Part shown: positions 1 through 64,000 of the stretch, piece after piece
Layout of the letters: the number at the start of each line of letters is the position of its first letter
Position numbering within the stretch: position 1 is the first letter of the stretch
Source of the DNA: an uncultured Verrucomicrobiales bacterium
GTDB taxonomy: Bacteria > Verrucomicrobiota > Verrucomicrobiia > JADLBR01 > JAIBCM01
Assembly: GCA_964435495.1 (NCBI GenBank)
Contig: CAYSZK010000003.1
Span: 2,870-66,869 of the forward strand
Direction: 5' to 3'
Length of the DNA stretch: 64,000 bases
Made by a program: the position numbers and the translations under genes
The notes under the pieces: generated by a model
Database searches by the model: none
What the model saw: the letters and a program-made list of their open reading frames with translations, nothing else
What the model was told of the DNA's origin: nothing

Positions 1-154
1 ATCGAGAGTTGACGAGGGCATGGGTAGGTAGCCGCCGACCATGCTAGCCGGAACAGCGGGCGGATGCCACGTTCAAAAATCGGCGGGCGCTGTGCGGCGG
101 CGGGGGAGGCCGCGGGGCGGGATGCGCCCGTTGCCACCGGGCAACCCCCGGTTG

Positions 155-3100
155 CTAGGGCCCGCCGAGACAGACCACGCGGCCATTGCTCAGGGCCAGG
201 ATCAGGCGACCCTCCGCGGACGCCATGCCGTCGAACACCGGGCATGCCGGGAGGTCGATGGCGCCGGCTTCCGAACCGTCCGCCCCCTTGTGCACGAGCA
301 GTTTGGCCGGTCCGCGCCAGTGGCCCGCCTCGTTCCACTGCTCGTTCGTCGAGCCCTCGACCACGCCCGCGCTGAACACCATGTCGGCGCCGTCGGCGCC
401 GGGCGCCGCGAGGATGGCGCGGATCAGGATGGGCACGGGCGTTTGCCAGAGAGGCGGCGCGGTGCGCATAAAATCGCTGCTGTTGCCATATGGCCGCCCG
501 GGACTGGCCTTCTTCAGGACCTCCTTGTCGATCATGTCGCCGCGCATGTTGTCGGTTTCAAACGCATCCGCCACGAGAAGGTTGCCCGTGCCGGGTTTGT
601 GCACCGGATACCAACCGCCCTCATAGTGTTTCGCGGCGTAAACCGCTTTCTGGCCCACGGCGAGGATCGTGCCGCCCCGGGCCGCGACGCCGCCGCCGCC
701 GGCCTTGCCCGGCCAGGTGTCGTCAAACGTCCAGAAGCTTCTGTGGTACATCGTGTCGTCCATGAACCCGAATTGGGGCATCAGATGCATCCCGCCCATG
801 GGCCGAATGCCGATGTGGTCGGCGCGCGTCAGGGGCGCCCGCTCCAGGGCGGGCGTGAACTTGTTCTGGCGCATGTACAGGTCCTTGCCGTCGGTCACCA
901 GCAGATCGGCGTCGGCCCCTTCGACGTCGTACCCGCTCGCGAGCTGGGTCTTGAGCTGGTCGAGCTTCGGGCCGGCTGCGTCGTCAGCGTCCTTGTCGCT
1001 GAGCACCGGCGTCCTGAGTTGTTCCCGTGTCGGATGGGGCCCGTCGATCTGGGTGTGATGCCGCACCGCGCCCGACGCCGGGTCCAAGGCGTAGAGGTGG
1101 ACGCCGCGGTCCAGGAAACTGTTGCGTCCCGCCACGGCGTACACCAACCCTCCCGCGTAGAGCACGCCCGCGCTCACCGGCCATGCGCTTTCCAGGCGGT
1201 CCTGGCTCAGCGTCAACCGGGGCAGGGGCGCCGCGAGGAATTTCCAGGCCAACTCCCCATCCGCCGCCCGCAGGCTGTACACATGCCCGTCGCGGCAGCC
1301 GGTGAAGAGCCGCCCGCCCACAACGGTCGGCGGGCCGTCCAGCGCTCCGGGAAAGGAGCGGCGCCACTGGATTGCGCCCGAAGCTTGGTCCAGGCAGATG
1401 AGTTCGTAGGTGTCTTTGCGGGCCACGAATACGCGACCGCCGCCGAGGGTCGCCGGTGTCAGGTCCCCGCCCAAATCCCGTTCCCACGCGACGGCGAGCG
1501 CGGGTGGAAGCGGCGTCGTTGCGCGGCCCGTCCGCATGTCGTCGCCACGGTAGGTCGTCCAGCCGCCCGCGGCGGGTTTGACTGGTTCTTGGAAGGCCGG
1601 CCCTTTTTCGAGCCGGGACGGGTCGGCGGGCGGGGGCGCCTGGTCCAAGCCGGGCGGGAGGGCTGGGGCGAACGCGTGGAACCCGTTGACCTTGGCCCCC
1701 GAGTAGCAGGCGCATGGGTCCGGCGTGGTATAGAACAGGCCATTGGCCGGCAGATTGCCCAGGGAACAGGTGCCGCGAATCCAGTCGTTGATCATGTGCT
1801 CCTCGCCCTTGAGGTCCACGAACTCCGCGCCGCGCATGGGCGTGATCAAAAACCGTTCCGTGGCCTTGCCCGGAAAACAGCGGACGTGATGCCCGCGCTT
1901 GAGCATTCCGGCGAGGTCGGGGCCTTTGACATTTTCGCCGCTGGCCAGGCTCAGGCCCGAGGCGGTGTCGAACCAGATGACGCCGTTGACAACCCGCGTG
2001 GCCAGGGGGAACCCGAACCCGCCTTGCTGGCTGAAGCGCGGGTTGGCCCACACCTTCTGGCCGGTGGCCAGGTCCAGGCAGACGCCGCCGCCACACGCCG
2101 CGCTGGCCCAAACGACTCGTTTCTCGGTGATCAACAGCGCGCCCAACGATCCGCGCGATCCAAACCGGTTCCGGTCTGTCGCCGGGTTGGCGAATTCCCA
2201 CGCGGGCGCGCCGGTCTTCGCGTCCAGCGCGGTGAGCGCCTCGTAATTGTGATAGACCACCTTGCCCTCCGCCATGGCCAGCGCCTGATGCGCCACGACC
2301 GGGGCGTCCCGTTGCCAAAGCACTTTGCCGGACTCCGCGTCCACCGCGGCGACGCGTTCGTTCTTTTTGCCGCGCAGATGATCGAGCAGCCGGCCCTGCA
2401 ATTCCCCTTTTGCCTTGTCCTTGGGAACGCCCTCGGCCTCCATCGCCTTGGCGCGCGCCAGGGACGGCGTGAACTTGTTCTCGGGCATGTCGATCTCCGC
2501 GCGCACGCGGCACACCACCAGCGGACCGTCCGCGATGATCTCGTCCACGATTCCGCCCAAGTCGATTTCGCGAAGGGTCTTGCCCGTGGCCGCATCCAGA
2601 ACGCTCAAGGGCCCTTTCCGGTAGCTCAGGGCAGCATACAACCGCCCGCCGTGGACCACCATCCGCCGGTTGATGCTCAAGGGGCTGCGCCAGATGTTGT
2701 CGGACGTCGGTTGCGAACCCACCTCCTCAAAAAAGGTCTGCCCATACCCGTCCAGCGGGCGTTTCCAAAGCAGCGCCCCGTTGAACGCGTCCCGCGCCAC
2801 CAGCGACCACCGCTCCGCCAGCCCGCCCTCCTCCAGCAGAAACGAGCCTTCGTCCAGGAAATGGAAAATCCGCCCGCCGCCCGTGACCAACCCCAGGAAA
2901 CTCGCGCCCCAATTGTGGCTGCGCAAGTGGAACGGCGGCGCGTACCAGCGAAACGACCGCGGCGTCGCCACCTCGCGGTCCCGCGACACCGCGTTGCCCG
3001 ACGCGTCATACAAAAAATGGGTCCACTCGTCGAGGGCCTCCGGCACGGGCGCCGCCGTGGCGCCGTCCGCCTTCACCCAAAGCCCGCGCGGCGCCAGCAC

Positions 3101-3478
3101 CCGCCGGACCTCTTCGTCGGAGGCCGCATCCGGCCCCGCCGCCACCAGGGCGTTCACGACGCGCTCCGCGAACGGCAACCGTTTCCCGTCCCACGCCGAC
3201 ACCGTGAACCGTCCCTGCAACCCCGCTTGGTCAATAGCCGCCTGGGCCTTGGCCACGGCGGCCGCGTCCCCCAGCAAGATGCGGACATGGAACGCGCCGC
3301 CCAATTCTTTCAATCCAAGGTCGTCGGAGCCCACCTGCGCGATCAACCCGCCGGAGATGCCCGCATCCCGGACAACCGAAGCGGGAGAGGCAGCGCCCGT
3401 GGAGGCGGCGCCATGGGCCAGGAGCGCGAGTGTGGCCGCGAGAAACATGGGCCGGGCGGAAAGGGTGTGACGGGTCAT
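155..3478 (-). CDS. Secreted PQQ-like beta-propeller repeat protein (1107 aa)
   Basis: N-terminal signal-like segment (MFLAATLALLAHGAAS). Repeated W/G-rich beta-propeller (PQQ enzyme-repeat-like) motifs run throughout. The ATG at 3478 overlaps the stop of the upstream GH43 gene by 4 bp (ATGA). Confidence 0.7.
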   Translation of the reverse strand: MTRHTLSARPMFLAATLALLAHGAASTGAASPASVVRDAGISGGLIAQVGSDDLGLKELGGAFHVRILLGDAAAVAKAQAAIDQAGLQGRFTVSAWDGKRLPFAERVVNALVAAGPDAASDEEVRRVLAPRGLWVKADGATAAPVPEALDEWTHFLYDASGNAVSRDREVATPRSFRWYAPPFHLRSHNWGASFLGLVTGGGRIFHFLDEGSFLLEEGGLAERWSLVARDAFNGALLWKRPLDGYGQTFFEEVGSQPTSDNIWRSPLSINRRMVVHGGRLYAALSYRKGPLSVLDAATGKTLREIDLGGIVDEIIADGPLVVCRVRAEIDMPENKFTPSLARAKAMEAEGVPKDKAKGELQGRLLDHLRGKKNERVAAVDAESGKVLWQRDAPVVAHQALAMAEGKVVYHNYEALTALDAKTGAPAWEFANPATDRNRFGSRGSLGALLITEKRVVWASAACGGGVCLDLATGQKVWANPRFSQQGGFGFPLATRVVNGVIWFDTASGLSLASGENVKGPDLAGMLKRGHHVRCFPGKATERFLITPMRGAEFVDLKGEEHMINDWIRGTCSLGNLPANGLFYTTPDPCACYSGAKVNGFHAFAPALPPGLDQAPPPADPSRLEKGPAFQEPVKPAAGGWTTYRGDDMRTGRATTPLPPALAVAWERDLGGDLTPATLGGGRVFVARKDTYELICLDQASGAIQWRRSFPGALDGPPTVVGGRLFTGCRDGHVYSLRAADGELAWKFLAAPLPRLTLSQDRLESAWPVSAGVLYAGGLVYAVAGRNSFLDRGVHLYALDPASGAVRHHTQIDGPHPTREQLRTPVLSDKDADDAAGPKLDQLKTQLASGYDVEGADADLLVTDGKDLYMRQNKFTPALERAPLTRADHIGIRPMGGMHLMPQFGFMDDTMYHRSFWTFDDTWPGKAGGGGVAARGGTILAVGQKAVYAAKHYEGGWYPVHKPGTGNLLVADAFETDNMRGDMIDKEVLKKASPGRPYGNSSDFMRTAPPLWQTPVPILIRAILAAPGADGADMVFSAGVVEGSTNEQWNEAGHWRGPAKLLVHKGADGSEAGAIDLPACPVFDGMASAEGRLILALSNGRVVCLGGP

Positions 3479-5526
3479 GGCAGTTCGTCCTTGATCTCAA
3501 TCCGTACCGTGTCATCGGGGTCTTTGCGGATGTCGTAAACGAGGACCCCCGGATAATTGGGCCACGGTCCCGTGGATTCGTTGCCGAACAGGAGCCCGAA
3601 CCACCGTCCGTCCGGCCCTTGCAACGGCGGGCAGGAATGCCCCGCGTGCGGCATGGCGTAGGCCCGGCGCGGCATTTCATACGGCCCTTCAAGTTTGTCC
3701 GACTGCCAATAGACCCAGTCGTACGTGCCATCGACCCTGTAGTTTTCGCCGTAGGTTCCGCCGCACCAACCGGTGGCGAACACCATGTACTTGCCGTGGA
3801 TTTTGAGGAGGTTCGTCGCGACGTCCCCTTTCGCAAAGGCCGTTCCCATCTCCGTCCGCAACGTGATACGCTTGCCGCCCTCCATCTTGGCGCCTTTCGG
3901 GTCCCACTCCTCCAGGGTGCCGTTGTAAAAGATGTAGGTCTTGCCGTCGTCGTCCACAAAGGCGGTGTTCTGGGCGCGCGAGCGGTCCACGTATTCATAC
4001 GGGCCCTCGGGTTTCCCGGTCTTCGACCGCAGCCACATCGTGCCGCCCCATGCCTGCGAACCGTCCGCCTTTTTTGGCCCGCCATACAACGAGGTGAAGA
4101 TGTGGAACGTCCCGCCCACGAAATAGATTTCGCTGTCCATGTATTTCGCACCGAGCGACGACTGCTGTTTGGGGTCGTCGAACCGCGCCTTACGGTCCTC
4201 CTCGGTGACGCCGGGGATGCTCATGAAATCAAACTGGATGTCCACCGGTTCCCACGCCCGCATATCCTTGGACCGGAACACCATGATCCGCCCGGCGTAG
4301 GCCTTGTCGGTGCCTGAGCCCGTGAGATAGGTGAACCCGTCGGGCGCCATGCTGCATTGCAGGTCCCGGATGTGATAGGGCGCCACCACCTTCAGCTTGT
4401 CCCAGGGCCCGAACTCGGTGAACGCGCCGGGCTTGATGTAGGGCAAGGGCGCCGGTGGCCGTTTGCCGTACGTGTTTTCCAAACCGAACTCCAGCGGCAC
4501 AATCGCTGGTTTGTCCCGAATCGCCGCCCGGCTGTCCCTGCCCGAGAACGTGGCGAACCACGCGTCGCCGGGTCCTTGGAAAACGGTGGTCTGGCCGCCG
4601 TGCGGCACCGCCACCAGCGGCTCGGTGTAGGGTCCCTCCAGCTTGTCCGAGCCCGCCACAAATGTGTCGTAGCAGCCCACCCCAATCCGGTCCCGGACCG
4701 CCGCCGCCATCAGCCAGTAGCGGTTGTTCGCCTTGAACAGGAACGCCCCCGCGGTTCCCGCGTACCGCGGCGCGTGGGTTGAGTCCATCGGTTCGTGCCC
4801 GCCGTGGGGGATCGACGGAAACGGCGCGCACCGCAGCAGCCGCGGCGCCTCGGCCAGCCCGGAAAGATCGTCCTTAAGCCGCGCCATCCAGCCCTGCCCC
4901 ATCACCCAATACGCCGCGCCGCCATTCGCGTCGTCCACAAAAATCGACGCGTCCGTCCCCTCCGCCGTGAACTGGCCCAAATCCTCGTAAGGCCCTTCCG
5001 GCTTGCCGGTCGTGCTCCGCAGCAGGCCAGTGCCCTGGCCGTTCATGCTGTAGGTGATCCAGTAGGTATCCTTGCGGTAATGCGCCTCGGGCGAAACCAT
5101 CCCGCGCACCAGCGGCCCCGCCGGATCGTCCGGGTTCACCCGCATTTCCTTCTGCCACGCGCTCTTTGGGCCGGTGGCCTGTTTTGCAATGCTCCACACC
5201 TGCCCCATCTCCTTCCATTCCTTCAAATCCGTCGAGCGCCACAACCAGACTCCGTCGTTATTCTGGAAGTCGGACGGGCCTTTCCGATCGGATGAATCAG
5301 ACCGATCCCCCGCTGAAGCGACCGTGCCGGTTAGGTACCATGCCCCGTCGCCGCCCTTGCAGATGCTCGTGTCCCGGACCGGCGCGTCAAACAACGGCGC
5401 GACCTTGGACCGCGGCGCGTCAAGCTCGGGCGGCGCCATCGCGCCAGCGTCCGCCGCCGACAAGGCAGCCAAGCCCAAAACCAGCGCCCCTTGCCTCAAC
5501 CGTCCGAATCCCGCCTTGTCCGCCAT
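3475..5526 (-). CDS. Glycoside hydrolase family 43-like protein (multi-domain, secreted)
   Basis: Repeated GH43-type five-bladed propeller motifs (DGxWYL, WLWRSxDLKxW). I checked that the ATG at 5526 gives a signal peptide (MADKAGFGRLRQGALVLGLAALSAADAGA). The longer 5598 start has no signal peptide. Confidence 0.75.
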   Translation of the reverse strand: MADKAGFGRLRQGALVLGLAALSAADAGAMAPPELDAPRSKVAPLFDAPVRDTSICKGGDGAWYLTGTVASAGDRSDSSDRKGPSDFQNNDGVWLWRSTDLKEWKEMGQVWSIAKQATGPKSAWQKEMRVNPDDPAGPLVRGMVSPEAHYRKDTYWITYSMNGQGTGLLRSTTGKPEGPYEDLGQFTAEGTDASIFVDDANGGAAYWVMGQGWMARLKDDLSGLAEAPRLLRCAPFPSIPHGGHEPMDSTHAPRYAGTAGAFLFKANNRYWLMAAAVRDRIGVGCYDTFVAGSDKLEGPYTEPLVAVPHGGQTTVFQGPGDAWFATFSGRDSRAAIRDKPAIVPLEFGLENTYGKRPPAPLPYIKPGAFTEFGPWDKLKVVAPYHIRDLQCSMAPDGFTYLTGSGTDKAYAGRIMVFRSKDMRAWEPVDIQFDFMSIPGVTEEDRKARFDDPKQQSSLGAKYMDSEIYFVGGTFHIFTSLYGGPKKADGSQAWGGTMWLRSKTGKPEGPYEYVDRSRAQNTAFVDDDGKTYIFYNGTLEEWDPKGAKMEGGKRITLRTEMGTAFAKGDVATNLLKIHGKYMVFATGWCGGTYGENYRVDGTYDWVYWQSDKLEGPYEMPRRAYAMPHAGHSCPPLQGPDGRWFGLLFGNESTGPWPNYPGVLVYDIRKDPDDTVRIEIKDELP

Positions 5527-5537
5527 CGCCGTCCTCC

Positions 5538-6485
5538 TCATGGAACCGCCAGAAGTTGTGGTTGCCCGCCGCAGGGCAGCCCCGACACCGCCCGCCACGC
5601 GCTGTCTTTGTCCTGGAACACCGTCACCGGCCCGCTGCCCCGCAACACGGTGGAGGTCTCGCGATACGGACCCTCCAGTTTATCCGAGGTCCACAAGACC
5701 GCGTCGTGGGACGGTTTGCCGTCATGCGCCTGCCAACGCGGGGCGAGGGCGCAATACTTTCCCTCCCGTTTGAACAACGCCACGCCCTTGCCGCCCAGCG
5801 TCAGCCTGTCCTTTGCCGGATCGCCGGTTTGAGCCGGGGCCAGGAGTCTGGGCGCTTCGGCGAGTTTCTCAAGGTCCGGCGCCACCCTCGCGATCCATCC
5901 GTCCGCGAACACCAGATAGACGGCGCTGTCCTCGAGGAAAAAGGAGGGCGTCCCGCCGCGCGTGGCGAGGTAGCCGTGATCGTCATAAGGCCCCTCGGGC
6001 TTGCCGCTGGCGCTCTTCTGCACGATGATGTTCTGGCCGTTCATCGCGCAGAGCAGATACCAGGCGCCCTGGATCGAATAGAACTTCGGCGCGGTTGTCG
6101 CCTGGGCAAGCAACCCGTCGATCCGGTCCGCCGGCGCGCTCCAGTCCAGCCAGATGCCGCGCTTGGGCTTTCCGCCGCGGGCGAAATGCTCCGCCCGGTC
6201 CCAAGCGTACACGGGGTTCTCCCACGTTTTCAAATCCCTGGAGCGCCACAGAGGCGCGCCGCGGTTGTAATCGAAGTCGGTCTTGCCTGATTTGTCGAAG
6301 GTGCCCGCGGTGCCGGTGAGCAGGTACCCTCCTTCGCCGTCGGGGCAAACAAACGCGTCGCGAAGCATGTCGAGGCGCGGTGGCCCGGCAAGAGCGCCGG
6401 GTTCGGCGGCGCGGACGGGCGGGAGGAGAAGGATGGCCACGAGGATGGCCGCGAGGGCGGAGCGAGCGGGACGGGCAGAATTCAT
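5538..6485 (-). CDS. Glycoside hydrolase family 43-like protein
   Basis: Signal peptide (ALAAILVAILLLPPVRAAEP). Motifs are shared with the neighbouring GH43 paralog (DGEGGYLLTGT, PLWRSRDLKTWE). It lies 12 bp upstream of that paralog. Confidence 0.75.
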   Translation of the reverse strand: MNSARPARSALAAILVAILLLPPVRAAEPGALAGPPRLDMLRDAFVCPDGEGGYLLTGTAGTFDKSGKTDFDYNRGAPLWRSRDLKTWENPVYAWDRAEHFARGGKPKRGIWLDWSAPADRIDGLLAQATTAPKFYSIQGAWYLLCAMNGQNIIVQKSASGKPEGPYDDHGYLATRGGTPSFFLEDSAVYLVFADGWIARVAPDLEKLAEAPRLLAPAQTGDPAKDRLTLGGKGVALFKREGKYCALAPRWQAHDGKPSHDAVLWTSDKLEGPYRETSTVLRGSGPVTVFQDKDSAWRAVSGLPCGGQPQLLAVP

Positions 6486-6590
6486 GGGTTGTCGGATTTA
6501 GCGCGTAAACCATTACGTTGAATCAGTGCCCCCGCCTGTCAACCCTTTGGGGCGCGCTGGTCCCCACCGCTTTCGTATGGGGTTCTGGCA

Positions 6591-6710
6591 GGAAAGTGGA
6601 AGCAGCCCCCGCCACTTCAGGTTGTGCCGTCGATAAATGGGGTCTCCGTAAGGAAGTGGCGGGGCCGCCGCTTAACGCGTGGGATGGACCAAGCGGAGCG
6701 GCAAGGGCGG
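6591..6710. repeat. Copy A of a conserved roughly 120-bp GC-rich stem-loop repeat
   Basis: It is near-identical to 8321..8440 (3 mismatches or indels). A perfect 14-15-bp stem (GCCCCCGCCACTTC / GAAGTGGCGGGGC) encloses a roughly 33-nt loop (AGGTTGTGCCGTCGATAAATGGGGTCTCCGTAAG). Confidence 0.85.
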
Positions 6711-6798
6711 AAGATGTTCCCAAAACGGCCCACCGCTCCCTGCAACGGATCAATCCAGGGAAAACCGCACGGGGCCGAGGACCGGCGCAGGAAAAAAA

Positions 6799-8271
6799 TC
6801 AGCGGCCACGGCGCGCGAAGGGAACCAGAACCGCAATGCCGGCCAGCGCCGGCATCACCGTGCCCGGTTCGGGGATCGCGGTCACGACCAGTTCGATGTT
6901 GTTGCCGTTGAGCTGCAACAGGCCGTTCCATGAGAAGCCAATCGTGCCCGCGGTGACCCCGCCCAGCCCCCCCGCGAGGTTGGTGCTGGTGAAGAGCGTG
7001 TAGGTGGTGGCGAACAGGCCCGCCTGCTCGGTGAAGGTGAAGTCGGTGAACTCCAGGGTGTTGATGGAAAGGATGCCCGTGAGCACATTGATCCGGTCGC
7101 CGGTCAAGCCAATGTCGAACAGCAGGTCCCCCGGCTCAATGGCCGTGAGGTCCAGAACGCCGGTCAGGAGCGAGAGATCGAGGTCCTCGATTGTGCCGTC
7201 CCCGCCGGGGGCCAGGCGTCCGCCGGCCTGGACAGTGATTCCGACCTCATTGGTTTCGAGGTTGATGGCGCCGGTGCCGCCGAGGGTGGAGTTTGTCGCC
7301 ACGGTGTAGGCGCCCGCGCTGTTGTGCCTGCCGTTGATCAGGAGCGTGCCGCCGCCCTGGACTGTTGTCGTGCCTTCCAGCGTGTTGGTGCCGGTGAATG
7401 TCAACGTCCCGGTCCCATCCTTGATGAAGGAGCGTTCGCCGGCGGCGTTCGGGTGGTCGGGCATGGCGCCGCTGAAGGTGGTGTTGTTGGTTTGGTTGAT
7501 TCGGAACGTGCCGCCACCGTTGCCGCCACTAAAGGTAAGATCCCCGCTGCCGGAAAGGGCGCCGAGGGTGGTGGTGACGTTCGTGGCGGTGGAAACATTC
7601 ATCGTGGTGCCGAGCGCCAGGACAACATTCAGATTGGGCTGATTGAAGGTTCCGGTGAGGTTGTCGATGTTCAAAGTGCCGTTTGAGACTGTCACCGTGG
7701 TGGGCGCCGAGAACGTCACGGTGGATCGGATGCCCAAGTTTCCGATGCCCGTTTTCACGAAGTCGCCGGAAACCGCCATGTTGTTCAGTCCCAGGTCCAC
7801 GGCCGCGGTGGTAACGTTTTCCACTTCCACAACAGCGCCCGCCGTGAAGGCCAGGGTGGAACCGCTCAAGCCAATGGTGCCATTGGTGCTCTGGCTGGTT
7901 CCCAGGCGCCATCGGATTCCGCCGATGGAAAGGGGGGCGGAGATCGAGATATTCTGGTTGTTTGCCGTGAATGAATTGGTGGCGACGGTGAAGACCATGG
8001 TCGAGTTGCTGGTCCCCCCGGCTGTCGCAAAGTCCGTTGTGGCGCTCACGCCCCCGTCGGTCGCCGTCCAGTTGGAGCCCTGAATCGAACTGCCGTTGTA
8101 AAGGCCGTACTGTGGCGTCACGCCATCGGTGTCGAAATAGAGGAGCTGGCCCTGCGCCTGGGCGGTTCCGAAGACAGGTGCCGCCAACGCGGCGGCCCTG
8201 TGGATAAACTTTGCCCCTTGGTTTTTCACGGACGTCAATCTGAGGCCGGGCCCGCCGGGAGTCAAGGGCAT
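6799..8271 (-). CDS. PEP-CTERM sorting-domain protein (secreted, Ser/Thr/Gly/Asn-rich beta-repeat)
   Basis: C-terminus PEPGTVMPALAGIAVLVPFARRGR shows a PEP motif, a TM helix and an Arg cluster. The body has low-complexity T/G/N/S-rich repeats. Confidence 0.75.
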   Translation of the reverse strand: MPLTPGGPGLRLTSVKNQGAKFIHRAAALAAPVFGTAQAQGQLLYFDTDGVTPQYGLYNGSSIQGSNWTATDGGVSATTDFATAGGTSNSTMVFTVATNSFTANNQNISISAPLSIGGIRWRLGTSQSTNGTIGLSGSTLAFTAGAVVEVENVTTAAVDLGLNNMAVSGDFVKTGIGNLGIRSTVTFSAPTTVTVSNGTLNIDNLTGTFNQPNLNVVLALGTTMNVSTATNVTTTLGALSGSGDLTFSGGNGGGTFRINQTNNTTFSGAMPDHPNAAGERSFIKDGTGTLTFTGTNTLEGTTTVQGGGTLLINGRHNSAGAYTVATNSTLGGTGAINLETNEVGITVQAGGRLAPGGDGTIEDLDLSLLTGVLDLTAIEPGDLLFDIGLTGDRINVLTGILSINTLEFTDFTFTEQAGLFATTYTLFTSTNLAGGLGGVTAGTIGFSWNGLLQLNGNNIELVVTAIPEPGTVMPALAGIAVLVPFARRGR

Positions 8272-8320
8272 TTGCTATCAAATGTCTCAATAGATACCAT
8301 TGCCCCCGGGGCCCTTCGGC

Positions 8321-8440
8321 GGAAAAGTGGAAGCGGCCCCCGCCACTTCAGGTTGTGCCGTCGATAAATGGGGTCTCCGTAAGGAAGTGGCGGGGCCGCC
8401 GCTTAACGCGTGGGATGGGCCAAGCGGAGCGGCAAGGGCG
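8321..8440. repeat. Copy B of the roughly 120-bp stem-loop repeat
   Basis: Direct-orientation near-identical copy of 6591..6710. It sits immediately upstream of the PEP-CTERM gene start. Confidence 0.85.
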
Positions 8441-8687
8441 GTGTCTGGGTAAGGAATTGCGGTGTGCCGGAGATAATCGGCGGGCGTGAGAAGGCGCAGG
8501 CCCGAGGCGGGCCGGGGCGCGGAAGCGGTGGGCCGGGGCTCTGGGGCGTCGGAAAGGAGCGCGCTGGGGGTTGGGGGTTGGGGCTGGGAGGCGCAACGGG
8601 AGTGCTCTTTTGTTTGCGGGTTTTGAGGGCGGGCGGGGGGCCGGGGTCAGAACAGGAGGGCGTTTCCAGTATTCCAATTGCGTCCGA

Positions 8688-9134
8688 CTACGGGGCGCGA
8701 TACGGGTCCGGTCCGGGATGGGTGGAGATCGGGGATGCGCGGAGATTTCCCGAGTAGAGAGGCGCGCAGCCGCAGACGCGCTGGAAGCGGTCGGGGTTGT
8801 CGAGGAAGGCGCGGAGTTTCTGGTAGGGCGTGGGGTTGTGGGCGGCGGGCGTGCCGTGGGGGCAGACGACCACTTCCCGAAGCGGGGCGGTCTCGCGCCA
8901 ATAGAGGAAAGCGGTCAGGCCGATGACGGCCACCGCGGCGGCTTTCGCAAAAACGACCAAACGCGTGCGCAGGGTGGTGCGGAGGTTTTCGCGGTTGCGC
9001 TCGGCGCGGAGGGCGGCGGTTACGCGGGCAAAGCCGTCGGCCGGGGCGGCGCGGCCGATGGCGAGGCGCAACGCGGCGACGGCCTGGCTGTCGGGGTCGT
9101 CGCCGGAGGAACGCGTTGGGGGGCCGGGGTTCAT
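8688..9134 (-). CDS. Hypothetical small membrane protein
   Basis: ORF with one predicted TM helix (VVFAKAAAVAVIGLTAFLYW). I recognised no family. It could be a GC artefact. Confidence 0.25.
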   Translation of the reverse strand: MNPGPPTRSSGDDPDSQAVAALRLAIGRAAPADGFARVTAALRAERNRENLRTTLRTRLVVFAKAAAVAVIGLTAFLYWRETAPLREVVVCPHGTPAAHNPTPYQKLRAFLDNPDRFQRVCGCAPLYSGNLRASPISTHPGPDPYRAP

Positions 9135-9272
9135 CTATTTGTACTTGCGATTACGCTAGAGCGGGAGGACCGGGGACACGAAAGTTGGAATCAACCCACC
9201 CGTTCGACATGCCGATGGGAACGCATCGCGTCTTCCGCCCAGCGGCGCAGGGCGGCGAGAACGGCGCTCCGG

Positions 9273-9662
9273 TCAGGCCAGACGAGCACGGCCGAACTCA
9301 ACAATCTCACCGGCACAGGTGATCGCCTCCCTGCTTTGCAGTGCGCCGTAGTGCTCGAACGGGGGGCCTTCGGGATGCCCGTAGGCGTAGCGGGGCGCGA
9401 TGTAATAGGCGTCCAGGACCCGCGCCTTGTCCAGAAGCTCGCCACCCGCGGCGAGGGCGGCGGGCAGGTCCGCGAGCAGGCGCGCGACGACGTGTCCCCA
9501 AGCCTCCTGGCCGCGATTCAAGTGAAGGGCCTTCACCGCCTTTTCAGCGGCTTGCTGGGAGGCGAAGCAGGCCCATTCGTGGCGTCCGGAAGCCGCCGAA
9601 TCGCGGGCTTGCTCCAAATCGCGTTCCGCTTGGCGGAACCAGTCTGTGTCGCGATTGGCCAT
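9273..9662 (-). CDS. HEPN domain-containing protein
   Basis: MANRDTDWFRQAERDLEQA...AAEKAVKALHL...YIAPRYAY is a typical HEPN (COG2250-like) layout. The ATG at 9662 is supported by reverse-complement reading. Confidence 0.65.
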   Translation of the reverse strand: MANRDTDWFRQAERDLEQARDSAASGRHEWACFASQQAAEKAVKALHLNRGQEAWGHVVARLLADLPAALAAGGELLDKARVLDAYYIAPRYAYGHPEGPPFEHYGALQSREAITCAGEIVEFGRARLA

Positions 9663-9721
9663 GGGGGATGGTCGACAGTAAGCGGGCGGTTCCCCGCGGT
9701 CAAGATGAGCTGCCGGGGGCT

Positions 9722-10025
9722 CCAGTGTCCTGTTCATTAAATATGGGGGCAAAATCTGCGAGACAAAATGGCGCGAAACGAGGCGTGCCGAGGGGAGTGG
9801 ATCGGATGGATCCTCGACCTGAGGCACAACGAAGTGTCGCGTCATTTGGGCCGCAGCCCTCCGGCGGCAGCCTCCGGGCGACAGCCCTTCGGGTCGTGGT
9901 TCTTTTGGCCTGGGGCCGCGTTGCTCGTCGGTCACAGATCGCCACGGATAGGCTCCCTCCTCGCGCCTTGCCCCAGGCCAAAATCCCTCACGAATTTTGC
10001 CCCCATATTTAATGAGCAGGACACT
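9722..10025. mobile_element. MITE-like element with 32-bp terminal inverted repeats and no coding capacity
   Basis: Left TIR is AGTGTCCTGTTCATTAAATATGGGGGCAAAAT (9723-9754). Right TIR is ATTTTGCCCCCATATTTAATGAGCAGGACACT (9994-10025), with 1 mismatch. There is an inner inverted pair TTTTGGCCTGGGGC / GCCCCAGGCCAAAA. The TIRs are locally AT-richer than the flanks. Confidence 0.5.
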
Positions 10026-10256
10026 AGCAACTGGCATCTCGCTGCGCGGACCGGATTTCCCGGCGCGAGGCGGCAGGTGTCAAGGTCAAGGACTGATACC
10101 CCAGGGGTCCTGAATGGCGCTTAGCCTCACCGCGACGGTGGCGCACTGAACCCGACGAGGAACGCCGAACACCCGCGCGACACAAAGGCGCCAGGGCTCG
10201 ATTGGGGAATTCCCACAGTGCCGTTGCACCTGAATCGCGGGGGGCTTGGCAGTGCC

Positions 10257-11537
10257 TCAGGCGTAGCAGTCCCCAAACAGGCCCTCGGCCCATCGGAACA
10301 TATCGACGTAGTTCTCCGAGTTGGCTGCGTCCGCCTCACCAAAGGACTCCGCGACGCGGACCATCGCCTTGGCCACACCATCATACTGGTAGGTTGCGGT
10401 CAGCCACGACGCCGACTTGGACGTGATGGGGCTGTAGCACGCCGACATCGTCGTAGGGGAAGGATCGGGCGGATTCCCGCCTATCCACCGAAGAATCGCG
10501 TCCGCGCAGACTTTGGCTTGGGAATTCGCCATCGTACCGGACTTCGGCTGGCCCGTCGCCTGCGAATCACCGAGGACATGCACCCCGGGAACGCGCAAGG
10601 ACTCATAGGAAAGGGGATCAACCGCCGCCCAGCGGGCGCCATTCGCCGTGTCCACCAGCCCGGCGTCGAACACAATCCGGCCCGCCTTATGCTCCGGGAT
10701 GAAGTTGACGACGGCGCCGTTGAAGGTGCCGGCTTCCGTCACAAGGGAACGGCCGGAGGAATCCACGGCGGTTACAGGCGTGCCAGGCCGGTAATCGACG
10801 ATTCCCTTGAATGTCTTGGAAAACGCCTTGCTGAAGGTTTCCGGTTCCGCCTGGATCGAGGGGTTGGCATCCAGCACCACGACCTTGCCGCCAAGTTTCT
10901 TGCGCTTGATATAATCCGCCACAACGCACGCCCGCTCGTAAGGTCCGGGCGGGCAGCGATACGGCGCCTTGGGGATGTTCATGAGGAATGTCTTCTTCTT
11001 CTTCATCCCGGCGAGCATTTTGCGGAGCAATTGGGTCTGGTCCCCGGCAATCCACGCGTGGGGAGTCAGCAGTGGGTCGTAGCTTCCCGCCGGAGTGACA
11101 AAATCGACCCCGGGGGATAGCACAACCCGGTCACAGGACAGCATCCTGCTTCCGCCCGCCGTCTCCACCGTAACCGACATGGGATTGGTGCCGACCGCAA
11201 CAGCCCGGCCTTGGACGAATTCAACACCATGCACCGACTGCAGCGATGCGAAACTCATCTGGATATCCGGGAGGTCCATCACCTTGGCTACCACGAGGTT
11301 CGAGAGGATGCAGGAGTAATGGAACGGGTTGGTGTCCACCAGCGTCACCGAGACGGCCTTGCCGCCCCACACCTTGAGATACTTTGCCACCGTCGCTCCG
11401 CCAAAACCTCCGCCGACGACCACCACGCGTGGCGGCAACGACTGGGCGCGAGCCCTGCGCGGCCAGCCGGTGCAAACCGCGCCGGCTCCCGCCGCGCCAA
11501 TCCATTTTACAAAACTTCTACGATCCATGTGCTTCAT
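10257..11537 (-). CDS. fccB: Flavocytochrome c sulfide dehydrogenase, flavoprotein subunit
   Basis: Tat signal (RRSFVKWIGAAGAGAV). FAD-binding GGGFGG motif. The ATG at 11537 has a GGGAGA ribosome-binding site 8 nt upstream. Similarity across the full length. Confidence 0.8.
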   Translation of the reverse strand: MKHMDRRSFVKWIGAAGAGAVCTGWPRRARAQSLPPRVVVVGGGFGGATVAKYLKVWGGKAVSVTLVDTNPFHYSCILSNLVVAKVMDLPDIQMSFASLQSVHGVEFVQGRAVAVGTNPMSVTVETAGGSRMLSCDRVVLSPGVDFVTPAGSYDPLLTPHAWIAGDQTQLLRKMLAGMKKKKTFLMNIPKAPYRCPPGPYERACVVADYIKRKKLGGKVVVLDANPSIQAEPETFSKAFSKTFKGIVDYRPGTPVTAVDSSGRSLVTEAGTFNGAVVNFIPEHKAGRIVFDAGLVDTANGARWAAVDPLSYESLRVPGVHVLGDSQATGQPKSGTMANSQAKVCADAILRWIGGNPPDPSPTTMSACYSPITSKSASWLTATYQYDGVAKAMVRVAESFGEADAANSENYVDMFRWAEGLFGDCYA

Positions 11538-11565
11538 TTTGCCATCTCCCTTTCGATCGGAATTC

Positions 11566-11916
11566 TCAGTCATCGTCGTCTTCATCTCCACCGCCCAAGG
11601 ATGCCAGGTAGGTCGAGATCGCGAGCAATTGCTGGTCGGAGTATCCCCTCGCCTGGAGGTCCATGATAGAGTCCACTTCCTTGCGCCGCTTCATCTCGAG
11701 CAGTTCCCGGTACAACTCCGACGCGCCCTCCCCGGTGATCGACTCGAAGCCCCGCCCCTTGCTCGCGGGCCCGGCGTGGCACTGGAAGCACGACGCCGCC
11801 ATCAGCCGCCCCGCCGGGGGCGGCGGATCCGCCGCCCCCAAGTGGGGCACGAACACAGCCATCACCATGCCGCCCGCCAGGACGGCCCCGCTCACCGCAT
11901 GAATTCGACGTTTCAC
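11566..11916 (-). CDS. fccA: Flavocytochrome c sulfide dehydrogenase, monoheme cytochrome c subunit
   Basis: Signal peptide plus a single CFQCH heme-binding motif. It lies directly upstream of fccB. The acidic C-terminal tail is DEDDDD. Confidence 0.7.
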   Translation of the reverse strand: MKRRIHAVSGAVLAGGMVMAVFVPHLGAADPPPPAGRLMAASCFQCHAGPASKGRGFESITGEGASELYRELLEMKRRKEVDSIMDLQARGYSDQQLLAISTYLASLGGGDEDDDD

Positions 11917-11981
11917 GCTCCCAGGATGGCATAACCACGATCAGTTTGCATTAATCCTGTATTAAAAATCGTTAATCGTCT

Positions 11982-12731
11982 ATGCGCGGCATCGCGAGTC
12001 CGGCGTTCCATGGTGTTGCAAGGCGGTATCCCCCGGGCCATTGTGCCCTTGTGCGAATTCTTCTCGCTGAGGATGACCCGAAGGTTGCCCGATGGGTTCG
12101 GATTGCGCTGGTTGCGGAGGGGATGGTGGTTGACCACGTCAAGGATGGCCTGCTTGCGGCCACGGCGGCTTCCTCCACTGAGTATGACGCCGCCATCTTT
12201 GACGTGATGATGCCCGGCTTGGACGGCTTGGCCCTCTTGCGCCGCCTCCGAGACTCCGGTTCCTCTCTTCCTGTCATCCTCGTGTCCGCGCGCGGCGCTG
12301 TGGACGAGCGGGTTGCGGGTCTTGACGCCGGCGCCGACGACTATCTCGCCAAGCCGTTTGCCATCGCGGAACTCACCGCGCGGGTGCGCGCCCTCGCGCG
12401 CCGGAAGGCGCCCCTCCATACGGGGATGCTCCGGGTTGGCGACCTCGAACTTGACGCGGCCAAGCGGATCGTGCGCCGCGGCGGCCATGAGGAGAACCTG
12501 ACCTCCCGCGAGTTTGCCATTTTGGAGTGCCTCATGCGCCAGGCGGGCAGAATCTGCAGCCGCCCGTGGATCCTTGAACGCGTCTGGGATTTCCACTTCG
12601 ATCCAGGCTCGAATATCGTGGACGTGTACGTGAGCAAGCTGCGCGAGAAGATCGACCGTCCGGGAATGCCCCGCCTTATCCACAGTGTCCGCGGCAGCGG
12701 GTATGTGGTCCAGGAGAAACCCCCGAAGTGA
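11982..12731 (+). CDS. OmpR-family response regulator
   Basis: Receiver domain (LLAEDD...D...) followed by a winged-helix trans_reg_C region (REFAILECLMRQAGRICSR...YVSKLREKI). An alternative GTG start at 12051 removes a 23-aa extension. Confidence 0.85.
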   Translation: MRGIASPAFHGVARRYPPGHCALVRILLAEDDPKVARWVRIALVAEGMVVDHVKDGLLAATAASSTEYDAAIFDVMMPGLDGLALLRRLRDSGSSLPVILVSARGAVDERVAGLDAGADDYLAKPFAIAELTARVRALARRKAPLHTGMLRVGDLELDAAKRIVRRGGHEENLTSREFAILECLMRQAGRICSRPWILERVWDFHFDPGSNIVDVYVSKLREKIDRPGMPRLIHSVRGSGYVVQEKPPK

Positions 12732-13801
12732 AGCTCAAAACCCAGATCGGGGCCGGTTATGCGGGAATCGCGCTCATCTGCCTCATGCTTCTCGCCGTGA
12801 TTGGGTACCACGAGTTTGTCGAAGAACCGAAGCATTACGGCGCCACAACGCTTTTCCACGCCAACGAACCGCACCTGACAGAGTTCGCCGAGGTCTCCAT
12901 GTACGCCGTCATTCCGCTCGTCCTGCTTTTCGGTTGGTTTTTCATTCGCCACCAGATCCAACCGCTGGATGCGGCCGCGCGCACGGTGGACGCCTGGAAC
13001 GCAGGCAAACCCCTCCCCCGGCTTTCGCGGAAGCGTTCGTTTGACGAACTGGACCGCCTCGTCTCCGCCCTCAACGGCGCTGCGGAACGCCTCGAAATCG
13101 CTTTCGCCCAACTCCATGAATTCACCTTGAACGCCTCCCACGAGATCAAGACGCCGCTCGCGGTCCTTCGCGGCCAGATTGAGGAGGAGTTGCGCGAGGG
13201 ATATGCTCCCGCCCGTGCCAGCCGCCTTGAGGGCCAACTCGAAGAGATCGATCACATCGCCCGAGTCCTCGATCATCTCTCCCTTCTGGCCCGTGCCGAG
13301 ACCGGGACTCTTCAACTCCAAAAGACCGGTGTTTGCATGGCCGGGCTCCTCGCCGAACTTGTCGAGGACCTGCAGGTTCTCGGCAGTGCCAAGAAACTCT
13401 CGGTCTCATTCGATGGCGCCCCCGCCGCCAGCATCTCCTGCGACCGCGACCGCATCCGCCAAGTCCTTCTCATCCTCGGTGACAACGCCGTGAAGTATAC
13501 GCCGCCGGGCGGATGGATCCGTATCGGCGCGGCCATGGCACCCACTGGCGTCACCTTTTGGATTTGGAATCAGGGTGAAAACCCCTCCCCGGAAGAGGCC
13601 GAGCGCCTCTTCCTCCGCTTCGTAAGGGGCCGTTCCGAGTCTCGCGCTGTGGACGGCCTCGGCTTGGGCCTGAGCATCGCGAGATCGATTGTCGAGGCCC
13701 ACGGCGGCGGCATCCATTTCGACCCCAGCCCCGGAGAGGGGGTTCGAGTCCTCGTGCTGCTCCCAAGCACCCATACGGGCCAGATATGTGCCCGCAGATG
13801 A
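12728..13801 (+). CDS. Sensor histidine kinase
   Basis: Two N-terminal TM helices, a HisKA H-box (NASHEIKTPLAVLRG) and a HATPase_c region (GLGLGLSIARSIVEAHGG). The GTG start overlaps the regulator's stop by 4 bp. Confidence 0.8.
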   Translation: MKLKTQIGAGYAGIALICLMLLAVIGYHEFVEEPKHYGATTLFHANEPHLTEFAEVSMYAVIPLVLLFGWFFIRHQIQPLDAAARTVDAWNAGKPLPRLSRKRSFDELDRLVSALNGAAERLEIAFAQLHEFTLNASHEIKTPLAVLRGQIEEELREGYAPARASRLEGQLEEIDHIARVLDHLSLLARAETGTLQLQKTGVCMAGLLAELVEDLQVLGSAKKLSVSFDGAPAASISCDRDRIRQVLLILGDNAVKYTPPGGWIRIGAAMAPTGVTFWIWNQGENPSPEEAERLFLRFVRGRSESRAVDGLGLGLSIARSIVEAHGGGIHFDPSPGEGVRVLVLLPSTHTGQICARR

Positions 13802-13964
13802 ACCGGTATCGCCGTCCAACGCGCTCTCCCGGATTTCGGTGCTCTGGAAGCGGGGAACGGCCACAGAGCCACGAGGGGCAGGGAAGCCAAGCCTGAAGGC
13901 CAACAGACTCTGGGTTGGCCGCGGGGTTGGCGCCCCGGCCGCACAAAGGGGGGGGCGCTCCGCG

Positions 13965-14570
13965 CTACCCGGCGGCTTGTTTTTGCGGCGTGCCGGGGGC
14001 CAGGGTGGCGCGCACTTTTTTGAGGGCGCGTTGGGCGCGTTTTTTGGCGGCCTCCTCGGTGACGCCGGTGAGGGCGGCGACTTCCCGGAGCGGCAGGCCG
14101 TGGAGATAATGGAGGATCAAGACTTCCTGGTCGCCGGGTGGCAGGACGGCGAGGAGCGCCGCGGCATCGCGCCCGTCCGGCGTGGGAGCGGGCGCGGCAT
14201 CGGTGGTGGCGGCGGTGGCGGCGAAGAGATCGAGGCGCGCCCAATGGCGCAGGCGGCGGCGGGCGGCGTCGGTGATGGAGTTGCGAAGAATGGTGTAGAA
14301 CCACGCGGCGAACGGGCGCGCGGGGTCGTACCGCCGGCGCTCGCGAAAGACGCGGAGGAAGGTTTCCTGGACGACGTCCTGGGCGAGGGCGTCGTCGCGG
14401 AGCCGGGACCTGGCCAGGGCGAGGGCGGGCGGGTAATAGCGGCGGGCGAGGGCGTCGAAGGCGGCGTCATCGTCGTGGGATGCGATTCGGGCCATCAGCA
14501 GCGCGTCATTGGCGGCCGGGGCGCCATCCGGGGCGGGGAAGGCGATGATGTTTTGCTCCGGGGCGTGCAT
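13965..14570 (-). CDS. ECF-type RNA polymerase sigma-70 factor
   Basis: Sigma region 2 (VVQETFLRVFRERRRYDP...FAAWFYTILRN) and region 4 (LPPGDQEVLILHYLHGLPLREVAALTG). The start could be 14570 (MHAPEQ) or 14495 (MARIASH). Confidence 0.8.
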   Translation of the reverse strand: MHAPEQNIIAFPAPDGAPAANDALLMARIASHDDDAAFDALARRYYPPALALARSRLRDDALAQDVVQETFLRVFRERRRYDPARPFAAWFYTILRNSITDAARRRLRHWARLDLFAATAATTDAAPAPTPDGRDAAALLAVLPPGDQEVLILHYLHGLPLREVAALTGVTEEAAKKRAQRALKKVRATLAPGTPQKQAAG

Positions 14571-14647
14571 GGCGAGGACAGATTCGCAGAGAATGGCGGG
14601 GATTTCCAAGGGGAATATGTGGTTTGGTGGTCCGACTTTGGTGGGGG

Positions 14648-14725
14648 GCGTGGAAGCGGCCCCGCCACTTCCTTGCGGAGACCCCATTTATTGACGGAAC
14701 AACCTGAAGTGGCGGGGGCCGTGGC
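14648..14725. repeat. Copy C (inverted) of the stem-loop repeat
   Basis: Same stem arms as copies A and B, with the loop sequence reverse-complemented (TTGCGGAGACCCCATTTATTGACGGAACAACC). It sits between the LacI stop (14744) and the ECF sigma start. Confidence 0.8.
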
Positions 14726-14743
14726 CGGACGGGGAAAGCGGTA

Positions 14744-15817
14744 TTACGCTGGCTTCGGGGGCGCGGTGGAATCACGGACGACGAGTTTGCCTTCGAACGT
14801 GCGGGAGGGGAGCGGGGTTTCGGGGTCCTGGATGCGCTGCATGAGCATGTCGGCGGCGACGCGGCCCATTTCGTAGAAGTCGATGGCCATGGTGGTGAGG
14901 GGCGGGCTCATGTGATCGGCGAGGACCATGTCGTCGAAGCTGACGATGGAGACATCCTCCGGGACGCGGATGCCGAAGCCTTTAAGGAAATGGAGGAGGC
15001 GGATGGCGACGGGGTCGGAGGATGCGACGATGGCGGTGGGTTTGAGGTCGGCGATGAGGGCGGTGCGGAGGTACTCGGCGACTTCCTGGGTGCGCTCGGG
15101 CGGTTCGTTCTTGAAGGGGACGAGCAGGTGGCGGGACATGAGAAAGAGGACGGGGAGCCCGGCCTCCTCCATGGCGGCGCGGAAGCCGCGGACGCGGTGG
15201 AAGAGCGACTGGTGCTCGACGTAGTTGCCGACGAAGACGATCTGTTTATGGCCGAGATCGAGGAGATGGCGGGCCGCGGCCTTGCCGGTGTTAAAGTCCT
15301 CGACATAGACGGCGTTTTGTTTGGCGGAGGCGTTGAAGATGATATAGGGGATGCCGGCTTCGCCGATGCTTTTCACGACCTCGCGGTCGTCCACGTCGAT
15401 GACGACGCCGTCCACGCCGTGTTCGCGGAGGTAGCGGGGGCGGGAGGCGACATCGCTCCAGCCGCCGGGGTCTTTGAGAAGGACGAGGTGCCACTCGCGT
15501 TCGGCGAGATATTCGTTGAGGCCGAGGAGGGCGGGGAACTGGGGGATGGGCAGGCGCGGGTTGGACGGATCGTAATTGAGGACGAAACCGACCTGTTTGA
15601 AGAGATGGTGGCGGAGCGCGCGGGCGCCGGAGTTGACGCGGTAATTGAGGCGCGCGGCGACTTCCAGGACGCGGCGGCGTGTGGCCTCGCTGACCTTGAT
15701 CGTGCTGGGGCGGGGGTTCAGGGCGAGGGAGACGGCGGCCGGGCTGAGCTTGAGCTCGTTGGCCAGATCAATAATGGTGACCCGGCCGGAGCGCGGTTTG
15801 GAACGCGGTTTAGGCAT
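14744..15817 (-). CDS. LacI-family transcriptional regulator
   Basis: N-terminal HTH (TIIDLANELKLSPAAVSLALN) plus a periplasmic-binding-like sugar-binding domain, 357 aa in all. I confirmed the ATG at 15817. The 1476-aa ORF in the track is an artefactual extension. Confidence 0.85.
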   Translation of the reverse strand: MPKPRSKPRSGRVTIIDLANELKLSPAAVSLALNPRPSTIKVSEATRRRVLEVAARLNYRVNSGARALRHHLFKQVGFVLNYDPSNPRLPIPQFPALLGLNEYLAEREWHLVLLKDPGGWSDVASRPRYLREHGVDGVVIDVDDREVVKSIGEAGIPYIIFNASAKQNAVYVEDFNTGKAAARHLLDLGHKQIVFVGNYVEHQSLFHRVRGFRAAMEEAGLPVLFLMSRHLLVPFKNEPPERTQEVAEYLRTALIADLKPTAIVASSDPVAIRLLHFLKGFGIRVPEDVSIVSFDDMVLADHMSPPLTTMAIDFYEMGRVAADMLMQRIQDPETPLPSRTFEGKLVVRDSTAPPKPA

Positions 15818-15974
15818 AATTGGCCTCCTAGCCAAAGAATTGGCCGCGTCAATATAATTTATCCGGGTGGGGGTATGAGCATGGTTGAGGCGGCGCACGA
15901 GCCAGTGCGATCCGCGCAAAGGGCGCCCAGGCAGCCCGCGACCAGCCTGGATCGTAATGGCTTGCGAGGCGGCG

Positions 15975-16328
15975 CTATTTGCGGGCTTCGTCGAGAAGCT
16001 TCCAAAAGCCGGGCTCATTTTCGAGGGCCTCGTCCTCGCCGACGGGGAGGCTGGTGCGGAAGAGGAAGTCCTTGAGGGTGTTTTTGTGGAGGACGCGGTC
16101 AATGACGAGGCCCTGGCCGGTTTTGCGGAAATAGAGGCGGTAGTCGCGGGCGCGGAAGCGGTAATAGACGCGGTTGTCGCGTTCGAGGCGTCCGAAGCGG
16201 TCGGAGTCGTGTTTGGGATCGAAATCCTCGGGGAGGAGATGGAACTCGCTGAGAATCTCGAGCTGGAGTTCCTTGGGCATGCGGGCCATTTCGGCGGCGC
16301 TGAGGTCATTGAAGATGATCTGGAACAC
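15975..16328 (-). CDS. ParE/RelE-family type II toxin-like protein
   Basis: VFQIIFNDLSAAEMARMPKELQLEILSEF...YYRFRARDYRLYFRKTGQGLVIDRVLHKN matches the ParE/RelE fold signature (F-x-x-x-A-x-x-D...DYRIIY...HRK). The start is GTG at 16328. Confidence 0.55.
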   Translation of the reverse strand: MFQIIFNDLSAAEMARMPKELQLEILSEFHLLPEDFDPKHDSDRFGRLERDNRVYYRFRARDYRLYFRKTGQGLVIDRVLHKNTLKDFLFRTSLPVGEDEALENEPGFWKLLDEARK

Positions 16329-16429
16329 GGGGCGGAGTGTAGCGCGAAAGGGGCGCGCGGGCGAGGAAAAGCTTGGCGGCCTGGATTTCGGGCTCGTCGG
16401 ATGGGCGGCGGGGCGGGTAGTGTGCGGGG

Positions 16430-17722
16430 ATGAGCGCGACGGCACGATTGGAGATTGGCGGCAAGGGCCTGGACTTGCCGGTGGTGGCGGGGAGCGAAGG
16501 GGAGCGGGCGCTGGACATCGCGAAGCTTCGGGACGCGACCGGCTGCATCACGCTGGACGAGGGGTACGGGAACACGGGATCGTGCGAGAGCGCGATCACG
16601 TTCATTGACGGGGAGAAGGGGATTCTGCGGTACCGCGGGATACCGATAGAGGAGCTTGCGGAGCAATCGACGTTCATCGAGACGGCCTACCTGATCATCC
16701 ATGGGCGCCTTCCGACGAGCGCGGAGCTGCGCGGGTTCTCGGATTTGCTGACGGACAACGAGCTGCTGCACGAGGACATGAAGTTCCATTTCGAGGGGTT
16801 CCCGCCCAACGCGCATCCGATGGCGATCCTGTCGTCGATGATCAACGCGGCGGCCTGTTTTCATCCGGGCCTGCTGGAGGGGTACAACCCGGCCCGGTTC
16901 AACCTGCAGGCGGCGCGGCTGCTGTCGAAAGTGCGGACCATCGCGGCGTTCGCCTACCGGAAGTCGCGCGGGCTTCCGATCATCTACCCGCATCCGACCT
17001 ACAAGTACACGGCGAACTTCCTGCACATGATGTTTTCGCTGCCGTACGCGGACTACGAATTGAAGCCGGAGGTGGTGAAGGCGCTGGACCTGATCTTTCT
17101 CCTGCACGCCGACCACGAGCAGAACTGTTCGACGGCGACGGTGCGGATGGTGGCGTCGAGCCGGGCGAACCTGTTCGCGTCGGCGGCGGCGGGGGTGTGC
17201 GCGTTGTGGGGGCCGCTGCACGGCGGGGCGAACCAGGCGGTGCTGGAGATGCTCGAACAGATCGCGCAGGACCGCGACGACGGCTCGCGGTTTTTGGCGC
17301 AGGTGAAGGACAAGGCGGGCGGCAAGCGGCTGATGGGCTTCGGGCACCGGGTGTACAAGCATTACGATCCGCGGGCGGCGATCATCAAGAAGCGGTGCGA
17401 CGCCCTGCTGGCGGTGTTGAACCGGACGGACCCGCTGCTGGACATTGCGCGCAAGCTGGAGGAGGTGGCGCTGCACGACTCCTATTTTGTGGAGCGGAAA
17501 CTGTATCCGAACGTGGACTTTTACAGCGGGATCATGATGCGCGCGATTGGGATTCCGGTCGAGATGTTCACGGTGATCTTCGCCATCGGGCGGATGCCGG
17601 GGTGGATCGCCAATTACCGGGAGGTCCTGGACAACCCGCACGGGCGTATCTACCGGCCGCGGCAGATTTATACCGGGCCCGCGTTGGGGCATTACGTGCC
17701 GATTGCCAAAAGGTCCGGGTAA
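16430..17722 (+). CDS. gltA: Citrate synthase
   Basis: Full-length match to type II citrate synthases, including GFGHRVYK and the active-site His/Asp context. Confidence 0.9.
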   Translation: MSATARLEIGGKGLDLPVVAGSEGERALDIAKLRDATGCITLDEGYGNTGSCESAITFIDGEKGILRYRGIPIEELAEQSTFIETAYLIIHGRLPTSAELRGFSDLLTDNELLHEDMKFHFEGFPPNAHPMAILSSMINAAACFHPGLLEGYNPARFNLQAARLLSKVRTIAAFAYRKSRGLPIIYPHPTYKYTANFLHMMFSLPYADYELKPEVVKALDLIFLLHADHEQNCSTATVRMVASSRANLFASAAAGVCALWGPLHGGANQAVLEMLEQIAQDRDDGSRFLAQVKDKAGGKRLMGFGHRVYKHYDPRAAIIKKRCDALLAVLNRTDPLLDIARKLEEVALHDSYFVERKLYPNVDFYSGIMMRAIGIPVEMFTVIFAIGRMPGWIANYREVLDNPHGRIYRPRQIYTGPALGHYVPIAKRSG

Positions 17723-17863
17723 CGAGGCGGAAGGCGCGCCGCGCCCGCCGGTTGCGGCGGAGACCCCCGGACCGACAGCGGCGGACAGGGTGACGGAGTG
17801 ACGGAGTGTTCCGAAACGGCAAGTTCTTGACTGGGGCATGCCGCCGCGTAAGCTGGAAGTTTT

Positions 17864-19165
17864 ATGAACGTGGCTGTGGAAGAGATTAACCCGTGCCGTC
17901 GGCGGCTGCGGATCGAGGTGCCGCCCAACGAGGTGAACGAGGAGATCGAGCGGATCACGGGGGAATTCCAGAAGTGGGCGAAGATTCCGGGATTTCGTCC
18001 GGGCAAGGCGCCGAAGGCGGTGATCGCGAAACGGTTCGAGAAAGAGATCGACGAGGAGGTCCGGCGGTCGGTGGCGCCCAAGGCCTACCGGAAGGCGGTG
18101 GCGGACAAGAAACTGCGGGTGGTGAGCGCGCCGCAGATTGAGGAGATGAAGTTTGAGCGGGGGTTGTCGCTGAGTTTTTCGACGGTGGTGGATTTGGCGC
18201 CGGACATCCGCCTGCCGCAGTACAAGGGGATTCCGCTCAAGGCGGTGGTGGAGGGGGCGGCGGACGAGGAGGTGGACAAGACCATGGAGGCGGTGCGGGA
18301 GCAGCACGCGGAGTTCGAGGACGTGGCGGGGCGGGCGGTGGAGGCGGGGGATTTCGCGGTGGTGTCGTTTACGGCGGCGTGCGAGGGCAGGCCGCTGCTG
18401 GAGGTGGCGCCCGCGGCGAAGGCGCTGGCGGCGCGGGAGAACCTGTGGGTGCATGTGGAGGCGGACGCGTTTTTGCCTGGGTTCGGGGCGCAGATCACGG
18501 GACTGGGGATTGGGGACCGGAAGGATGTCCAGGTGGAATTTCCGGCGGACTTTCCGCACGCGGAATTGCGGGGGAAGAACGCGGTCTTTTTCACGGAGAT
18601 CAAGGGGTTGAAGCGGAAGGTGTTGCCGGCGCTGGACGACGCGCTGGCGCGGAAGGCGGCGGGGAAGGATTTGGAGGCGTTGCGGGCGGAGATTCGGGAG
18701 CGGATCGCGGAGGAGAAGGCGGCGGAGGCGGAGGTCCAGCGGCGCAACGAAGTGGTGGACTACCTGTTGGGCCGGGTGGATTTCGATTTGCCCGAGTCGG
18801 TGGTGCAGGCGCAGACGCGGAGCGTGATCCGGCGGATTGTGGAGGAGAACTCGGTGCGGGGCGTGCCGGCGGAGACCCTGCAATCCAAGAAGGACGAGAT
18901 TTATCAGATGGCGGCGAAGAGCGCGCGGGACCGGGTGAAGGCGTCGTTCCTGGTAACGCGGATCGCGGAGGCGGAAAAGATCGAGGTGACGCAGGAGGAA
19001 ATGAACCGGCGGCTGCAACAATTGGCGGTCCGGTACGGGATGACGGCGCGGAAGCTGGCGGAGGAACTGGAGAAACACGACGGGCTGGGGCAGATTGAGG
19101 AAGAACTGCTGATTGGAAAGACGCTTGATTTTCTCGTGGCGGAGGCAAAGGTGGGGGGCGAATGA
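17864..19165 (+). CDS. tig: Trigger factor
   Basis: Ribosome-binding N-terminal domain (GFRPGKAPK), an FKBP-like middle domain and a C-terminal arm. It sits upstream of clpP in the classic order. Confidence 0.9.
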
Positions 19166-19773
19166 GCGAGACATCCAATTTTCTGGTGCCGATGGTGGTG
19201 GAGCAGACCGGGCGCGGCGAGCGCGGGTACGACATCTACTCGCGGCTGTTGAAGGACCGGATCGTGTTCATCGGGTCGGCGATTGACGACACGGTGGCGA
19301 ACCTGGTGATCGCGCAGCTGCTGTTTTTGCAAATGGACGATCCGAAGAAGGACATCAGCCTCTATTTGCAGAGTCCCGGGGGGTATGTGACGGCCGGGCT
19401 GGCGATTTACGACACCATGCAATTTTTGACGTGCGACGTGGCGACCTACTGCATTGGGCAGGCGGCGAGCATGGGGGCGGTGCTGCTGGCGGCGGGGTCG
19501 AAAGGGAAGCGGTTTGCCCTGCCGAACGCGCGGATCATGATCCACCAGCCGTTGGGCGGGGCCCAGGGACAGGCGACGGACGTGGCGATCCAGGCCAAGG
19601 AAATCCTGAAGACCAAGCAGCGGCTCAACGAAATTCTGGCCGAGCACACCGGCCGGCCCATCACGCAACTGGAGAAGGATACCGACCGCGACTTTTTCAT
19701 GAGCGCGGAGGAGGCGAAGGAGTACGGGCTGGTGGATGAGGTGGTGAAGTCGCGGCGCGAAGTGAAGGCGTGA
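19162..19773 (+). CDS. clpP: ATP-dependent Clp protease proteolytic subunit
   Basis: The catalytic Ser context [14 protein letters not shown] and the IMIHQP motif are present. The ATGA overlaps the tig stop. Confidence 0.9.
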
Positions 19774-19849
19774 CGGCCGAAACCAGCGTGGACACGCAAG
19801 TGCCAGAAGGCGTTGGCGGGCGGGGGCGGAACAGGCGGCGCACCATGGT

Positions 19850-20806
19850 TCATTCCCACTCGGAAATGGACTCGTACATGCCGCTGATGCTGCCGGCAAT
19901 CCGCAGCACCTGGACCACCGCGACGGCGATGGCGGCGAAATAAACCAGCCTCGGCGCCCAGACCTTGACCGCCTCCAGCGCGGAGTCGCGGGCCGTTCGC
20001 GCCGCGGCCTCAAGGGCCGTGAACGTTTCGTCGAACCGCCCGGCTTCGATGCCCACGGCGAGGATGGCGCGCATCTCGGGGTCGCGCCGGAGCACGGGGC
20101 GCAGCGCTTCGAGCAGCGAACCGGTGTCGGCGACGCGGGCCTTGATCGACGGTCCCAGGGCGGTCCAGGCCGGATTGCCGGAGGCGTCCAGAGCCGGTTC
20201 GAGGGCGTCGAGGATCGGGATGCCGGCGGCCACCTGGACGCGGAGCGCGAGCAGAAGCCGCTGGAGCTGTGTCTGGCGTATCAGCCGCCCGAAGACGGGA
20301 AGGCTTTCGATCAGCGGGCGGAACGGGGCCGTCGAAAGCAAATAAAGAATTGACGCCGCGAGGAGAACCATGCCGAAGGCGCCTGAAAGGGCGCGGAGAA
20401 AGGCGGGCGCGCCGCCCTGGCCCACGGCGGGGACGGCGCTTGCGATGGCGGCGACGAAGATGATGATCGCGGGGTAGATCATGCCGGACACGATCTTGCG
20501 CCGGGCATCGTCGATTCCCGCCCAGTAGGCGGAGAGGTCGGCGAAAACATCGGGCAATTTGCCGCTGCGTTCGCCGGCCTGGACAACGCAGGACTCCATC
20601 GGGGTGAAGCCGGGCGTCCGGCCAAGGGCGGGGCCGAGGGGCGCGCCGGACTCAAGGGTCTCCCGCCACGCGCGAAGGGAGGATTGGAGAGAGGCGGCGG
20701 GCGGATTGTCGGCAACGACCCGGAGGGCGCGGCGCAGATCGACGCCGGAGCGGCTCAGCATGGCCAGTTGGTGGTACATGGCGGACTTGTGGCGTGCGGC
20801 GGGCAT
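19850..20806 (-). CDS. Type II secretion / type IV pilus platform protein F-family (GspF/PilC-like)
   Basis: T2SSF-domain-like helices and a polytopic membrane segment (GMIYPAIIIFVAAIASAV). At 318 aa it is shorter than canonical GspF. Confidence 0.55.
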   Translation of the reverse strand: MPAARHKSAMYHQLAMLSRSGVDLRRALRVVADNPPAASLQSSLRAWRETLESGAPLGPALGRTPGFTPMESCVVQAGERSGKLPDVFADLSAYWAGIDDARRKIVSGMIYPAIIIFVAAIASAVPAVGQGGAPAFLRALSGAFGMVLLAASILYLLSTAPFRPLIESLPVFGRLIRQTQLQRLLLALRVQVAAGIPILDALEPALDASGNPAWTALGPSIKARVADTGSLLEALRPVLRRDPEMRAILAVGIEAGRFDETFTALEAAARTARDSALEAVKVWAPRLVYFAAIAVAVVQVLRIAGSISGMYESISEWE

Positions 20807-20864
20807 GGATTGCGGTCAGGATGCTACGCGAAGGACGGGGCGGCGGCAAGGCGGCAAAGTCTTG

Positions 20865-21647
20865 CTACGGGTTGCACCGGTCGGCGGCGAAGAGCGCGGC
20901 CCCGAGCGCGCCGGTCATGTGGGGATCGGGCGCGACGGCCACAGGTTGGCCCAAGGCGCGCTCCATGGCCCCGGCCATGCCCGGGACGCGGGCGACGCCT
21001 CCGGTAAAGACGATGGGCGGCGTAAGATCGCGCCCGGCGAGGGCGGCGAGGCGGGCGGCCAGGGCGGCGAGCACGCCGGCGGCGATCTCCTCGCGCGGCA
21101 CGCGGGAGGCGAGGAGACCGATGATTTCGCTTTCGGCGAAGACGACGCACATGCTGCTGATGGCGGCGGGCTTGAGGCCGCGCGAAGCCACTTCGCCGAG
21201 GTTGGCCAGCGGGACGCCGAGGCGTTCGGCGACCAGCTCAAGAAACCGGCCGGTGCCGGCGGCGCAGCGGTCGTTCATTCGGAAGTCCAGCACCGCGCCG
21301 CCGGGCTTGAGGCGCGTGACCTTGCTGTCTTGGCCGCCGACTTCGATCACGGTGCGCGAGCCGGGTTGGAGATGGGCGGCGCCGCGGGCGTGGCAGGTGA
21401 TTTCCGTGACAGCGCCGTGGGCCGCGCCGATGATGTGGCGGGCGTACCCGGTGGCAATGGCGCACCGGACGGCGCCGCGGCCCCCAGGGATTTCCGCGAG
21501 GACAGCCTCGTAAAGGGCGGCGGCTCGTTGCTCCTGGTCGGGACCCTGCTCGGCGGCGCCGGAAGCCACGACGCGGCGGGACTGGGAGTCGAGGATGACG
21601 ATTTTGATGGCGCGGCTGCCCGCGTCGATGCCGGCGGCGAGGGTCAT
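20865..21647 (-). CDS. BadF/BadG/BcrA/BcrD-type ATPase (HgdC-like activase of 2-hydroxyacyl-CoA dehydratase / benzoyl-CoA reductase family)
   Basis: Acetate/sugar-kinase fold start MTLAAGIDAGSRAIKIV, then the conserved VEVGGQDSK and TGGVARVPGM. I confirmed the ATG at 21647, which overlaps the upstream gene's stop by 4 bp. Confidence 0.8.
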   Translation of the reverse strand: MTLAAGIDAGSRAIKIVILDSQSRRVVASGAAEQGPDQEQRAAALYEAVLAEIPGGRGAVRCAIATGYARHIIGAAHGAVTEITCHARGAAHLQPGSRTVIEVGGQDSKVTRLKPGGAVLDFRMNDRCAAGTGRFLELVAERLGVPLANLGEVASRGLKPAAISSMCVVFAESEIIGLLASRVPREEIAAGVLAALAARLAALAGRDLTPPIVFTGGVARVPGMAGAMERALGQPVAVAPDPHMTGALGAALFAADRCNP

Positions 21648-23053
21648 GGCGCGGGGGTGGCGCTCCGAGGCCGGGCTTCGCGGGCGGTTTCGACGAGGGC
21701 TTCGAGGCGGGTGCGCAGGGCGGCTTCGGCGGCATCGTCCAGGGACGGCACCTCGATTTCGAGCACGGGAATGGCGTGCCGGGCGGTGATGGCCTGTTGG
21801 AGGAGGATGGACTCGGCGGCGCAATGGCTGGCGCCGGGGATTCTGGAGATGACGGCGGCTTCGGCGCCGAACCGCGTGATGTCGCGGCAGATTCTGTCGC
21901 CGCGCCCGGCGCAAGGCCCGGCCATGGGATCGGCGAGGGCGGACCGGGCGAGGGCGGTGAGCGGATCGGAATCCTCGGGGATGGGGTCGAGGGCGTGGCA
22001 GAAAAGGAATTCGGAGCCGCAGAGGCGGCCGCCGCACTCTTCGAGGAGGTTCATGGCCTTGAGATCGGCGGCGGGATTGATCCAAAAGACCCGCACGGCA
22101 TCGGCGGGGAGGACGCCGGCGCGGGCGGCAACGCGGTGGCGCACTTCGGCGGCGACGGTTTCGAGGACGGCGAGGCATTCGGCCGGGTCGGAACAAAAAT
22201 GGATGGCGAGCATTTCGCAGATGAGCATTTCGAGCGCCGGAAAGGGGCAGGCCGGGGCGGTGTACACAAGCGAGCGCAATTCGTCGAGCAGGGCGCGGAC
22301 GTGGTTGGCGCCGGCGATGCCGGCTTGGAGCGTGGCGTCGGCGAGGGGCCGTCCGGTCAGGCCTTCGATGAGCTTCCGGACGCCGTCCAGCTCGGCGCGG
22401 ACGAGGCGGAGCTGGGAGGCGGGGGCGGTGAAACCGCCGGGGAGGGGAACGGCCTCTTCGTCGGGACCCGGCTGGCGGCGGTGGGGGATTTCCCACCAGT
22501 GGACGGGATGGCCGAGGCCTTCGAGGAGCTGGGAGATGGCGGTGAGATCGTCGCAGCAGGCGCCGACGCTGCAGACGACGCGGTCGGGGATGGGGAAATG
22601 GGCGCCGGTGACAAAGGCGCCGAGCAGGGCGCGCACGGGGCAGAGGCCGGGACCGGCGCCGAGGGCTTCGGCCTGGTCGAGAAGGCCGGCGCTGGATTCC
22701 AGGAGGCATGGCAGCCACCATGCGCCGTCGAGGTAAAACGCGGTGACGCCGGGGTCCGAATAGGCGATGACGGGGACCGTGCCAAGGTCCTTCATGACGC
22801 CGACGAGCTTCTTTCCTTCTTCCCGTGCTTCGCGCAGGCGGTCATTCTCGGTGAGTAGAAAATTCCAGAGGCGCAGGGCGGCGGCGGAGGTGTCGAAGAA
22901 GAGGGCGGCGAGGCGCCGGTTGGCGCCTTCGTCGAGATGGCGTTGGAGGGGGCCGCCGTACCCGGGTTCGCGCAGGCCGTCGGCGCAAAGCTGGGCGTGG
23001 CGGGCGCCCCATTCTTCCAGGCGGATGCGGCGGGGTCCGAGGGCGGCGTTCAT
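21644..23053 (-). CDS. 2-hydroxyacyl-CoA dehydratase family protein (HgdB/BcrB-like, 469 aa)
   Basis: Cys-rich segments (CSVGACCDDL, CAGRGDRICRD). Similar in length and composition to HgdAB/BcrBC subunits. I confirmed the ATG at 23053, overlapping the upstream stop. Confidence 0.65.
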   Translation of the reverse strand: MNAALGPRRIRLEEWGARHAQLCADGLREPGYGGPLQRHLDEGANRRLAALFFDTSAAALRLWNFLLTENDRLREAREEGKKLVGVMKDLGTVPVIAYSDPGVTAFYLDGAWWLPCLLESSAGLLDQAEALGAGPGLCPVRALLGAFVTGAHFPIPDRVVCSVGACCDDLTAISQLLEGLGHPVHWWEIPHRRQPGPDEEAVPLPGGFTAPASQLRLVRAELDGVRKLIEGLTGRPLADATLQAGIAGANHVRALLDELRSLVYTAPACPFPALEMLICEMLAIHFCSDPAECLAVLETVAAEVRHRVAARAGVLPADAVRVFWINPAADLKAMNLLEECGGRLCGSEFLFCHALDPIPEDSDPLTALARSALADPMAGPCAGRGDRICRDITRFGAEAAVISRIPGASHCAAESILLQQAITARHAIPVLEIEVPSLDDAAEAALRTRLEALVETAREARPRSATPAP

Positions 23054-24156
23054 GGGCGGGCGGCGGCTTGGGCGGCGAGGGTTTCGATAAAGGCTTCGAC
23101 GCGGGTGCGGGTGCGTCCGGCGGCGGCGGGCCCGGTGAGCGGCCCGGCGGCGGAGTCGAGGGGAAGGACAGGGACCGCGGCGAGCTGCTGGATGCGGCGG
23201 AGTTCGGTTTGCCAGAGATCGCACCAGAGATGGTGGCGGACGATGAGGCCGTCGAGCTCGCGTTCGCGGATGGCGGCGATGAGCCATTGATAGAGGCGGT
23301 CGTTGGGGCGTAGGGCGATGTCGGGGATGGCGTCGAAATAGGCGGCGGTGAGCGTTTCGAGGGGGTCGCCGAGGGCGGCGCCGAAGTTGAGGGGTTCGGG
23401 CAGGGTGCGTTCGCCGTGTTCGGTCCCGTCGAGCATGACGCGGGCGCCGGCGGCTTCGATCCAATCGAACAACTCCATGTCGCGGAGAAAGAGCGGCCCG
23501 CCGATCAAGCCGATCCGCGGTTCGGCGCGTGTGGCCGGGGGATGATCGTGGCGCGGGGCCTCGGGGATATCCTGGTGCAAGCGCCTCAGGAAATAGTCCA
23601 CGACGCCGGAGCTGAACCAGCCGGTGCGCCACTCGGCGAGGGTACGGGCGGAGACGGGGAGATTTCCGTCGCGGTGGAGATCCCCGAGCCGGCGCAGGGA
23701 TTTGCGGGCTTCGTCGAACCGGAAAAAGGTTTCGACTATGGCTTGTGGCGAAGGGGCGGTGCCGCCGAGGGCGGTGAGGAACCGGCCAAGGCGCTCGAGC
23801 TCGAGGGTGTAATATTCGCGGGCGGCCGGGCTTTTGCAGGCCTTGGGAACGTGGAACAGGAAGACCGGCGGCGAGTCGCCGCGGGTGGCGGCGAGCTCGG
23901 CGGCTCGGCGTTGCTGGTCGCAGGAGGTGGCCATGACGATGGCCGCGTGGGTGGCGCCCGCGGTTTCGTCGAGGAAGGCTTCGGCGTAGGGGCAGAAACC
24001 GGCCGCGCAGCCGCCGCAATCGCTGTCGGAACCGGCGGGCATCAGGCGGACAGGCCGGAACCCGTGGGCGGCGATCCATTCCGGGGGAATGAAAAAGGAG
24101 GTGACAACGACTTTCCTTCCCGGAAACCGCGCGCTCCACCGGCCCAGGGGGTTCAT
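23050..24156 (-). CDS. 2-hydroxyacyl-CoA dehydratase family protein (HgdA/BcrC-like, 368 aa)
   Basis: Cys cluster GSDSDCGGCAAGFCPY plus MATSCDQ. I confirmed the ATG at 24156. The upstream gene's stop (24158..24160) overlaps this ATG. Confidence 0.65.
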   Translation of the reverse strand: MNPLGRWSARFPGRKVVVTSFFIPPEWIAAHGFRPVRLMPAGSDSDCGGCAAGFCPYAEAFLDETAGATHAAIVMATSCDQQRRAAELAATRGDSPPVFLFHVPKACKSPAAREYYTLELERLGRFLTALGGTAPSPQAIVETFFRFDEARKSLRRLGDLHRDGNLPVSARTLAEWRTGWFSSGVVDYFLRRLHQDIPEAPRHDHPPATRAEPRIGLIGGPLFLRDMELFDWIEAAGARVMLDGTEHGERTLPEPLNFGAALGDPLETLTAAYFDAIPDIALRPNDRLYQWLIAAIRERELDGLIVRHHLWCDLWQTELRRIQQLAAVPVLPLDSAAGPLTGPAAAGRTRTRVEAFIETLAAQAAARP

Positions 24157-24157
24157 G

Positions 24158-25015
24158 TCAGGCGGGCTCCTTCGCGGGGGCGGGTGGCGGCCCCATGCGC
24201 CAGGCTGGCTGGATTTCGCAGGCGCCGCAATGGACGCATTCCATGCAGCGGATGCAGCGGGGATCGTCGGCCCGGACCTTGGAACTGACGCCGAAATCGC
24301 AGGTGTCGCCGCAGCGGCCGCAGTCGCGGCAGCGTTCGGGGAAAAAGCGCACCGAAAAGAGCGAGAAGCGGTTGAACAGGCCGAAGATGGCGCCGAGCGG
24401 GCAAAGGAGGACGCACCACGGGCGGCGGATGAAGAACATCGCGCCGAGCACCGCGCCCAGGACGGAGAGTTTGATGGCATTGGGCCAGACAACCGGCGCG
24501 CCCGCGAACGCCTGGCTGGCGGCGTGGGGGAGGGAGGCTTCAAGCGCGCCAGCCGGACAGACGCGGCAGAAGAAGAGCGGGTGTGCTTCGCCCCAGAACC
24601 AGGGGACGGCGACGACAAGACCGGCGAGCACGGCGTACCGGAGATGCGTCATCCAGTATGGCGGGTCCCATTTGGGCGTGGGAACCTTGGCGGCAAGGTC
24701 CTGGAGCAAGCCAAAGGGGCAGGCCCACCCGCACAAGGCGGTGCCGGCAAGCGCGCCAGCCAGGACAAGCGTGCCCAGCGCGAGGAACGGCATCAGATGC
24801 AGCGCGCTGAACTGGGCGAGCACGCCGATGGGACAGGCGAACGTGGCCAGCGGACACGCATAGCAATGGAACACAGGCGCGCACACCGAGTGCGTGCGCA
24901 GGCCCGCGGGACTGAGCCATGCCACGAGGAACAACGATTGCACCCAGAGCCTGTGGCGCGAGAGTTTCGAGGCGGGCGTGTTGAAGGAAAGTTGAGCCAT
25001 GGACGCCATGACCAA
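24158..25015 (-). CDS. Membrane-bound 4Fe-4S polyferredoxin (NapH/MauN-like)
   Basis: Four or more TM helices with two ferredoxin-type clusters (CxxCxxCxxxC-like: CRDCGRCGDTC and CIRCMECVHCGAC), plus the CPLATFACP and CGWACPFG motifs typical of the NapH family. Confidence 0.7.
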   Translation of the reverse strand: MVMASMAQLSFNTPASKLSRHRLWVQSLFLVAWLSPAGLRTHSVCAPVFHCYACPLATFACPIGVLAQFSALHLMPFLALGTLVLAGALAGTALCGWACPFGLLQDLAAKVPTPKWDPPYWMTHLRYAVLAGLVVAVPWFWGEAHPLFFCRVCPAGALEASLPHAASQAFAGAPVVWPNAIKLSVLGAVLGAMFFIRRPWCVLLCPLGAIFGLFNRFSLFSVRFFPERCRDCGRCGDTCDFGVSSKVRADDPRCIRCMECVHCGACEIQPAWRMGPPPAPAKEPA

Positions 25016-25028
25016 ATGGTCACTGTAT

Positions 25029-25409
25029 TCAGGTGGGACACCGGGCTTGCGGCGTCCCGGTGTAGGTCAGCCGCAGGACGCCCTCGGGCGTGCGAGCCAG
25101 GCCGGAGCGCGCCACTTCGAGAACAAGCTCGGGCTCGGCCTTGAGGGTGGACACGGTCCTGCGGACGACGATCTCGCTTGGCGCCTCTTGGCTGCCCATC
25201 AAGCCGGGCATTCCGGGCTCGCCGGGTTCGAGGCCGGGCCCGGCGCCGGGCGGAGGGGGCGGGGGCGTTTCCCGGGTTTCGCGCTCGAAGGTGACAGTCT
25301 GGTGATGGCCCATCGCGCCAAACACAAGCATGAACGCGCCGGCGGACACGAGCAGCGACGCGGCGAACGTGCGGCGGACCGGGTGGGAGGCCGGCGCGGA
25401 CGGGTTCAT
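25029..25409 (-). CDS. Hypothetical small membrane-anchored protein
   Basis: Start MNPSAP. One TM helix (FAASLLVSAGAFMLVFGAM), a poly-Pro linker and a C-terminal beta-rich domain. It lies immediately downstream of tRNA-Sec. I recognised no family. Confidence 0.35.
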   Translation of the reverse strand: MNPSAPASHPVRRTFAASLLVSAGAFMLVFGAMGHHQTVTFERETRETPPPPPPGAGPGLEPGEPGMPGLMGSQEAPSEIVVRRTVSTLKAEPELVLEVARSGLARTPEGVLRLTYTGTPQARCPT

Positions 25410-25430
25410 GGCGCGGCGCCCCGCGAAGAA

Positions 25431-25526
25431 TGGCGGAGGCGAATGGGAGTCGAACCCACCCGGGACCTTTCCAGGCCCCACACTGGTTTTGAAGACCAGG
25501 AGCGCCACCGGACGCCTGTCACCTCC
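25431..25526 (-). tRNA. selC: tRNA-Sec (selenocysteine tRNA, anticodon TCA)
   Basis: Reverse complement reads GGAGGTGACAGGCGTCCGGTGGCGCTCCTGGTCTTCAAAACCAGTGTGGGGCCTGGAAAGGTCCCGGGTGGGTTCGACTCCCATTCGCCTCCGCCA. It has an 8-bp acceptor stem, anticodon loop CTTCAAA (UCA), a long variable arm, a GGTTCGACTCC T-loop and an encoded CCA, and is 96 nt long. Confidence 0.8.
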
Positions 25527-25541
25527 AAAAATCGCATGCGG

Positions 25542-27158
25542 TCAATCTCCTGTTTGCCGTCCGTCCATTTGCGCCTGGACCGCTTTGTAAAACATCATGA
25601 CCGGCGATCCCCCAAAAGCAATCGCGCTCCACGCCGCGTCGTCGATTTCGTCCTGGCTGAATCCCATTGCGCGGGCCTTTTGGATGTGCTGGACGGCGCA
25701 GGGTTCGCACTTGGACAGAACCGACAAGGCCACGGCAATGGCCTGCTTGGCCGGTGCGTCAAGCCCCTTGGGCCTGCCCGCCGATTGCAGAAACGCCATG
25801 AACCGTTTCTCGGTGTCCTGGATGGCGCTCCCGGAAACGCCCGGCGCCCGCGCGGCGTCCGGCGGCGCGGCATCGGTTTCCGCGCAGCAGGCGGTTTCGG
25901 CGCCGGTGGCGCCGGTGGCGGGTGGGGCAGGCGGGGGGGCGGCGCGCGGCATGACACGTTCCTGGCGGGTTGTTAGAGTCACCATGCCCGTGCCCTTTCC
26001 GGTGGCACGTCCGATGACCGCGGCGGCGGGCACGCCGCGGGCGTGAAGGGCGGTGACGAGGGCGGGGGCGCGGTCGTGAGGGATGGCGATGAGGAGGCCG
26101 CCGGAGGTTTGGGGATCGAAGCAAACGTCGAGCGCGACGGGGTCAAGGCCTTCCGCGGAGCGGACCTGGCCGCCGGCGGCGGCGCGGTTGCGTTCGGTGG
26201 CGCCGGGGATGACGCCTTCGGCGGCGCGGGCCAGGGCGCCGGGGAGCAGGGGGATGTCGTCCCAGACCAACTCGGCATCGACGCCGCTGTCGCGGGCCAT
26301 TTCGGCAAGGTGCCCGAGGAGGCTGAAGCCGGTGACGTCGGTGCAACCGTTGGCGCCGTGGGCGAGCATGAGTTCGGCGGCGGTGTTGTTGAGGGCGGCC
26401 ATCGAGGCGGCGGCGGCCGCGATCTCGTCGGGACCGGCGCGGCCAATCTGTGCGGCAAAGGCGAGGATTCCCGTGCCGAGGGGTTTGGTGAGGACCAGCG
26501 CGTCGCCGGGCCGGGCGCCGGCGCGGGCGGTCACGCGGTCCGCGTCGATCTCCCCGGTGACGGCAAAGCCGGCTTTGATCTCGCTGTCCTGGATGCTGTG
26601 GCCGCCGATGACCGAGACGCCGGCCTCGGCCATCTTGTCGAGGCCGCCGCGGAGGATGTCGCGCATGACGCTGGTGGGGACGGCGCCGGCGGGGAAGCCG
26701 ATGATGGACAGGGCGGTCAAGGGGCGGCCACCCATGGCATAGACGTCGCTGACGGAGTTGGCGGCGGCGATCTGGCCGAAGGTGTAGGGATCATCGACCG
26801 AAGGACTGAAGACATCGACCGTCTGGACCAGGCACCGGGCGCCGTCGAACCGGTAAACCCCGGCGTCGTCCCCGGCGGCAACGCCGAGGAGCACGCGCGG
26901 GTCGTCGGGCGCGGGAAGGCCCTGGACGGCCTCTTTGAGGGTGGCCAGGTCGATCTTGGAGGCGCAGCCGGCCTTTTGGACAAGCCGCGTGAGGCAGACG
27001 GGACCAGGCGCGGGTTCGAGGTGTTCGCCGGCGCAATGGCAGACGTCCTTTTCCTTGAGAAGCTCGCACGGGCAGGCGAGGCGCGGGTCGCACACGCAAT
27101 GGCCCAGCGCGATGGAGCGGCGCATGACGCGCTGGCGTTTTTCGAGGTCCCTGGCCAT
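25542..27158 (-). CDS. selD: Selenide, water dikinase (selenophosphate synthetase), Cys form, with an N-terminal Cys-rich extension and a C-terminal AhpD/carboxymuconolactone-decarboxylase-like domain
   Basis: SelD core with LTRLVQKAGCASKI (E. coli: LTQYSHGAGCGCKI) and a PurM-like fold. The N-terminal roughly 50 aa carry three CxC pairs (CVC, CPC, CHC). The C-terminal roughly 110 aa carry an AhpD-like CxxC (SKCEPCAVQH). Confidence 0.8.
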   Translation of the reverse strand: MARDLEKRQRVMRRSIALGHCVCDPRLACPCELLKEKDVCHCAGEHLEPAPGPVCLTRLVQKAGCASKIDLATLKEAVQGLPAPDDPRVLLGVAAGDDAGVYRFDGARCLVQTVDVFSPSVDDPYTFGQIAAANSVSDVYAMGGRPLTALSIIGFPAGAVPTSVMRDILRGGLDKMAEAGVSVIGGHSIQDSEIKAGFAVTGEIDADRVTARAGARPGDALVLTKPLGTGILAFAAQIGRAGPDEIAAAAASMAALNNTAAELMLAHGANGCTDVTGFSLLGHLAEMARDSGVDAELVWDDIPLLPGALARAAEGVIPGATERNRAAAGGQVRSAEGLDPVALDVCFDPQTSGGLLIAIPHDRAPALVTALHARGVPAAAVIGRATGKGTGMVTLTTRQERVMPRAAPPPAPPATGATGAETACCAETDAAPPDAARAPGVSGSAIQDTEKRFMAFLQSAGRPKGLDAPAKQAIAVALSVLSKCEPCAVQHIQKARAMGFSQDEIDDAAWSAIAFGGSPVMMFYKAVQAQMDGRQTGD

Positions 27159-27164
27159 GGCGGG

Positions 27165-28337
27165 TCAGGCGGGGGCGCCGGCTTCCGTGCGGATGGTTTC
27201 AAAAAGGGCTTCGAGCCGGACGGCGATCCGCCCGGTGTCCGAGGGGGAGTAATCCGTTTCGATGCGGAGGTACGGCAGGGCCAGCCTGTCCCCGGCAAGC
27301 CGTTTGACGAGATCGGACTCGATATCGTAGGTGAGGCAGGCCTGCCAGACCAGGTCGATGACGCAGGCCGCGCGGTACTCGCGCGCCAGGCGGGCGATGG
27401 ATTCGAGCCGGGCGTTGTTGGGCGACATCACCGAGCACGGAATGGCCAGGTATTTGTCCGCCAGCGCCTCAATGGGATCGGGATTGGCCTCGTCCACGTC
27501 GTCGAGGATCGGTTTGAGGCCGGTGCAATTTTCCTGGCAGACGATGAGCCCGCCGCGGTCCTCGATGAGGTCCACCACGCGCTCCGCCCCGTGCACCACG
27601 GGCACGCCGGTAAGCAGCACGCGAACGCGTCCAGCCAGGTCCGGGCGCGATGGCGCGGCTTCCCGCTCCCGGAGGATGGCCTCGTAGCGGGCGAGGTCCT
27701 CGGGAATGCCGGAGATGATGGACTTGAGATCAAGCAATTCGCGCCCCGTGAGCGGGGGCGGATCGAGGCGCATGAGGCCGGCCAGGCGGCGGCGCAGGCG
27801 GCGCTCGCGGTTCATGAGCCGGATGGCGTCCCGGATGCGGGCGGTGGTGATTTTGACGCGGAACCGGTCCTCGAGCACCTGGATGAGGCGGTTCATTTCG
27901 GACGTCCACTGGGCGCGGGCGCCGGGATCGCCGGGACGGTGGGGGAGAGCGAGGATGTGCATGGGCCGGGACTCGGCCATGATCTCGAACATCTTTTTCT
28001 TGCCGTCGCAGGTTGTTTCGGCGACGACGAGCGCGGCTGACTCAAGGAATGGGTTGGATTTTCCGACGTGGTAGCCGAAGGTGGACTTGATCAGGGGGCA
28101 GAGATTGGAGGGCAACCGGGTTTCCGCGTCGGGGATGGTTTCCGGTTCGCCGCCGCAGAGGCAGACTGGAACGGCATTGGCGGCCATGATGATTTCGCGC
28201 GGGGTGAATTCGCACATGATGCCGACGATGGGGCGGCCTTGTTGGGCGGCCTGTCCGGCATGGGCGCGGCAATGGCCGAACATGCCGTCGAACCACGCCA
28301 GGGACGCGGGGCGTGGGGAAGCGGTCAGCGCGGGCAT
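27165..28337 (-). CDS. 2-hydroxyacyl-CoA dehydratase family protein, second HgdB-like paralog (390 aa)
   Basis: VGIMCEFTPREIIMAANAVPVCLCGGEP and ETTCDGKKKMFE match the HgdB/BcrB-type Fe-S subunit family. It sits 6 bp upstream of selD. Confidence 0.6.
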   Translation of the reverse strand: MPALTASPRPASLAWFDGMFGHCRAHAGQAAQQGRPIVGIMCEFTPREIIMAANAVPVCLCGGEPETIPDAETRLPSNLCPLIKSTFGYHVGKSNPFLESAALVVAETTCDGKKKMFEIMAESRPMHILALPHRPGDPGARAQWTSEMNRLIQVLEDRFRVKITTARIRDAIRLMNRERRLRRRLAGLMRLDPPPLTGRELLDLKSIISGIPEDLARYEAILREREAAPSRPDLAGRVRVLLTGVPVVHGAERVVDLIEDRGGLIVCQENCTGLKPILDDVDEANPDPIEALADKYLAIPCSVMSPNNARLESIARLAREYRAACVIDLVWQACLTYDIESDLVKRLAGDRLALPYLRIETDYSPSDTGRIAVRLEALFETIRTEAGAPA

Positions 28338-28385
28338 GGCAGGGCTCTCCGAAGCGTGCGGGCTTGGCGGCGCGCGGGGCTGCGT

Positions 28386-30260
28386 TCAGGGTTTCTTGAA
28401 CCAATCCTCGCTCTGCTTGTATTCAAACGCGCCGAGCTTGGCGTCCACTTCCACGCGGAATTCGCCGTCGAGACTGGAAGGCACACGCCACGTGTACCGG
28501 CAGGTGCCGCCTCATCCATACTCAAATTTGCCGGACTCGATCTTCTTGCCGTCCCGGTTGAGGATGGTGAAGATTGGGGCGGACTGGCGCTCGTTGTTGC
28601 GGCGGGCCCCGGCTTCGTAGGTCTGGCCTTCCTTGTCTTCGAGGGTGAATTCAATATAGGCCGTATTGTTGCCGCGCCAATCGACATCGACTTTCGCCCT
28701 GAGGCCAGATCCCACGCCTGTGGCCACGGCGGCGCCGGGGCGGATTTCGATTTTGCGGGAGTTGCCGGAGGACGCGCCGTTGAGGGTCCAGTCGGCGCCG
28801 CCTGCCTGGTGGCGCAGGCGGTAATACCCGATCTGGTAGGTGCCCGGCGCGAGGTCCCAGCCGTCTTTGGCGCCGGCGTCCAGGTAACCGCAGCAACCGC
28901 GGCTGAGGACGGCGAGTTCCAGGTGGGGGGACTCTGGTTTCAGTTTGCCGGCGTCCATGCGGACCTCCTGAAGGAGCAGCGTGGAAGCGTCCGGCTCGGA
29001 GTTGACCTGGAAAAATTTTCCGGCGAGGGCGAGCAATGGGGTTAGCGGCAAGATTTCGCCCCGGTAATCGAAGCGTTCGTTGCCGTCGAGGTCGAGGGCG
29101 AGGAGATCGTAGCCGGGACGCTCGTCTCCGTCGGACGATCGCTGGTTGTAGGGCAGCAGGTCGAGCGTGAACCCGGCCTCGATGCGCCCGTTGTTGCTGG
29201 CGTCAGTCACCGCGGCGAGCAGTTTGCGGGGGCCGGCGGCGGTTTTCCCTTCCCAGTGGCAGGCCGGCGCGACTTCGAGGTAACCGGGGGTGGAGGAGTT
29301 TTGCGTGTACACCCGGCCTTTGAACTCGATCTCCAGAGGGACTTTGCCTTCCGCCGCTGACGACTGGATTTCAGCGTCGCCGAATTTGTAGTAGCCGTAG
29401 CGCTCGGCCGATTCGCCGGTGTACTCATTGGAGGCGCTCAGGACCTTGGCCTTGGCCAGGTCGCCGCTGCCATCCACATCGACCAGCAACCGGGCCCTGC
29501 CCAAGTTGTCGGCGTCCATGAGCATGAACACGTCCCGCCCGCCGATCTTGGCCGAGAAGTAGAGCGGCTTTTTCACGTCCGGCGCGTTTTTGATGCCTTC
29601 GGGCGGGGCGTAAAGCAGGCGGGCGTTGCGTTCCGAGGCGTAGGCGAGATATTGCTGCAACTCGGCGGTTCCGCGCTTTTTCAAGGGCGTCTTCTCCCCA
29701 AAACCGACCTGATCCATGGACCGGGAGGCGGGGGCCGATGCCGCGGCGGGCGCGGGGGATTGGGATGTTTCGGGCTTGGCCGGGGACGGGGCGGCGGGCT
29801 GTTCGGTCGCGCGCTGGGCTTGGAGTTCCCTCTGCCACTCGTCGTACCGGCGCCAGAAATCGGTCCTGGCGGCGTCGATCTCGATGGCGGTGGACCCGGT
29901 GGCGGCGAGGATGAGCTTTCCTTTCTCGATGCCGACCAACTCGAACTCCTTGCCGGGGGCAAGCTTCATCGAGCCGACGGTCTTGCCGTTGATATGGAGC
30001 GGCACCTCCGAAGGCGCGAGGACGGAGACGGCCTTGGGCCATTGCTCCGGGTCTTTGGCGATCTCGGCGAGCTTGGCGGCGTCGGCGGCCGGACCGGATT
30101 GCGCGGGGGCGGCGGCGGCCCAGGCCCAGGCCAGCGCGGCGGCCAGGATAAGAAAGGGATCGAGCGCGCTGGCTGGATTCCGACCCGCAAACACCCGAGG
30201 CAATGGCCTGATCCCCTGCATAGCGGCGCCATGGTGGCGGATTCCTGGCGCGCTGGTCAA
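28386..30260 (-). CDS. Candidate selenoprotein: secreted protein of unknown function with an in-frame TGA (Sec?) 42 codons before the final TGA
   Basis: The annotated ORF ends ...KFEYG then TGA at 28512..28514. The same frame continues GGTCRYTWRVPSSLDGEFRVEVDAKLGAFEYKQSEDWFKKP to a stop at 28386..28388. The extension has GC3-rich codons and a protein-like composition. Its FEY motif echoes KFEYG just before the TGA. A signal peptide starts at the alternative start 30221 (MQGIRP...AAALAWAWAAAAPAQS). Confidence 0.5.
28470..28511 (-). promoter_or_regulatory. Candidate bacterial SECIS-like hairpin immediately 3' of the in-frame UGA
   Basis: The mRNA reads UGA GGC GGC ACC UGC CGG UAC ACG UGG CGU GUG CC. 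The outer stem is GGCAC/GUGCC and the inner is GCC/GGC, around a CACGUG palindrome. Only manual folding was done. Confidence 0.3.
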
Positions 30261-30399
30261 GGCAAATTATTTGTTTTCTCCAAAACGTACGGAGCGGGGC
30301 GCCCGCGCCGCCGGCACGCCTTTCGGAGAAGCCGGCCCCGGCCAACCGTCCCAAGCGCCGCCGCCCGCGTGAAATGGAAAATGGAATCTTGATTCGGGG

Positions 30400-31893
30400 G
30401 TGGGACGGGGGCAGGATGGGGGCATGGACGGCATGCCGGACCCGGCGCTGTTGCGCGCGATTCCGCCGGTGGAGGCGTTGGTGGCGGCGAATGCGGGCCG
30501 GGAGGAATTTGCGGGTTTGTCGCGGGAGCGGTTGACGGGTCTGGTGCGGGAAACGGTGGAAGGCGTGCGGCGGGAGGCGCGGACGGGGTCGCTCGCGCCG
30601 GGGGGGGAAGGCGGGGAGGGATGGGCGGCGTGGGTGCGGCGGGAGATCGCGGCGCGGCTGCTGGGGCGTGCGCGGGAATCGGCGCGGGCGCATTACCGTC
30701 GGGCGATCAACGCGACGGGCGTGATTTTGCACACGGGCCTTGGCCGGGCGGTGCTGGCGGAGGAGGCGCTCGCGCAGGTGGGCGCGGAATTGCGCGGGTA
30801 TTCGGTGCTGCAACAGAGCGTGGAGACGGGGGAACGGACGCGGCGGGACCTGGGAGTGGAACGGTTGTTATGCCTGTTGACGGGCGCGGAGGCGGCGACG
30901 GTGGTGAACAACAACGCGGCGGCCACGATGCTGGCGCTGGCGGCGATGGCGGCGGGGCGCGAGGTGCTTGTGTCGCGGGGCCAGTTGATCGAGATCGGCG
31001 GGTCGTTCCGGCTGCCGGACGTCATGGCGGCGAGCGGCGCGAAGCTGGTGGAGGTGGGCACCACGAACAAGACCCACCCGCGCGATTACGCCAACGCGCT
31101 CACGGAGCGGACGGCGGCCATCATGCGGGTGCATCCGAGCAATTACCGCATCCACGGTTTTGTCAGGGAGGTGGGCACGGCGGAGCTTGTCGCCATCGCG
31201 AAGCCGCGCGGAATCCCCGTCATCGACGACCTGGGCGCGGGCGCGTTGCTTGACCTTTCGCGGTTTGGGTTCGAGAAGGAGCCGACGATCCAGGAATCGG
31301 TGCGGGCGGGGGCGGACGTGGTGTTGTCGAGCGCGGACAAGCTCATTGGCGGGCCGCAGGGCGGGATCATCCTGGGGCGGGCGGCGGTGGTCGCGGCCAT
31401 CCGGAAGCATCCGCTGGCGCGGATCGTGCGCGTGGACAAGGTGACGCTGGCGGCGCTGGAGGCGACCCTGCGCCTGTTTCTTGACGAAGGCCTGGCGTTG
31501 CGGCGGGTTCCGACGCTGCGGATGCTGTGCCGCACGGTGGAGGAGATCGGCGCGGAGGCCGCGGCGATGGCGGACTGGTTGCGGGCGGAGGGGGGCGGCG
31601 CGTTGCCGGCGGAGGTGGCGTTGGAGGACGGGGCGTCGTTCATGGGGGGCGGGTCGCTGCCGGAGCAGGAGCTTCCGACGCGGCTGGTCGCGGTCCGTCC
31701 GCGGGCGATGGGGGCCGCGGAGCTGGCGGCGCGGCTGCGGCGGGGCGTGCCGGCGGTGTTTTGCCGCGTCCGGCATGAGGGGGCGTTGTTCGACCCGCGA
31801 ACGATGCTGGCCGGGGAGGCGGCGGAGGCGGCGCGGGCGGTGGCGCGTTGCCTGGTGGAGGCGCCTGGCGCGGAGAGCGCGGCGGCGGCTTGA
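30400..31893 (+). CDS. selA: L-seryl-tRNA(Sec) selenium transferase
   Basis: PLP-dependent SelA core (NATGVILHTGLGRA...SADKLIGGPQGGII) and the typical N-terminal tRNA-binding region. The true start may be 30424 or 30433. Confidence 0.85.
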   Translation: MGRGQDGGMDGMPDPALLRAIPPVEALVAANAGREEFAGLSRERLTGLVRETVEGVRREARTGSLAPGGEGGEGWAAWVRREIAARLLGRARESARAHYRRAINATGVILHTGLGRAVLAEEALAQVGAELRGYSVLQQSVETGERTRRDLGVERLLCLLTGAEAATVVNNNAAATMLALAAMAAGREVLVSRGQLIEIGGSFRLPDVMAASGAKLVEVGTTNKTHPRDYANALTERTAAIMRVHPSNYRIHGFVREVGTAELVAIAKPRGIPVIDDLGAGALLDLSRFGFEKEPTIQESVRAGADVVLSSADKLIGGPQGGIILGRAAVVAAIRKHPLARIVRVDKVTLAALEATLRLFLDEGLALRRVPTLRMLCRTVEEIGAEAAAMADWLRAEGGGALPAEVALEDGASFMGGGSLPEQELPTRLVAVRPRAMGAAELAARLRRGVPAVFCRVRHEGALFDPRTMLAGEAAEAARAVARCLVEAPGAESAAAA

Positions 31894-31898
31894 CCCGG

Positions 31899-33842
31899 AT
31901 GGCGACCCGGCGGATTCACATCACCCTGGGCACGGCCGGGCATATTGACCACGGCAAGACGGCGCTGGTCCGGAATCTGACCGGGTGCGAGACCGACACG
32001 CTCAAGGAGGAGAAAGAGCGGGGGATGTCGATTGACCTGGGGTTCGCGCCGTGCCGGATCGAAGGCCTGGAAGCCGGGCTGGTGGACGTGCCGGGGCACG
32101 AGAATTTCGTGCGGACGATGGTGGCGGGCGCGACCGGGATGGACGGGGTGATTCTTGTCGTCGCGGCCGACGATGGCGTGATGCCGCAGACCCGCGAGCA
32201 TCTGGACATCCTGTGCCTGCTGGGGGTGCGGCACGGCGTGGTGGCGCTGACGAAGATCGACCGCGTCGAGGCGGGGCGGGTGGAAGAGGTGGCCGCGGAA
32301 GTCCGCGGGCGGCTGCGTGGCACGTTCCTGGAGCCGGCGGAAATCTGTCCGGTGTCGAACACGACGTTTGAAGGCTTGAATGATCTCCGGGCGGCGCTGG
32401 TCCGGTTGATGGAGCGCGTGCCGCCGCGCGGGACGGGAGGTGTGTTCCGGCTGCCGGTGGACCGGGCGTTTGCGGTGAAGGGGTATGGCGCGGTGGTGAC
32501 GGGGATACCGGCGCACGGCCGGGTGGCGGTGGGCGCGGAGCTGGAGATGCATCACCAAGGCGGGGAAAAGCCGGTGGCCGGGCGGTTGCGGGCGGTGCAG
32601 GTGTACCGGGAGGCGGGAGAGACGGCGCAGGCGGGCGAGTGCGCGGCCCTCAATGTGCCGCAATGGGACCACGCGCGGACGCGGCGCGGGGATGTCGTGG
32701 CGGCGCCGGGCTGTTTTGTCGCGGGCGAGTGGCTGGTGTGCCGCCTTGCGTTGCTCGGGCGGGAAGGGTTGGACCTCAGGAACGGCGGGCAGGTTCGCGT
32801 GCACACGGGGACCGTTGACGTGCCGGGGACGGTGTACCTGGAGCAAGGGCGCCGGATGAATGCGGGAGACGAGGGACTCGTGCAAGTGCGGGTGGCCGCG
32901 CCGATTGTGGCGGGGCCGGGCGATCCCTTCCTTCTTCGCGTCCTGGGTCCGGCGCGCACCATCGGAGGCGGGCGGATCGTGGCGATGCCGGCGCGGAGGT
33001 TGCGGCGGCAGCGTCCGGAGGCGTGGGCCGCGGCGCGGGCGCGGGCCGAGGCGCTTGGGGACCCAATACGGCTGGTGGAGAGTTGCTTGCGCGCGGCCGT
33101 GGGCGGCATCGCCCGCGAACCGGGCCTGGAGTTTGAGGCCAAACTGCGGGCGGACGAAGTGCGGGCGGCGCTTGGGGCGTTGGAAGCCGGGGGCGTGGCG
33201 GTGGCGGTTCCGGGGCAGGGGTATATCCATGGGGAGACCGCGGCGCGTGCGCGGGCGGCGGTGTTGGCGGCGGTGGGGGCGTTTCACCGGGAGCATCCGG
33301 AGAGTCCGGGCCTGGCGCGGGAAAGCGGGTGGGTGCCCACGCTGGGGGAAGGGCCACCTCTGGCGCCGGCGTTGGCGGAGTGGGCGGTGGCGGCACTGTT
33401 GGGGGATGGGGCGTTGGTGAGGGACGGGGCGACGGGGCGGATTGCGTTGCCGGAGCACACGGCGCGGGTGACCGATGCGGACAGGCTGGGGATGGAGGCG
33501 GTGGAGCGGGCGTTTCGGGAACATCGATTTGCTCCGCCGGACGAAACCGGGTTGGCGGCGGCGGGCGGGGTCGGGGTGGAGGAGGCGCGGCGGCTGACGC
33601 GGCTGCTGGAGGAGCGGGGGCGGCTGGTGCGGGTGGGGGCGGGGCTGCTGTTTCACGCGGAGGCGGTGGCCGAGGCGCGCGCGCGGATTGAGGAACACAT
33701 GCGGCGGGAAGGGCGGCTGGAGAGCGTGAAATTCAAGTACCTGGTGGAAACGACGCGCAAGTTCGCGCTGCCGCTTCTGGATTATTTCGACCGCATTGGA
33801 GTCACGCGCCGGGTGGGGAACACGCGGTTTCCGCGGCGGTGA
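31899..33842 (+). CDS. selB: Selenocysteine-specific translation elongation factor
   Basis: G-domain (GHIDHGKTALV, DVPGHENF, TKID), EF-Tu-like domains II and III, and a long winged-helix C-terminal extension that would bind SECIS. The start lies 5 bp after the selA stop. Confidence 0.85.
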   Translation: MATRRIHITLGTAGHIDHGKTALVRNLTGCETDTLKEEKERGMSIDLGFAPCRIEGLEAGLVDVPGHENFVRTMVAGATGMDGVILVVAADDGVMPQTREHLDILCLLGVRHGVVALTKIDRVEAGRVEEVAAEVRGRLRGTFLEPAEICPVSNTTFEGLNDLRAALVRLMERVPPRGTGGVFRLPVDRAFAVKGYGAVVTGIPAHGRVAVGAELEMHHQGGEKPVAGRLRAVQVYREAGETAQAGECAALNVPQWDHARTRRGDVVAAPGCFVAGEWLVCRLALLGREGLDLRNGGQVRVHTGTVDVPGTVYLEQGRRMNAGDEGLVQVRVAAPIVAGPGDPFLLRVLGPARTIGGGRIVAMPARRLRRQRPEAWAAARARAEALGDPIRLVESCLRAAVGGIAREPGLEFEAKLRADEVRAALGALEAGGVAVAVPGQGYIHGETAARARAAVLAAVGAFHREHPESPGLARESGWVPTLGEGPPLAPALAEWAVAALLGDGALVRDGATGRIALPEHTARVTDADRLGMEAVERAFREHRFAPPDETGLAAAGGVGVEEARRLTRLLEERGRLVRVGAGLLFHAEAVAEARARIEEHMRREGRLESVKFKYLVETTRKFALPLLDYFDRIGVTRRVGNTRFPRR

Positions 33843-35418
33843 TTTCATTCCAGAGCGCGGGGCCTTCGACGGCGGTCGGGGTGACGATCCGGAGGCGATC
33901 GGGGGCCGGGGCGGGCTGGAGGAGCGAGACGGCGGCGAGGGAGAGAGCGGCAACGAGGACGCCGGCGCCAATGTAAAAGTAGCCGTAGCCGCCGGCCAGC
34001 CAGGCGGGCAGGACGGCGGTGTAATAATGGGGGGCGCCGGGATCGGCGGCCTGAAGGAAGCGGTATTCCCAAAGATAAACCGCGAGGGTCGTCACGGCGC
34101 CGAGGACGCTGGCGGTGAAGGCGCCGCTCGCGGTGGCGCGGCGCCAGAAGATGGCGATGGCGGGGACGGCGATGGAGGCGGAAAGCACGCCGGAGGAAAG
34201 ATAATAGACGTCGCCGAGGCGGTCGGCGATGGCGGCGTAACCCACGGCAAGCAGCAGGCAGGCGGCGGTGATGATCTTGGCGGGTAGCACCGTGGACTTG
34301 GCGGAACCGCCGAACAAGGGGCGGTAGAGATCGTAGGCGAGGGGCATGGCGGTGACGTTGGTGAACGTGTCCACGGTGGACATCTGGCAGGCGATGACAC
34401 CGAGGAACATGAAGACCGCCAGCCCAGGCGGCATCTGGGCGAGGAACGCGGCGATGATTCCCGTGAAATCGGCGCCCACGGCCGCGGCGCCGGGGCCGCT
34501 AGGTTTGAAAACGACGAGCGCGCAGAAGGCGACCACCGCCGGGATGGCGATGACGAACACCGTGATCAGGACCAAGCCGATGAGGGCGCCGATGCGCGCC
34601 TGGGGCGTGGTGGGCGCGGCTTGGATGCGCAGAACGAGATCTTGTTCGACCAGCCAGCCGGGGAGGTACCCGATGAGCAGGACGGCGGGAAAAATCCAGT
34701 CGAGCGTGTTGAGGTTGAGGGCGGCGGGGGCGCCGGCGTTGGGCGGCGCGATTTCGCGCAAGGCGGCGAGGACGCCCATGGGCGCGGCGGCGTGGGCCTG
34801 GACCAGCGCCCAACCGCCGAGGACCGCCATGAACGGCGCCATGACGGCGAATTGCAGAAAGTCGGTGGCGACGATGGAGCGGAAACCGCCCAGCACCATA
34901 TAGACGAGGACCGGGAGGATGAACGCGAGGAGCATCAGATTGGGGTGGGCCGCCAGCCCGAGGCTGGGGGCGGCGAGGGTCTTGACCATGACCAACTCGG
35001 CGCCGGTCCAGGAAAGGAACACGCCGAAGGAAAGAAAGGCGGCGAGACGCCGGAGGTTCGGGCCGAACCGGCGGCCGAGGGCTTCGGGCAGGCTCAGCGC
35101 GGCGGCGCGGCGGAAGAACGGGACCAGCAGGACGATGAGCCAGCAGAGGATGAACCAGGGGATGGGCAAGAGCCAGAGGCCGGTGGCGCCGTACCCGTAA
35201 ATCTGGCTCATGCCAAACCCGATCCATCCGAGCATAAGCCAGCCGGAGGCCAGGGAGACCCCCAGGCGCCAGCCGGGGATGGAACGGCCGGCGGCCCAGA
35301 ACTCGAAATCGGGATGCGCCCGGGCTTGGAGCAACCGGCGGCGGCCCCAGAAGCCGACGCCCATGACGGCAAGCGCGTACATCCCGTAAACAACCCAACA
35401 CCCCGCGACGGTATTCAT
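33802..35418 (-). CDS. Sodium:solute symporter (SSS) family transporter
   Basis: About 13 TM helices with SSS-family topology. I confirmed the ATG at 35418. The 3' end converges with selB and overlaps it. Confidence 0.8.
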   Translation of the reverse strand: MNTVAGCWVVYGMYALAVMGVGFWGRRRLLQARAHPDFEFWAAGRSIPGWRLGVSLASGWLMLGWIGFGMSQIYGYGATGLWLLPIPWFILCWLIVLLVPFFRRAAALSLPEALGRRFGPNLRRLAAFLSFGVFLSWTGAELVMVKTLAAPSLGLAAHPNLMLLAFILPVLVYMVLGGFRSIVATDFLQFAVMAPFMAVLGGWALVQAHAAAPMGVLAALREIAPPNAGAPAALNLNTLDWIFPAVLLIGYLPGWLVEQDLVLRIQAAPTTPQARIGALIGLVLITVFVIAIPAVVAFCALVVFKPSGPGAAAVGADFTGIIAAFLAQMPPGLAVFMFLGVIACQMSTVDTFTNVTAMPLAYDLYRPLFGGSAKSTVLPAKIITAACLLLAVGYAAIADRLGDVYYLSSGVLSASIAVPAIAIFWRRATASGAFTASVLGAVTTLAVYLWEYRFLQAADPGAPHYYTAVLPAWLAGGYGYFYIGAGVLVAALSLAAVSLLQPAPAPDRLRIVTPTAVEGPALWNEITAAETACSPPGA

Positions 35419-35514
35419 CGTTCGGATGAATCTGTCGGAAGGGCGGGGCCATGGCGAGTGGAAATGATGCGGCGCGGCCGCTTTGGGATTGCGCACGCGG
35501 CGGGTGGGCGCACG

Positions 35515-36648
35515 ATGGGGCGCGTGTTGTACCGTGAACTTGGCGGGACGGGATTGAAAGTGTCGCAGTTGGGCTTTGGCGCGATGCGATTGCCCATGAC
35601 CCCGCGGGACGAATCCGGGAAGGCGCGGGTGGACCGGGAAATGGCGGTTCCGTTGATGCATCGGGCGTTCGAGGCCGGGGTGAACTACATCGACACGGCG
35701 GTGGGTTATTGCGACGGGGACTCCCAGAGCGCGGTGGGCGAGGCGCTGCGCGGCTGGCGGAGGCGGATCGTGGTTTCGACGAAGAACCATTACTATGGGG
35801 AAGACGAGGGGGAATGGTGGCGGAACCTGGAGAACTCGCTGGAACGGCTGGGGGTGGATTGCATCGACATCTACAACCATCACGGCGTGAACTGGGACAC
35901 GTTCACCCGGCATGTCGAGCCGCGCGTGGGCAAGTGGATGCGCAAGGCCGTGGACCAGAAGCTCGTGCGGCACGCCTGCTGTTCGTTCCATGACAACAAC
36001 GCGAATCTCCGCCGGTTGATCGACACCGGGTACGCGGATGTCATCACACTCCAGTACAATCTGCTCGACCGGCAATTGGAGGACGGGATCGCCCACGCGC
36101 ACGCGAAGGGCGTGGGGGTGGTGGTGATGGGGCCGGTGGCGGGCGGGCGGCTCGGCGCGGGCAGCGACGTCCTGGCCGACCTGGTCCCCGGCGTCAGGCG
36201 CGTGCCCGAGCTGGCGCTCCGGTTTGTGCTGAGCAACCCCGGAGTCGCCGTCGCGCTGTCGGGCATGAGCGCCGTGGAACAGGTGGCGGAAAACGCGGCG
36301 GTGTGCGCGGACCGGGTGGCGCTTTCCGAGGGGGACCGCGCGGCGATTGCGGAACACCTGGCGCGGCTTCAAAAAATGGCGGACCTGTATTGTACCGGCT
36401 GCAAGTATTGCATGCCCTGCGAGGCGGACGTGAACATCTCCGCAATCTTCGAGTTTTTCAACCGGGCAAAGGTGTACGGGCTGTGGGAATCGGCGCGCGC
36501 GTCGTATGCAAGCCTGGGGACCGTCCCGTGGCTGAAGGGGAACCGCGCGGACGCCTGCGTGGAGTGCGGAAGTTGCGAGGACAAGTGCCCGCAGCGGATT
36601 CCGATCCGGGACCAGCTCAAGCAGGCGCACAAGGCGTTGGCCGGGTAG
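35515..36648 (+). CDS. Aldo/keto reductase with a C-terminal 4Fe-4S ferredoxin-like domain
   Basis: AKR N-terminus (ELGGTGLKVSQLGFGAMRL...NYIDTA). The C-terminus carries CTGCKYCMPCE and CVECGSCEDKCP cluster motifs. I confirmed the ATG at 35515. Confidence 0.8.
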   Translation: MGRVLYRELGGTGLKVSQLGFGAMRLPMTPRDESGKARVDREMAVPLMHRAFEAGVNYIDTAVGYCDGDSQSAVGEALRGWRRRIVVSTKNHYYGEDEGEWWRNLENSLERLGVDCIDIYNHHGVNWDTFTRHVEPRVGKWMRKAVDQKLVRHACCSFHDNNANLRRLIDTGYADVITLQYNLLDRQLEDGIAHAHAKGVGVVVMGPVAGGRLGAGSDVLADLVPGVRRVPELALRFVLSNPGVAVALSGMSAVEQVAENAAVCADRVALSEGDRAAIAEHLARLQKMADLYCTGCKYCMPCEADVNISAIFEFFNRAKVYGLWESARASYASLGTVPWLKGNRADACVECGSCEDKCPQRIPIRDQLKQAHKALAG

Positions 36649-36681
36649 GGGGAAACGGGACCCAGTCCTTCGGCTGTCCGG

Positions 36682-38445
36682 TCAGGCCGTGGCCGGGCGG
36701 CAGAGGGCTTCCGCGAGATCGAGATCGAAGGTTTCGCCCGCGTGCTCGAAGCGGCAGTGAAACCCGTCTTCGCGCCAGTGGGCGGGTTGGTCCGTGGGGG
36801 TGAGCAGGACGGCGACGCGGGCGCTGGGATGGTCGTGGCGCGGATGGTAGGTGAGCGTGTGGATGGGCTGGTTGTCCCATTCCCAGGAATCGATCCGGCC
36901 TGGGCGCGTGGCGCCGAGCCAGTGGCCGCGGAGGTTGAGGTGGCCGAGTTGGAGGCGGAAACCGCCTTCGTGAAGTTCGGGCGCGGCGGGCAATTGGAGG
37001 TGGCCCGCCGCGCCGGCGCGGAGGCCGTGGCGGGCGAGCAGATCGTCCACGATGAGGAGCCAGCCCTTGGGCGAGGCGAGGACATGGCGGTAATGAAAGT
37101 TGAGGATATGGGGATGGACTTCCGTGAGGTCGCAGGCGAGGTGGAGGGTCGTTGTGCCGGGGATTTCGCGGGCGCGGAAGAGGCGGGCGGTCGCGGCGGC
37201 GGCCTGGTCGAGTTTGCGGAGCGCGAGGCAATTGTGCTGGTGGGCGGCGGAGGCGAGGTAGCCCGGGTCAAGAAGGACGCGCCGGTCCTGGATGCCGAAT
37301 ATGATCTGGCCGAGGTCGCGGTTGGTGTGGTTTCCGCCGGTGGTGCCGGAACGGAAACCGAGCCAGGCGCCGCCGCGGCGCCAGGCGGCCCAGTCGATGC
37401 CGCGGAAATGTTCGAGGCCCGTCCTGGGCGCGGGCGGGGTTGAAGGCTGTCCGGGTTCGCGGAGCCAGAACGCTTCGAGGTCGAGGAAGACGCCGTTGGT
37501 GTCGCGCCAGTCGCGTTGATGGGCGTCTTCAAATCCCGTCCAGTCAGGCCGGTTGCAGCGGTTCGCCCACCAATAGACATGGGGGCAGCGCCATTCGTTG
37601 GAGCGCGCGTTGCAGTTGGAGAAGTTCAGGGGGAGCCCGTCGCCGCCGAGCATGGCCATCCGGAAATCAATGTTTTGGAGGAAACGGCGGTGGGTGGAAA
37701 GCCCGAGGTCGTCGCCGGTGAGGCGGTGCAGGGCGGCGGCGAAGTCGGTGAGATGGGCCAGGGTGGTGGCCTGGTACATGATGCCTTCGATCCAGCCGCC
37801 GCCCTCGGGATAGGCGTCGATCACGAATTGGAGGCCGTCACGGGCTTCGGCCAGGGCGCGTTGGGCGAGGGCGGGATGGGTGTCGCGGAGGGAAAGCGCC
37901 GCAAGGCCGGCGGCGCCGTGAACGGCGGCGCCCCAGTTGAACTCGGCGTGGCGCCACCATTCGCGCTCGTCGATGCCACGGAGGTACGCGGGGAGGAACC
38001 AGTCGGCGAGCATGGCGGTGAGCTGGGCGTCGCGGCTGGGGCCGAGTTCCCCGGCCAGGGCTTCGCGGGCGAAACAGGCGCAGAAGGCGAGGTCGCCGGT
38101 CTTGAGATCGGCGTGGTGGAGGCCGGAACCGGCGAACTGGACCTTCCAAAGGGAGCGGTCGAGCAATTGATCGACGGCTTCGAGGGCCATGGCGCGGGAG
38201 GCGGGTTGGGCGGCCAGGCGCCAGGAGACCGCGGCGCGGACGAGGCGGTGTTTGAGGATGCGCCAGTTCCAGGGGTTGCGCTCGCCGCCGGCGCCAAGGG
38301 TGGCCTCGACCTCCCAGAACGGCGACTGGCCAAGGATGGCGAGCGCCTTCTCGTTGTTCGCGTGGAGCGTGGCGAAGAAGGGATCGGAGAGGCGCTGTTT
38401 GAGGTTTTGCCAGCCGTCGGGGTCGAGGAACAGGCCTTGGGGCAT
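36682..38445 (-). CDS. Heparinase II/III-like (polysaccharide lyase family) protein
   Basis: The alpha/alpha toroid plus beta-sandwich layout and its composition resemble Hepar_II_III and alginate-lyase-like proteins. I base this on overall similarity, not on specific catalytic residues. Confidence 0.5.
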   Translation of the reverse strand: MPQGLFLDPDGWQNLKQRLSDPFFATLHANNEKALAILGQSPFWEVEATLGAGGERNPWNWRILKHRLVRAAVSWRLAAQPASRAMALEAVDQLLDRSLWKVQFAGSGLHHADLKTGDLAFCACFAREALAGELGPSRDAQLTAMLADWFLPAYLRGIDEREWWRHAEFNWGAAVHGAAGLAALSLRDTHPALAQRALAEARDGLQFVIDAYPEGGGWIEGIMYQATTLAHLTDFAAALHRLTGDDLGLSTHRRFLQNIDFRMAMLGGDGLPLNFSNCNARSNEWRCPHVYWWANRCNRPDWTGFEDAHQRDWRDTNGVFLDLEAFWLREPGQPSTPPAPRTGLEHFRGIDWAAWRRGGAWLGFRSGTTGGNHTNRDLGQIIFGIQDRRVLLDPGYLASAAHQHNCLALRKLDQAAAATARLFRAREIPGTTTLHLACDLTEVHPHILNFHYRHVLASPKGWLLIVDDLLARHGLRAGAAGHLQLPAAPELHEGGFRLQLGHLNLRGHWLGATRPGRIDSWEWDNQPIHTLTYHPRHDHPSARVAVLLTPTDQPAHWREDGFHCRFEHAGETFDLDLAEALCRPATA

Positions 38446-38547
38446 GGCCGGAGCATGGCGGACGGGCGGCGGAGGGCGAGCCCCGTGTTCTGAATGCTGA
38501 TACAGAGACGGAACGGCGGGAGGGCGGGAGCTGCGGTTCCTGGCGTT

Positions 38548-39546
38548 TTACTTGGGGAGGGCGCCGCGGACGAGGGGGAGGACGCGGGCGACAGCGGCGT
38601 CAAGGGGGCCGGGCAGTTCGGCGCCGGCGGCTTCGCGATGGCCGCCGCCGCCGAGGGTGACGGCGATTTCGTTGACGTTGACGCGGCCTTTGGCGCGGAA
38701 ACTCATCTTGATCGTCCCGTTCTTGCGTTCTTCGAAGGCGATGGCGACATCGACGCCTTCGGAGGAGATGATCGATTCGATGAGGCCTTCGGTGTCTTCG
38801 GCGCGGGCGCCGGAGTCCTCGTACATGGCGCGGGTGATGGGGTACCAGGCGATGCGCTCGCCGCATTCGAAGGCGAGGTGTTGGAGGATTTCGCGGAGCA
38901 GCTTGGTGCGGCGGAGGGGAAACGAGCCGTAGCAGGCGTGGCTGAGCTCGGCGATGGGGGCGCCGGCGGCGGAAAGAGCGGCGGCGACTTCGAAGGTGCG
39001 GGTGGTGGTGTTGCGGTACTTGAAGGAGCCGGTGTCGGTGGAGATGGCGACGAAGAGGTTGGAGGCGATGGCGGGGGATACGGGCCAGCCGGCGGCGAGC
39101 ATGAGTTCGAAGAGAATCTGGCCGGTGGCGGGAACGGAGGGGTCGATGAGATTGAGGGCACCGAAGCGTTCGTTGCTGACGTGATGGTCGATATTGAGCC
39201 AGACCGGTTTGTTCCAGGAGGTGAACGCGGCGCCGAGGCGCGGAGCGGCGGCGTTGTCGAGGGCGACGATGGCGTCCACGTCCGGCGCCGTTTGGGGCGG
39301 GCGCTCGACGCGGGCGGCGCCGGGGAGGAAGGCGTAGCGTTCGGTGAGCCCGTCTTCGAGGAACAGGCGGACGCGTTTGCCGGCGTTTTCCAGGGCGAGG
39401 CCAAAAGCGATGAGGCTGCCGCAGGCGTCGCCGTCGGGGCGGACGTGGGAGAGAAGGGCGAGCGAGTCGAGGCGCTGGAGTTGGGCGAGGGCGCTGGTCC
39501 ATTCGCCGAGGAGGGCGGGATCGATTTGGGGGTTGCGGGCGGGCAT
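38548..39546 (-). CDS. nrnA: DHH-family phosphoesterase (bifunctional oligoribonuclease / pAp phosphatase NrnA-like)
   Basis: DHH motif context (HVRPDGDACGS, NIDHH), a DHHA1-like C-terminus (GGGHREAAG) and the GGGH motif. I confirmed the ATG at 39546. Confidence 0.75.
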   Translation of the reverse strand: MPARNPQIDPALLGEWTSALAQLQRLDSLALLSHVRPDGDACGSLIAFGLALENAGKRVRLFLEDGLTERYAFLPGAARVERPPQTAPDVDAIVALDNAAAPRLGAAFTSWNKPVWLNIDHHVSNERFGALNLIDPSVPATGQILFELMLAAGWPVSPAIASNLFVAISTDTGSFKYRNTTTRTFEVAAALSAAGAPIAELSHACYGSFPLRRTKLLREILQHLAFECGERIAWYPITRAMYEDSGARAEDTEGLIESIISSEGVDVAIAFEERKNGTIKMSFRAKGRVNVNEIAVTLGGGGHREAAGAELPGPLDAAVARVLPLVRGALPK

Positions 39547-39644
39547 GAGGCGAAAGGGGTTACCTGTTTGGCGCCGGAAAGGGAATGGCAAAGTCGCGGG
39601 TCGGAGGGAGGGCGCGGGTTGGGTGGCGCGCGGCGTGTTGTGGT

Positions 39645-40628
39645 TCAGTAGGCTTGGGTGGGGCCGGGTTCGGGGTGGGGTTGGGAGCGGGTGTGCGATC
39701 TCCAGGCGAGGATGGGGTGGAAGATGGCTCGGGCGGTGTTGCGAACGCCGTGGCGGAGGAGCGTGCCGAAGGCGAGCATGAGGCCGATGGCGACGATGAA
39801 GACGAGGTACCCGGAAAAATCGTGGTAGGGACCGGCGGCGAAGCCCTGGCTGAAGGCGACGGCGACAATGGCGATGGTGGTGACGCGGGCCATGTTGCCG
39901 ATGACGGCGAGGGGGAAGGCGGAGAGGAAGAGGGCGAACTGCTTGAGGAGCGTGCGCTGGCTGAGGTGGGCGTAGAGCGCGGCGAGCATGGTGAGGGCGA
40001 AGAGCGAGCGTATGCCGGAGCAGGGGTCGGCGACGTCGAGGGAGAAGACGCGTCCGGCGGGGATGCCGAGGGGGGGGTTGGGGGCGGAGAGGAGGGCGGT
40101 GCCGTTCTGGAGGGTTTCGATGCCGATGAGATTGAGGAGGGCGGTGGAGGCGGTGGCCATGATCATGCGCAGGGGGAAGGCGACGAGATTGTCGAGGAAG
40201 AGCAGGGGCCAGGCAAAGAGGAGGAAGGCCCAGGGGAAGGCAATGAGGCCGAAGATGCGCCGGCCGAAGAACCAGAGGACAAGCGCGGCGGCGAGGAGTT
40301 GGATGGAGGCGTAGCCGAGGTAGTAGTTGTCGGCCCGGTACCCGGTCCAGTAGAGCAGCTCGGCGAGGCCCAGGGCGAGGCCACCGAGAATGGCGTCGGG
40401 GCGTGGCGGGGCGGACGTGAGAAGGGGGCGCTTGCGCCAGATGAGCCAGGCGACGAGGGGCGGCACGAGAAGGCAATGCTGCCAGTCGGTGGTGTTAGCG
40501 TAGGCCCAGACGAAGAAGCTAAGAGATTGGCGTTCGGACCCGGCGCCTTGGGCGTAGGGGACCAGGGCGAGATGGACGGCGAGCAGCCCGGCGATGAGAA
40601 GCCATGGCCACGGCGGGCCGGCGCGCAC
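39645..40628 (-). CDS. Exosortase (EpsH/Xrt family)
   Basis: Polytopic membrane protein with the hallmark DPCSGIRSL active-site motif and a conserved Arg/Asn region. The start is GTG at 40628 or ATG at 40790. Confidence 0.75.
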   Translation of the reverse strand: MRAGPPWPWLLIAGLLAVHLALVPYAQGAGSERQSLSFFVWAYANTTDWQHCLLVPPLVAWLIWRKRPLLTSAPPRPDAILGGLALGLAELLYWTGYRADNYYLGYASIQLLAAALVLWFFGRRIFGLIAFPWAFLLFAWPLLFLDNLVAFPLRMIMATASTALLNLIGIETLQNGTALLSAPNPPLGIPAGRVFSLDVADPCSGIRSLFALTMLAALYAHLSQRTLLKQFALFLSAFPLAVIGNMARVTTIAIVAVAFSQGFAAGPYHDFSGYLVFIVAIGLMLAFGTLLRHGVRNTARAIFHPILAWRSHTRSQPHPEPGPTQAY

Positions 40629-40767
40629 GCGCGGCTCCGGCAAGGAAATGGCTGCCTGGCTATGGTCCACGAACCGGCAATCAAAGCGTAAAACCGGGTC
40701 CTTGTCTAATAGCGGTTTTAAGCGGGAGAGGGGGAGTGGGGGGCGGCAAAACCCTTCCGGACAAACG

Positions 40768-41742
40768 TTAGGAAGCGCCTGGACGGCCATGCGCTCGCTC
40801 CACTGCCCTCGTGCGGACGAGGCGCCCTTTGAGAATGGCCGCCAACGTCCCAGGGATCATGCTCTTGACCGTGAACGTCATCCGGTCCAGCGGGGTTCCC
40901 ACAAGATACTTGTTGCAGACTGGGAAAGCGCTGCGCCTGCTCCTGTCGATGTCACCTCCGGAATCCATGTACACATCGTAATCAATGAACAAGCCGGCCC
41001 GGTCCCTGTTCCTCAAGGGCCTGTGGCAGACAACACCGGTGCAATGCTCCCAGTATTCAAGGGGAAAACAAATCTGGCCTGAGCCGTCATCGATCAGATC
41101 ATTTCGGATGAAAAACGCATCCAAGGCGGGAACAACCCAAAGGAGCGAGTAGCCGTGACGGGCGGCAACACTGTTTAGCGCCTTGAGGGAAGCCCCGTAG
41201 CCCCTGTCACCTTCCCATCTTTCATTTGAATCGTTCGGGAATGTGATGGCCGCGTGAAGCGGGAAGTGCGCGTTGTATTCAACGGAGAAGAGCATTGCCC
41301 TGTACTCGTGCAACAGGGCATCGAAGAGCCACAGGTCGGTGGAGTCCACATCAATCGAGATGTACTCGGGCTCCCGTGGCACATTGTGCAGCCTGAAGAC
41401 ATCACAGATATTGGATGATGTCAGAAAATGGCGGTGGAGAGTGATCTGTGGATTGTCATGCTCGCCATCCAAAAGAAGGGACTGCCAGTGTTTGTCGAGT
41501 ATCAAGCGGGCGGTATTGGATCCGGAGCCGTGGGTGAGGCTGGTCGAATTGAATCCGAATTCCACACAGAACGGAACACGATTTCTGGTGCCGATGTTGT
41601 TGAACACGAAGTCGAGTAGTTGATCCTGATGGGACTGGGAATATACCCCGGTTTGGAAGGTCATTCGGCCCAAGTCTTGCAACCAAGCTTTCACCCAATC
41701 TATTCCGTTAGCCGCATGGCAAGCAGTGATAGTGGACAACAC
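40768..41742 (-). CDS. Hypothetical protein, possibly an FkbM-like methyltransferase; locally lower GC
   Basis: Weak FkbM-like patterns (CVEFGFNSTSL, YISIDVDSTDLWLFDAL...EYN). GC is clearly lower than in its surroundings, and its K/N/Y/F content is unusual for this window. Confidence 0.4.
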   Translation of the reverse strand: MLSTITACHAANGIDWVKAWLQDLGRMTFQTGVYSQSHQDQLLDFVFNNIGTRNRVPFCVEFGFNSTSLTHGSGSNTARLILDKHWQSLLLDGEHDNPQITLHRHFLTSSNICDVFRLHNVPREPEYISIDVDSTDLWLFDALLHEYRAMLFSVEYNAHFPLHAAITFPNDSNERWEGDRGYGASLKALNSVAARHGYSLLWVVPALDAFFIRNDLIDDGSGQICFPLEYWEHCTGVVCHRPLRNRDRAGLFIDYDVYMDSGGDIDRSRRSAFPVCNKYLVGTPLDRMTFTVKSMIPGTLAAILKGRLVRTRAVERAHGRPGAS

Positions 41743-41949
41743 ATTGGGACACGGAAGACTCCGGCCCTGCGGTAGCGCAAGGCATACGCAACTCCACGCG
41801 CCAATCCTGGCAGAATGGCTGGACGCGCGGGCGTGTCAAGCGTTTCGGGGGATTGTTTCGGGGGATTGGCGGCGGCAGTGCTCCCGGCACGCCTCTCGAA
41901 GGAGTTCCGGCGGGAACGGATACTCCCGCAGGGGAGACCGGGACAGGCA

Positions 41950-42759
41950 TCAGCCGCGCTTGATCTCATGCGGAGGCTGGCGTTCCGGTGGTTTGAACTG
42001 TTCGCGGGCCCAATGCCAAAGGAAACGGGGGATCATGCGGGCGTAGCGGGGGCCGAGGCGCAGGGGTTCGGAGCATGCCCGGAAGAGCCATTCGAGGCCG
42101 GTGCGTTGCATCCATCGGGGGGCCTGGCGGACGGCGCCGGCGTGGAAATCGAACGCGGCGCCTGTGCCGATCATGATTCCGCGGCTTAGAGTCGGCGCAA
42201 GATCCGCCATGAGGAGTTCCTGTTTGGGGGTGCTTAATCCGATCCAGATGAGGTCGGGTTTGAGTTGGCGGATCGTTTCCAGGAAACTGGTCCGGACAGG
42301 CTCGGGCCATGGCCCGAAGGGGGGCGTCCAGGTTCCGGCGAGGTCGAGGCCTGGGAATTGTTCGCGCATGCGGGCGGCGAGGGCATCGGCGATGCCGGGT
42401 TTGCCCCCGGCAAGAAAATGCCGCCAGCCGTGCGCCCGTCCGCGATCCATGAGCAGGAGCATGAGATCGGGGCCGTACACGCGGTCCATGTCCCGGTGGC
42501 CGCGGAGGCGCCCGATCCAGACAAGCGGCATGCCGTCTGGGGTGACCAGAAAGGCGCCGTTGAGGGCGGCGCGGAGGGCGGGATTGTCAAGGGCCTCCGT
42601 GATGCCATGGACGCCGGTAACGGCGATGTAGCCGGTTCTGCCCGATGCGAGTGCGGCGGTGACGGCGGCTAGGGTGGTATCGAGGTTGAGGATGCTGACG
42701 GGGGTGCCGAGGATGGGGGTGGTCCGGGCGGCGGGCCGGGAAGTGGTGTCGGAGGTCAT
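41950..42759 (-). CDS. WecB/TagA/CpsF-family glycosyltransferase
   Basis: ILNLDTTLAAV...YIAVTGVHG...FLVTPDGMPLVWIGRL...PKQELLMADL are conserved family motifs. The ATG at 42759 overlaps the upstream GT4 stop by 4 bp. Confidence 0.75.
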   Translation of the reverse strand: MTSDTTSRPAARTTPILGTPVSILNLDTTLAAVTAALASGRTGYIAVTGVHGITEALDNPALRAALNGAFLVTPDGMPLVWIGRLRGHRDMDRVYGPDLMLLLMDRGRAHGWRHFLAGGKPGIADALAARMREQFPGLDLAGTWTPPFGPWPEPVRTSFLETIRQLKPDLIWIGLSTPKQELLMADLAPTLSRGIMIGTGAAFDFHAGAVRQAPRWMQRTGLEWLFRACSEPLRLGPRYARMIPRFLWHWAREQFKPPERQPPHEIKRG

Positions 42760-43988
42760 GTGCGGCGTGTCGTTTGGGCATGGGCGAGAATGGCGCGGAA
42801 GCGCGCGAGCCATTCTTCCGGGGAGGCGTGGGTTTCGAGCCAACGTCTTCCAGCTTCTCCCATGGTTTGAATCCGGTTCGGCTCGGCCTCGAGCCGCGCG
42901 ATGCTCCGGGCGAGATCCCCGGCGTCGTTGGGTGTGTGGAGAAATCCGGTGGTTCCATCGGCGACCGTTTCAGCCAAGCCGCCGCTGCAGGCCGCGAGAA
43001 CCGGGCGGAAATGTTCATACGCTTCGTACACGACCAGGCCCAAGGGTTCCCACCAGACGCCGGGGACGATGACGCCGCGGGAGCCGGCAAGGAGCCGATG
43101 TTTGTCCGCGCCGTTCGTCCAACCCACGAGGGAGATGAGGGGATTGGTCAGTGCCGCCGAGTGCACGGTGGGCGCGAGTTCGCCCGTGCCGGCGATAACG
43201 AGGCGTGGACAGGCCGGGCCAAGCTGGCCGCGAAGCAGAGACCAGGCCCGGAGGAGGCACGGAACACCCTTTTCGGGGATCAGGCGGCCGAGAAACAAGT
43301 AGTAGTCGCCGGGCGGGGACGGGGCATGGACGGCGGGCTCCCAGAAGTGGCGAAGGGCGAAGACGCGGTCCGGGAGCAGGCCGGCCTCGACGAAACGCTT
43401 CCGGGCAAAGTCGGAGATGGCGATCCAGGATTGCACACCTTGATGCCAGCGGCTGGCGCGCAACCGGGCAAGGGCAACGCCGAGGAGGGCGGTTGCTGCG
43501 CGCGAATGCCGCCAGGAGCGATGAAGGAGTTCGCGCAGGAACGCGGGGCGCAGCGGATCGGTTGCCACCGCGCCACGAAGCCAGTTGGAACCGCTGATGG
43601 AGTAGGGGCGCCAGTTGTGGAGGAACTGGACGGCGGGAACCCGAAGCCGGCGCGCTTCCTCGTAAACGGAGCAGGAGGCGGCCGGGAAGACATTATGGAT
43701 GAGCCAGATATCCGCGCGATTCTCGTTGTGGAGAGAGCGAAGGATACGGGGTGTGCGGGGATTGGAGAGTGTCCAGAGCGCCTGACGCCAGCGGGGTGGG
43801 GCATCCGGGCCGGTCCAGTCGCGGCTCTGAAACCAGGCGATGCGGGAAGAAAAATCGGGTTGCCGGTTGAGGAAGGCGTCGAGGCGGCGCACGAAGATTT
43901 CTTCACCGCCCGGTTCGGTGTAGGCGTTGAAAATCTGGAGGATGCGGATCACGGGGGAGGGTCTGCTTGTGATGGAACACAAGAGCAT
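42756..43988 (-). CDS. Glycosyltransferase family 4
   Basis: GT-B fold with a C-terminal EPLGLVVYEAYEHFRPVLAACSGGLAETV motif (E-x7-E-like). Confidence 0.7.
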   Translation of the reverse strand: MLLCSITSRPSPVIRILQIFNAYTEPGGEEIFVRRLDAFLNRQPDFSSRIAWFQSRDWTGPDAPPRWRQALWTLSNPRTPRILRSLHNENRADIWLIHNVFPAASCSVYEEARRLRVPAVQFLHNWRPYSISGSNWLRGAVATDPLRPAFLRELLHRSWRHSRAATALLGVALARLRASRWHQGVQSWIAISDFARKRFVEAGLLPDRVFALRHFWEPAVHAPSPPGDYYLFLGRLIPEKGVPCLLRAWSLLRGQLGPACPRLVIAGTGELAPTVHSAALTNPLISLVGWTNGADKHRLLAGSRGVIVPGVWWEPLGLVVYEAYEHFRPVLAACSGGLAETVADGTTGFLHTPNDAGDLARSIARLEAEPNRIQTMGEAGRRWLETHASPEEWLARFRAILAHAQTTRRT

Positions 43989-44140
43989 GCGCGAAACTAA
44001 CGCTCAACGGCAAGACGGAAGCGGCGGTTGGCCTGCTTTTCAAACATCTCCGAGTGCTCGGAACGATTCACGCTCAGGCTTGGGATGGCATCCAAGGAGC
44101 GTGCAGGGTGCACGGCGCAGATTTGCACCAGCGACCATGC

Positions 44141-44863
44141 CTACAGTCGTCGGAACGTGCCATCGATCTGCAGCAAGCGGCCGGACTTGGGATCGAAGAA
44201 CTCATGTTCGAGAAAGACAAGGCTGTAGCCTTTCCGATTCATCAGCATGCATAGGTCCGGGAAGAGCATCTCGCCCGCGTACATCGGTACAACTGAAATC
44301 TCCATTTGCACGATTTCGATTTGTGAAAGCGCGTGTTCCGCTCCCTTCAGGACGCGGCTCTCGAAACCTTGGGTGTCAATTTTTAGATAGACGCGGCTGC
44401 CGGAAGGACAGAGGCTCCCGAAGACAGAGTCGAGGGGTTTCACGGTGACGGACTCCTTTCCGACGTACCGGGATTGGGGGGCGGACTCCAAGTGGGCGGG
44501 GAGCATTTCAAGGATCGAGCTGCTGTAGGAGTTTCCCGCAATATTGATGTCCGTGGCCACCGCGAGGTCGCCAAGGGCATAATTGAAGACCTCCCATGCC
44601 GGGTCGCCGCTTGCGTTGGCCTGGAGCAACTGAAATGCGGCGGTCTGGGGTTCAAAGGAAAGAATCCTCTTCGTGTAGCGTAGATCGGAACGGAGCCTTT
44701 GGGCGAACTGCCCGGAGTTGGCGCCGACGTCCAGGACGACATCGATGCGGTGATTCGCCAGCAGTTGCCGGCGCCAAGCAATCGGATGGGAGGCCGGGGT
44801 GAATCGCGTGATGTCGTAACCCGTGTTCCAGAGGAGCGTTCGGAGTTTGTGCGTGATGCTCAC
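44141..44863 (-). CDS. FkbM-family methyltransferase
   Basis: VVLDVGANSGQF SAM-binding motif and KIDTQGFESRVLKGA, the FkbM signature. Confidence 0.7.
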   Translation of the reverse strand: MSITHKLRTLLWNTGYDITRFTPASHPIAWRRQLLANHRIDVVLDVGANSGQFAQRLRSDLRYTKRILSFEPQTAAFQLLQANASGDPAWEVFNYALGDLAVATDINIAGNSYSSSILEMLPAHLESAPQSRYVGKESVTVKPLDSVFGSLCPSGSRVYLKIDTQGFESRVLKGAEHALSQIEIVQMEISVVPMYAGEMLFPDLCMLMNRKGYSLVFLEHEFFDPKSGRLLQIDGTFRRL

Positions 44864-45084
44864 GCCGCCAGTTTCGTGATCGCTGGCGCCGGGTCAAGGC
44901 TGGAAGCGCATCGGATTGGGCGCCGCGCAAAACTTCTTTCCGGTCCGGGGCGCGGTGGTATGGTCGCGTGATGATTCATGCCGGCTTGGCCCGTCTGCGC
45001 AAGGCGTGTTCCGTCATCAGGTTGAGACCGTTTGACACTGCGACCGATGAGGGGCAAGGGAATGAGAGGCATCGGCGCATTGCC

Positions 45085-46371
45085 ATGACGGCGGCGGCAT
45101 CGGTTGCCTCGCGTGGGGTTTCCGTGTTGACCGGCTTGGTGACGGTGCCGGTGACGCTCCAGTATCTGGGTGTGGAACGCTACGGGCTGTGGATCACGAT
45201 TTCCTCGTTGTTGCTCATCTTGAACGCTGCGGATCTTGGGTTGGGCAACGGGTTGCTGAGTTCCATTGCCATGGCCCATGGCCGGAACGACCGGAGCGAA
45301 ATTCGAAGGCTGGTTTCGAGCGGGTTCTTCATGTTGGCTTGTTCAGCGCTTGCGGTGGGATTGGCTGGTTTCGCAGTGCTGCCTTGGCTGGATCTGGGGG
45401 CTTTGTTCCGGCTCGGATCGAATGCGGCCATTCTCGAGGCGAGGCAATCGATCATGGTGGTATTGGTGGTTTTTATGCTCAGCCTTCCCGCGACGATTGG
45501 GATGCGCCTGCAGGAGGCGCTTCAGGAGGGGTATCGATCACATTGCACCTACATGTTTGGCAATTTGATGAGCCTCGGGTTCCTCGTGGCGGGGGTACAC
45601 TGCCGGGTCGGGCTGGGGTGGCTGGCGCTGCTGCTCCTGGCCGGGCCCTGCTTGAGTATCTGGGGACTCTGGGTGCTGGAGTTTGGGCGGGACAAGCCTT
45701 GGGCGCGGCCTTGCTGGCAAAGCGTCTCCGTGGGGACCATCCATCGTCTGTTCAAGACCGGAGGAGTTTTTCTTGCGATGAACCTCCTGACAGCCTTGGG
45801 TTACCAGACAGACAGCATCATCATCGCACGGATGCTGGGAGCCGAAGAAGTGACGACATTCGCCGTGGCGCAGCGCCTTTCCATGGTGGCGATGCTTTAC
45901 TGGGCCTTCATCCAAGCGCATTGGCCGGCTTACAGCGAGGCCATGGCCCGGGGGGACCACGCCTGGATTCGGAAGACGATTCGGCGTTCTTTGAAAGTGA
46001 GCATCTGGTGTGGAGGCGTGATCGGCGGCCTTTACTGGTTGCTGGGTGAGTGGATCATCGGCATTTGGGTTGGCCCCTCGGTGGTTCCCGGCAAGGGCTT
46101 GCTTGCGGGTTTTGCGGTTTCGATCCTGGTGACCGGTATTGTTGCCACGCACGCGGTTGTGTTGAACGCTGGATTGCTGCTGCGCAGGACACTCCATCTG
46201 TTGCTGATCACCGCTCCGGTCTCGGTGCTGTTAAAGGTGCTGCTTTGTCAGCATTGGGGAAGTCAAGGGGCCATCTGGGGGACCAATCTAGCCTTCGGCC
46301 TGCTGTTCATTCCCGTCGCGAATCGACTCATTCGGGACGCATTCTGCCGGGAGCCGCGCAAGCCGGCATGA
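45085..46371 (+). CDS. Oligosaccharide flippase (Wzx / MOP superfamily polysaccharide biosynthesis protein)
   Basis: About 12 TM helices and a Polysacc_synt-like N-terminus (LQYLGVERYGLWITISSLL). I confirmed the ATG at 45085. Confidence 0.7.
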   Translation: MTAAASVASRGVSVLTGLVTVPVTLQYLGVERYGLWITISSLLLILNAADLGLGNGLLSSIAMAHGRNDRSEIRRLVSSGFFMLACSALAVGLAGFAVLPWLDLGALFRLGSNAAILEARQSIMVVLVVFMLSLPATIGMRLQEALQEGYRSHCTYMFGNLMSLGFLVAGVHCRVGLGWLALLLLAGPCLSIWGLWVLEFGRDKPWARPCWQSVSVGTIHRLFKTGGVFLAMNLLTALGYQTDSIIIARMLGAEEVTTFAVAQRLSMVAMLYWAFIQAHWPAYSEAMARGDHAWIRKTIRRSLKVSIWCGGVIGGLYWLLGEWIIGIWVGPSVVPGKGLLAGFAVSILVTGIVATHAVVLNAGLLLRRTLHLLLITAPVSVLLKVLLCQHWGSQGAIWGTNLAFGLLFIPVANRLIRDAFCREPRKPA

Positions 46372-47249
46372 AATCCCCACCTTGTCCTGTTTGCCGGAAC
46401 ACGTCAACACGCCCATGGGGTGTGAAAGACGGTTTTGGACTCTTTCATTGCGGGAGATGCAGCCATTTGTTTGCCGATGTTGAATCCGCTCCAATGAATT
46501 TCTCCGATCCGGACCGGTTCCGGGAACGGATAACCAACGCCCTTCGCGCGTCCGACGAGGATTACTACCGGCTTCTCGTTGCTGGTGAAGCCCAAGGCTT
46601 CCAGACCCGGATCACAACGGACATGATCCTGGGACGGACTGAAGGAAGCGATGGGCGCGGCCTTTCGTGGCTCGATATCGGCTGCGGGTCCGGTTATCTC
46701 CTGGCTCAGGCTGCCTTGCGGGGTTATGAGGTGGTAGGAGTGGAACCAGGCGGGTGGGGTCGGATCGCCGCTGAAGCAAAGAAGGTCCACATCGTTGCGG
46801 GGCCCCTCACACAGAAGACGTTTGAGGGAACGTTTGACGTGGTTACCGCAACCGACGTGCTTGAGCACCAACCTGATCCGCATGCGTTTTTGGACTTGAT
46901 TCGCCACTACTTGGCCCGGAACGGCCGGAGCCACATGTCGTTTCCATGGGCTGGATCGCCACGCCGATGGATGCAGGGACCGGGCTGGAGCATGATCCTG
47001 CCGCCAACGCACTGCCAGTTTTTCACACGTCGCAGTTTCACCCGGCTTGCACGCGAACACGGCTTGGAGACGGTGAAGTTCCAAGTGTTTAACTCCGACT
47101 GTTTTCGCGGCTATCACCGTCTTGGGTTGCCGCGGGCGGCGGCCAACCGGATCGCTTCGGCCTTTGGGTGGAGCGACCAGGCACTCGTGACCGTGTGCCA
47201 CGCGGTAGATTGCGGGGGTGTTTCGCGTGGGAACGATGGCACCCCGTGA
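46368..47249 (+). CDS. Class I SAM-dependent methyltransferase with an N-terminal zinc-ribbon
   Basis: CPVC...CGRC zinc ribbon and the LDIGCGSGYL SAM motif I. The ATG overlaps the Wzx stop (ATGA). Confidence 0.7.
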   Translation: MKSPPCPVCRNTSTRPWGVKDGFGLFHCGRCSHLFADVESAPMNFSDPDRFRERITNALRASDEDYYRLLVAGEAQGFQTRITTDMILGRTEGSDGRGLSWLDIGCGSGYLLAQAALRGYEVVGVEPGGWGRIAAEAKKVHIVAGPLTQKTFEGTFDVVTATDVLEHQPDPHAFLDLIRHYLARNGRSHMSFPWAGSPRRWMQGPGWSMILPPTHCQFFTRRSFTRLAREHGLETVKFQVFNSDCFRGYHRLGLPRAAANRIASAFGWSDQALVTVCHAVDCGGVSRGNDGTP

Positions 47250-47442
47250 AGCGGTGGTGGTGTGCCCTCGCAGGTGGCGGCGTCCGGTCTTTCGGCTTGA
47301 GGAGCGGAGCCTTTCCGGCAGGCTGCGGTCGTGAGGAAGCACGGGAAGCATGAATGGAGCGCCACTTGCCGAGGGAGACCGGAACGCAACATTCCGGTGG
47401 GCAGGACGGATTAGAAAAGCAGGCGGCACGCGGGCGGGATTC

Positions 47443-48399
47443 ATGAGGTGGCTGCTGGCAGGACTCACGGGGACGGCCGATGTGCTGTTGTTTTTGTGGG
47501 TTTGTGGCGCGGCGATGTTGCTGAAGCTGGTACGGTGTATCCGGGTCGAGCGGATGCCGCTGTGCCGGCGGGCGTTGATGGGTGTCGGTGTATTCCCGAT
47601 TCTTCGGCATTACTACGAACCCCAGTTTGACCATCGGACGCTGCGGCGGGCGCTATCGGAGGAACGGCGTTTGCCTGGAATCGAATGGAACGAGGCGGGC
47701 CAACTCGAGGTGCTCGCGTCATTCCGATTCGCGGCGGAGTTGGACGGGCTGGCCCAGGACAGGCGCCCGCCGCCGGAATTCCACTTAAACAATGGAAGCT
47801 TCGAGAGTGGGGATGCGGAGAGCCTGTATCAGGTCATCCGGCTCAGGAGGCCGCGGCGGATCATGGAGATTGGAGGCGGCCACTCGACATTGATGGCCGC
47901 GCGGGCGGTGCGGCGGAACGAATTGGATGACGCTGATTATCGCTGTCGCCATGTTTGCATTGATCCATGGGGGCCGCCATGGCTTGCGAAGTCCGGCGCC
48001 GAAGTCATCCGGCGCCCGGTTGAGGAGTTGGGGACGGTTTTTTTCGATGCGTTGGACAGTGGTGACCTGCTGTTCATTGATTCGACACACATGATCCGGC
48101 CCCAAGGGGACGTGCTCTTTGAGATTCTTGAATTGCTTCCCAGCGTCCGCCGCGGTGTGCTGGTTCATATTCATGACATATTCAGTCCGCGCGACTACAT
48201 CCGGGAGTTCTTGATCAACCAGGTCCGATTCTGGAATGAACAGTATCTCCTGGAGGCCTTGCTGGCGGAGAACCCTCGGTGGCGTGTATTTGCGGCGATC
48301 AACTTTTTGAAGCACCGCCACTACGACGCATTGAAATTGCGGTGTCCGTATCTGGCCCCGGATCGGGAGCCTGGTTCCTTTTACTTGGAACGAGTGTGA
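47443..48399 (+). CDS. Class I SAM-dependent methyltransferase (TylF/Methyltransf_24-like)
   Basis: IMEIGGGHST SAM-binding loop and DLLFIDSTH, the signature of TylF/MycF-like O-methyltransferases. It could instead start at 47350. Confidence 0.6.
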   Translation: MRWLLAGLTGTADVLLFLWVCGAAMLLKLVRCIRVERMPLCRRALMGVGVFPILRHYYEPQFDHRTLRRALSEERRLPGIEWNEAGQLEVLASFRFAAELDGLAQDRRPPPEFHLNNGSFESGDAESLYQVIRLRRPRRIMEIGGGHSTLMAARAVRRNELDDADYRCRHVCIDPWGPPWLAKSGAEVIRRPVEELGTVFFDALDSGDLLFIDSTHMIRPQGDVLFEILELLPSVRRGVLVHIHDIFSPRDYIREFLINQVRFWNEQYLLEALLAENPRWRVFAAINFLKHRHYDALKLRCPYLAPDREPGSFYLERV

Positions 48400-48463
48400 A
48401 GAGCAGGGCCGGAAGCGTGCGGCATGCGGATGCGAAGGGGCGGCTGCGGGTCATCCCGATGGG

Positions 48464-49576
48464 TCAGGTGGCATGCGTGGAACTGGCTGCCACGAGTGTG
48501 CTGGCGTAGATGCGCGACATTTCGGATGCAAGCCTCGCAACGTCGTGAAGACGGGCGGCCGAACAGCGCAATTGCCAAAGCGTGCTGGAGGGTGTGGAAT
48601 CACGCAGTGCGCGCTCCATGGCGGCTGCGACCGGTTCCGGGGAGGGCTGTGCGGCATGATGGATGCCGGCGATGGCCAGGTCGCCGGGGTAATCGTTGAT
48701 GAAGGTGTCGGGCAGGACGACCATTCTGACGCCGGCCGCGAAAGCTTCCAAGATGACGATGCCGAACGACTCCGGCGATCCGAGGTGCACAAAAATGTCG
48801 CCTGCCCGGAGGTGGGCGGCCCAGTGCGTGTCCCAAGCATGAACCACCACCCCGGTTTGGGAGGCGGCGAGCCGCCGGATGCGCATCTCATGGCGTGTGG
48901 GAGGGGGTGTTGGCGAGCTTCCGAACAGGTGAAGGCTGCCATAGGCATGCCGCATCCGAAGCATGCTGAATGCGAGGATGAGTGTCTCGAGGTGTTTCCC
49001 AGGCACGAACGCCCCGGCAGCGAGAAAACGGGGAGGTGTTGCGGGCACCTTCCGGGGAGGCGCCTTGGGCCAGTCCAGGATGGGCGCAATGATCGTGGCG
49101 GAGGGCGAAGTGTCACTGTAATGCCGGGCCGTCCTGCGGGAGTTGTAGATGACTTGAGCGTGGGTTGCCTTGGCCAGCGCGCGATAGATCCAAGCGCGCC
49201 GGGCAAGAAAGTGGAGGTGGATGATAAGGGGAATTCCGGTCAGCCAGTGGGCGATGGCACCGGCAAGAATGCCGACACGACTGTGGGCGTGGAGAACGAC
49301 AGCTCCGTGGGCAGCGGACCAACGGGCAACCCGCAAGGCCTCAACGATTGAACCCAGCAAGTCAATGGCGATTCCGCGGTTCGGAGAGACCACCCAGCCG
49401 TTCCGGACGAAAGCGGGGTCGCCGGGGTGTGCCGTGCAATCCCGATGCACCCAGATCCGGTGCTCGAACTCCGAGGCGGCAAGGCGTGCGATGTGGTACA
49501 CGGAGGCCGCAAGGCCTCCGTGGAATTCCTTGCCCGCCACGAGATGAAGAACCGGCATCAAGGGCGAAGGATGCAT
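48464..49576 (-). CDS. Glycosyltransferase family 4-like
   Basis: GT-B fold. The C-terminal SPESFGIVILEAFAAGVRMVV is E-x7-E-like. I confirmed the ATG at 49576. Confidence 0.65.
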   Translation of the reverse strand: MHPSPLMPVLHLVAGKEFHGGLAASVYHIARLAASEFEHRIWVHRDCTAHPGDPAFVRNGWVVSPNRGIAIDLLGSIVEALRVARWSAAHGAVVLHAHSRVGILAGAIAHWLTGIPLIIHLHFLARRAWIYRALAKATHAQVIYNSRRTARHYSDTSPSATIIAPILDWPKAPPRKVPATPPRFLAAGAFVPGKHLETLILAFSMLRMRHAYGSLHLFGSSPTPPPTRHEMRIRRLAASQTGVVVHAWDTHWAAHLRAGDIFVHLGSPESFGIVILEAFAAGVRMVVLPDTFINDYPGDLAIAGIHHAAQPSPEPVAAAMERALRDSTPSSTLWQLRCSAARLHDVARLASEMSRIYASTLVAASSTHAT

Positions 49577-49818
49577 GGCGGCAGGAAGGAGGCAAGTTCC
49601 AGTCCGGTGATTGCTGGCGGCTTCCACTTTCTGGCATGGGAGCGATGTCCAGCGTTGGACCAACGGTCAGAGCAGCATCGTGCGCGGTTTTCACTCCGTG
49701 GGGCGATGAACTGGCGCCGCGCAAAGAGCGAAGCGAGGGATTGCCAATCAGATCATCATGCCCGAAACTGACCCTCGTTGGCAGTGCCGATGAACAACGG
49801 AGCTTGATGAGGATGTGA

Positions 49819-51369
49819 TTGGGCCCACGCGATAAGGCAAGGATGGAAGACGTAGAATTGAGCAGCGGATGCGCAAGGGCATCGGGCGGAGCATCGTTTC
49901 TGGGATTTGTCGATCCCGTCTGGCGCGCAAGATTGATCAGCGCGGCTTCCGCGGTGGGATGTTGGAAGGCGGGTGAATGGGTCGCGCACGGACGGTGGCT
50001 GGAGACCGGCGCATTGGTGGTATGCCTGCTGGCGCCGTTGGTCTGGGCCGTTGCGGGCGATATCGGAATCCTGAGCGTGGCGTTGTGCCTTGATTGCAGG
50101 ATCAATCTGCCGATGGTTGGACCAATTGCCCCGGCGTTTCTTGTTTGCTCCGGAATGGTCGGCCTTTACGCGGTCCGGAGAATGAGTTCGCGCTCCGTGT
50201 CCTTCTCGCCGGCCTGGAGCGTGAACGCTTGGTTCTCGATTCTCTTCCTGTGGATTGGATTCAGATGGCTTATGGATCCGACGCTGCCGCGCGCCATCGC
50301 CGGCGCGAGTGGAGACGTCACCGGGTTCCGGACCTTCTTTGACTACCTGACCTGTTTGATTGTGTGCGTGGTGTTCGGGGTCATCATCCGGTCCCGACCG
50401 GACTTCGTGCGTTTTCTGCGCGGCTTGGGCTGGGTGTCTGTGGGCGCCACATTTGTGCTCTTGTGCGTTTCGTTTGCTCCCATCCCGCTGCCGAGTCTGG
50501 CGCTGAGCTATGTCGGGGTTTATCCGGTAAGCGGGACGGTGGGCAGCTACCGCTACGTGTCGTTGCCTGGTTACGGCATGAACCTCCTGGCGCTTGCCAT
50601 GCTGCCCACAGTCTGCGGCGGCGGCATTCTTCGCCGGCTGGCATTCGTTTGCATCAGTGGCTGCGCGATTTTGGCGGGCGCGAACCGAATATCAGTGCTG
50701 GCAGCAGTCGTTTGCGTCCTGGTCATGCTGGCGTTGTCGCGGCGTCCGCTTCAACTGGTCATGCTTGTGATGGCGCTTGGGGCGGCAGGCGGAGGGATGT
50801 ACCTGTACGGGGAATACGGAAACATTGATCCAGAGGCGCGATTCACCCGGCTTATTTCGCTGGTCAGCCGCCGTGCGGAGGATTTGTCCGGTAGCAGTGA
50901 GACAGTGGAGTGGCGGCTGCGCCGATGGCGGCGCGCCTACGAAGACATCACCAAGAGGCCGGTTTCCGGACACGGTTTCCAGCCGGTCAAAGGGATATTC
51001 AACGCATCGTACCAGACTTACGAGCAACGGGAGGCCCTTCGGGAGGAGATGGACGTCGCCATCGGGGGAACGCACAATGGCTATATTTCGATGGCGAGGT
51101 TGCTGGGAATTCCTGCAGTTATCCTCTTTGTTGGCGGGTCGGCCGCGGTCTTCATGGGGTGCGCAAGGGCTGGTTTTGACAAACGGCGGCCCCAGTTGGA
51201 CCGTGAGCTGTGTATTTGGTGTGCGGCGTTGTTGGCTTTCATCGGCGTGAGCCTGATGGGGGGAAGCGAGATCCACTTTTACAACGGGTGGATGCCAATC
51301 GGGCTGGGGATTCTCCTGCTGCGGTGGGAGCGCGCGGGAAAGGCGGCGAAGAATCGGAGGGCGAAATGA
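49819..51369 (+). CDS. O-antigen ligase / polymerase-like (Wzy/WaaL family) membrane protein
   Basis: About 10-12 TM helices with a large periplasmic loop near the C-terminus, typical of the Wzy_C family. Confidence 0.55.
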   Translation: MGPRDKARMEDVELSSGCARASGGASFLGFVDPVWRARLISAASAVGCWKAGEWVAHGRWLETGALVVCLLAPLVWAVAGDIGILSVALCLDCRINLPMVGPIAPAFLVCSGMVGLYAVRRMSSRSVSFSPAWSVNAWFSILFLWIGFRWLMDPTLPRAIAGASGDVTGFRTFFDYLTCLIVCVVFGVIIRSRPDFVRFLRGLGWVSVGATFVLLCVSFAPIPLPSLALSYVGVYPVSGTVGSYRYVSLPGYGMNLLALAMLPTVCGGGILRRLAFVCISGCAILAGANRISVLAAVVCVLVMLALSRRPLQLVMLVMALGAAGGGMYLYGEYGNIDPEARFTRLISLVSRRAEDLSGSSETVEWRLRRWRRAYEDITKRPVSGHGFQPVKGIFNASYQTYEQREALREEMDVAIGGTHNGYISMARLLGIPAVILFVGGSAAVFMGCARAGFDKRRPQLDRELCIWCAALLAFIGVSLMGGSEIHFYNGWMPIGLGILLLRWERAGKAAKNRRAK

Positions 51370-51418
51370 GAAGTTGGCGGATCGCTCCGAATTGGACGTA
51401 TCCCCGATTGCTTCCTGT

Positions 51419-52267
51419 TCAAGACATGGGGTGGGTTGGCGCTTTTCCAAAGAGATGCTTGATGCGGCGCACCGCGCGCCTCAGCCAGTGTATCCGTCGC
51501 AACGGTTCGGTCCAGATGTAGAAACGGATCCGCCATTCGCCAAGCGACCACGGGCTCTTTCCATATCGGCGCCGAACGCTGAGGAAGGTGCGGAAGTGGT
51601 CCGCCATGCGCGCGTCCATGATCGATCCAGGTCGGCGCTGGTAATAGGTGAGGACGTGGGGGATATAGGTGCAGCGGAACTTCTGCATTGCCCGCACAGT
51701 CCACTCGTAATCCATGGCCTCGTGGATGGATACATCCAGAAGGCCGACGGATCTATAAACGCCCCTATGAACAAATGTTGACGCTTGATTGATTCCGGTT
51801 CTTGTCCCGAGCAGATCTCCCAAGTTGTAGTCCCAGCCGGGGACCAATCCTTCCACCGTGCCATCGTAACCCAGAATGATCTGGTCGCCGCAGAACACCT
51901 TGATGTCCGGGTGGCTCCGGGCATGTTCCAGGAAGGCTGGGAGCGCGCCTTCCGCCAGACGGTCGTCCGCATTGAGCCAAATGATCCACTGGCCGGTGGA
52001 ACGCTGGATTCCCTTGTTGACCGCGTCCGATAATCCGCGGTCTTTCTCCGAGATAAACCGGACGTGGGGGGCCTGTTTAAGGAACTCGACGGTGCCGTCG
52101 GACGAACCGCCGTCGATGACCCAGTGCTCAATCTCCTCTGGAGGCAGGCCTTGCGATCTCACCGACTCTAGGTTTTTCGGGAGGAATCCGATGCAATTGA
52201 GTGATGGCGTGATCACCGAGAACAAAGGCGGGTGGGCCAGCGCCTTTTTGACTTCACCAGGGTGCAT
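51419..52267 (-). CDS. Glycosyltransferase family 2
   Basis: FSVITPSLNC...IDGGSSDGT...WLNADD is the GT-A DxD context. Confidence 0.8.
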   Translation of the reverse strand: MHPGEVKKALAHPPLFSVITPSLNCIGFLPKNLESVRSQGLPPEEIEHWVIDGGSSDGTVEFLKQAPHVRFISEKDRGLSDAVNKGIQRSTGQWIIWLNADDRLAEGALPAFLEHARSHPDIKVFCGDQIILGYDGTVEGLVPGWDYNLGDLLGTRTGINQASTFVHRGVYRSVGLLDVSIHEAMDYEWTVRAMQKFRCTYIPHVLTYYQRRPGSIMDARMADHFRTFLSVRRRYGKSPWSLGEWRIRFYIWTEPLRRIHWLRRAVRRIKHLFGKAPTHPMS

Positions 52268-52414
52268 TCACACCATCTAGGATGTCCTAAGCCGCAGTGT
52301 CAAGCAGAGCATAAATCGGGTTGTGCGCCGGCCAGCAGTCGGGAATCCGGCGGAAGTTAGAGGAGAGGCAGTGGGACGGGCTTAGATCTGGCGCTCACCG
52401 GGGGGAGCATCCCC

Positions 52415-53101
52415 TCATGGAATCCGGCGTGCTTGGCTTGGAGCCGTTCTGGCGACCCAAGACTTGACCAGGGGCCCAAACTGTTCCGCAAGAATTTCGG
52501 CATTTGGGAATAGGGCAGCCAGTTGGGCCCGAGTAAGGAGTTGTATCTGGCGTACGGCAGCCGTCGCCTTTGCGAGATCAGGCTCCCGCGGCATCCAACC
52601 GAGGTTGAAGCGCTGGTGAAGGCGGACCCGGAGGGTTTCAGGCAGGAACTGCCATCCGGGAACAAGGAAGTGGGGTTCCATGGGGAAGGCGCGGTTGGGG
52701 GTTTGAATGAAAAACGCGCGGGCGACGCGCCGCACTTCGGAGGCCATCGCCTGTTGATCCCTGAAGGCGCCAACGTGCTCGATGACCGAGTTGGAAAAGC
52801 AGATGTCAAAGGCCAGATCCGGTATGCTCCCGAGGGACCGTCCGTCCGCGGCGATGGACGCCACGCAGACGGCATGATCCGCGGGGACGGGTTCGGGCTC
52901 CAAGTTGCCGAGGGTGACCCGACAACGCCGCGTCAGGAGGGGCGCTGCGCGGGACCAGAATCCGAGCGTTCCGCCGACGTCCAGAATGCTGACGGGCTCG
53001 GGGAACGCCTCAAGCAACGGCAAGAGCCACGCCATGCGACGCTGCCGCAGGCGGTACGCCCAGGACCCGGGCCGGGAGTGGTCGGCAAACAGTTTGAGCA
53101 T
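52415..53101 (-). CDS. Class I SAM-dependent methyltransferase
   Basis: ILDVGGTLGFW SAM motif I, with FSNSVIEHV as motif II/III. I confirmed the ATG at 53101. Confidence 0.6.
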   Translation of the reverse strand: MLKLFADHSRPGSWAYRLRQRRMAWLLPLLEAFPEPVSILDVGGTLGFWSRAAPLLTRRCRVTLGNLEPEPVPADHAVCVASIAADGRSLGSIPDLAFDICFSNSVIEHVGAFRDQQAMASEVRRVARAFFIQTPNRAFPMEPHFLVPGWQFLPETLRVRLHQRFNLGWMPREPDLAKATAAVRQIQLLTRAQLAALFPNAEILAEQFGPLVKSWVARTAPSQARRIP

Positions 53102-53111
53102 GCCGGCGCCG

Positions 53112-53900
53112 TTACGCGGCCACAGCCCTGGGATACGCGCTTGGCGCCACCTCGTGCGGGCGCGCGGCATGGGCAAGGATTTCCTGATAAAGGCCGGTGC
53201 AGCGCCCCAACCGCCCGGTCAGGGAGCGGCTGGAATTGAGGCGGTTCCGAAGCTGCAAGACACGCGCCGCCCGTCGAGGTTCCGGTCTCGGGACGGACTT
53301 GATATTGACGTCGCCATCGTCATTCCGAACGGCTTTCTCAAGGTCGATGGCGGCTTGCCGGGCGACATCCGCTGGCAGGGAAGGTGGCGCAATCCCGTGG
53401 AAGGCGCAGAAAGCGGGAATCATCAACCCAGGATTCGTTGAAGCCAAGGTGAAATCGGCGATAAAGAGGCGGGACGCGTGCGGGACAACAAGGCTGTAAA
53501 AGCGATCGTAGTAATCGATCGCGGTGGCGAGGTGGTGGCCGGTCATCACGCAGTAGGAAAGGATCGCGGGAAGGGGGTCGCGGACCAGAAGGACACCCGG
53601 TTTGCCGGTGCCAAGCGCGTCAAGGCAGAGGAACGGGGCGTGGATGTGCGAGACGATGCGGCGTCCGGGAAAGGCAAGGCGCATTACGTGCAGCGTGAAC
53701 GTGTTCGCCGAACGCGGGAAACCCTCGATCCAGAAATCGAAGCTGCCAGGGTCCGGCCGCCGGGTGCCATACCGGAAATGCCTGTAAAACCAGAACGCTG
53801 CATCCGTTTTCCACAACCATCCGCGAATGAACGGGACCAACCGGCTCGCAGGCGTGCGATTCACGCATTCAATAAGATTATGGAGGGCTCGTCGCAACAT
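53112..53900 (-). CDS. Sulfotransferase-family-like protein
   Basis: PRSANTFTL resembles the 5'-PSB loop (PKSGTTWL). LVRDPLPAILSYC resembles the 3'-PB motif (RNPKDVLVSYY). The assignment is tentative. Confidence 0.4.
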   Translation of the reverse strand: MLRRALHNLIECVNRTPASRLVPFIRGWLWKTDAAFWFYRHFRYGTRRPDPGSFDFWIEGFPRSANTFTLHVMRLAFPGRRIVSHIHAPFLCLDALGTGKPGVLLVRDPLPAILSYCVMTGHHLATAIDYYDRFYSLVVPHASRLFIADFTLASTNPGLMIPAFCAFHGIAPPSLPADVARQAAIDLEKAVRNDDGDVNIKSVPRPEPRRAARVLQLRNRLNSSRSLTGRLGRCTGLYQEILAHAARPHEVAPSAYPRAVAA

Positions 53901-53961
53901 CAGCTACCGTGATTCAATCTCTTACCGCCAGCCAGCGCCCGATGCACGCAAATAATGGCGC

Positions 53962-55263
53962 TCAGGCAGCGGCCAAGCCCACTTGCAGCGTCCTCGGCAG
54001 GGAATCGAAGACCGCAAGCGCCTGGCCAACGACTTGGTCCATGTTCAGACACTGGTAGCTGGCAAGGCGCCCGGAAAAGGTCACGCCCGTTTCCGCTTCG
54101 GCACGCACGGCGTATTTCTGAAAGAGCGCGCGGGCGTCGGGGGCGGGGATGGGATAATACGGTTCGCGCCCAGGCCCGTGGTCCTGGGGATATTCGCGGA
54201 TGATCGTGGTGACCGGAAGTTTCTGGCCCGTGGCATGCTTGATCTCGACGATCCGCGTGAACGCATGGTCGTTCGGGTAGTTCACCTGCATCGCCGGCTG
54301 AAAGAACTCCCGCTCCAGCGTCTCGGGCTCGAAGCGCAGGGACCGGTACGGAAGCGGGCCGAAGCAGTGGCCAAAGTATTCGTCGATGGGGCCGGTGTAG
54401 ATGACGTGCCGGCAGCGGACGCGGGGGCGGATGTCGCGGAAGTCGGTGTTCAGCCGGACCTCAATGTTCGGGTGGTCCAGCATGCGGCGGAACATTTCCG
54501 TGTAGCCGCGGTCCGGCAGGGCCTGGAACGACTCGGAGAGGTAGCGGTCGTCGCGGTTGGTGCGGATGGGGATGCGCCCGCAGACGGAGGGGTCGAGGTC
54601 CTTTGGGTCGCGGTTCCATTGTTTGCGGGTGTAGTTCTTGAAAAACATGTCGTAGAGGCGGCGGCCCACCTGGGAGATGATGACCTCCTCGGAGTTTTTC
54701 GGGGTCTGGATGGGCACGCGCCAGATGTCGAGCGTGGCCCGCATCTCCTCCTCCGTGGAGGGGCGCCCGAGGAGTTGCTCGAAGGTGTTGAGGTTGATGG
54801 GGAAGGGCCAGAACCGGCCTTCGGTCCAGGCGAGGATTCGGTAGTCGATGTGATGCCAGCCGGTGAACCGGGAGAGGTATTCAGCGATGCGCGGGGAGTT
54901 GGTGCGGAAGTAGTGGGGGCCGTAGGGGTGGATGAGAACGCCCGCGGCGTCGGTGCGGTCGTGGGCGTTGCCGCCGACATGGTTGCGGCGGTCCACAACG
55001 AGGCAGCGGGCGCCGCGCTGGGAGGCGAGGCGTTCGGCCAGGACGCTGCCGGCGAAGCCGGCGCCGGCGATGAGATAGTCGCAGTCGATGGGGAAACGTA
55101 GCGGGCGGAGCGGAGTTTGGAAAGGCGGGGGACGGGGGATGGGAGATGGGAGATTGGACTTTTGCCGCGAAGAAGAGGAGTGGGGAGGCGGAGCCACAAT
55201 GCAACTGTGGGCGGCTGGCGGTGTAGAAATGGGTTGTGAAAAACAGGCATCTGGCGGCGGCAT
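53962..55263 (-). CDS. glf: UDP-galactopyranose mutase
   Basis: Full-length match (YLIAGAGFAGSVLAERL FAD motif, GGNAHD, YGPHYFRT and the conserved C-terminus). The true start is probably inside the listed ORF. It has no nearby in-frame ATG and overlaps the divergent SIAE start. Confidence 0.8.
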   Translation of the reverse strand: MPPPDACFSQPISTPPAAHSCIVAPPPHSSSSRQKSNLPSPIPRPPPFQTPLRPLRFPIDCDYLIAGAGFAGSVLAERLASQRGARCLVVDRRNHVGGNAHDRTDAAGVLIHPYGPHYFRTNSPRIAEYLSRFTGWHHIDYRILAWTEGRFWPFPINLNTFEQLLGRPSTEEEMRATLDIWRVPIQTPKNSEEVIISQVGRRLYDMFFKNYTRKQWNRDPKDLDPSVCGRIPIRTNRDDRYLSESFQALPDRGYTEMFRRMLDHPNIEVRLNTDFRDIRPRVRCRHVIYTGPIDEYFGHCFGPLPYRSLRFEPETLEREFFQPAMQVNYPNDHAFTRIVEIKHATGQKLPVTTIIREYPQDHGPGREPYYPIPAPDARALFQKYAVRAEAETGVTFSGRLASYQCLNMDQVVGQALAVFDSLPRTLQVGLAAA

Positions 55264-57290
55264 TGGCGGCGTGGGTGGCGGGCGGGGGCGGTTGGGCGTG
55301 GGGGGCGGGGTTGGGGGTGAGCCCGGTGTTCTCGGACAACATGGTGGTGCAGCGGGAGATGCGATGGCCGGTGTGGGGAACGGCGGCGCCCGGCGCGGAG
55401 GTGACCGTGCGCATGGCCGGCGTTTCAGCGTCCGAAAAGGCGGACGCCGCGGGGAAGTGGCGGGTTTATTTGCCGGAGTTGAAGGCGGGAGGGCCGCACG
55501 AGCTGAGTGTGGAGGCGGGGGGCGAGCGCCGGACGTTCACCAACGTGCTGGCGGGGGAGGTCTGGATTTGTTCGGGGCAGTCGAACATGGAATGGCCTTT
55601 GTCCGGCGCGTCCAACGGGCCGGCGGAGGTGGCGTCGTCTGCGCACGAAGGGCTGCGCCTGCTTTCCGTGCCGCGGCTGGCAAGCCGGACGCCGGTGGAC
55701 ACGTTTGCGGGGTCGTGGGCGGTTTGCGGTCCTGAGACGGCCGCGGGTTTTTCGGCGGTGGCCTATTACTTTGGGCGCGAAGTTCACAAGGCGCTGGGGG
55801 CGCCGGTGGGGTTGGTGAAGAGCGCGTGGGGCGGGACGCGGGCGGAGGCTTGGACGCCGGCGGCGGTGGTGGAGGAGTTCGAGTCGCCGGCGGCGTTTGA
55901 CGCGTCCGTGGAGGAGGCGAAACGGGACATGGACGGCGCGAAGGCGCGCTACCGGGACGCGGTATCGGCATGGAACGACGAGGTGCTGCATCGGGACGAG
56001 GGCATCGACCCGGCGGCGGCGAGGTGGGGGACGGAACCGGCGGGGGCGGCGTGGGAGGAGACCAAGGCGCCGGGCGCGTGGGAGAAGGCGGGGCTGGAGA
56101 TCGACGGGGCGGTGTGGCTGCGGCGGGCGGTGGTTTTGAAACCGGACCAGTGCCGGGGACCGGCGGCGTTGGAGCTGGGGATGATCGACGACTGGGATGT
56201 GGCGTGGGTGAATGGGCGGGAAGTGGGACGGACCGGAAGGGAAGTGGACCCATTGCCCAGCGAGCACGCGCGCACGTACACGGTGCCCGCCGGAGTGTTG
56301 AAGCCGGGAACCAACGTCATTGCGGTGCGGGTGTTCGACCGGGGCGGTCTCGGCGGGTTCCTCGGACCCGCGGCGGAGATGCGGCTGGCGCCGGCGTCCG
56401 GAGCGGCGGTGCCCCTGGCGGGGACATGGACGCGGCGCGTGGAACGAAGGCTGGAGCCGATTCCCGCGGGCGTTTGGGCGCGGCGGCCTCGTCCGCCTGG
56501 GTTGCTGGGCGAGCATGCGCGGCCGTCGGCCTTGTACAATGGCATGATCGCGCCGCTGGTTCCGATGGCGTTTCGCGGGGTGATCTGGTACCAGGGCGAG
56601 TCCAACGCGAGCCGGGCGCGGCAGTATCGCGCGCTGTTTCCGGCGATGATCCGGGCGTGGCGCGCGGAATGGCAGCGCGGCGACTTTCCATTCTATTATG
56701 TGCAGCTCGCCAGTTTCATGGCTCGGAAGGAAGAACCGGCGGAGAGCGCATGGGCGGAATTGCGGGAGGCGCAGCTCAAGGCGTTGGACGTGGCCAACAC
56801 GGGCATGGCGGTGGCCATTGACATCGGCGAAGCGGAGGACATCCATCCGAAGAACAAGCGGGAGGTTGGGCGCCGTCTCGCGCTATGGGCCTTGGCGCGG
56901 GCGTACCGCCCGGCGCCGGCGTGGTGGGAGGCGGCCATGGAGCGGATCATGGGGCCGCGCCCGGACAATCCGGAGTGTTCGGGCCCGTTGTTTGAGGGGT
57001 GGGCGGTGGAAGGCGTCGAAGCGCGGGTCCGGTTCCGGCACGCGGCAAACGGGCTCGCGACTTCGGACGGAAAACCGCCGCGCGGGTTCGCGTTGGCTGG
57101 TGAGGATCGGCGGTTTGTGTGGGCGCACGCGCGGATCGAGGGGCGGGAAATCGTGGTTTCCTCGCCGGAAGTGGGGAATCCCGTGAGCGTGCGCTACGGG
57201 TGGGCCGCCAACCCGGACGTGAACCTGGTCAACGGGATGGGGCTGCCGGCGTCACCGTTTCGGACGGATGATTGGGTGGCGGCGCGGTAA
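55236..57290 (+). CDS. Sialate O-acetylesterase family (SGNH-type carbohydrate esterase) protein
   Basis: Signal peptide. SGNH block I context ICSGQSNMEW. DUF303/SIAE-type blocks (KSAWGGT, GVIWYQGESN), duplicated. Confidence 0.7.
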   Translation: MKNRHLAAALAAWVAGGGGWAWGAGLGVSPVFSDNMVVQREMRWPVWGTAAPGAEVTVRMAGVSASEKADAAGKWRVYLPELKAGGPHELSVEAGGERRTFTNVLAGEVWICSGQSNMEWPLSGASNGPAEVASSAHEGLRLLSVPRLASRTPVDTFAGSWAVCGPETAAGFSAVAYYFGREVHKALGAPVGLVKSAWGGTRAEAWTPAAVVEEFESPAAFDASVEEAKRDMDGAKARYRDAVSAWNDEVLHRDEGIDPAAARWGTEPAGAAWEETKAPGAWEKAGLEIDGAVWLRRAVVLKPDQCRGPAALELGMIDDWDVAWVNGREVGRTGREVDPLPSEHARTYTVPAGVLKPGTNVIAVRVFDRGGLGGFLGPAAEMRLAPASGAAVPLAGTWTRRVERRLEPIPAGVWARRPRPPGLLGEHARPSALYNGMIAPLVPMAFRGVIWYQGESNASRARQYRALFPAMIRAWRAEWQRGDFPFYYVQLASFMARKEEPAESAWAELREAQLKALDVANTGMAVAIDIGEAEDIHPKNKREVGRRLALWALARAYRPAPAWWEAAMERIMGPRPDNPECSGPLFEGWAVEGVEARVRFRHAANGLATSDGKPPRGFALAGEDRRFVWAHARIEGREIVVSSPEVGNPVSVRYGWAANPDVNLVNGMGLPASPFRTDDWVAAR

Positions 57291-57315
57291 GGGTGGCCGT
57301 GGCTGGGTGGGGAGG

Positions 57316-58353
57316 TCAGGAATACCTGGCCTTGAGAGCGCGGCCAGCCTTGGCGCTGCGGGCGGCGAGGTCGATGATGTGGATGGGGCGGCGCGACCAT
57401 TCGCCGGTGATGGCGAGCTCATCGCCGTTCACGAGATGGGCGGCGACGTTTTTGTAGTAGAGCTCGCCGGCGGGGCTCGCGGGATTGCGGCCTTCGGTGA
57501 CACGTTTTTCGCCTTTCCGGTGCTGGATGATTTTGTAGCCGCCGCCGTCCATGACGTAGGTCCCTTCGGTGCCGGTGATTTCGAGCCAGCCTTCCTTGCC
57601 CTTGGAATCGATGCTGCTGATGGCGAGCGTAAGCCACTGGCCGGACTTGAAACGCACGACGGCGAAGGCCTCGTCCTCGTTGCTGTCCTTTTTCCACGCG
57701 GTTTTCGGGGCCCAATACCCTTCGTGGGCAAACCCGGAGACCTCGGTGATCTCCGAGCGGATGAGCTGGAGCGAGTATTCGAGCAGATGCACGCCCCAAT
57801 CGTAGAGGATGCCGCCGGAGATCGAGCGCGACGTGCGCCACCAGTCGCCAGGCCGGCCATACCCGCCCATGTGGGCTTCGATGCGGATGATGTCGCCGAT
57901 GGCGCGCTTTTTGTGGATCATCTCGAGCGCGCGCAGGATGCAGCCGTCCCAGTGCCGGTTGTGGTAGGTCGAAAGCATGACCCCGGATTTTCTTGCGGCG
58001 GCGATCATGGCGTCCACCTCGGCGGTGGTGATGGCGAGGGGCTTCTCGCAAATGACATGCCGCCCGGCCCGGAGGCACTCGAGGGCGAGCGGGGCGTGGG
58101 TGTTGTGCGGGGTGATGAGGACGATGAGATTGACGTCGTTTCGTTTGAGCATCGCCTTGACCGACGTGTAGGCGCCGATCCCGGGAAAATCGTCCTGGGC
58201 CGCGGCGAGCCGTTTTTCATCGACTTCGGCGACGGCGACGGGAGTCATGCCAACGGCTTGCATATGGCGGAGATGCTCGCGCCCCATGTTGAAGGCGCCG
58301 CCGTAGCCTGCGACGCCGACGGTGATTTCGGAGGGTTTGGAGTAGCGTTTCAT
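57316..58353 (-). CDS. Gfo/Idh/MocA-family NAD(P)-dependent oxidoreductase
   Basis: Rossmann N-terminus (VGVAGYGGAF...EKPLA) and the GFO_IDH_MocA C-terminal domain. I confirmed the ATG at 58353. Confidence 0.8.
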   Translation of the reverse strand: MKRYSKPSEITVGVAGYGGAFNMGREHLRHMQAVGMTPVAVAEVDEKRLAAAQDDFPGIGAYTSVKAMLKRNDVNLIVLITPHNTHAPLALECLRAGRHVICEKPLAITTAEVDAMIAAARKSGVMLSTYHNRHWDGCILRALEMIHKKRAIGDIIRIEAHMGGYGRPGDWWRTSRSISGGILYDWGVHLLEYSLQLIRSEITEVSGFAHEGYWAPKTAWKKDSNEDEAFAVVRFKSGQWLTLAISSIDSKGKEGWLEITGTEGTYVMDGGGYKIIQHRKGEKRVTEGRNPASPAGELYYKNVAAHLVNGDELAITGEWSRRPIHIIDLAARSAKAGRALKARYS

Positions 58354-58379
58354 AGAGGCGGGGGATGGCGGGCGCGGAC

Positions 58380-59489
58380 TCAGTCGAGGGCGCCCTCGGG
58401 CAGATCGGCGCGCATGGGGGCGGGGCGTTCGCATGTGGACAGGAGTTCGACGTGGCGTCCGGCGCCGGAGGCTTCGTGGACGGCCTGCATGATGTCGAGG
58501 GCGTGCATGGCGACGCGCTCGTTGCAGCGGTGCTCGCGCCCGGCGCGGATGGCCGCGGCCATGTCGGCGACGCCGACCCCGCGGGCGCCCTCTTGGTAGG
58601 GATGGGAGTGGGGGACCTCGGCCCAATCGCGCCCTTTGCCCAAAAACACGGGGCCATTGGTGGCGTTGGGGTCGGGCACTTTGATCGAGCCTTCGGCGCC
58701 GTAGATTTCCATGGCGACATAGGTGTAGGGAACGCGGATGTCGAAGCTGGTGGTGAGCGTGCCGGTGGCGCCGCAGACGAAGTCGAGGACGGCGACGACG
58801 TGCGTGGGGACCTCGACGGCGACCTTCTTGCCGGCCTTGGGCTCGCTGGTGATGGTGCGTTCGGGAAACGTGATCCGGGTGGAACCGGTGACGCGCCGGA
58901 CCGGGCCGAGAAGCGTGATGAGGGCGTGCAGGTAGTAGGGGCCCATGTCGAACATCGGGCCGCCGCCCTTCTCGTAATAGAATTCCGGGGAGGGATGCCA
59001 CGTTTCGTGGCCGCCGCAGAGCATGTTGGCGGTGAACGCGACCGGCCGGCCGATCGCGCCTTCGTCGATCAATTTGCGGCACGTCTGGATGCCGGCGCCC
59101 AGGACGGTGTCCGGGGCGCAGCCCACGCGCAGGTTCCGCGCGGCGGCGGCGTGAACAATGGAAAGGCCTTCGTCGCGGGTGAGGGCGAACGGTTTTTCGC
59201 TGAAGACGTGCTTGCCGGCCGCGAGGGCCGCGAGATCGACGGGCGCGTGCGCCTTGGGAACGGTGAGGTTGACGACGATGTCGATGGACGGATCGGCGAG
59301 AAGTTCGTCCACAGAGCAGGCTTTGGGTACGTTGGCCGAAGCGGCGAGCGCGCGGGCGCGCTCCATGTCGAGGTCGGCGACGGCGGCGAGGTCGAGGATG
59401 GGGAACTTGCGGCAGGCGGGGACGTAGGCTTTCTCGGCGATGTTGCCGCAGCCGACGATGCCGATGCGGAGGGGTTGAGGGGAGGGCAT
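58380..59489 (-). CDS. Gfo/Idh/MocA-family NAD(P)-dependent oxidoreductase
   Basis: IGIVGCGNIAEK...EKPFA. I confirmed the ATG at 59489. Confidence 0.8.
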   Translation of the reverse strand: MPSPQPLRIGIVGCGNIAEKAYVPACRKFPILDLAAVADLDMERARALAASANVPKACSVDELLADPSIDIVVNLTVPKAHAPVDLAALAAGKHVFSEKPFALTRDEGLSIVHAAAARNLRVGCAPDTVLGAGIQTCRKLIDEGAIGRPVAFTANMLCGGHETWHPSPEFYYEKGGGPMFDMGPYYLHALITLLGPVRRVTGSTRITFPERTITSEPKAGKKVAVEVPTHVVAVLDFVCGATGTLTTSFDIRVPYTYVAMEIYGAEGSIKVPDPNATNGPVFLGKGRDWAEVPHSHPYQEGARGVGVADMAAAIRAGREHRCNERVAMHALDIMQAVHEASGAGRHVELLSTCERPAPMRADLPEGALD

Positions 59490-59518
59490 GGGGATGCGGG
59501 GAGGCGCGGCGTCCGGGT

Positions 59519-60154
59519 TCAGCGTGCGGCCCAGAGCAAGCCGCGGACGGTCATGGCGCGGACGTGGGGAAAGTCGAGGAACTCTTTGGGTTTGTGGCCG
59601 AGGGAAGAGTAAAAGACGCGGCCCCGGCCCCAGGACTTGGTCCAGACGACGGGCATGCGGCAGCGGCGGCCTTCGTAGGTGTAGAGCGTGTCGGCGAGGA
59701 CGGTGACGGCGGGATCGACGAGCATATAGTACTGTTCGGAGTTGTAGGGGAACTCGCAGGGCAGCCCCTCCGTAATGGGATGGGAGACTTCGGTGAGCCG
59801 GACGGAATACTCGCCGACGTGGGGATGGCCGACGAAATGGCCGCCGACCATCCATTCATATTCCGTGTTGCCGCGGAAGGCGTCGCCCATGCCGCCGTGG
59901 ACGCCGCCAAGGCCGCAGCCGGAGCGGACGGCTTCGTGGAGGCCCTTCCCCTGTTCGGGGGAGAGCTTGTCCATGGTCCAGCAGGGAAAGATAAGGTCGT
60001 AGGCCTTGAGGGCGTCGGCGTCGGCGAGGGGTTCGAGCGAATTCTCGACGCGAACCTCGAACCCGTTGGCGGCGAGGTCTTCGCGGAACGTTTCGGCGGT
60101 CTGGCGGGGTTCGTGCCCGTCCCAGCCGCCCCAGAGGATGATGGCCTTTTTCAT
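59519..60154 (-). CDS. ThuA-domain (trehalose-utilisation-like, class I glutamine amidotransferase-like fold) protein
   Basis: MKKAIILWGGWDGHEP...HPITEGL are ThuA family motifs. I confirmed the ATG at 60154. Confidence 0.65.
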   Translation of the reverse strand: MKKAIILWGGWDGHEPRQTAETFREDLAANGFEVRVENSLEPLADADALKAYDLIFPCWTMDKLSPEQGKGLHEAVRSGCGLGGVHGGMGDAFRGNTEYEWMVGGHFVGHPHVGEYSVRLTEVSHPITEGLPCEFPYNSEQYYMLVDPAVTVLADTLYTYEGRRCRMPVVWTKSWGRGRVFYSSLGHKPKEFLDFPHVRAMTVRGLLWAAR

Positions 60155-60227
60155 GCGCGCGGTTTTCGCTCCCGGGGGATTGGCCGGGACGATTTGCTCA
60201 TGAAAGAGGATTGCTTTTTGTGGGGGA

Positions 60228-61082
60228 ATGGATTTCCTTTTCGAAAACATGGATTTTCTGATCAGGCACTGGGCGCCGTTTCCGCGCCGGCATCCGTCGG
60301 GGCTGCCGGTGCAGACCATCGGGTACATGGCGGCCAAGGATCATTGGGTGCGGCACGCGTTCGGGACGTGCAACTTCTCGTTCATCCTCTCCGGCGGCGG
60401 CGAGTACCGGTGGCGGGGCGGGGTGTTCGAGGTGCGCCCGCCGTGCGTGATCACGCAATGGCCGGGGGAGCGGGTGGCCTACGGGCCATGCGGGGGGCAC
60501 GCGGTCTGGGAGGAGCTGTATCTGGTGTATCCGGCGCGGTTGCGGCGGGTGTTCCGGCAGATGGGGTACGAGCGGGCGGACCGTCCGGCTTGGCGCATCC
60601 GGCAGGCGGGCGCGGTGCGGGAGGGGTTGGAACGGTTGCGCGATCTGGCTTCGGCGCCGCCTGGGGAGGGGGTGGCGGACCGGGTGGACCGCGTGTGCGA
60701 AGGAATGGTTTTGGAGAGCCTGCTGGGGGCGCAACCGGCGGCGTTGGGCCCGGCGGAGCGGGCGGTGGCGGAGGCGCGGGAGGGGTTGCGGACAGCGTTG
60801 GGGGCGCCGGTGGATTGGGGGGCGCTGGCGGCGGGGCGGGGGATGGCGGTTTCGACGTTCCGGCGGCATTGGCGGCGGCTCGGCCAAGCTCCGCCGGCGC
60901 GGTTTGTGGCCCGGCTGCGGATGCGCGAGGCGCGGCGGCTGCTGGCGGAGACCCGGCTTGCCGTGGCGGAGGTGGCGGCGCGCGTGGGGTTCGAGGACGC
61001 GCTCTATTTCTCGCGGCGGTTCCGGATGGAAACGGGGATGGCGCCGCGGGAGTACCGGCGGGCGTATGGGCGGCAGGGGTAG
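60228..61082 (+). CDS. AraC-family transcriptional regulator
   Basis: N-terminal cupin-like sensing domain. C-terminal twin HTH (VSTFRRHWRRL...LAVAEVAARVGFEDALYFSRRF). Confidence 0.8.
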   Translation: MDFLFENMDFLIRHWAPFPRRHPSGLPVQTIGYMAAKDHWVRHAFGTCNFSFILSGGGEYRWRGGVFEVRPPCVITQWPGERVAYGPCGGHAVWEELYLVYPARLRRVFRQMGYERADRPAWRIRQAGAVREGLERLRDLASAPPGEGVADRVDRVCEGMVLESLLGAQPAALGPAERAVAEAREGLRTALGAPVDWGALAAGRGMAVSTFRRHWRRLGQAPPARFVARLRMREARRLLAETRLAVAEVAARVGFEDALYFSRRFRMETGMAPREYRRAYGRQG

Positions 61083-61220
61083 GCGCGCGGGGCGGGTCCG
61101 TGGGGTGGGGGAGCGGGAGGCGAGTGGCGATTGCGGTGGCGATTGCGGCCTTGTCTTGCGGCTGGTTTGGGCCGACAGTAACGCTCCGGATGCGACTGAC
61201 CATTTGCGAAGTCGAAGGGC

Positions 61221-61448
61221 ATGCCCGCCCATTCCGTCGCGCCGGAAATCTGTGTCGAGGTGTGTTCTCCCGGCAACACGGAGAGGCAGCTTGACGAAAA
61301 GCGCGACTGGTATTTTGACGCGGGCGCCGAGGAGGTCTGGCGGTGCGACAGCGGCGGGAGAATGGCTTTTTTTCTGAAAGAGGCGCCCTCTGAAGACGCT
61401 GGAAAATCCAAGCTTTGTCCGGAGTTTCCGGCCATCGTCAACAGGTAA
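61221..61448 (+). pseudogene. Uma2-family (DUF820) endonuclease, C-terminal fragment only
   Basis: EICVEVCSPGNTERQLDEKRDWYFDAGAEEVWRCD matches the conserved C-terminal motif of Uma2-family putative restriction endonucleases. The roughly 120-aa N-terminal part is absent. Confidence 0.45.
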
Positions 61449-62154
61449 GGCGGACTTCATCGCGCGGAAGCGGGAGGCCCGCCGGTTACAGGCGGGTTCG
61501 CGGCGCCCGTCCATCCCCAGGGTCCCGCACACCGGGCTGCGCATCGAGCTCAGGCCGCGCGGCCAGTGGGAGATTCTTGAAGCGAAAAAGCGAAATTCAC
61601 ACCGTCCAAGGTGGCGGCGGGTTCTCGTTTTCCGTTTTCCCGCCTTCCTGCTTTCCTCATTCCAGAATGTTGCAACGCCACATCGCGCCGCACACGCTCT
61701 GTTTCATGTCCCAAAGCGCCGCGCCAGGGCAGAACCGGTCGGCCCGGCTTCATGGCAGCCCGGAACCTTGCTCCGGCTTCCACCTATTCACATCCCAGGA
61801 GACGCTGGACGAAGTCATCGCCGAGGTGCGCCGCCACAAGGAGGAGATCGCGGCTGAGCGCGATTTCGATGTGGACTCCCTCCGGCGGGACCTGCGAGAA
61901 CGCGAGGAGCGAATCCCAGGCTGGTGTCCCGGATCACCAGAAGCGAACAAGACACTTGAGAGCCACCTCCATACCACTGCCGCGGCATCGAGGTGGCTTG
62001 CCGGCACGTTGGTGGGATCACTGAGCCACGCGCCAGTCCACCTCCTGTGTGCAATTCGGCGGACGATCTGTTGGGGAAGGGAAAACGGTTTTCAAGGAAA
62101 GCCCGCCGGCCCTCGCGAATGCGGGATTGGCCCTTCTGAACCGCGGAACGCGGC

Positions 62155-64000
62155 TCAGTACTCCACGGCGACCCGGAAAAACATCGTGGAATTCGTTACT
62201 CCAGAATCGACCATGGAGACATGGAGCGTGTCGGCATCCTCATGCACGGTTATCTTTTGTGGATCGCACTGGGTCCAGTGGATAAGGTCGGTCGAAGCCT
62301 GGAGGCGAATGACCGCGTCTTCGGGCGCGAGGAGTTGATCGAAAGACACCGACCATCCGAGCGGGCCGCGGGCGTTTGTGATTCGGGGCGACTCTGTGGC
62401 CTGGAGCGGGGAAGTTTGGAAAATATACTCCAACGCGTTGCAGGCGCCGTCTCCGTCCGCATCCGCCTGCGGCGCGGAGATCGCGGGGTCCGCCTGTTGT
62501 TGCGGGGTGAAGTTCGCCGCTTTCCAGGTTCCGTAACGTGGCGCCGGGCTGGCCGCAAAACATGTGGTTCCGCCGGCGAAAATCGCGCCAGCCACCAGAT
62601 TGGGGACCGCCACTGGCACATAGGAATCCGGCGGCGGAGCGGCTGTGGGCTCCCCATAAAGCGCCGCGACGTCGGATGCGGTCAACGGCCGATCGAAGAT
62701 GCGCACTTGGTCCAGGGTGCCAACGAAGAAATCGGCGGTGGACTGGTTGGCGTGGCCGAGGACGACCCGCGCTTGCTGGGTGGAAGTTGAAGCGGCGACC
62801 GAACCGCTGGCGACGAGATGGTTGTCGATGTAGAGCTTTTGGCCGCCGATACTCGCGCCGTAGGTGTGGACGACGTGATGCCACTTGCCATCGGCGTAGG
62901 TTCCCGGCGAATTAATAATCTGGGTGGTCGAACCGACCAGGCGGGCATAGACCTTCCCGTTGCTCAGGTAGAGTTCGCGGTCGTGGATGTTCGCGTCGAA
63001 ATCGGAGCGGGGCGCGTCGAAGATGCCGCCGTTCGGGTCGGTTGTCTTGAACCAGAGCGACAGCCCGTGGCGGTCTTCGGGAAGATCGATGCTGGCCCCG
63101 GCGTACTCGCCCGAGCCGATGGCGGCGTTGGTGCCGTTGAAGGCCAGCGCGCCCCCCATCTTGCCGGTTGGGGTCCAATTGGCATTTGTCATGTTGTTGA
63201 GAAAGATGCTGTAGCCGACGCCATCGTTGCACGCCGTGGCGCCGGAGGTTTCGTCCAGCCGCCAAAGGAGCAGCGGTTCGGGGAAGGTGGCCGGTCCGCC
63301 GCCGGCGCCGATTTGGCCGGCGTCGCCCCGGCCCCACGCCATCACTGTCCCGTTGGCGAGCAGTGCCAGGGACGTGCCGTCACCGGCCGCTACGGAGGCG
63401 GCGCCGGCCACGGCGAACACGGCCGCGGGAATGGTGGCGGAAGGCGTGGTGGCGGGGTCGCTCCCGAGCTGGCCGTGCGCGTTGTTGCCCCAGGCGCGGA
63501 CTTCGCCGGAAGCGAGCGCGGCGAGCGCGTGATCGGACCCCGCCGCGATGGCGGCAGCCCCGGTGAGGCCTGTGACCGCCACCGGGGAATGCCGGTCGCT
63601 GGTCGAGCCGTCGCCGAGTTGGCCGAGATCGTTCCGGCCCCACGCGGTGACGGAGCCGCCGCCGAGGAGCGCGAGCGCGAAATCGCGGCCGGCGGCGATG
63701 GCTTCGACGCCGTTCAAGCCCGCGATTTGGAAGGGCGCGTACCGCCCGGCGGTTGATCCGTCGCCGAGTTGGCCGCGGTCGTTCTTGCCCCAGGCGTAAA
63801 CCGCGCCGGTCTCGAGCAAGGCGACGGTGAAATCGCCGCCGCAGGCCACCGCCACGGCCGCCGCGGGTAGCGAAACCGCCAGCGGCCACGGGCAGCCGAT
63901 GGCCGATCCGTCGCCGAGTTGCCCCTCGCTGTTGTCACCCCAGCAATAGACCGTGCCGCCGCACACCGCGGCGGCGTGGCGGGCGCCGGCGGAGACTGTG
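62155..64000 (-). CDS. RCC1-repeat plus LamG/concanavalin-A-like lectin domain protein (5' end outside window)
   Basis: Repeated GxNxxGQLGDG beta-propeller blades (RCC1), then a laminin-G-like jelly-roll (GKWHHVVHTY...LYIDNHLV) and a C-terminal region. The frame stays open to the window edge. Confidence 0.7.
   Translation of the reverse strand, partial: TVSAGARHAAAVCGGTVYCWGDNSEGQLGDGSAIGCPWPLAVSLPAAAVAVACGGDFTVALLETGAVYAWGKNDRGQLGDGSTAGRYAPFQIAGLNGVEAIAAGRDFALALLGGGSVTAWGRNDLGQLGDGSTSDRHSPVAVTGLTGAAAIAAGSDHALAALASGEVRAWGNNAHGQLGSDPATTPSATIPAAVFAVAGAASVAAGDGTSLALLANGTVMAWGRGDAGQIGAGGGPATFPEPLLLWRLDETSGATACNDGVGYSIFLNNMTNANWTPTGKMGGALAFNGTNAAIGSGEYAGASIDLPEDRHGLSLWFKTTDPNGGIFDAPRSDFDANIHDRELYLSNGKVYARLVGSTTQIINSPGTYADGKWHHVVHTYGASIGGQKLYIDNHLVASGSVAASTSTQQARVVLGHANQSTADFFVGTLDQVRIFDRPLTASDVAALYGEPTAAPPPDSYVPVAVPNLVAGAIFAGGTTCFAASPAPRYGTWKAANFTPQQQADPAISAPQADADGDGACNALEYIFQTSPLQATESPRITNARGPLGWSVSFDQLLAPEDAVIRLQASTDLIHWTQCDPQKITVHEDADTLHVSMVDSGVTNSTMFFRVAVEY

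Follow-up and report, generated by a model that had tools for sequence, protein, structure and literature searches.

Within the window, meaning the whole 64-kb stretch of DNA analysed here, positions 20865-33842 hold a roughly 13-kb 'selenium island' (Table 1). Its gene order is selB-selA and, divergently, a secreted selenoprotein candidate, a double-cubane cluster protein (DCCP), SelD, selC, a small second selenoprotein candidate (the CPTU protein), a NapH-like protein, an HgdAB-like pair and an activase; the eight elements from secreted selenoprotein through activase appear to form one tightly packed minus-strand gene string. The original prediction had placed a complete selenocysteine (Sec) decoding machinery around a single candidate client in an 8.4-kb span, 25431-33842. 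These coordinates are accurate, marking the end of the tRNA-Sec gene and the SelB stop, and the strands are arranged as claimed, with selC, selD and the selenoprotein gene on the minus strand and selA and selB divergent on the plus strand. The span is the core of the island, which reaches further, to 20865.

The four machinery genes are real, as predicted: ARAGORN and Rfam both detect tRNA-Sec, and SelD, SelA and SelB each exceed the curated cut-off of their family. Apart from the Sec codons, UGA serves as an ordinary stop in this DNA, with TGA ending most confident ORFs. The selC gene lies inside the putative operon, 15 nt past the selD stop, and selD-selC adjacency recurs in the related loci L003, L004 and L005. 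In SelD, six cysteines (CxC-x5-CPC-x8-CxC) mark an N-terminal extension, the linker bears a CC, and an AhpD/CMD domain with CEPC plus His (PF02627, 52.5 bits; cut-off 23) forms the C-terminus. Across 28 aligned homologues none of these extra cysteines varies, nor does the CEPC/His, and Verrucomicrobia, Phycisphaerae and Planctomycetes commonly carry the fusion. SelB carries C-terminal winged-helix domains of the SECIS-binding type (PF09107, SelB-wing_3, 51 bits).

Table 1. Genes and RNA features of the selenium island, in window coordinates.
Feature	Position	Strand	Evidence
BcrAD/BadFG-type ATPase (electron-transferring activase)	20865-21647	-	PF01869, 170 bits; gene call
HgdB/BcrC-family protein B	21644-23053	-	PF06050, 127 bits; gene call; conserved order
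HgdB/BcrC-family protein A (2-hydroxyacyl-CoA dehydratase / benzoyl-CoA reductase-like subunit)	23050-24156	-	PF06050, 142.5 bits; gene call in L001; order kept in relatives
NapH/MauN-like membrane ferredoxin	24158-25009	-	Fer4_5 PF12801, 51.8 bits; CxxxCP motifs, two 4Fe-4S motifs
bSECIS-like hairpin for UGA 25029-25031	24995-25013	-	GGUCAUGG-CGU-CCAUGGCU
CPTU protein (second selenoprotein candidate, small)	25020-25409, UGA 25029-25031	-	sequence, homologues, hairpin
selC, tRNA-Sec, anticodon UCA	25431-25526	-	ARAGORN; Rfam RF01852, 74 bits (gathering score 47)
SelD (selenide, water dikinase), Cys form (GCASK)	25542-27158	-	TIGR00476, 349.5 bits (cut-off 125)
DCCP	27165-28337	-	NF040772, 408.3 bits (cut-off 350); PF06050 HGD-D
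bSECIS-like hairpin for UGA 28512-28514	28480-28498	-	fold and covariation; GGUACACG-UGG-CGUGUGCC, 8 bp
Secreted selenoprotein candidate, type A of F-E-Y-G-U-G-G-x-C family	28386-30221 (ORF to UGA: 28512-30260)	-	read-through translation, homologues
SelA	30400-31893, probable start 30424	+	TIGR00474, 502.8 bits (cut-off 267.9); PF03841
SelB, Sec-specific elongation factor	31899-33842 (ORF opens 31848; likely start ATG at 31899)	+	TIGR00475, 301.7 bits (cut-off 242.25)

The secreted selenoprotein, whose gene diverges from selA, bears a signal peptide and is predicted to be a multi-beta-sandwich protein. Its in-frame UGA is followed by 41 in-frame sense codons before the true stop (28386-28388), giving the read-through sequence ...FEYG-U-GGTC-RYTWRVP.... 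The family comprises 416 homologue clusters; among the best 149, 140 terminate right at F.YG or.YG, the site of the UGA, two have Cys at the Sec position and three have neither. About 130 genomic copies keep TGA together with a conserved read-through tail, U-GG-x-C-x-Y-S-W-R-V-P. Cys forms, which the original prediction had suggested looking for in relatives without sel genes, are rare and are represented by P0230 (FEYS-C-GGVC) and P0236 (FRTG-C-GYSC). Related genomes have two to four paralogues each, arranged in tandem or spread over several contigs. The family matched no model in Pfam or NCBIfam, nothing on it was found in the searchable literature, and it is apparently undescribed. A fold search returned generic Ig-like sandwiches only (TM <0.2), and structure therefore offers no functional clue.

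A bSECIS is a hairpin located shortly after the UGA, its apical loop containing a G. The hairpin of the secreted selenoprotein gene starts 13 nt after the UGA and has the loop UGG. Compensatory changes occur at 7 of its 8 pairs in a 129-sequence alignment, where double-change cells number 109 versus 9.4 in shuffles (0 of 500 shuffles as high). Its conserved UGA, conserved tail, Cys homologues and covarying SECIS make the secreted protein a bona fide selenoprotein candidate, in agreement with the original proposal.

That proposal of a single client overlooked a second candidate selenoprotein gene in the island, between selC and the NapH-like gene. Its product has one N-terminal hydrophobic helix and ends in ...TGTPQAR-CPT-U-IQ-stop. 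The CPT-TGA-xx-stop end was seen in eight genome loci and is shared by L003, L004, L006, L060, L080, L098 and L119, and 88 metagenomic members were collected with a DNA pattern that itself required TGA. A protein word search for homologues returned the query itself only, and the protein had no Pfam match and no NCBIfam match at E values up to 1 or 0.1. RNAalifold gives its hairpin 8 pairs, none broken in eight sequences. This hairpin covaries too: in 74 metagenomic sequences, the outer pairs, on which the search pattern placed no constraint, form in 74/74, 74/74 (GC 51, AT 20; shuffles at most 65) and 65/74, and the loop G is invariant. We regard the CPTU protein as a candidate for a second in-island selenoprotein, membrane-anchored and of an apparently undescribed family. 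Comparative criteria identify both UGAs as Sec codons, predicted from the same comparisons to be read by SelB via 8-bp hairpins with an N-G-N loop, 13-19 nt downstream.

The CPTU hairpin shares sequence with the region around the NapH-like start codon, and a homologue of the NapH-like gene lies downstream of the CPTU gene in 73 of the 74 cases with enough downstream sequence. The NapH-like product has a Fer4_5 domain and falls below the cut-offs for NapH quinol dehydrogenase proper (TIGR02163, 52 bits against 213; NF007013, 43 against 234), and it is therefore called only 'NapH/MauN-like'.

The DCCP, termed an 'HgdB-like paralog' in the original prediction, has Cys at 42, 61, 80, 110, 267, 301 and 334 (spacing x18/x18/x29/x156/x33/x32); a strict regular expression for the seven-Cys motif, published as CX19CX18-19CX29CX166-170CX32-34CX32C, fails and a relaxed one passes (Haft & Gwadz, bioRxiv 10.1101/2022.07.06.499078). 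An activase of the partner type for DCCP (BcrAD/BadFG) is present in the same gene string. The Fe-S reductases of the island belong to types already suspected of selenium handling. The link proposed for the HgdB-like gene is supported by its conserved synteny, with DCCP downstream of the secreted selenoprotein gene on the same strand in 21/22 loci and SelD in 17/18; DCCP-SelD co-occurrence is also published, with 955 of 970 DCCPs in SelD-containing assemblies (bioRxiv 10.1101/2022.07.06.499078). By this association, DCCP and the HgdAB-like pair may act as selenium reductases.

The island layout is kept across Planctomycetota, Verrucomicrobiota and allied phyla, and its recurrence in dozens of independent genomes puts the grouping far beyond chance. 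Of 39 related loci, 31 have selA in divergent orientation. What fills the slot separating the selenoprotein gene from selD is either DCCP or, in L004 and L005, a corrinoid protein together with MtaA-like methyltransferases, a gene type experimentally implicated in methyl-selenium demethylation (PMC10418091). For type A of the secreted family, at least one of selA, selB and selD lies no more than 8 kb away in 41 of 60 loci, and DCCP or HgdB accompanies it in 19 of 60. Types B and C are mostly away from sel genes (linked in 2/28 and 7/28), which makes selenium supply as such an unlikely function for the family. Three homologues lacking Sec have no sel or DCCP genes within 10 kb, an absence that fits co-location driven by Sec dependence.

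We consider it probable, and the most likely reading, that this is a conserved island of about 13 kb co-locating two selenoprotein clients and selenium-supplying reductases with the Sec machinery. The machinery would lie beside its clients because client genes are presumably useless without it. DCCP, the HgdAB-like pair, the activase and the extra SelD domains would supply reduced selenium to the SelD active site, and the two extracytoplasmic selenoproteins may form, with the NapH-like protein, a membrane-associated selenol/thiol redox relay.

An alternative, which we judge unlikely, is a dedicated selenium-acquisition pathway. Periplasmic selenoproteins would capture or reduce environmental selenium species, for example by carrying them covalently on the Gly-flanked Sec, much as sulfur is borne by the GGCGG of SoxY; electrons would come from the NapH-like protein, and DCCP, the HgdAB-like pair and the activase would finish the low-potential, ATP-driven reduction, yielding selenide for the thiol-rich SelD. 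Type-A genes heading an operon with selD and selC are consistent with this, as are the CPTU/NapH-like pair adjoining SelD in 22 of 38 CPTU loci of at least 5 kb, the putative methyl-selenium demethylase system as alternative slot cassette and the published DCCP-SelD link; the in vivo selenium donor to SelD is moreover not settled according to a review (PMC13188914). Against it stand the non-Sec homologues away from sel and DCCP genes, the mostly unlinked types B and C, and a bootstrap problem, in that selenoproteins would be needed to obtain selenium. Equally doubtful is the complete acquisition-to-decoding pathway, in which two envelope selenoproteins with the NapH-like protein capture or reduce external selenium and an ATP-driven double-cubane/HgdAB-like reductase makes selenide for a SelD with its own thiol relay (6-Cys motif, CC arm, AhpD domain). 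If true, it would reveal both the route, long sought, by which SelD is given its selenium in vivo and what double-cubane proteins do physiologically.

It is rather improbable that the U-x3-C hairpin and the CPTU tail are envelope sites for binding or detoxifying metals or metalloids (Hg, As, Cu or similar), having no part in selenium supply and lying beside sel genes only through their need for Sec. Many known bacterial selenoproteins do handle metals (Table 1 in PMC13188914), and the Cys form P0236 lies beside an ArsR/ArsP/ACR3-like/Trx-MerB/DsbD_2 cluster; but that is a single neighbourhood, in which the P0236 gene is convergently oriented, and metal-transport genes are absent from the island in the window. 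Distinctly improbable, and already partly refuted by the second Sec gene (CPT-U-IQ) in the same operon, is a minimal Sec system serving one client in a few-selenoprotein organism, its neighbours linked only through the secreted protein. Neither fdhA nor grdA nor any further long read-through candidate was found within the 64-kb window and the FdhA-like gene near one related island is of the Cys type, as a single client would have it, but the several family paralogues in related genomes speak against it. That UGA 28512-28514 is an ordinary stop, the hairpin a terminator or attenuator and the tail a chance or separate small ORF is scarcely credible: all database gene calls end at the UGA and folding the sequence by itself gives a z-score of just -1.47, but the comparative data already contradict this, with a tail conserved in frame at the amino-acid level in the many genomic copies, Cys homologues running uninterrupted through the site, hairpin covariation involving synonymous Arg codons, and co-location with the Sec machinery.

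Among known systems are bacterial sel clusters that adjoin client selenoprotein genes; in that of Slackia heliotrinireducens, selA/B/D occur with YedE/YedF, an activase and an HgdB-like subunit (Lin et al. 2015, PMC5322559). The present island likewise groups selA, selB and selD with candidate genes of selenium metabolism, among them a 2-hydroxyglutaryl-CoA-dehydratase-family subunit and its activase; it differs in its embedded selC, in a SelD with N- and C-terminal redox-type domains, in clients from two families that lack Pfam, NCBIfam and searchable-literature entries, and in having no YedE/YedF or Sec-lyase match among the island proteins scanned. Like the selenocysteine-assisted organometallic (SAO) locus, it joins several selenoprotein genes, an NF040772 double-cubane protein and an activase in one neighbourhood (Haft & Gwadz, bioRxiv 10.1101/2022.07.06.499078). 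SaoL/SaoC/SaoB/SaoP/SaoT/SaoX models (NF0407xx) match no island protein, ABC transporter and MerB-like genes are absent from the window, and the hosts are PVC phyla, whereas SAO occurs in Clostridia, Spirochaetes and Deltaproteobacteria. Type 1 mlp clusters, proposed for methyl-selenium demethylation, contain a corrinoid protein and MtaA-like methyltransferases (PMC10418091); L004 and L005 resemble them in carrying a B12-binding protein and URO-D-family methyltransferases in the exact DCCP slot, whereas the window island has no corrinoid/URO-D genes and has DCCP, the HgdAB-like pair and the activase.

The C-terminus of the CPTU protein is Sec-x-x-stop, and a Cys precedes the Sec by three residues (CxxU), recalling the 'UXX-star' and 'KCU-star' proteins (NF041114, NF041211, NF033934), whose Sec lies two or three residues from the C-terminus. 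It gave no HMM match to these three models, and unlike their members it is predicted to be anchored in the membrane and is always accompanied by a NapH-like gene, the start codon of which sits in the CPTU SECIS. Finally, known SelD fusions are NADH-dehydrogenase-like-SelD and NifS-like-SelD, all reported extensions being N-terminal (Mariotti et al. 2015, PMC4561486). As in those fusions, a Cys-form SelD is here joined to domains plausibly delivering selenium, but the additions are a short motif of six cysteines at the N-terminus, a linker bearing CC and, at the C-terminus, an AhpD/CMD domain.

The coordinates and strands originally predicted for the sel genes are correct, since ARAGORN, Rfam and family models confirmed tRNA-Sec, SelD, SelA, SelB and the intervening open reading frames (ORFs) there (table). 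Genes called on an identical contig from a metagenome give the order selB-selA and, divergent from these, the selenoprotein, the double-cubane cluster protein (DCCP; NF040772), SelD, (selC), a small protein ending in CPT-U (U, selenocysteine or Sec), a NapH-like protein, two HGD-D proteins and a BcrAD/BadFG activase, beyond which the genes are unrelated (T2SSF, ClpP, trigger factor). The same island frame is found in relatives whose SelD is 59-66% identical. Only 6 nt separate the DCCP stop from the selD start. Because selC lies so close to both the selD stop and the next protein-coding start (~21 nt ahead of the latter), it appears to be part of a polycistronic mRNA, and tRNA excision would sever the operon between selD and the CPTU gene; the selD-selC gap is likewise 4-15 nt in three other loci (L003, L004 and L005). 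Promoter and terminator scans stayed at chance level. G+C content of the window is 66%; the island (20001-34000) lies at 0.68-0.72, the secreted-protein gene at 0.647 and most flanks at 0.60-0.67, and codon usage or horizontal acquisition could account for the somewhat higher island values.

Sec machinery, client genes and nearest selB-side neighbors in the window
Feature	Position	Strand	Evidence or description
CPTU protein	25020-25409	-	after selC; single N-terminal hydrophobic helix
tRNA-Sec (selC)	25431-25526	-	anticodon UCA; ARAGORN; Rfam RF01852, 74 bits (gathering score 47)
SelD	25542-27158	-	TIGR00476, 349.5 bits; stop 15 nt upstream of selC
DCCP	27165-28337, between selD and selA	-	390-aa HGD-D protein; NF040772, 408 bits (curated cut-off 350)
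FEYG-U-GG selenoprotein ORF	between selD and selA	-	582 codons; no family match
SelA	30400-31893	+	TIGR00474, 502.8 bits
SelB	end 33842	+	TIGR00475, 301.7 bits; SelB winged-helix domains
Sodium:solute symporter	33802-35400	-	convergent overlap of selB stop
Aldo/keto reductase	35470-36648	+	just past selB; fused C-terminal 4Fe-4S dicluster domain

The secreted-protein ORF (FEYG-U-GG, type A) ends in ...GKFEYG-TGA, followed by an in-frame extension of 41 codons (GGTCRYTWRVPSSLDGEFRVEVDAKLGAFEYKQSEDWFKKP) up to a second TGA. An exhaustive HMMER search that took the sequence before the UGA as its query yielded 416 homologue clusters at 50% identity (E up to 1e-3). Among the best 149 of these 416, 140 stop precisely after F-x-Y-G or x-Y-G, two read on uninterrupted and carry Cys in place of Sec (P0230, FEYS-C-GGVC; P0236, FRTG-C-GYSC), and three read on with neither Sec nor Cys there. 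In species-representative genomes, the degenerate DNA pattern F-[EQ]-Y-G-TGA-G-G-x-C had at least 120 matching stretches (counts from this and the metagenome pattern scan are lower bounds), and read-through translation of ~130 copies among the matches listed gave a conserved tail, with a chance look in only four. Alignment of 54 nt from 129 copies revealed a SECIS-like hairpin with an 8-bp helix from 13 nt past the UGA and a U-G-G loop. Compensatory changes occur in 7/8 pairs of this alignment, with 109 double-change cells observed and 9.4 in shuffles; none of 500 shuffles reached the observed values, and the covariation collapses once the 3' partners slide by 1 to 3 columns. Part of the covariation couples position 1 of a variable T/S/P codon to the synonymous position 3 of an Arg codon, and is therefore not explicable by protein constraint. 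UGA, read-through tail, Cys forms and covarying hairpin together bear out the proposal that the secreted protein represents a real selenoprotein family. At L004 (5632-7045 and 7587-9884), a locus from a long-read-type assembly, a 1-nt insertion directly past GGTCRY shifts the frame of the selenoprotein tail and the URO-D methyltransferase genes are broken into four pieces; these frameshifts are assembly errors rather than biology.

The secreted protein had been taken for the single candidate client, which overlooked a second one, the CPTU gene after selC. This gene ends in ...RLTYTGTPQAR-CPT-TGA-ATA-CAG-TGA, the CPT-U-x-x-stop ending is shared by eight genome loci, and a metagenome pattern scan found at least 88 clear family members (...SEPALIKEV.VGGV......G.IK.TY.G..P...CPT-U-xx-stop). 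RNAalifold folds an 8-bp hairpin 15-19 nt past the UGA, with zero broken pairs in eight sequences. For 74 distinct metagenomic sequences, the outer pairs free of the search pattern are paired in 74/74, 74/74 and 65/74; the second of them is G-C in 51 and A-U in 20, with at most 65 paired in 1000 shuffles. No pair forms at the fourth outer position, and the loop always has G as its middle base. The hairpin takes in the region around the start codon of the following gene, encoding a NapH/MauN-like Fer4_5 membrane protein, which comes after the CPTU gene in 73/74 cases. Since the NapH-like ATG(s) lie inside the hairpin (24995-25013; AUGGCGUCCAUGG, M-A-S-M), the two proteins could be coupled in translation when SelB binds, or a ribosome passes, at the UGA. 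Comparative sequence evidence shows that both UGAs would be read as Sec codons, each with a dedicated putative bSECIS hairpin. Elsewhere in the window UGA is an ordinary stop, and other apparent in-frame TGAs (7640, 27165, 38491 and others) were rejected as antisense-frame or gene-junction artefacts.

The FEYG-U-GG family appears to be undescribed. Its subtypes, tail included, matched no model in Pfam and NCBIfam (release 20, June 2026). When the read-through sequence went through a word-indexed protein search, nothing beyond the query itself came back, and NCBI annotates one homologue as a "hypothetical protein" ending at the UGA. A 2026 review (PMC13188914) inventories 119 prokaryotic selenoprotein families, with nothing comparable on its list, and there was no NCBIfam match here to the families of Haft & Tolstoy 2025, as followed through the NCBIfam accessions in that review. 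The strings YGUGG, FEYGUGG and GUGGTC were in no paper found by full-text search of the open-access literature. "Hypothetical protein DG" (motif GUxG), a motif look-alike, was rejected as the same family because its sequence is unrelated. The CPTU protein also matched no Pfam or NCBIfam model, and its word-indexed search returned only the query; it is alike in form to UXX-star selenoproteins, but lies outside the named families, and it too is missing from the 2026 inventory. Both families probably escaped notice because they have very few Cys homologues, on which detection methods as set out in the deep-Sep paper rely.

The type-A protein has a signal-peptide-like N-terminus. An AlphaFold single-sequence model reached a pLDDT of 35.6 only, and a model of the Cys form from a 130-sequence alignment was used instead (AlphaFold2; pLDDT 90.3, pTM 0.86). 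This model is nearly all beta, with several sandwiches, for which Foldseek against the PDB returned only generic Ig-like arrays at TM below 0.2. Three DxDxDG-like loops (YVDTDGDGDLSDE, DxNxDGRYD and AIDLNxDG) and a GxxGExY motif are near-invariant. Sec and the Cys four residues on lie in the turn between two strands (DSSP string of the model), where the pair could make a selenylsulfide or chelate a ligand. The family has three subtypes: in type A, that of the window, the tail is short; tails are longer in type B (SLSWREP), consisting of a LamG domain plus membrane anchor in the single example scanned; type C is fused to a ~250-aa polytopic membrane domain. Type C copies (L006, L010-L013, L016, L017, L061 and others) join the Sec beta-sandwich to this domain, which has the conserved motifs N-R-x-x-R, C-R-K-R-Y and P-F-M-I-L-A-F-x-S-x-F-Y-R-x-R-F and no Pfam match.

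SelD of the island has three parts, with features common to 28 homologues: an N-terminus with invariant CxC-x5-CPC-x8-CxC, a Cys-type GCASK active site followed by an invariant CC in an otherwise variable linker, and a C-terminal AhpD/CMD domain with CxPC and His. Resemblance of the N-terminus to the ferredoxin:thioredoxin reductase catalytic subunit, with its CPC-x8-CHC motif, is unsupported, with no Pfam or PDB match and the His not conserved. Across Verrucomicrobia, Phycisphaerae and Planctomycetes, tri-domain SelD is widespread, annotated just as "SelD". A 2015 survey of SelD fusions lists only N-terminal NADH-dehydrogenase-like and NifS-like extensions, and the C-terminal AhpD/CMD fusion is absent from it (Mariotti et al., 2015, PMC4561486).

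Gene neighborhoods were compared in 8-kb genome loci among the matches listed, whose frequencies are underestimates because the loci are not centered on the match. selA/B/D genes were present in 41 of 60 type A, 7 of 28 type C and 2 of 28 type B loci; DCCP/HgdB genes in 19, 4 and 2; and NapH-like genes in 8, 12 and 2, respectively. Among the matches listed, SelA is upstream and divergent of the type-A gene in 31/39 loci, and DCCP (21/22) and SelD (17/18) are downstream on its strand; CPTU loci of at least 5 kb contain SelD in 22/38 and a FEYG-U-GG gene in 16/38. A frequent Phycisphaerae order is selB-selA, divergent from one to three type-A genes, DCCP, HgdB-A, HgdB-B, activase and SelD, and in L004 and L005 a corrinoid protein and MtaA-like methyltransferases replace DCCP in its slot. 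On comparative evidence, the sel machinery, both clients and the Fe-S proteins appear to be inherited together as a unit. Within 10 kb of the non-Sec homologues (P0236, P0230 and P0226) there are neither sel nor DCCP genes, and most type B and C genes have no link to sel genes. Both observations make selenium acquisition by the selenoproteins themselves unlikely, and favor clients that would be co-located with the machinery and selenium-supply enzymes.

The Cys form P0236 (L126, 11391-19610) adjoins ArsR (HTH_5), ArsP permease, SBF/ACR3-like, DGC and thioredoxin-like genes in a cluster that also has a Thioredoxin-MerB fusion, a flavodoxin-like reductase and DsbD_2, and looks like an organo-metal(loid) resistance operon. 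L004 encodes an FdsA/FdhA-like molybdopterin formate dehydrogenase near its island (17400-20200), adjoined by FdhD and MobB-type accessory genes, with Cys (...CATTCHAPTV...) where selenoprotein FdhA has Sec. L003 (Verrucomicrobiae) has SAM-dependent UbiE/Methyltransf_11 methyltransferases between its NapH-like and HgdB-like genes (13114-13920) and beyond selB (2876-3427), neither with a counterpart in the window.

We propose a single transcript for the minus-strand genes, out of which selC would be processed, and an extracytoplasmic location for both clients. The NapH-like and CPTU proteins may act as a membrane redox couple, and reduced selenium would be delivered by DCCP, the HgdAB-like pair, the activase and the thiol-rich domains of SelD. 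These loci add two widespread selenoprotein families, with at least 416 clusters at 50% identity for FEYG-U-GG, and Sec use in the Planctomycetes-Verrucomicrobia group may rest on envelope proteins rather than formate dehydrogenase. NF040772 proteins are nearly confined to SelD-containing genomes (955/970), and were proposed to process selenium compounds or to hold a Se-bridged cluster, with the substrate unknown (Haft & Gwadz, bioRxiv 10.1101/2022.07.06.499078). With DCCP next to selD in an apparent operon, this statistical link becomes testable with a defined gene set, as does the in vivo selenium donor to SelD, unresolved according to the 2026 review (PMC13188914). Type 1 mlp clusters, for which corrinoid-dependent methyl-selenium demethylation has biochemical and genetic support, include selABCD and DCCP genes (preprint, PMC10418091), and a Slackia sel cluster has HgdB-like and activase genes (Lin et al., PMC5322559). 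Given these published associations, the window fits an emerging pattern, to which it adds direct operonic adjacency of DCCP and selD and two new client families.

Follow-up and report, generated by a model that had tools for sequence, protein, structure and literature searches.

Described systems and their relation to the locus

In canonical selenoprotein genes of the fdhF/fdhA type, an in-frame UGA is followed directly by an intragenic hairpin that is read by SelB, and the gene analysed here has the same layout. The published criteria for bacterial SECIS (bSECIS) elements are a loop of 3–9 nt, a stem of 4–16 bp, a G within the first two loop positions, a distance of 16–37 nt from the UGA, and an MFE ≤ −7.5 kcal/mol (PMC13188914, Fig. 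2). The hairpin found in the window (the whole 64-kb stretch of DNA that was analysed) shares with canonical bSECIS elements the G in the first two loop positions, and its distance of 21 nt lies inside the 16–37 nt range. The gene also adjoins selA, selB, selD, and selC, as fdhA often does. On the other hand, the protein is unrelated to the fdhF/fdhA products in fold and family, lacks a Mo/W cofactor domain, and is predicted to be exported. The family hairpin, GUACUCG-UGG-CGAGUAC, is family-specific and also supplies the codons for Y-S-W-R-V.

The selenocysteine-assisted organometallic (SAO) system comprises the selenoproteins SaoB, SaoX, SaoC, and others (Haft & Gwadz, bioRxiv 10.1101/2022.07.06.499078; J Bacteriol 2023). 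SAO selenoproteins are confined to anaerobes and have been linked to the NF040772 double-cubane reductases and an activase (bioRxiv 10.1101/2022.07.06.499078). The SAO system and the window family are both tied to NF040772, to the activase, and to the co-occurrence of double-cubane proteins with SelD. The neighbours scanned against NCBIfam were the double-cubane, SelD-CMD, small membrane, NapH-like, HgdB-type, activase, methyltransferase, and CarboxypepD_reg proteins. Neither these neighbours nor the putative selenoprotein matched the Sao models (NF0407xx), only NF040772 and the activase being shared, and no ABC transporter or MerB-like lyase (SaoL type) was found among the scanned neighbours. 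The SAO motif is CU and its taxa are Firmicutes, Spirochaetes, and Desulfobacterota, whereas the window family has the motif G-U-G-G-T-C, a predicted tandem Ig-like fold, and members from MAGs of the PVC group. Membership of the SAO system was rejected because the SaoL, SaoB/SaoX/SaoP, and SaoC models are without a match among the scanned proteins.

DUF1573 is a β-sandwich protein. In the DUF1573 selenoprotein (PF07610, UGC motif) and in the UGSC-containing protein (NF041046), Sec stands beside a Gly with a Cys nearby, as in the window family; both are poorly characterised and are listed in the 2026 catalogue. No family member matches the NF041046 or PF07610 model at E ≤ 1, and the motif spacing and surrounding sequence differ. 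SoxY has an Ig-like fold and a Gly-flanked carrier Cys (GGCGG). The likeness to SoxY is conceptual only, consisting of a reactive chalcogen residue on an exposed Gly-rich peptide of a periplasmic β-sandwich; the SoxY Cys is located at the extreme C-terminus, whereas the proposed Sec is located within the chain, on a β-hairpin with three strands after it, and there is no sequence similarity. Since the Sec is internal, SoxY is not among the best 50–60 structural matches listed, and no soxZ-like neighbour was seen, membership of the SoxY-type covalent carriers was rejected. The structural scores of CopC/P19 proteins (and of CopC-CopD fusions) are no better than those of dozens of unrelated Ig-like domains, and Pfam gave no CopC or CopD match. 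CopC/P19 proteins use His/Met ligands and, unlike the window family, have no Sec or Cys site.

The preliminary description had assigned the protein to an undescribed family, and this has held up: it has no Pfam or NCBIfam match and is not recognisable in the 2026 selenoprotein catalogues that were checked. For the window protein and four or five other architectures, Pfam and NCBIfam returned no family at E ≤ 0.01–1. No motif equal to G-U-G-G-T-C occurs among the 119 (sub)families of PMC13188914 Table 1 and the NCBIfam 'exception' models, and the families of Haft & Tolstoy 2025, compared via the PMC13188914 table and the NCBIfam models, gave no match. The searchable literature does not contain the motif strings, and no family description was found there by motif, taxa, or 'double-cubane'. 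It is strongly supported that the gene belongs to a large family of exported bacterial selenoproteins, which is absent from the checked catalogues. One profile combined with a SECIS rule would correct the annotation of hundreds of genes from Planctomycetota, Verrucomicrobiota, and allied phyla now mis-annotated as ending in '...FEYG', and would add a family to catalogues of 111–119.

The probable read-through gene and its hairpin

The same description had reported a minus-strand ORF ending in ...GKFEYG at a TGA, with the frame continuing beyond it, and a product of about 620 aa. Re-reading of the sequence bears out the ORF and its end at TGA 28514–28512, and past the UGA the frame reads GGTCRYTWRVPSSLDGEFRVEVDAKLGAFEYKQSEDWFKKP, 41 codons, up to the TGA at 28388–28386. 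The size is likewise confirmed, with 611 codons from ATG 30221 or about 624 aa from TTG 30260. The features of the gene are the following.

30102–30221, minus strand: probable signal peptide at the N-terminus, MQGIRPLPRVFAGRNPASALDPFLILAAALAWAWAAAAPAQS, identified by inspection of the sequence, extent approximate
28389–30221, minus strand: full read-through CDS of the putative selenoprotein, 611 codons from ATG 30221, proposed Sec at codon 570
TTG 30260 and TTG 30203, minus strand: alternative starts; the database entry for the same protein (P0001) begins at TTG 30203
28512–28514, minus strand: in-frame UGA, proposed Sec codon (U570) in the motif F-E-Y-G-U-G-G-T-C; TGA in 119/119 genuine members
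28500–28502, minus strand: Cys574, the partner Cys four residues past the Sec (U-G-G-T-C), in a column conserved to at least 90% in alignment A2, some homologues of which were obtained without the DNA pattern described below, where this codon (TGY) was required
28480–28498, minus strand: SECIS-type hairpin GGUACACG-UGG-CGUGUGCC, loop at 28488–28490, overlapping the codons for R-Y-T-W-R-V-P
28389–28511, minus strand: 41-codon tail after the Sec, predicted to supply the three final β-strands of the C-terminal Ig-like domain
28386–28388, minus strand: TGA taken as the true stop, 48 nt ahead of the ATG of the next gene

The gene very probably codes for a true selenoprotein of about 611 aa, in which UGA 28514–28512 is read as Sec and which is exported and belongs to a large family absent from the catalogues checked. 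Translation would pass the UGA with the downstream hairpin acting as a bacterial SECIS that recruits SelB with Sec-tRNA(Sec), both of which are encoded next door. Insertion of Sec at the UGA would then allow 41 further residues to be made. After export via the N-terminal signal peptide, the Sec would be displayed on the Gly-rich β-hairpin F-E-Y-G-U-G-G-T-C, with an invariant Cys four residues on.

The length of the open tail carries little of this argument. The GC content by codon position in the tail (0.585/0.463/0.78) follows the same pattern as in the ORF (0.65/0.49/0.82). However, the GC content of the window is 66%, base composition alone gives a 33% expectation for a 41-codon open extension, and 52 of the 86 frames of at least 300 codons in the window stay open as far beyond their stop as the selenoprotein tail. 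An open 41-codon extension alone is not above chance in the window, and the significance of the UGA therefore comes from the codon structure, the hairpin, and above all the homologues. The sole other coding-like TGA-joined pair is antisense to a longer ORF and was rejected as a second hidden selenoprotein; the 64-kb window has no further TGA-joined coding pair of note.

The predicted hairpin downstream of the UGA, GGUACACG-UGG-CGUGUGCC, is present as had been proposed. It starts 13 nt after the UGA, has an MFE of −11.7 kcal/mol, and is not equalled by any of 200 shuffles (0/200). Its loop (UGG, 3 nt) starts 21 nt after the UGA on a stem of 8 bp (7–8 bp), in agreement with 4/4 of the published bSECIS criteria. 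The Rfam scan of the window returned tRNA-Sec only and no bacterial SECIS family match. At family level the hairpin is kept at this canonical distance and covaries, with pairing of 97–99% at six pairs and compensatory changes at 4/8 pairs, some of which alter the amino acid. Codon usage in the region is strongly skewed: CGA makes up 88% of the Arg codons in the hairpin vs a background of 13%, GTA 75% of the Val codons vs 8%, and TAC 98% of the Tyr codons vs 56%, while codon 6 has G as its third base in 93% vs 34%. The conservation values were reached by 0/500 shuffles. This conservation is in part confounded with that of the Y-S-W-R-V-P peptide, but the skew at synonymous sites and the compensations that change the amino acid speak against peptide constraint as its sole cause.

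Homologues, fold, and the meaning of the UGA

With the truncated ORF as a phmmer query, 419 cluster representatives were obtained, and about 140 of the best 150 of these homologues stop precisely at F-x-[YF]-G, in register with the last residue of the query. Gene callers cut the family at the same UGA residue in every case examined, in well over a hundred genomes. Whether homologues truly end at the first TGA had been raised as a check on the proposal, and the ending is apparent only, since the DNA shows the TGA followed by a strongly conserved in-frame tail. Five independent homologue loci with 26–39% identity have the TGA, then GGTCxYSWRVP..., and a tail of ~41 aa. The homologues align to the window protein over residues ~180–569 and on into the tail. 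Most of the family belongs to Planctomycetota and Verrucomicrobiota, with further members in Sumerlaeota, Hydrogenedentota, Riflebacteria, and Zixibacteria, all of them coming from uncultured MAGs or metagenomes. The window gene itself is present, in identical form, in the runs SRR10095373/4. A word-indexed protein search with the full query returned the query itself alone, and a profile of the C-terminal domain added three more truncated fragments.

The TGA column was surveyed in 185,579 species genomes with a hand-designed degenerate DNA pattern, GGN-TGN-GGN-GGN-ACN-TGY-NNN-TAY-NNN-TGG, in which TGN allows TGA, TGY, and TGG. This gave 122 matches, 119 with TGA and 3 without, where the pattern requires the GGTC motif and divergent Cys forms, of which at least two exist, escape the count. 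The 3 non-TGA matches were rejected as family members, being chance matches within short ORFs, while each of the 119 TGA codons is followed by G-G-T-C-x-Y-S/T-W-R-V-P and a conserved tail. A Cys-only pattern run against 241 million metagenome records gave 4 chance matches and nothing else. Homologues with a Cys aligned to the Sec and a tail, another proposed check, were found in P0114 (C-GGVC) and P0118 (C-GYSC). Such Cys forms are rare and none has the exact GGTC motif; in P0114 and P0118 the 3' arm of the hairpin is missing, and neither is near sel genes. Cys in place of Sec is almost never seen in the family, which is unusual among selenoproteins.

The protein is probably exported, given its probable signal peptide, and is predicted to consist of tandem Ig-like β-sandwich domains. 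An N-terminal hydrophobic segment is found in 51/58 complete family ORFs. The AF2 model of the Cys form P0114 (pLDDT 90.4) has a lone N-terminal helix (residues 2–17) and places the Sec-equivalent Cys438 on a loop between strands 428–433 and 442–447, with three strands after it and the partner Cys at the start of the strand that follows the β-hairpin. In this confident model the last Ig-like domain has a β-hairpin whose tip would bear the Sec, and a stop at the UGA would remove three strands. Fold searches gave generic Ig-like matches only, and a PDB sequence search with the domain profile gave no significant match. An exported selenoprotein of this kind would have an Ig-like rather than a thioredoxin fold.

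If the UGA were an ordinary stop, the product would have 569 aa and the downstream 123 nt would be an untranslated spacer, the remnant of a C-terminus since lost, or a hairpin that regulates transcription or translation. A 41-codon open extension does arise by chance about one time in three, the truncated form is what gene callers and NCBI annotate, and a GC-rich hairpin after a stop might be a terminator or attenuator. However, no T-run follows the hairpin, and the tail is conserved as protein in more than 119 genomes of several phyla while its synonymous sites vary. Selection on the tail, for which the preliminary description had asked, is visible in its alignment across the family and with non-recoded homologues and in pairwise pN < pS, a qualitative result as the sequences are highly diverged and pS is about 0.5–0.7. 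The tails also fall into conserved length classes of about 41, about 49, and about 300 aa, and the "tail" of 38 genes forms a multi-pass membrane domain with roughly 6–8 predicted helices. Non-Sec homologues translate right through the same region, and termination would cost the β-sandwich three strands. An ordinary stop is thus very improbable.

Equally improbable is a read-through that inserts no Sec, whether by near-cognate Trp or Cys insertion or through an alternative genetic code. UGA is the leakiest stop codon and has been reassigned in some uncultured bacterial lineages, but here TGA is an ordinary stop that ends the selenoprotein gene (28386), the next gene, and most long frames of the window, and the standard genetic code therefore applies. 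The site-specific hairpin, moreover, fits the SelB-type SECIS model, the adjacency to selA, selB, selD, and tRNA-Sec is far above chance, and the non-recoded homologues have Cys, the usual counterpart of Sec, at the aligned residue. Reading of the UGA as Sec is decided by this comparative evidence.

Gene neighbourhood and possible function

The sel context described earlier, with tRNA-Sec and selD downstream and selA and selB upstream on the other strand, was confirmed, and all four genes lie ≤5 kb from the selenoprotein gene. The neighbours are as follows.

30400–31893, plus strand: selA, divergent from the selenoprotein gene
31848–33842, plus strand: selB, divergent from the selenoprotein gene
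27165–28337, minus strand: double-cubane-cluster (8Fe-9S) anaerobic reductase, directly downstream (NF040772, 408 bits at a cut-off of 350; PF06050)
25542–27158, minus strand: SelD, Cys form GCASK, fused to a C-terminal AhpD/CMD domain with CxxC
25431–25526, minus strand: tRNA-Sec, anticodon UCA (ARAGORN; Rfam RF01852, 74 bits)
25029–25409, minus strand: small conserved membrane protein ending in ...LRLTYxGxPxxRCPT, conserved in L003; no Pfam match and no known family
24158–25000, minus strand: NapH/MauN-like membrane polyferredoxin (Fer4_5)
23050–24156 and 21644–23053, minus strand: two HgdB/BcrC-type (HGD-D) subunits
20865–21647, minus strand: ATP-dependent activase of HgdB/BcrC-type subunits

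The link of the family to sel genes is conserved across phyla. The genes adjoin selA, selB, selD, and tRNA-Sec far more often than chance: selA, selB, or selD is in the same 8-kb block (within 8 kb) in 29/117 family loci, and tRNA-Sec is present in 12/28 related loci checked. The divergent selA/selB arrangement is shared by L008, L013, L026, L123, and L128 among others. In the analysis of neighbour clusters, antisense ORFs of GC-rich DNA added noise, and only clusters confirmed by Pfam or NCBIfam were used. A double-cubane protein stands beside family members at 21/117 loci, and many family loci have a SAM methyltransferase. HgdB-type subunits and the activase recur downstream of short-tail members.

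With the recoding signal, the tail conservation, the fold, and the gene neighbourhood demonstrated, a function can be suggested from the neighbourhood, tentatively. The U...C pair may form an extracytoplasmic selenol/thiol site that captures or reduces a chalcogen or metalloid by covalent bonding or chelation, as the outward module of an anaerobic reductive pathway. The other parts of this pathway would be the NapH-like membrane ferredoxin, the ATP-activated double-cubane and HgdB-type reductases, the SAM methyltransferase of many loci, and SelD-AhpD. The protein could instead be a client only, a periplasmic selenol/thiol oxidoreductase with protein or small-molecule disulfides or peroxides as substrates and with no functional relation to the neighbouring double-cubane, NapH, and methyltransferase genes or to selenium metabolism; this is possible, if somewhat unlikely. 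Redox proteins with U/C pairs make up most of the bacterial selenoproteins, fdhA in Proteobacteria clusters with sel genes purely as a client, and the subfamily with the ~49-aa tail (MPFG-U-GGTCGY) has almost no conserved neighbours. On the other hand, double-cubane, HgdB-type, activase, and methyltransferase genes follow the short-tail members on the same strand at ~20 loci from different taxonomic orders, and NapH-like genes stand beside family members, mainly of the membrane-fused type, at 19/117 loci. Double-cubane proteins co-occur almost exclusively with SelD, as is known independently of this family, the fold is Ig-like and not thioredoxin-like, and the spacing is UxxxC and not UxxC.

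As a sel-island-linked selenoprotein of a large anaerobic PVC group, the protein may maintain the Sec trait there, a role that is usually that of FdhA. Its tie to SelD, double-cubane reductases, and the NapH-like ferredoxin offers a testable handle on the link between double-cubane proteins and selenium metabolism. A more specific proposal, which we consider rather improbable, is that the family is the outward part of a dedicated pathway for the capture and reduction of selenium (or another chalcogen or metalloid) that feeds SelD. At the cell surface, the element would become covalently attached to the exported Sec/Cys hairpin. Transfer of electrons or of substrate through the membrane would fall to the NapH-like ferredoxin or to the fused membrane domain, and reduction of the element to the ATP-activated double-cubane and HgdB-type reductases. 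The product would pass to SelD via the fused AhpD domain. If true, this pathway would give the double-cubane proteins a physiological role, explain their near-obligate co-occurrence with SelD, and be a route by which selenium is donated in vivo for selenophosphate synthesis. The near-total lack of Cys substitutes would then reflect a chemistry that needs a Se-Se or Se-X bond. The SelD-AhpD/CMD fusion is kept in L003, L026, L102, and L129.

A reading frame that continues past an in-frame UGA

The minus-strand ORF in the window is closed after ...GKFEYG by a TGA at 28514..28512. As the preliminary description had proposed, the same frame stays open through a tail of 41 sense codons (GGTCRYTWRVPSSLDGEFRVEVDAKLGAFEYKQSEDWFKKP) up to a second TGA at 28388..28386. 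Read through from ATG 30221, the product has 611 residues, and codon 570 is the recoded one. TTG 30260 and TTG 30203 are also possible starts, which leaves the N-terminus ambiguous; the database entry of the protein, P0001 (563 aa), begins at the latter. The coding-like composition ascribed to the tail is borne out by its codon-position GC (0.585/0.463/0.78 vs 0.65/0.49/0.82 in the ORF, the same signature), and the tail reduces the distance to the next gene from 174 nt to 48 nt. An open 41-codon extension past a stop is not unusual in this window, which has 66% GC: composition predicts a frequency of 33%, and 52 of the 86 long frames stay open equally far. Because such extensions are common here, the raw ORF observation needs comparative support. 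The selenoprotein, double-cubane (8Fe-9S) reductase, and selD genes (25542..30221, minus strand) also share one reading frame, with only TGA codons or short spacers between them, which makes the region resemble one very long TGA-interrupted frame; this common frame is probably a coincidence.

A HMMER search of all 1.84 billion cluster representatives, for which the truncated ORF was the query, gave 419 matches at E ≤ 1e-3. Nearly all alignments extend to the C-terminal residue on both the query and the target side, and F-x-[YF]-G is the C-terminal end in ~140 of the best 150 targets. In the DNA of each of five independent truncated homologues (26–39% identity), a TGA is followed in frame by GGTC-x-YSWRVP... 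and by a second stop ~41 codons further on. A handful of homologues are 43–45 residues longer and contain the tail without recoding. The unrecoded homologues P0114 and P0118 read ...FEYS-C-GGVC-RYS... and ...G-C-GYSC-WYTW..., while P0010, P0106, and P0116 have a loop without Cys. In P0010 (815 aa), the extracytoplasmic domains of the family are fused to a membrane helix and, at the N-terminus, to a region resembling Ser/Thr protein kinases; its loop, ..FEHGPGTPPGYAGSHSWQVP.., has neither Sec nor Cys, and the protein resembles a sensor variant of the family fold.

The DNA pattern GGN-TGN-GGN-GGN-ACN-TGY-NNN-TAY-NNN-TGG, which permits a Sec, Cys, or Trp codon at the critical position, was scanned against one genome for each of 185,579 species and gave at least 122 matches in at least 120 loci. 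Among the matches listed, 119 of 122 have TGA at this codon. The other three (two TGT, one TGG) are chance matches in ORFs of 9–39 codons from unrelated taxa. A Cys-only pattern gave four matches in 241 million metagenome records, all by chance, and no genuine Cys member with the GGTC motif. Sec therefore appears effectively invariant inside the GGTC-motif family, and the rare Cys relatives have motifs diverged from GGTC. TGA plus a conserved in-frame tail in at least 119 genes, and Cys in P0114 and P0118, agree with the preliminary selenocysteine assignment.

A probable SECIS hairpin

The hairpin described immediately downstream of the UGA withstands a folding check. Counting from the U of UGA, nt 18–24 pair with nt 28–34 around the loop U25-G26-G27, with one further pair in the window (nt 17 with nt 35); across the family the consensus reads GUACUCG-UGG-CGAGUAC. 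In the window, the hairpin folds with an MFE of −11.7 kcal/mol, and none of 200 shuffles folds equally well. It agrees throughout with the published bacterial SECIS model (PMC13188914), namely a 3–9 nt loop with a G among its first two nucleotides, a 4–16 bp stem, a UGA spacing of 16–37 nt, and an MFE ≤ −7.5 kcal/mol. Since the hairpin shares its sequence with the conserved Y-S/T-W-R-V-P codons, synonymous sites were used to test for selection at the RNA level.

Synonymous-site usage in the hairpin and in the background (codon usage of the same genes)
Arg as CGA: hairpin 88%, background 13%
Val as GTA: hairpin 75%, background 8%
Tyr as TAC: hairpin 98%, background 56%
G at the third base of variable codon 6: hairpin 93%, background 34%

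As an internal control, the codons for Gly, Thr, and Cys shortly before the stem retain their usual C-ending preference. Compensatory changes are found at four of the eight pairs. Among them, the window itself has A-U in place of U-A (ACG...CGU), and at 18–34 G-C is replaced by A-U or C-G, where the Pro codon becomes Ser or Ala. The observed values are matched by 0 of 500 shuffles. In the Cys forms no more than the 5′ arm is left and the hairpin cannot fold, so the hairpin travels with the UGA. In P0114 (locus L134, 8001..9440) and P0118 (locus L136, 8001..9320), the 5′ arm is kept (GGUACUCG / GGUACACG-UGG) and the 3′ arm is absent, a remnant which suggests that these relatives derive from Sec-encoding ancestors.

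Tail architectures, structure, and novelty

Three tail architectures have been found among the matches listed. The window type, with a ~41-aa tail, accounts for 49 of 119 genes, a ~49–70-aa tail (MPFG-U-GGTCGYSWRVP...ETFT...YDT..LYGK) for 24, and a ~280–320-aa tail for 38; the tail is cut by the contig end in the remaining 8. Nearly all long tails contain a hydrophobic domain with ~6–8 predicted membrane helices. In these membrane-fused genes the Sec lies mid-protein, which is irreconcilable with the UGA being a real stop.

The AlphaFold2 model of the Cys form P0114 (117-sequence alignment; pLDDT 90.4, pTM 0.86) shows an N-terminal helix, predicted to be a signal peptide, and after it a tandem array of all-β sandwich domains. 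Cys438, the Sec equivalent, is located on the turn between strands 428–433 and 442–447, its partner Cys442 starts the next strand, and three strands come after it. Judging from this model, a stop at the UGA would leave the last domain incomplete.

The claim of a new selenoprotein family is supported. Neither the window protein nor any of the other architectures matches a model of Pfam-A (2025) or NCBIfam 20.0 (June 2026) even at E ≤ 1, and the sub-threshold matches are confined to two Ig-like domains, MG2 and Big_7. The table of a May 2026 review (PMC13188914), which covers 119 prokaryotic selenoprotein (sub)families, contains no matching motif or model; BSepDB rests on the same known-family list (111 families). 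The Haft & Tolstoy 2025 families, compared via this table and the NCBIfam models, do not match, and the motif strings are absent from the searchable literature. We consider it highly probable that the gene encodes a genuine selenoprotein and that its family is uncatalogued. The family is unusual in being large, taxonomically coherent, exported, of a non-thioredoxin fold, near-obligately Sec-containing, and tied to SelD and double-cubane genes. What is new is the family; the recoding mechanism is entirely canonical. Sequence comparison supports SelB/SECIS-dependent recoding, with Sec predicted at codon 570, in an exported protein of multiple Ig domains.

The genuine carriers among the matches listed in the species-genome pattern scan are all MAGs. 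They belong to Planctomycetota (Pirellulales, Planctomycetaceae, Thermoguttaceae, Phycisphaerae, Sedimentisphaerales, Anaerohalosphaeraceae), Verrucomicrobiota (including Kiritimatiellia, Limisphaerales, and Terrimicrobiaceae), Sumerlaeota (BRC1), Hydrogenedentota, Riflebacteria, and Zixibacteria, with a few Anaerolineales and Acidobacteriota bins. Several single genomes have sets of two or three paralogues, of which some are arranged in tandem and some differ in tail class (loci L051 and L063, both on contig CAYQXM010000001.1; L067; L036, L053, and L075 in one MAG), and every paralogue in these genomes has its own UGA and hairpin.

Gene neighbourhood and possible role

The sel context of the preliminary description is confirmed, with SelA/SelB divergent upstream and the following minus-strand features downstream.

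27165..28337, −, double-cubane reductase (NF040772, 408 bits), between the selenoprotein gene and selD
25542..27158, −, SelD, Cys form (GCASK), with a C-terminal AhpD/carboxymuconolactone-decarboxylase (CMD) domain and CxxC (CEPC)
25431..25526, −, tRNA-Sec
25029..25409, −, small membrane protein (~120–130 aa), between tRNA-Sec and the NapH-like gene
20865..24156, −, two more HgdB/BcrC-type subunits and activase

The full order is selB-selA and, divergently, selenoprotein, double-cubane reductase, SelD-AhpD/CMD, tRNA-Sec, small membrane protein, NapH-like (NapH/MauN-like membrane) ferredoxin, two HgdB-type subunits, and activase. It is repeated in the Verrucomicrobiia loci L003 (39% protein identity) and L026, the closest relatives among the matches listed, and the divergent selA-selB layout recurs in L008 at 26% identity. 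Neighbours were counted in 117 genuine genome loci among the matches listed; these are arbitrary 8-kb blocks, so the counts are lower bounds. At least 29 of the 117 loci have selA, selB, or selD, at least 21 a double-cubane protein, and at least 19 a NapH-like protein; tRNA-Sec is present in at least 12 of 28 loci checked. Downstream of short-tail members there is typically a class-I SAM methyltransferase (at least 19 loci; weak best matches to DVU_1556-family and ArsM-type methyltransferases) and then a double-cubane protein, HgdB pair, and activase. Membrane-fused members have a NapH-like protein and, in at least 14 loci, a CarboxypepD_reg-repeat protein nearby. The ~49-aa-tail class has almost no conserved neighbours, and Cys forms are located elsewhere in the genome. 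An ArsR/ArsP/thioredoxin-MerB/DsbD_2 cluster of metalloid-handling genes lies a few genes from P0118.

The G-U-G-G-T-C hairpin may form a selenol/thiol site outside the cell, which could undergo selenenylsulfide cycling or hold a chalcogen/metalloid ligand, with the membrane ferredoxin and cytoplasmic low-potential reductases as possible partners. As the main alternative, the protein could be a periplasmic oxidoreductase that works on its own and is linked to the sel genes solely as their client. The sparse surroundings of the ~49-aa-tail class speak for this alternative, the recurring double-cubane and NapH-like genes of the other classes against it; we regard it as less likely than not. A specific selenium-supply pathway is less likely still. 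[quoted passage not shown] The double-cubane gene between the selenoprotein gene and selD fits this published near-obligate co-occurrence and extends it to PVC bacteria.

The SelD-AhpD/CMD fusion is kept in L003, L026, L089, L102, and L129; AhpD-like proteins with a CxxU motif are already known as a selenoprotein family. The small membrane protein has no Pfam family match. It contains a single hydrophobic segment as well as a Pro-rich stretch, ends in the conserved C-terminus ...GLAR..G.LRLTY.G.P..RCPT, and is also found in L003 (5443..5802). In the Logan assembly its gene is called with an overlap into tRNA-Sec, and the called start is probably too early. The GC skew of the plus strand is unusually strong and sustained over 16001..64000 (+0.15 to +0.26 in 8-kb bins) and independent of gene orientation; it is ~0 in the first 8 kb, and G and C make up 37.9% and 28.1% overall.
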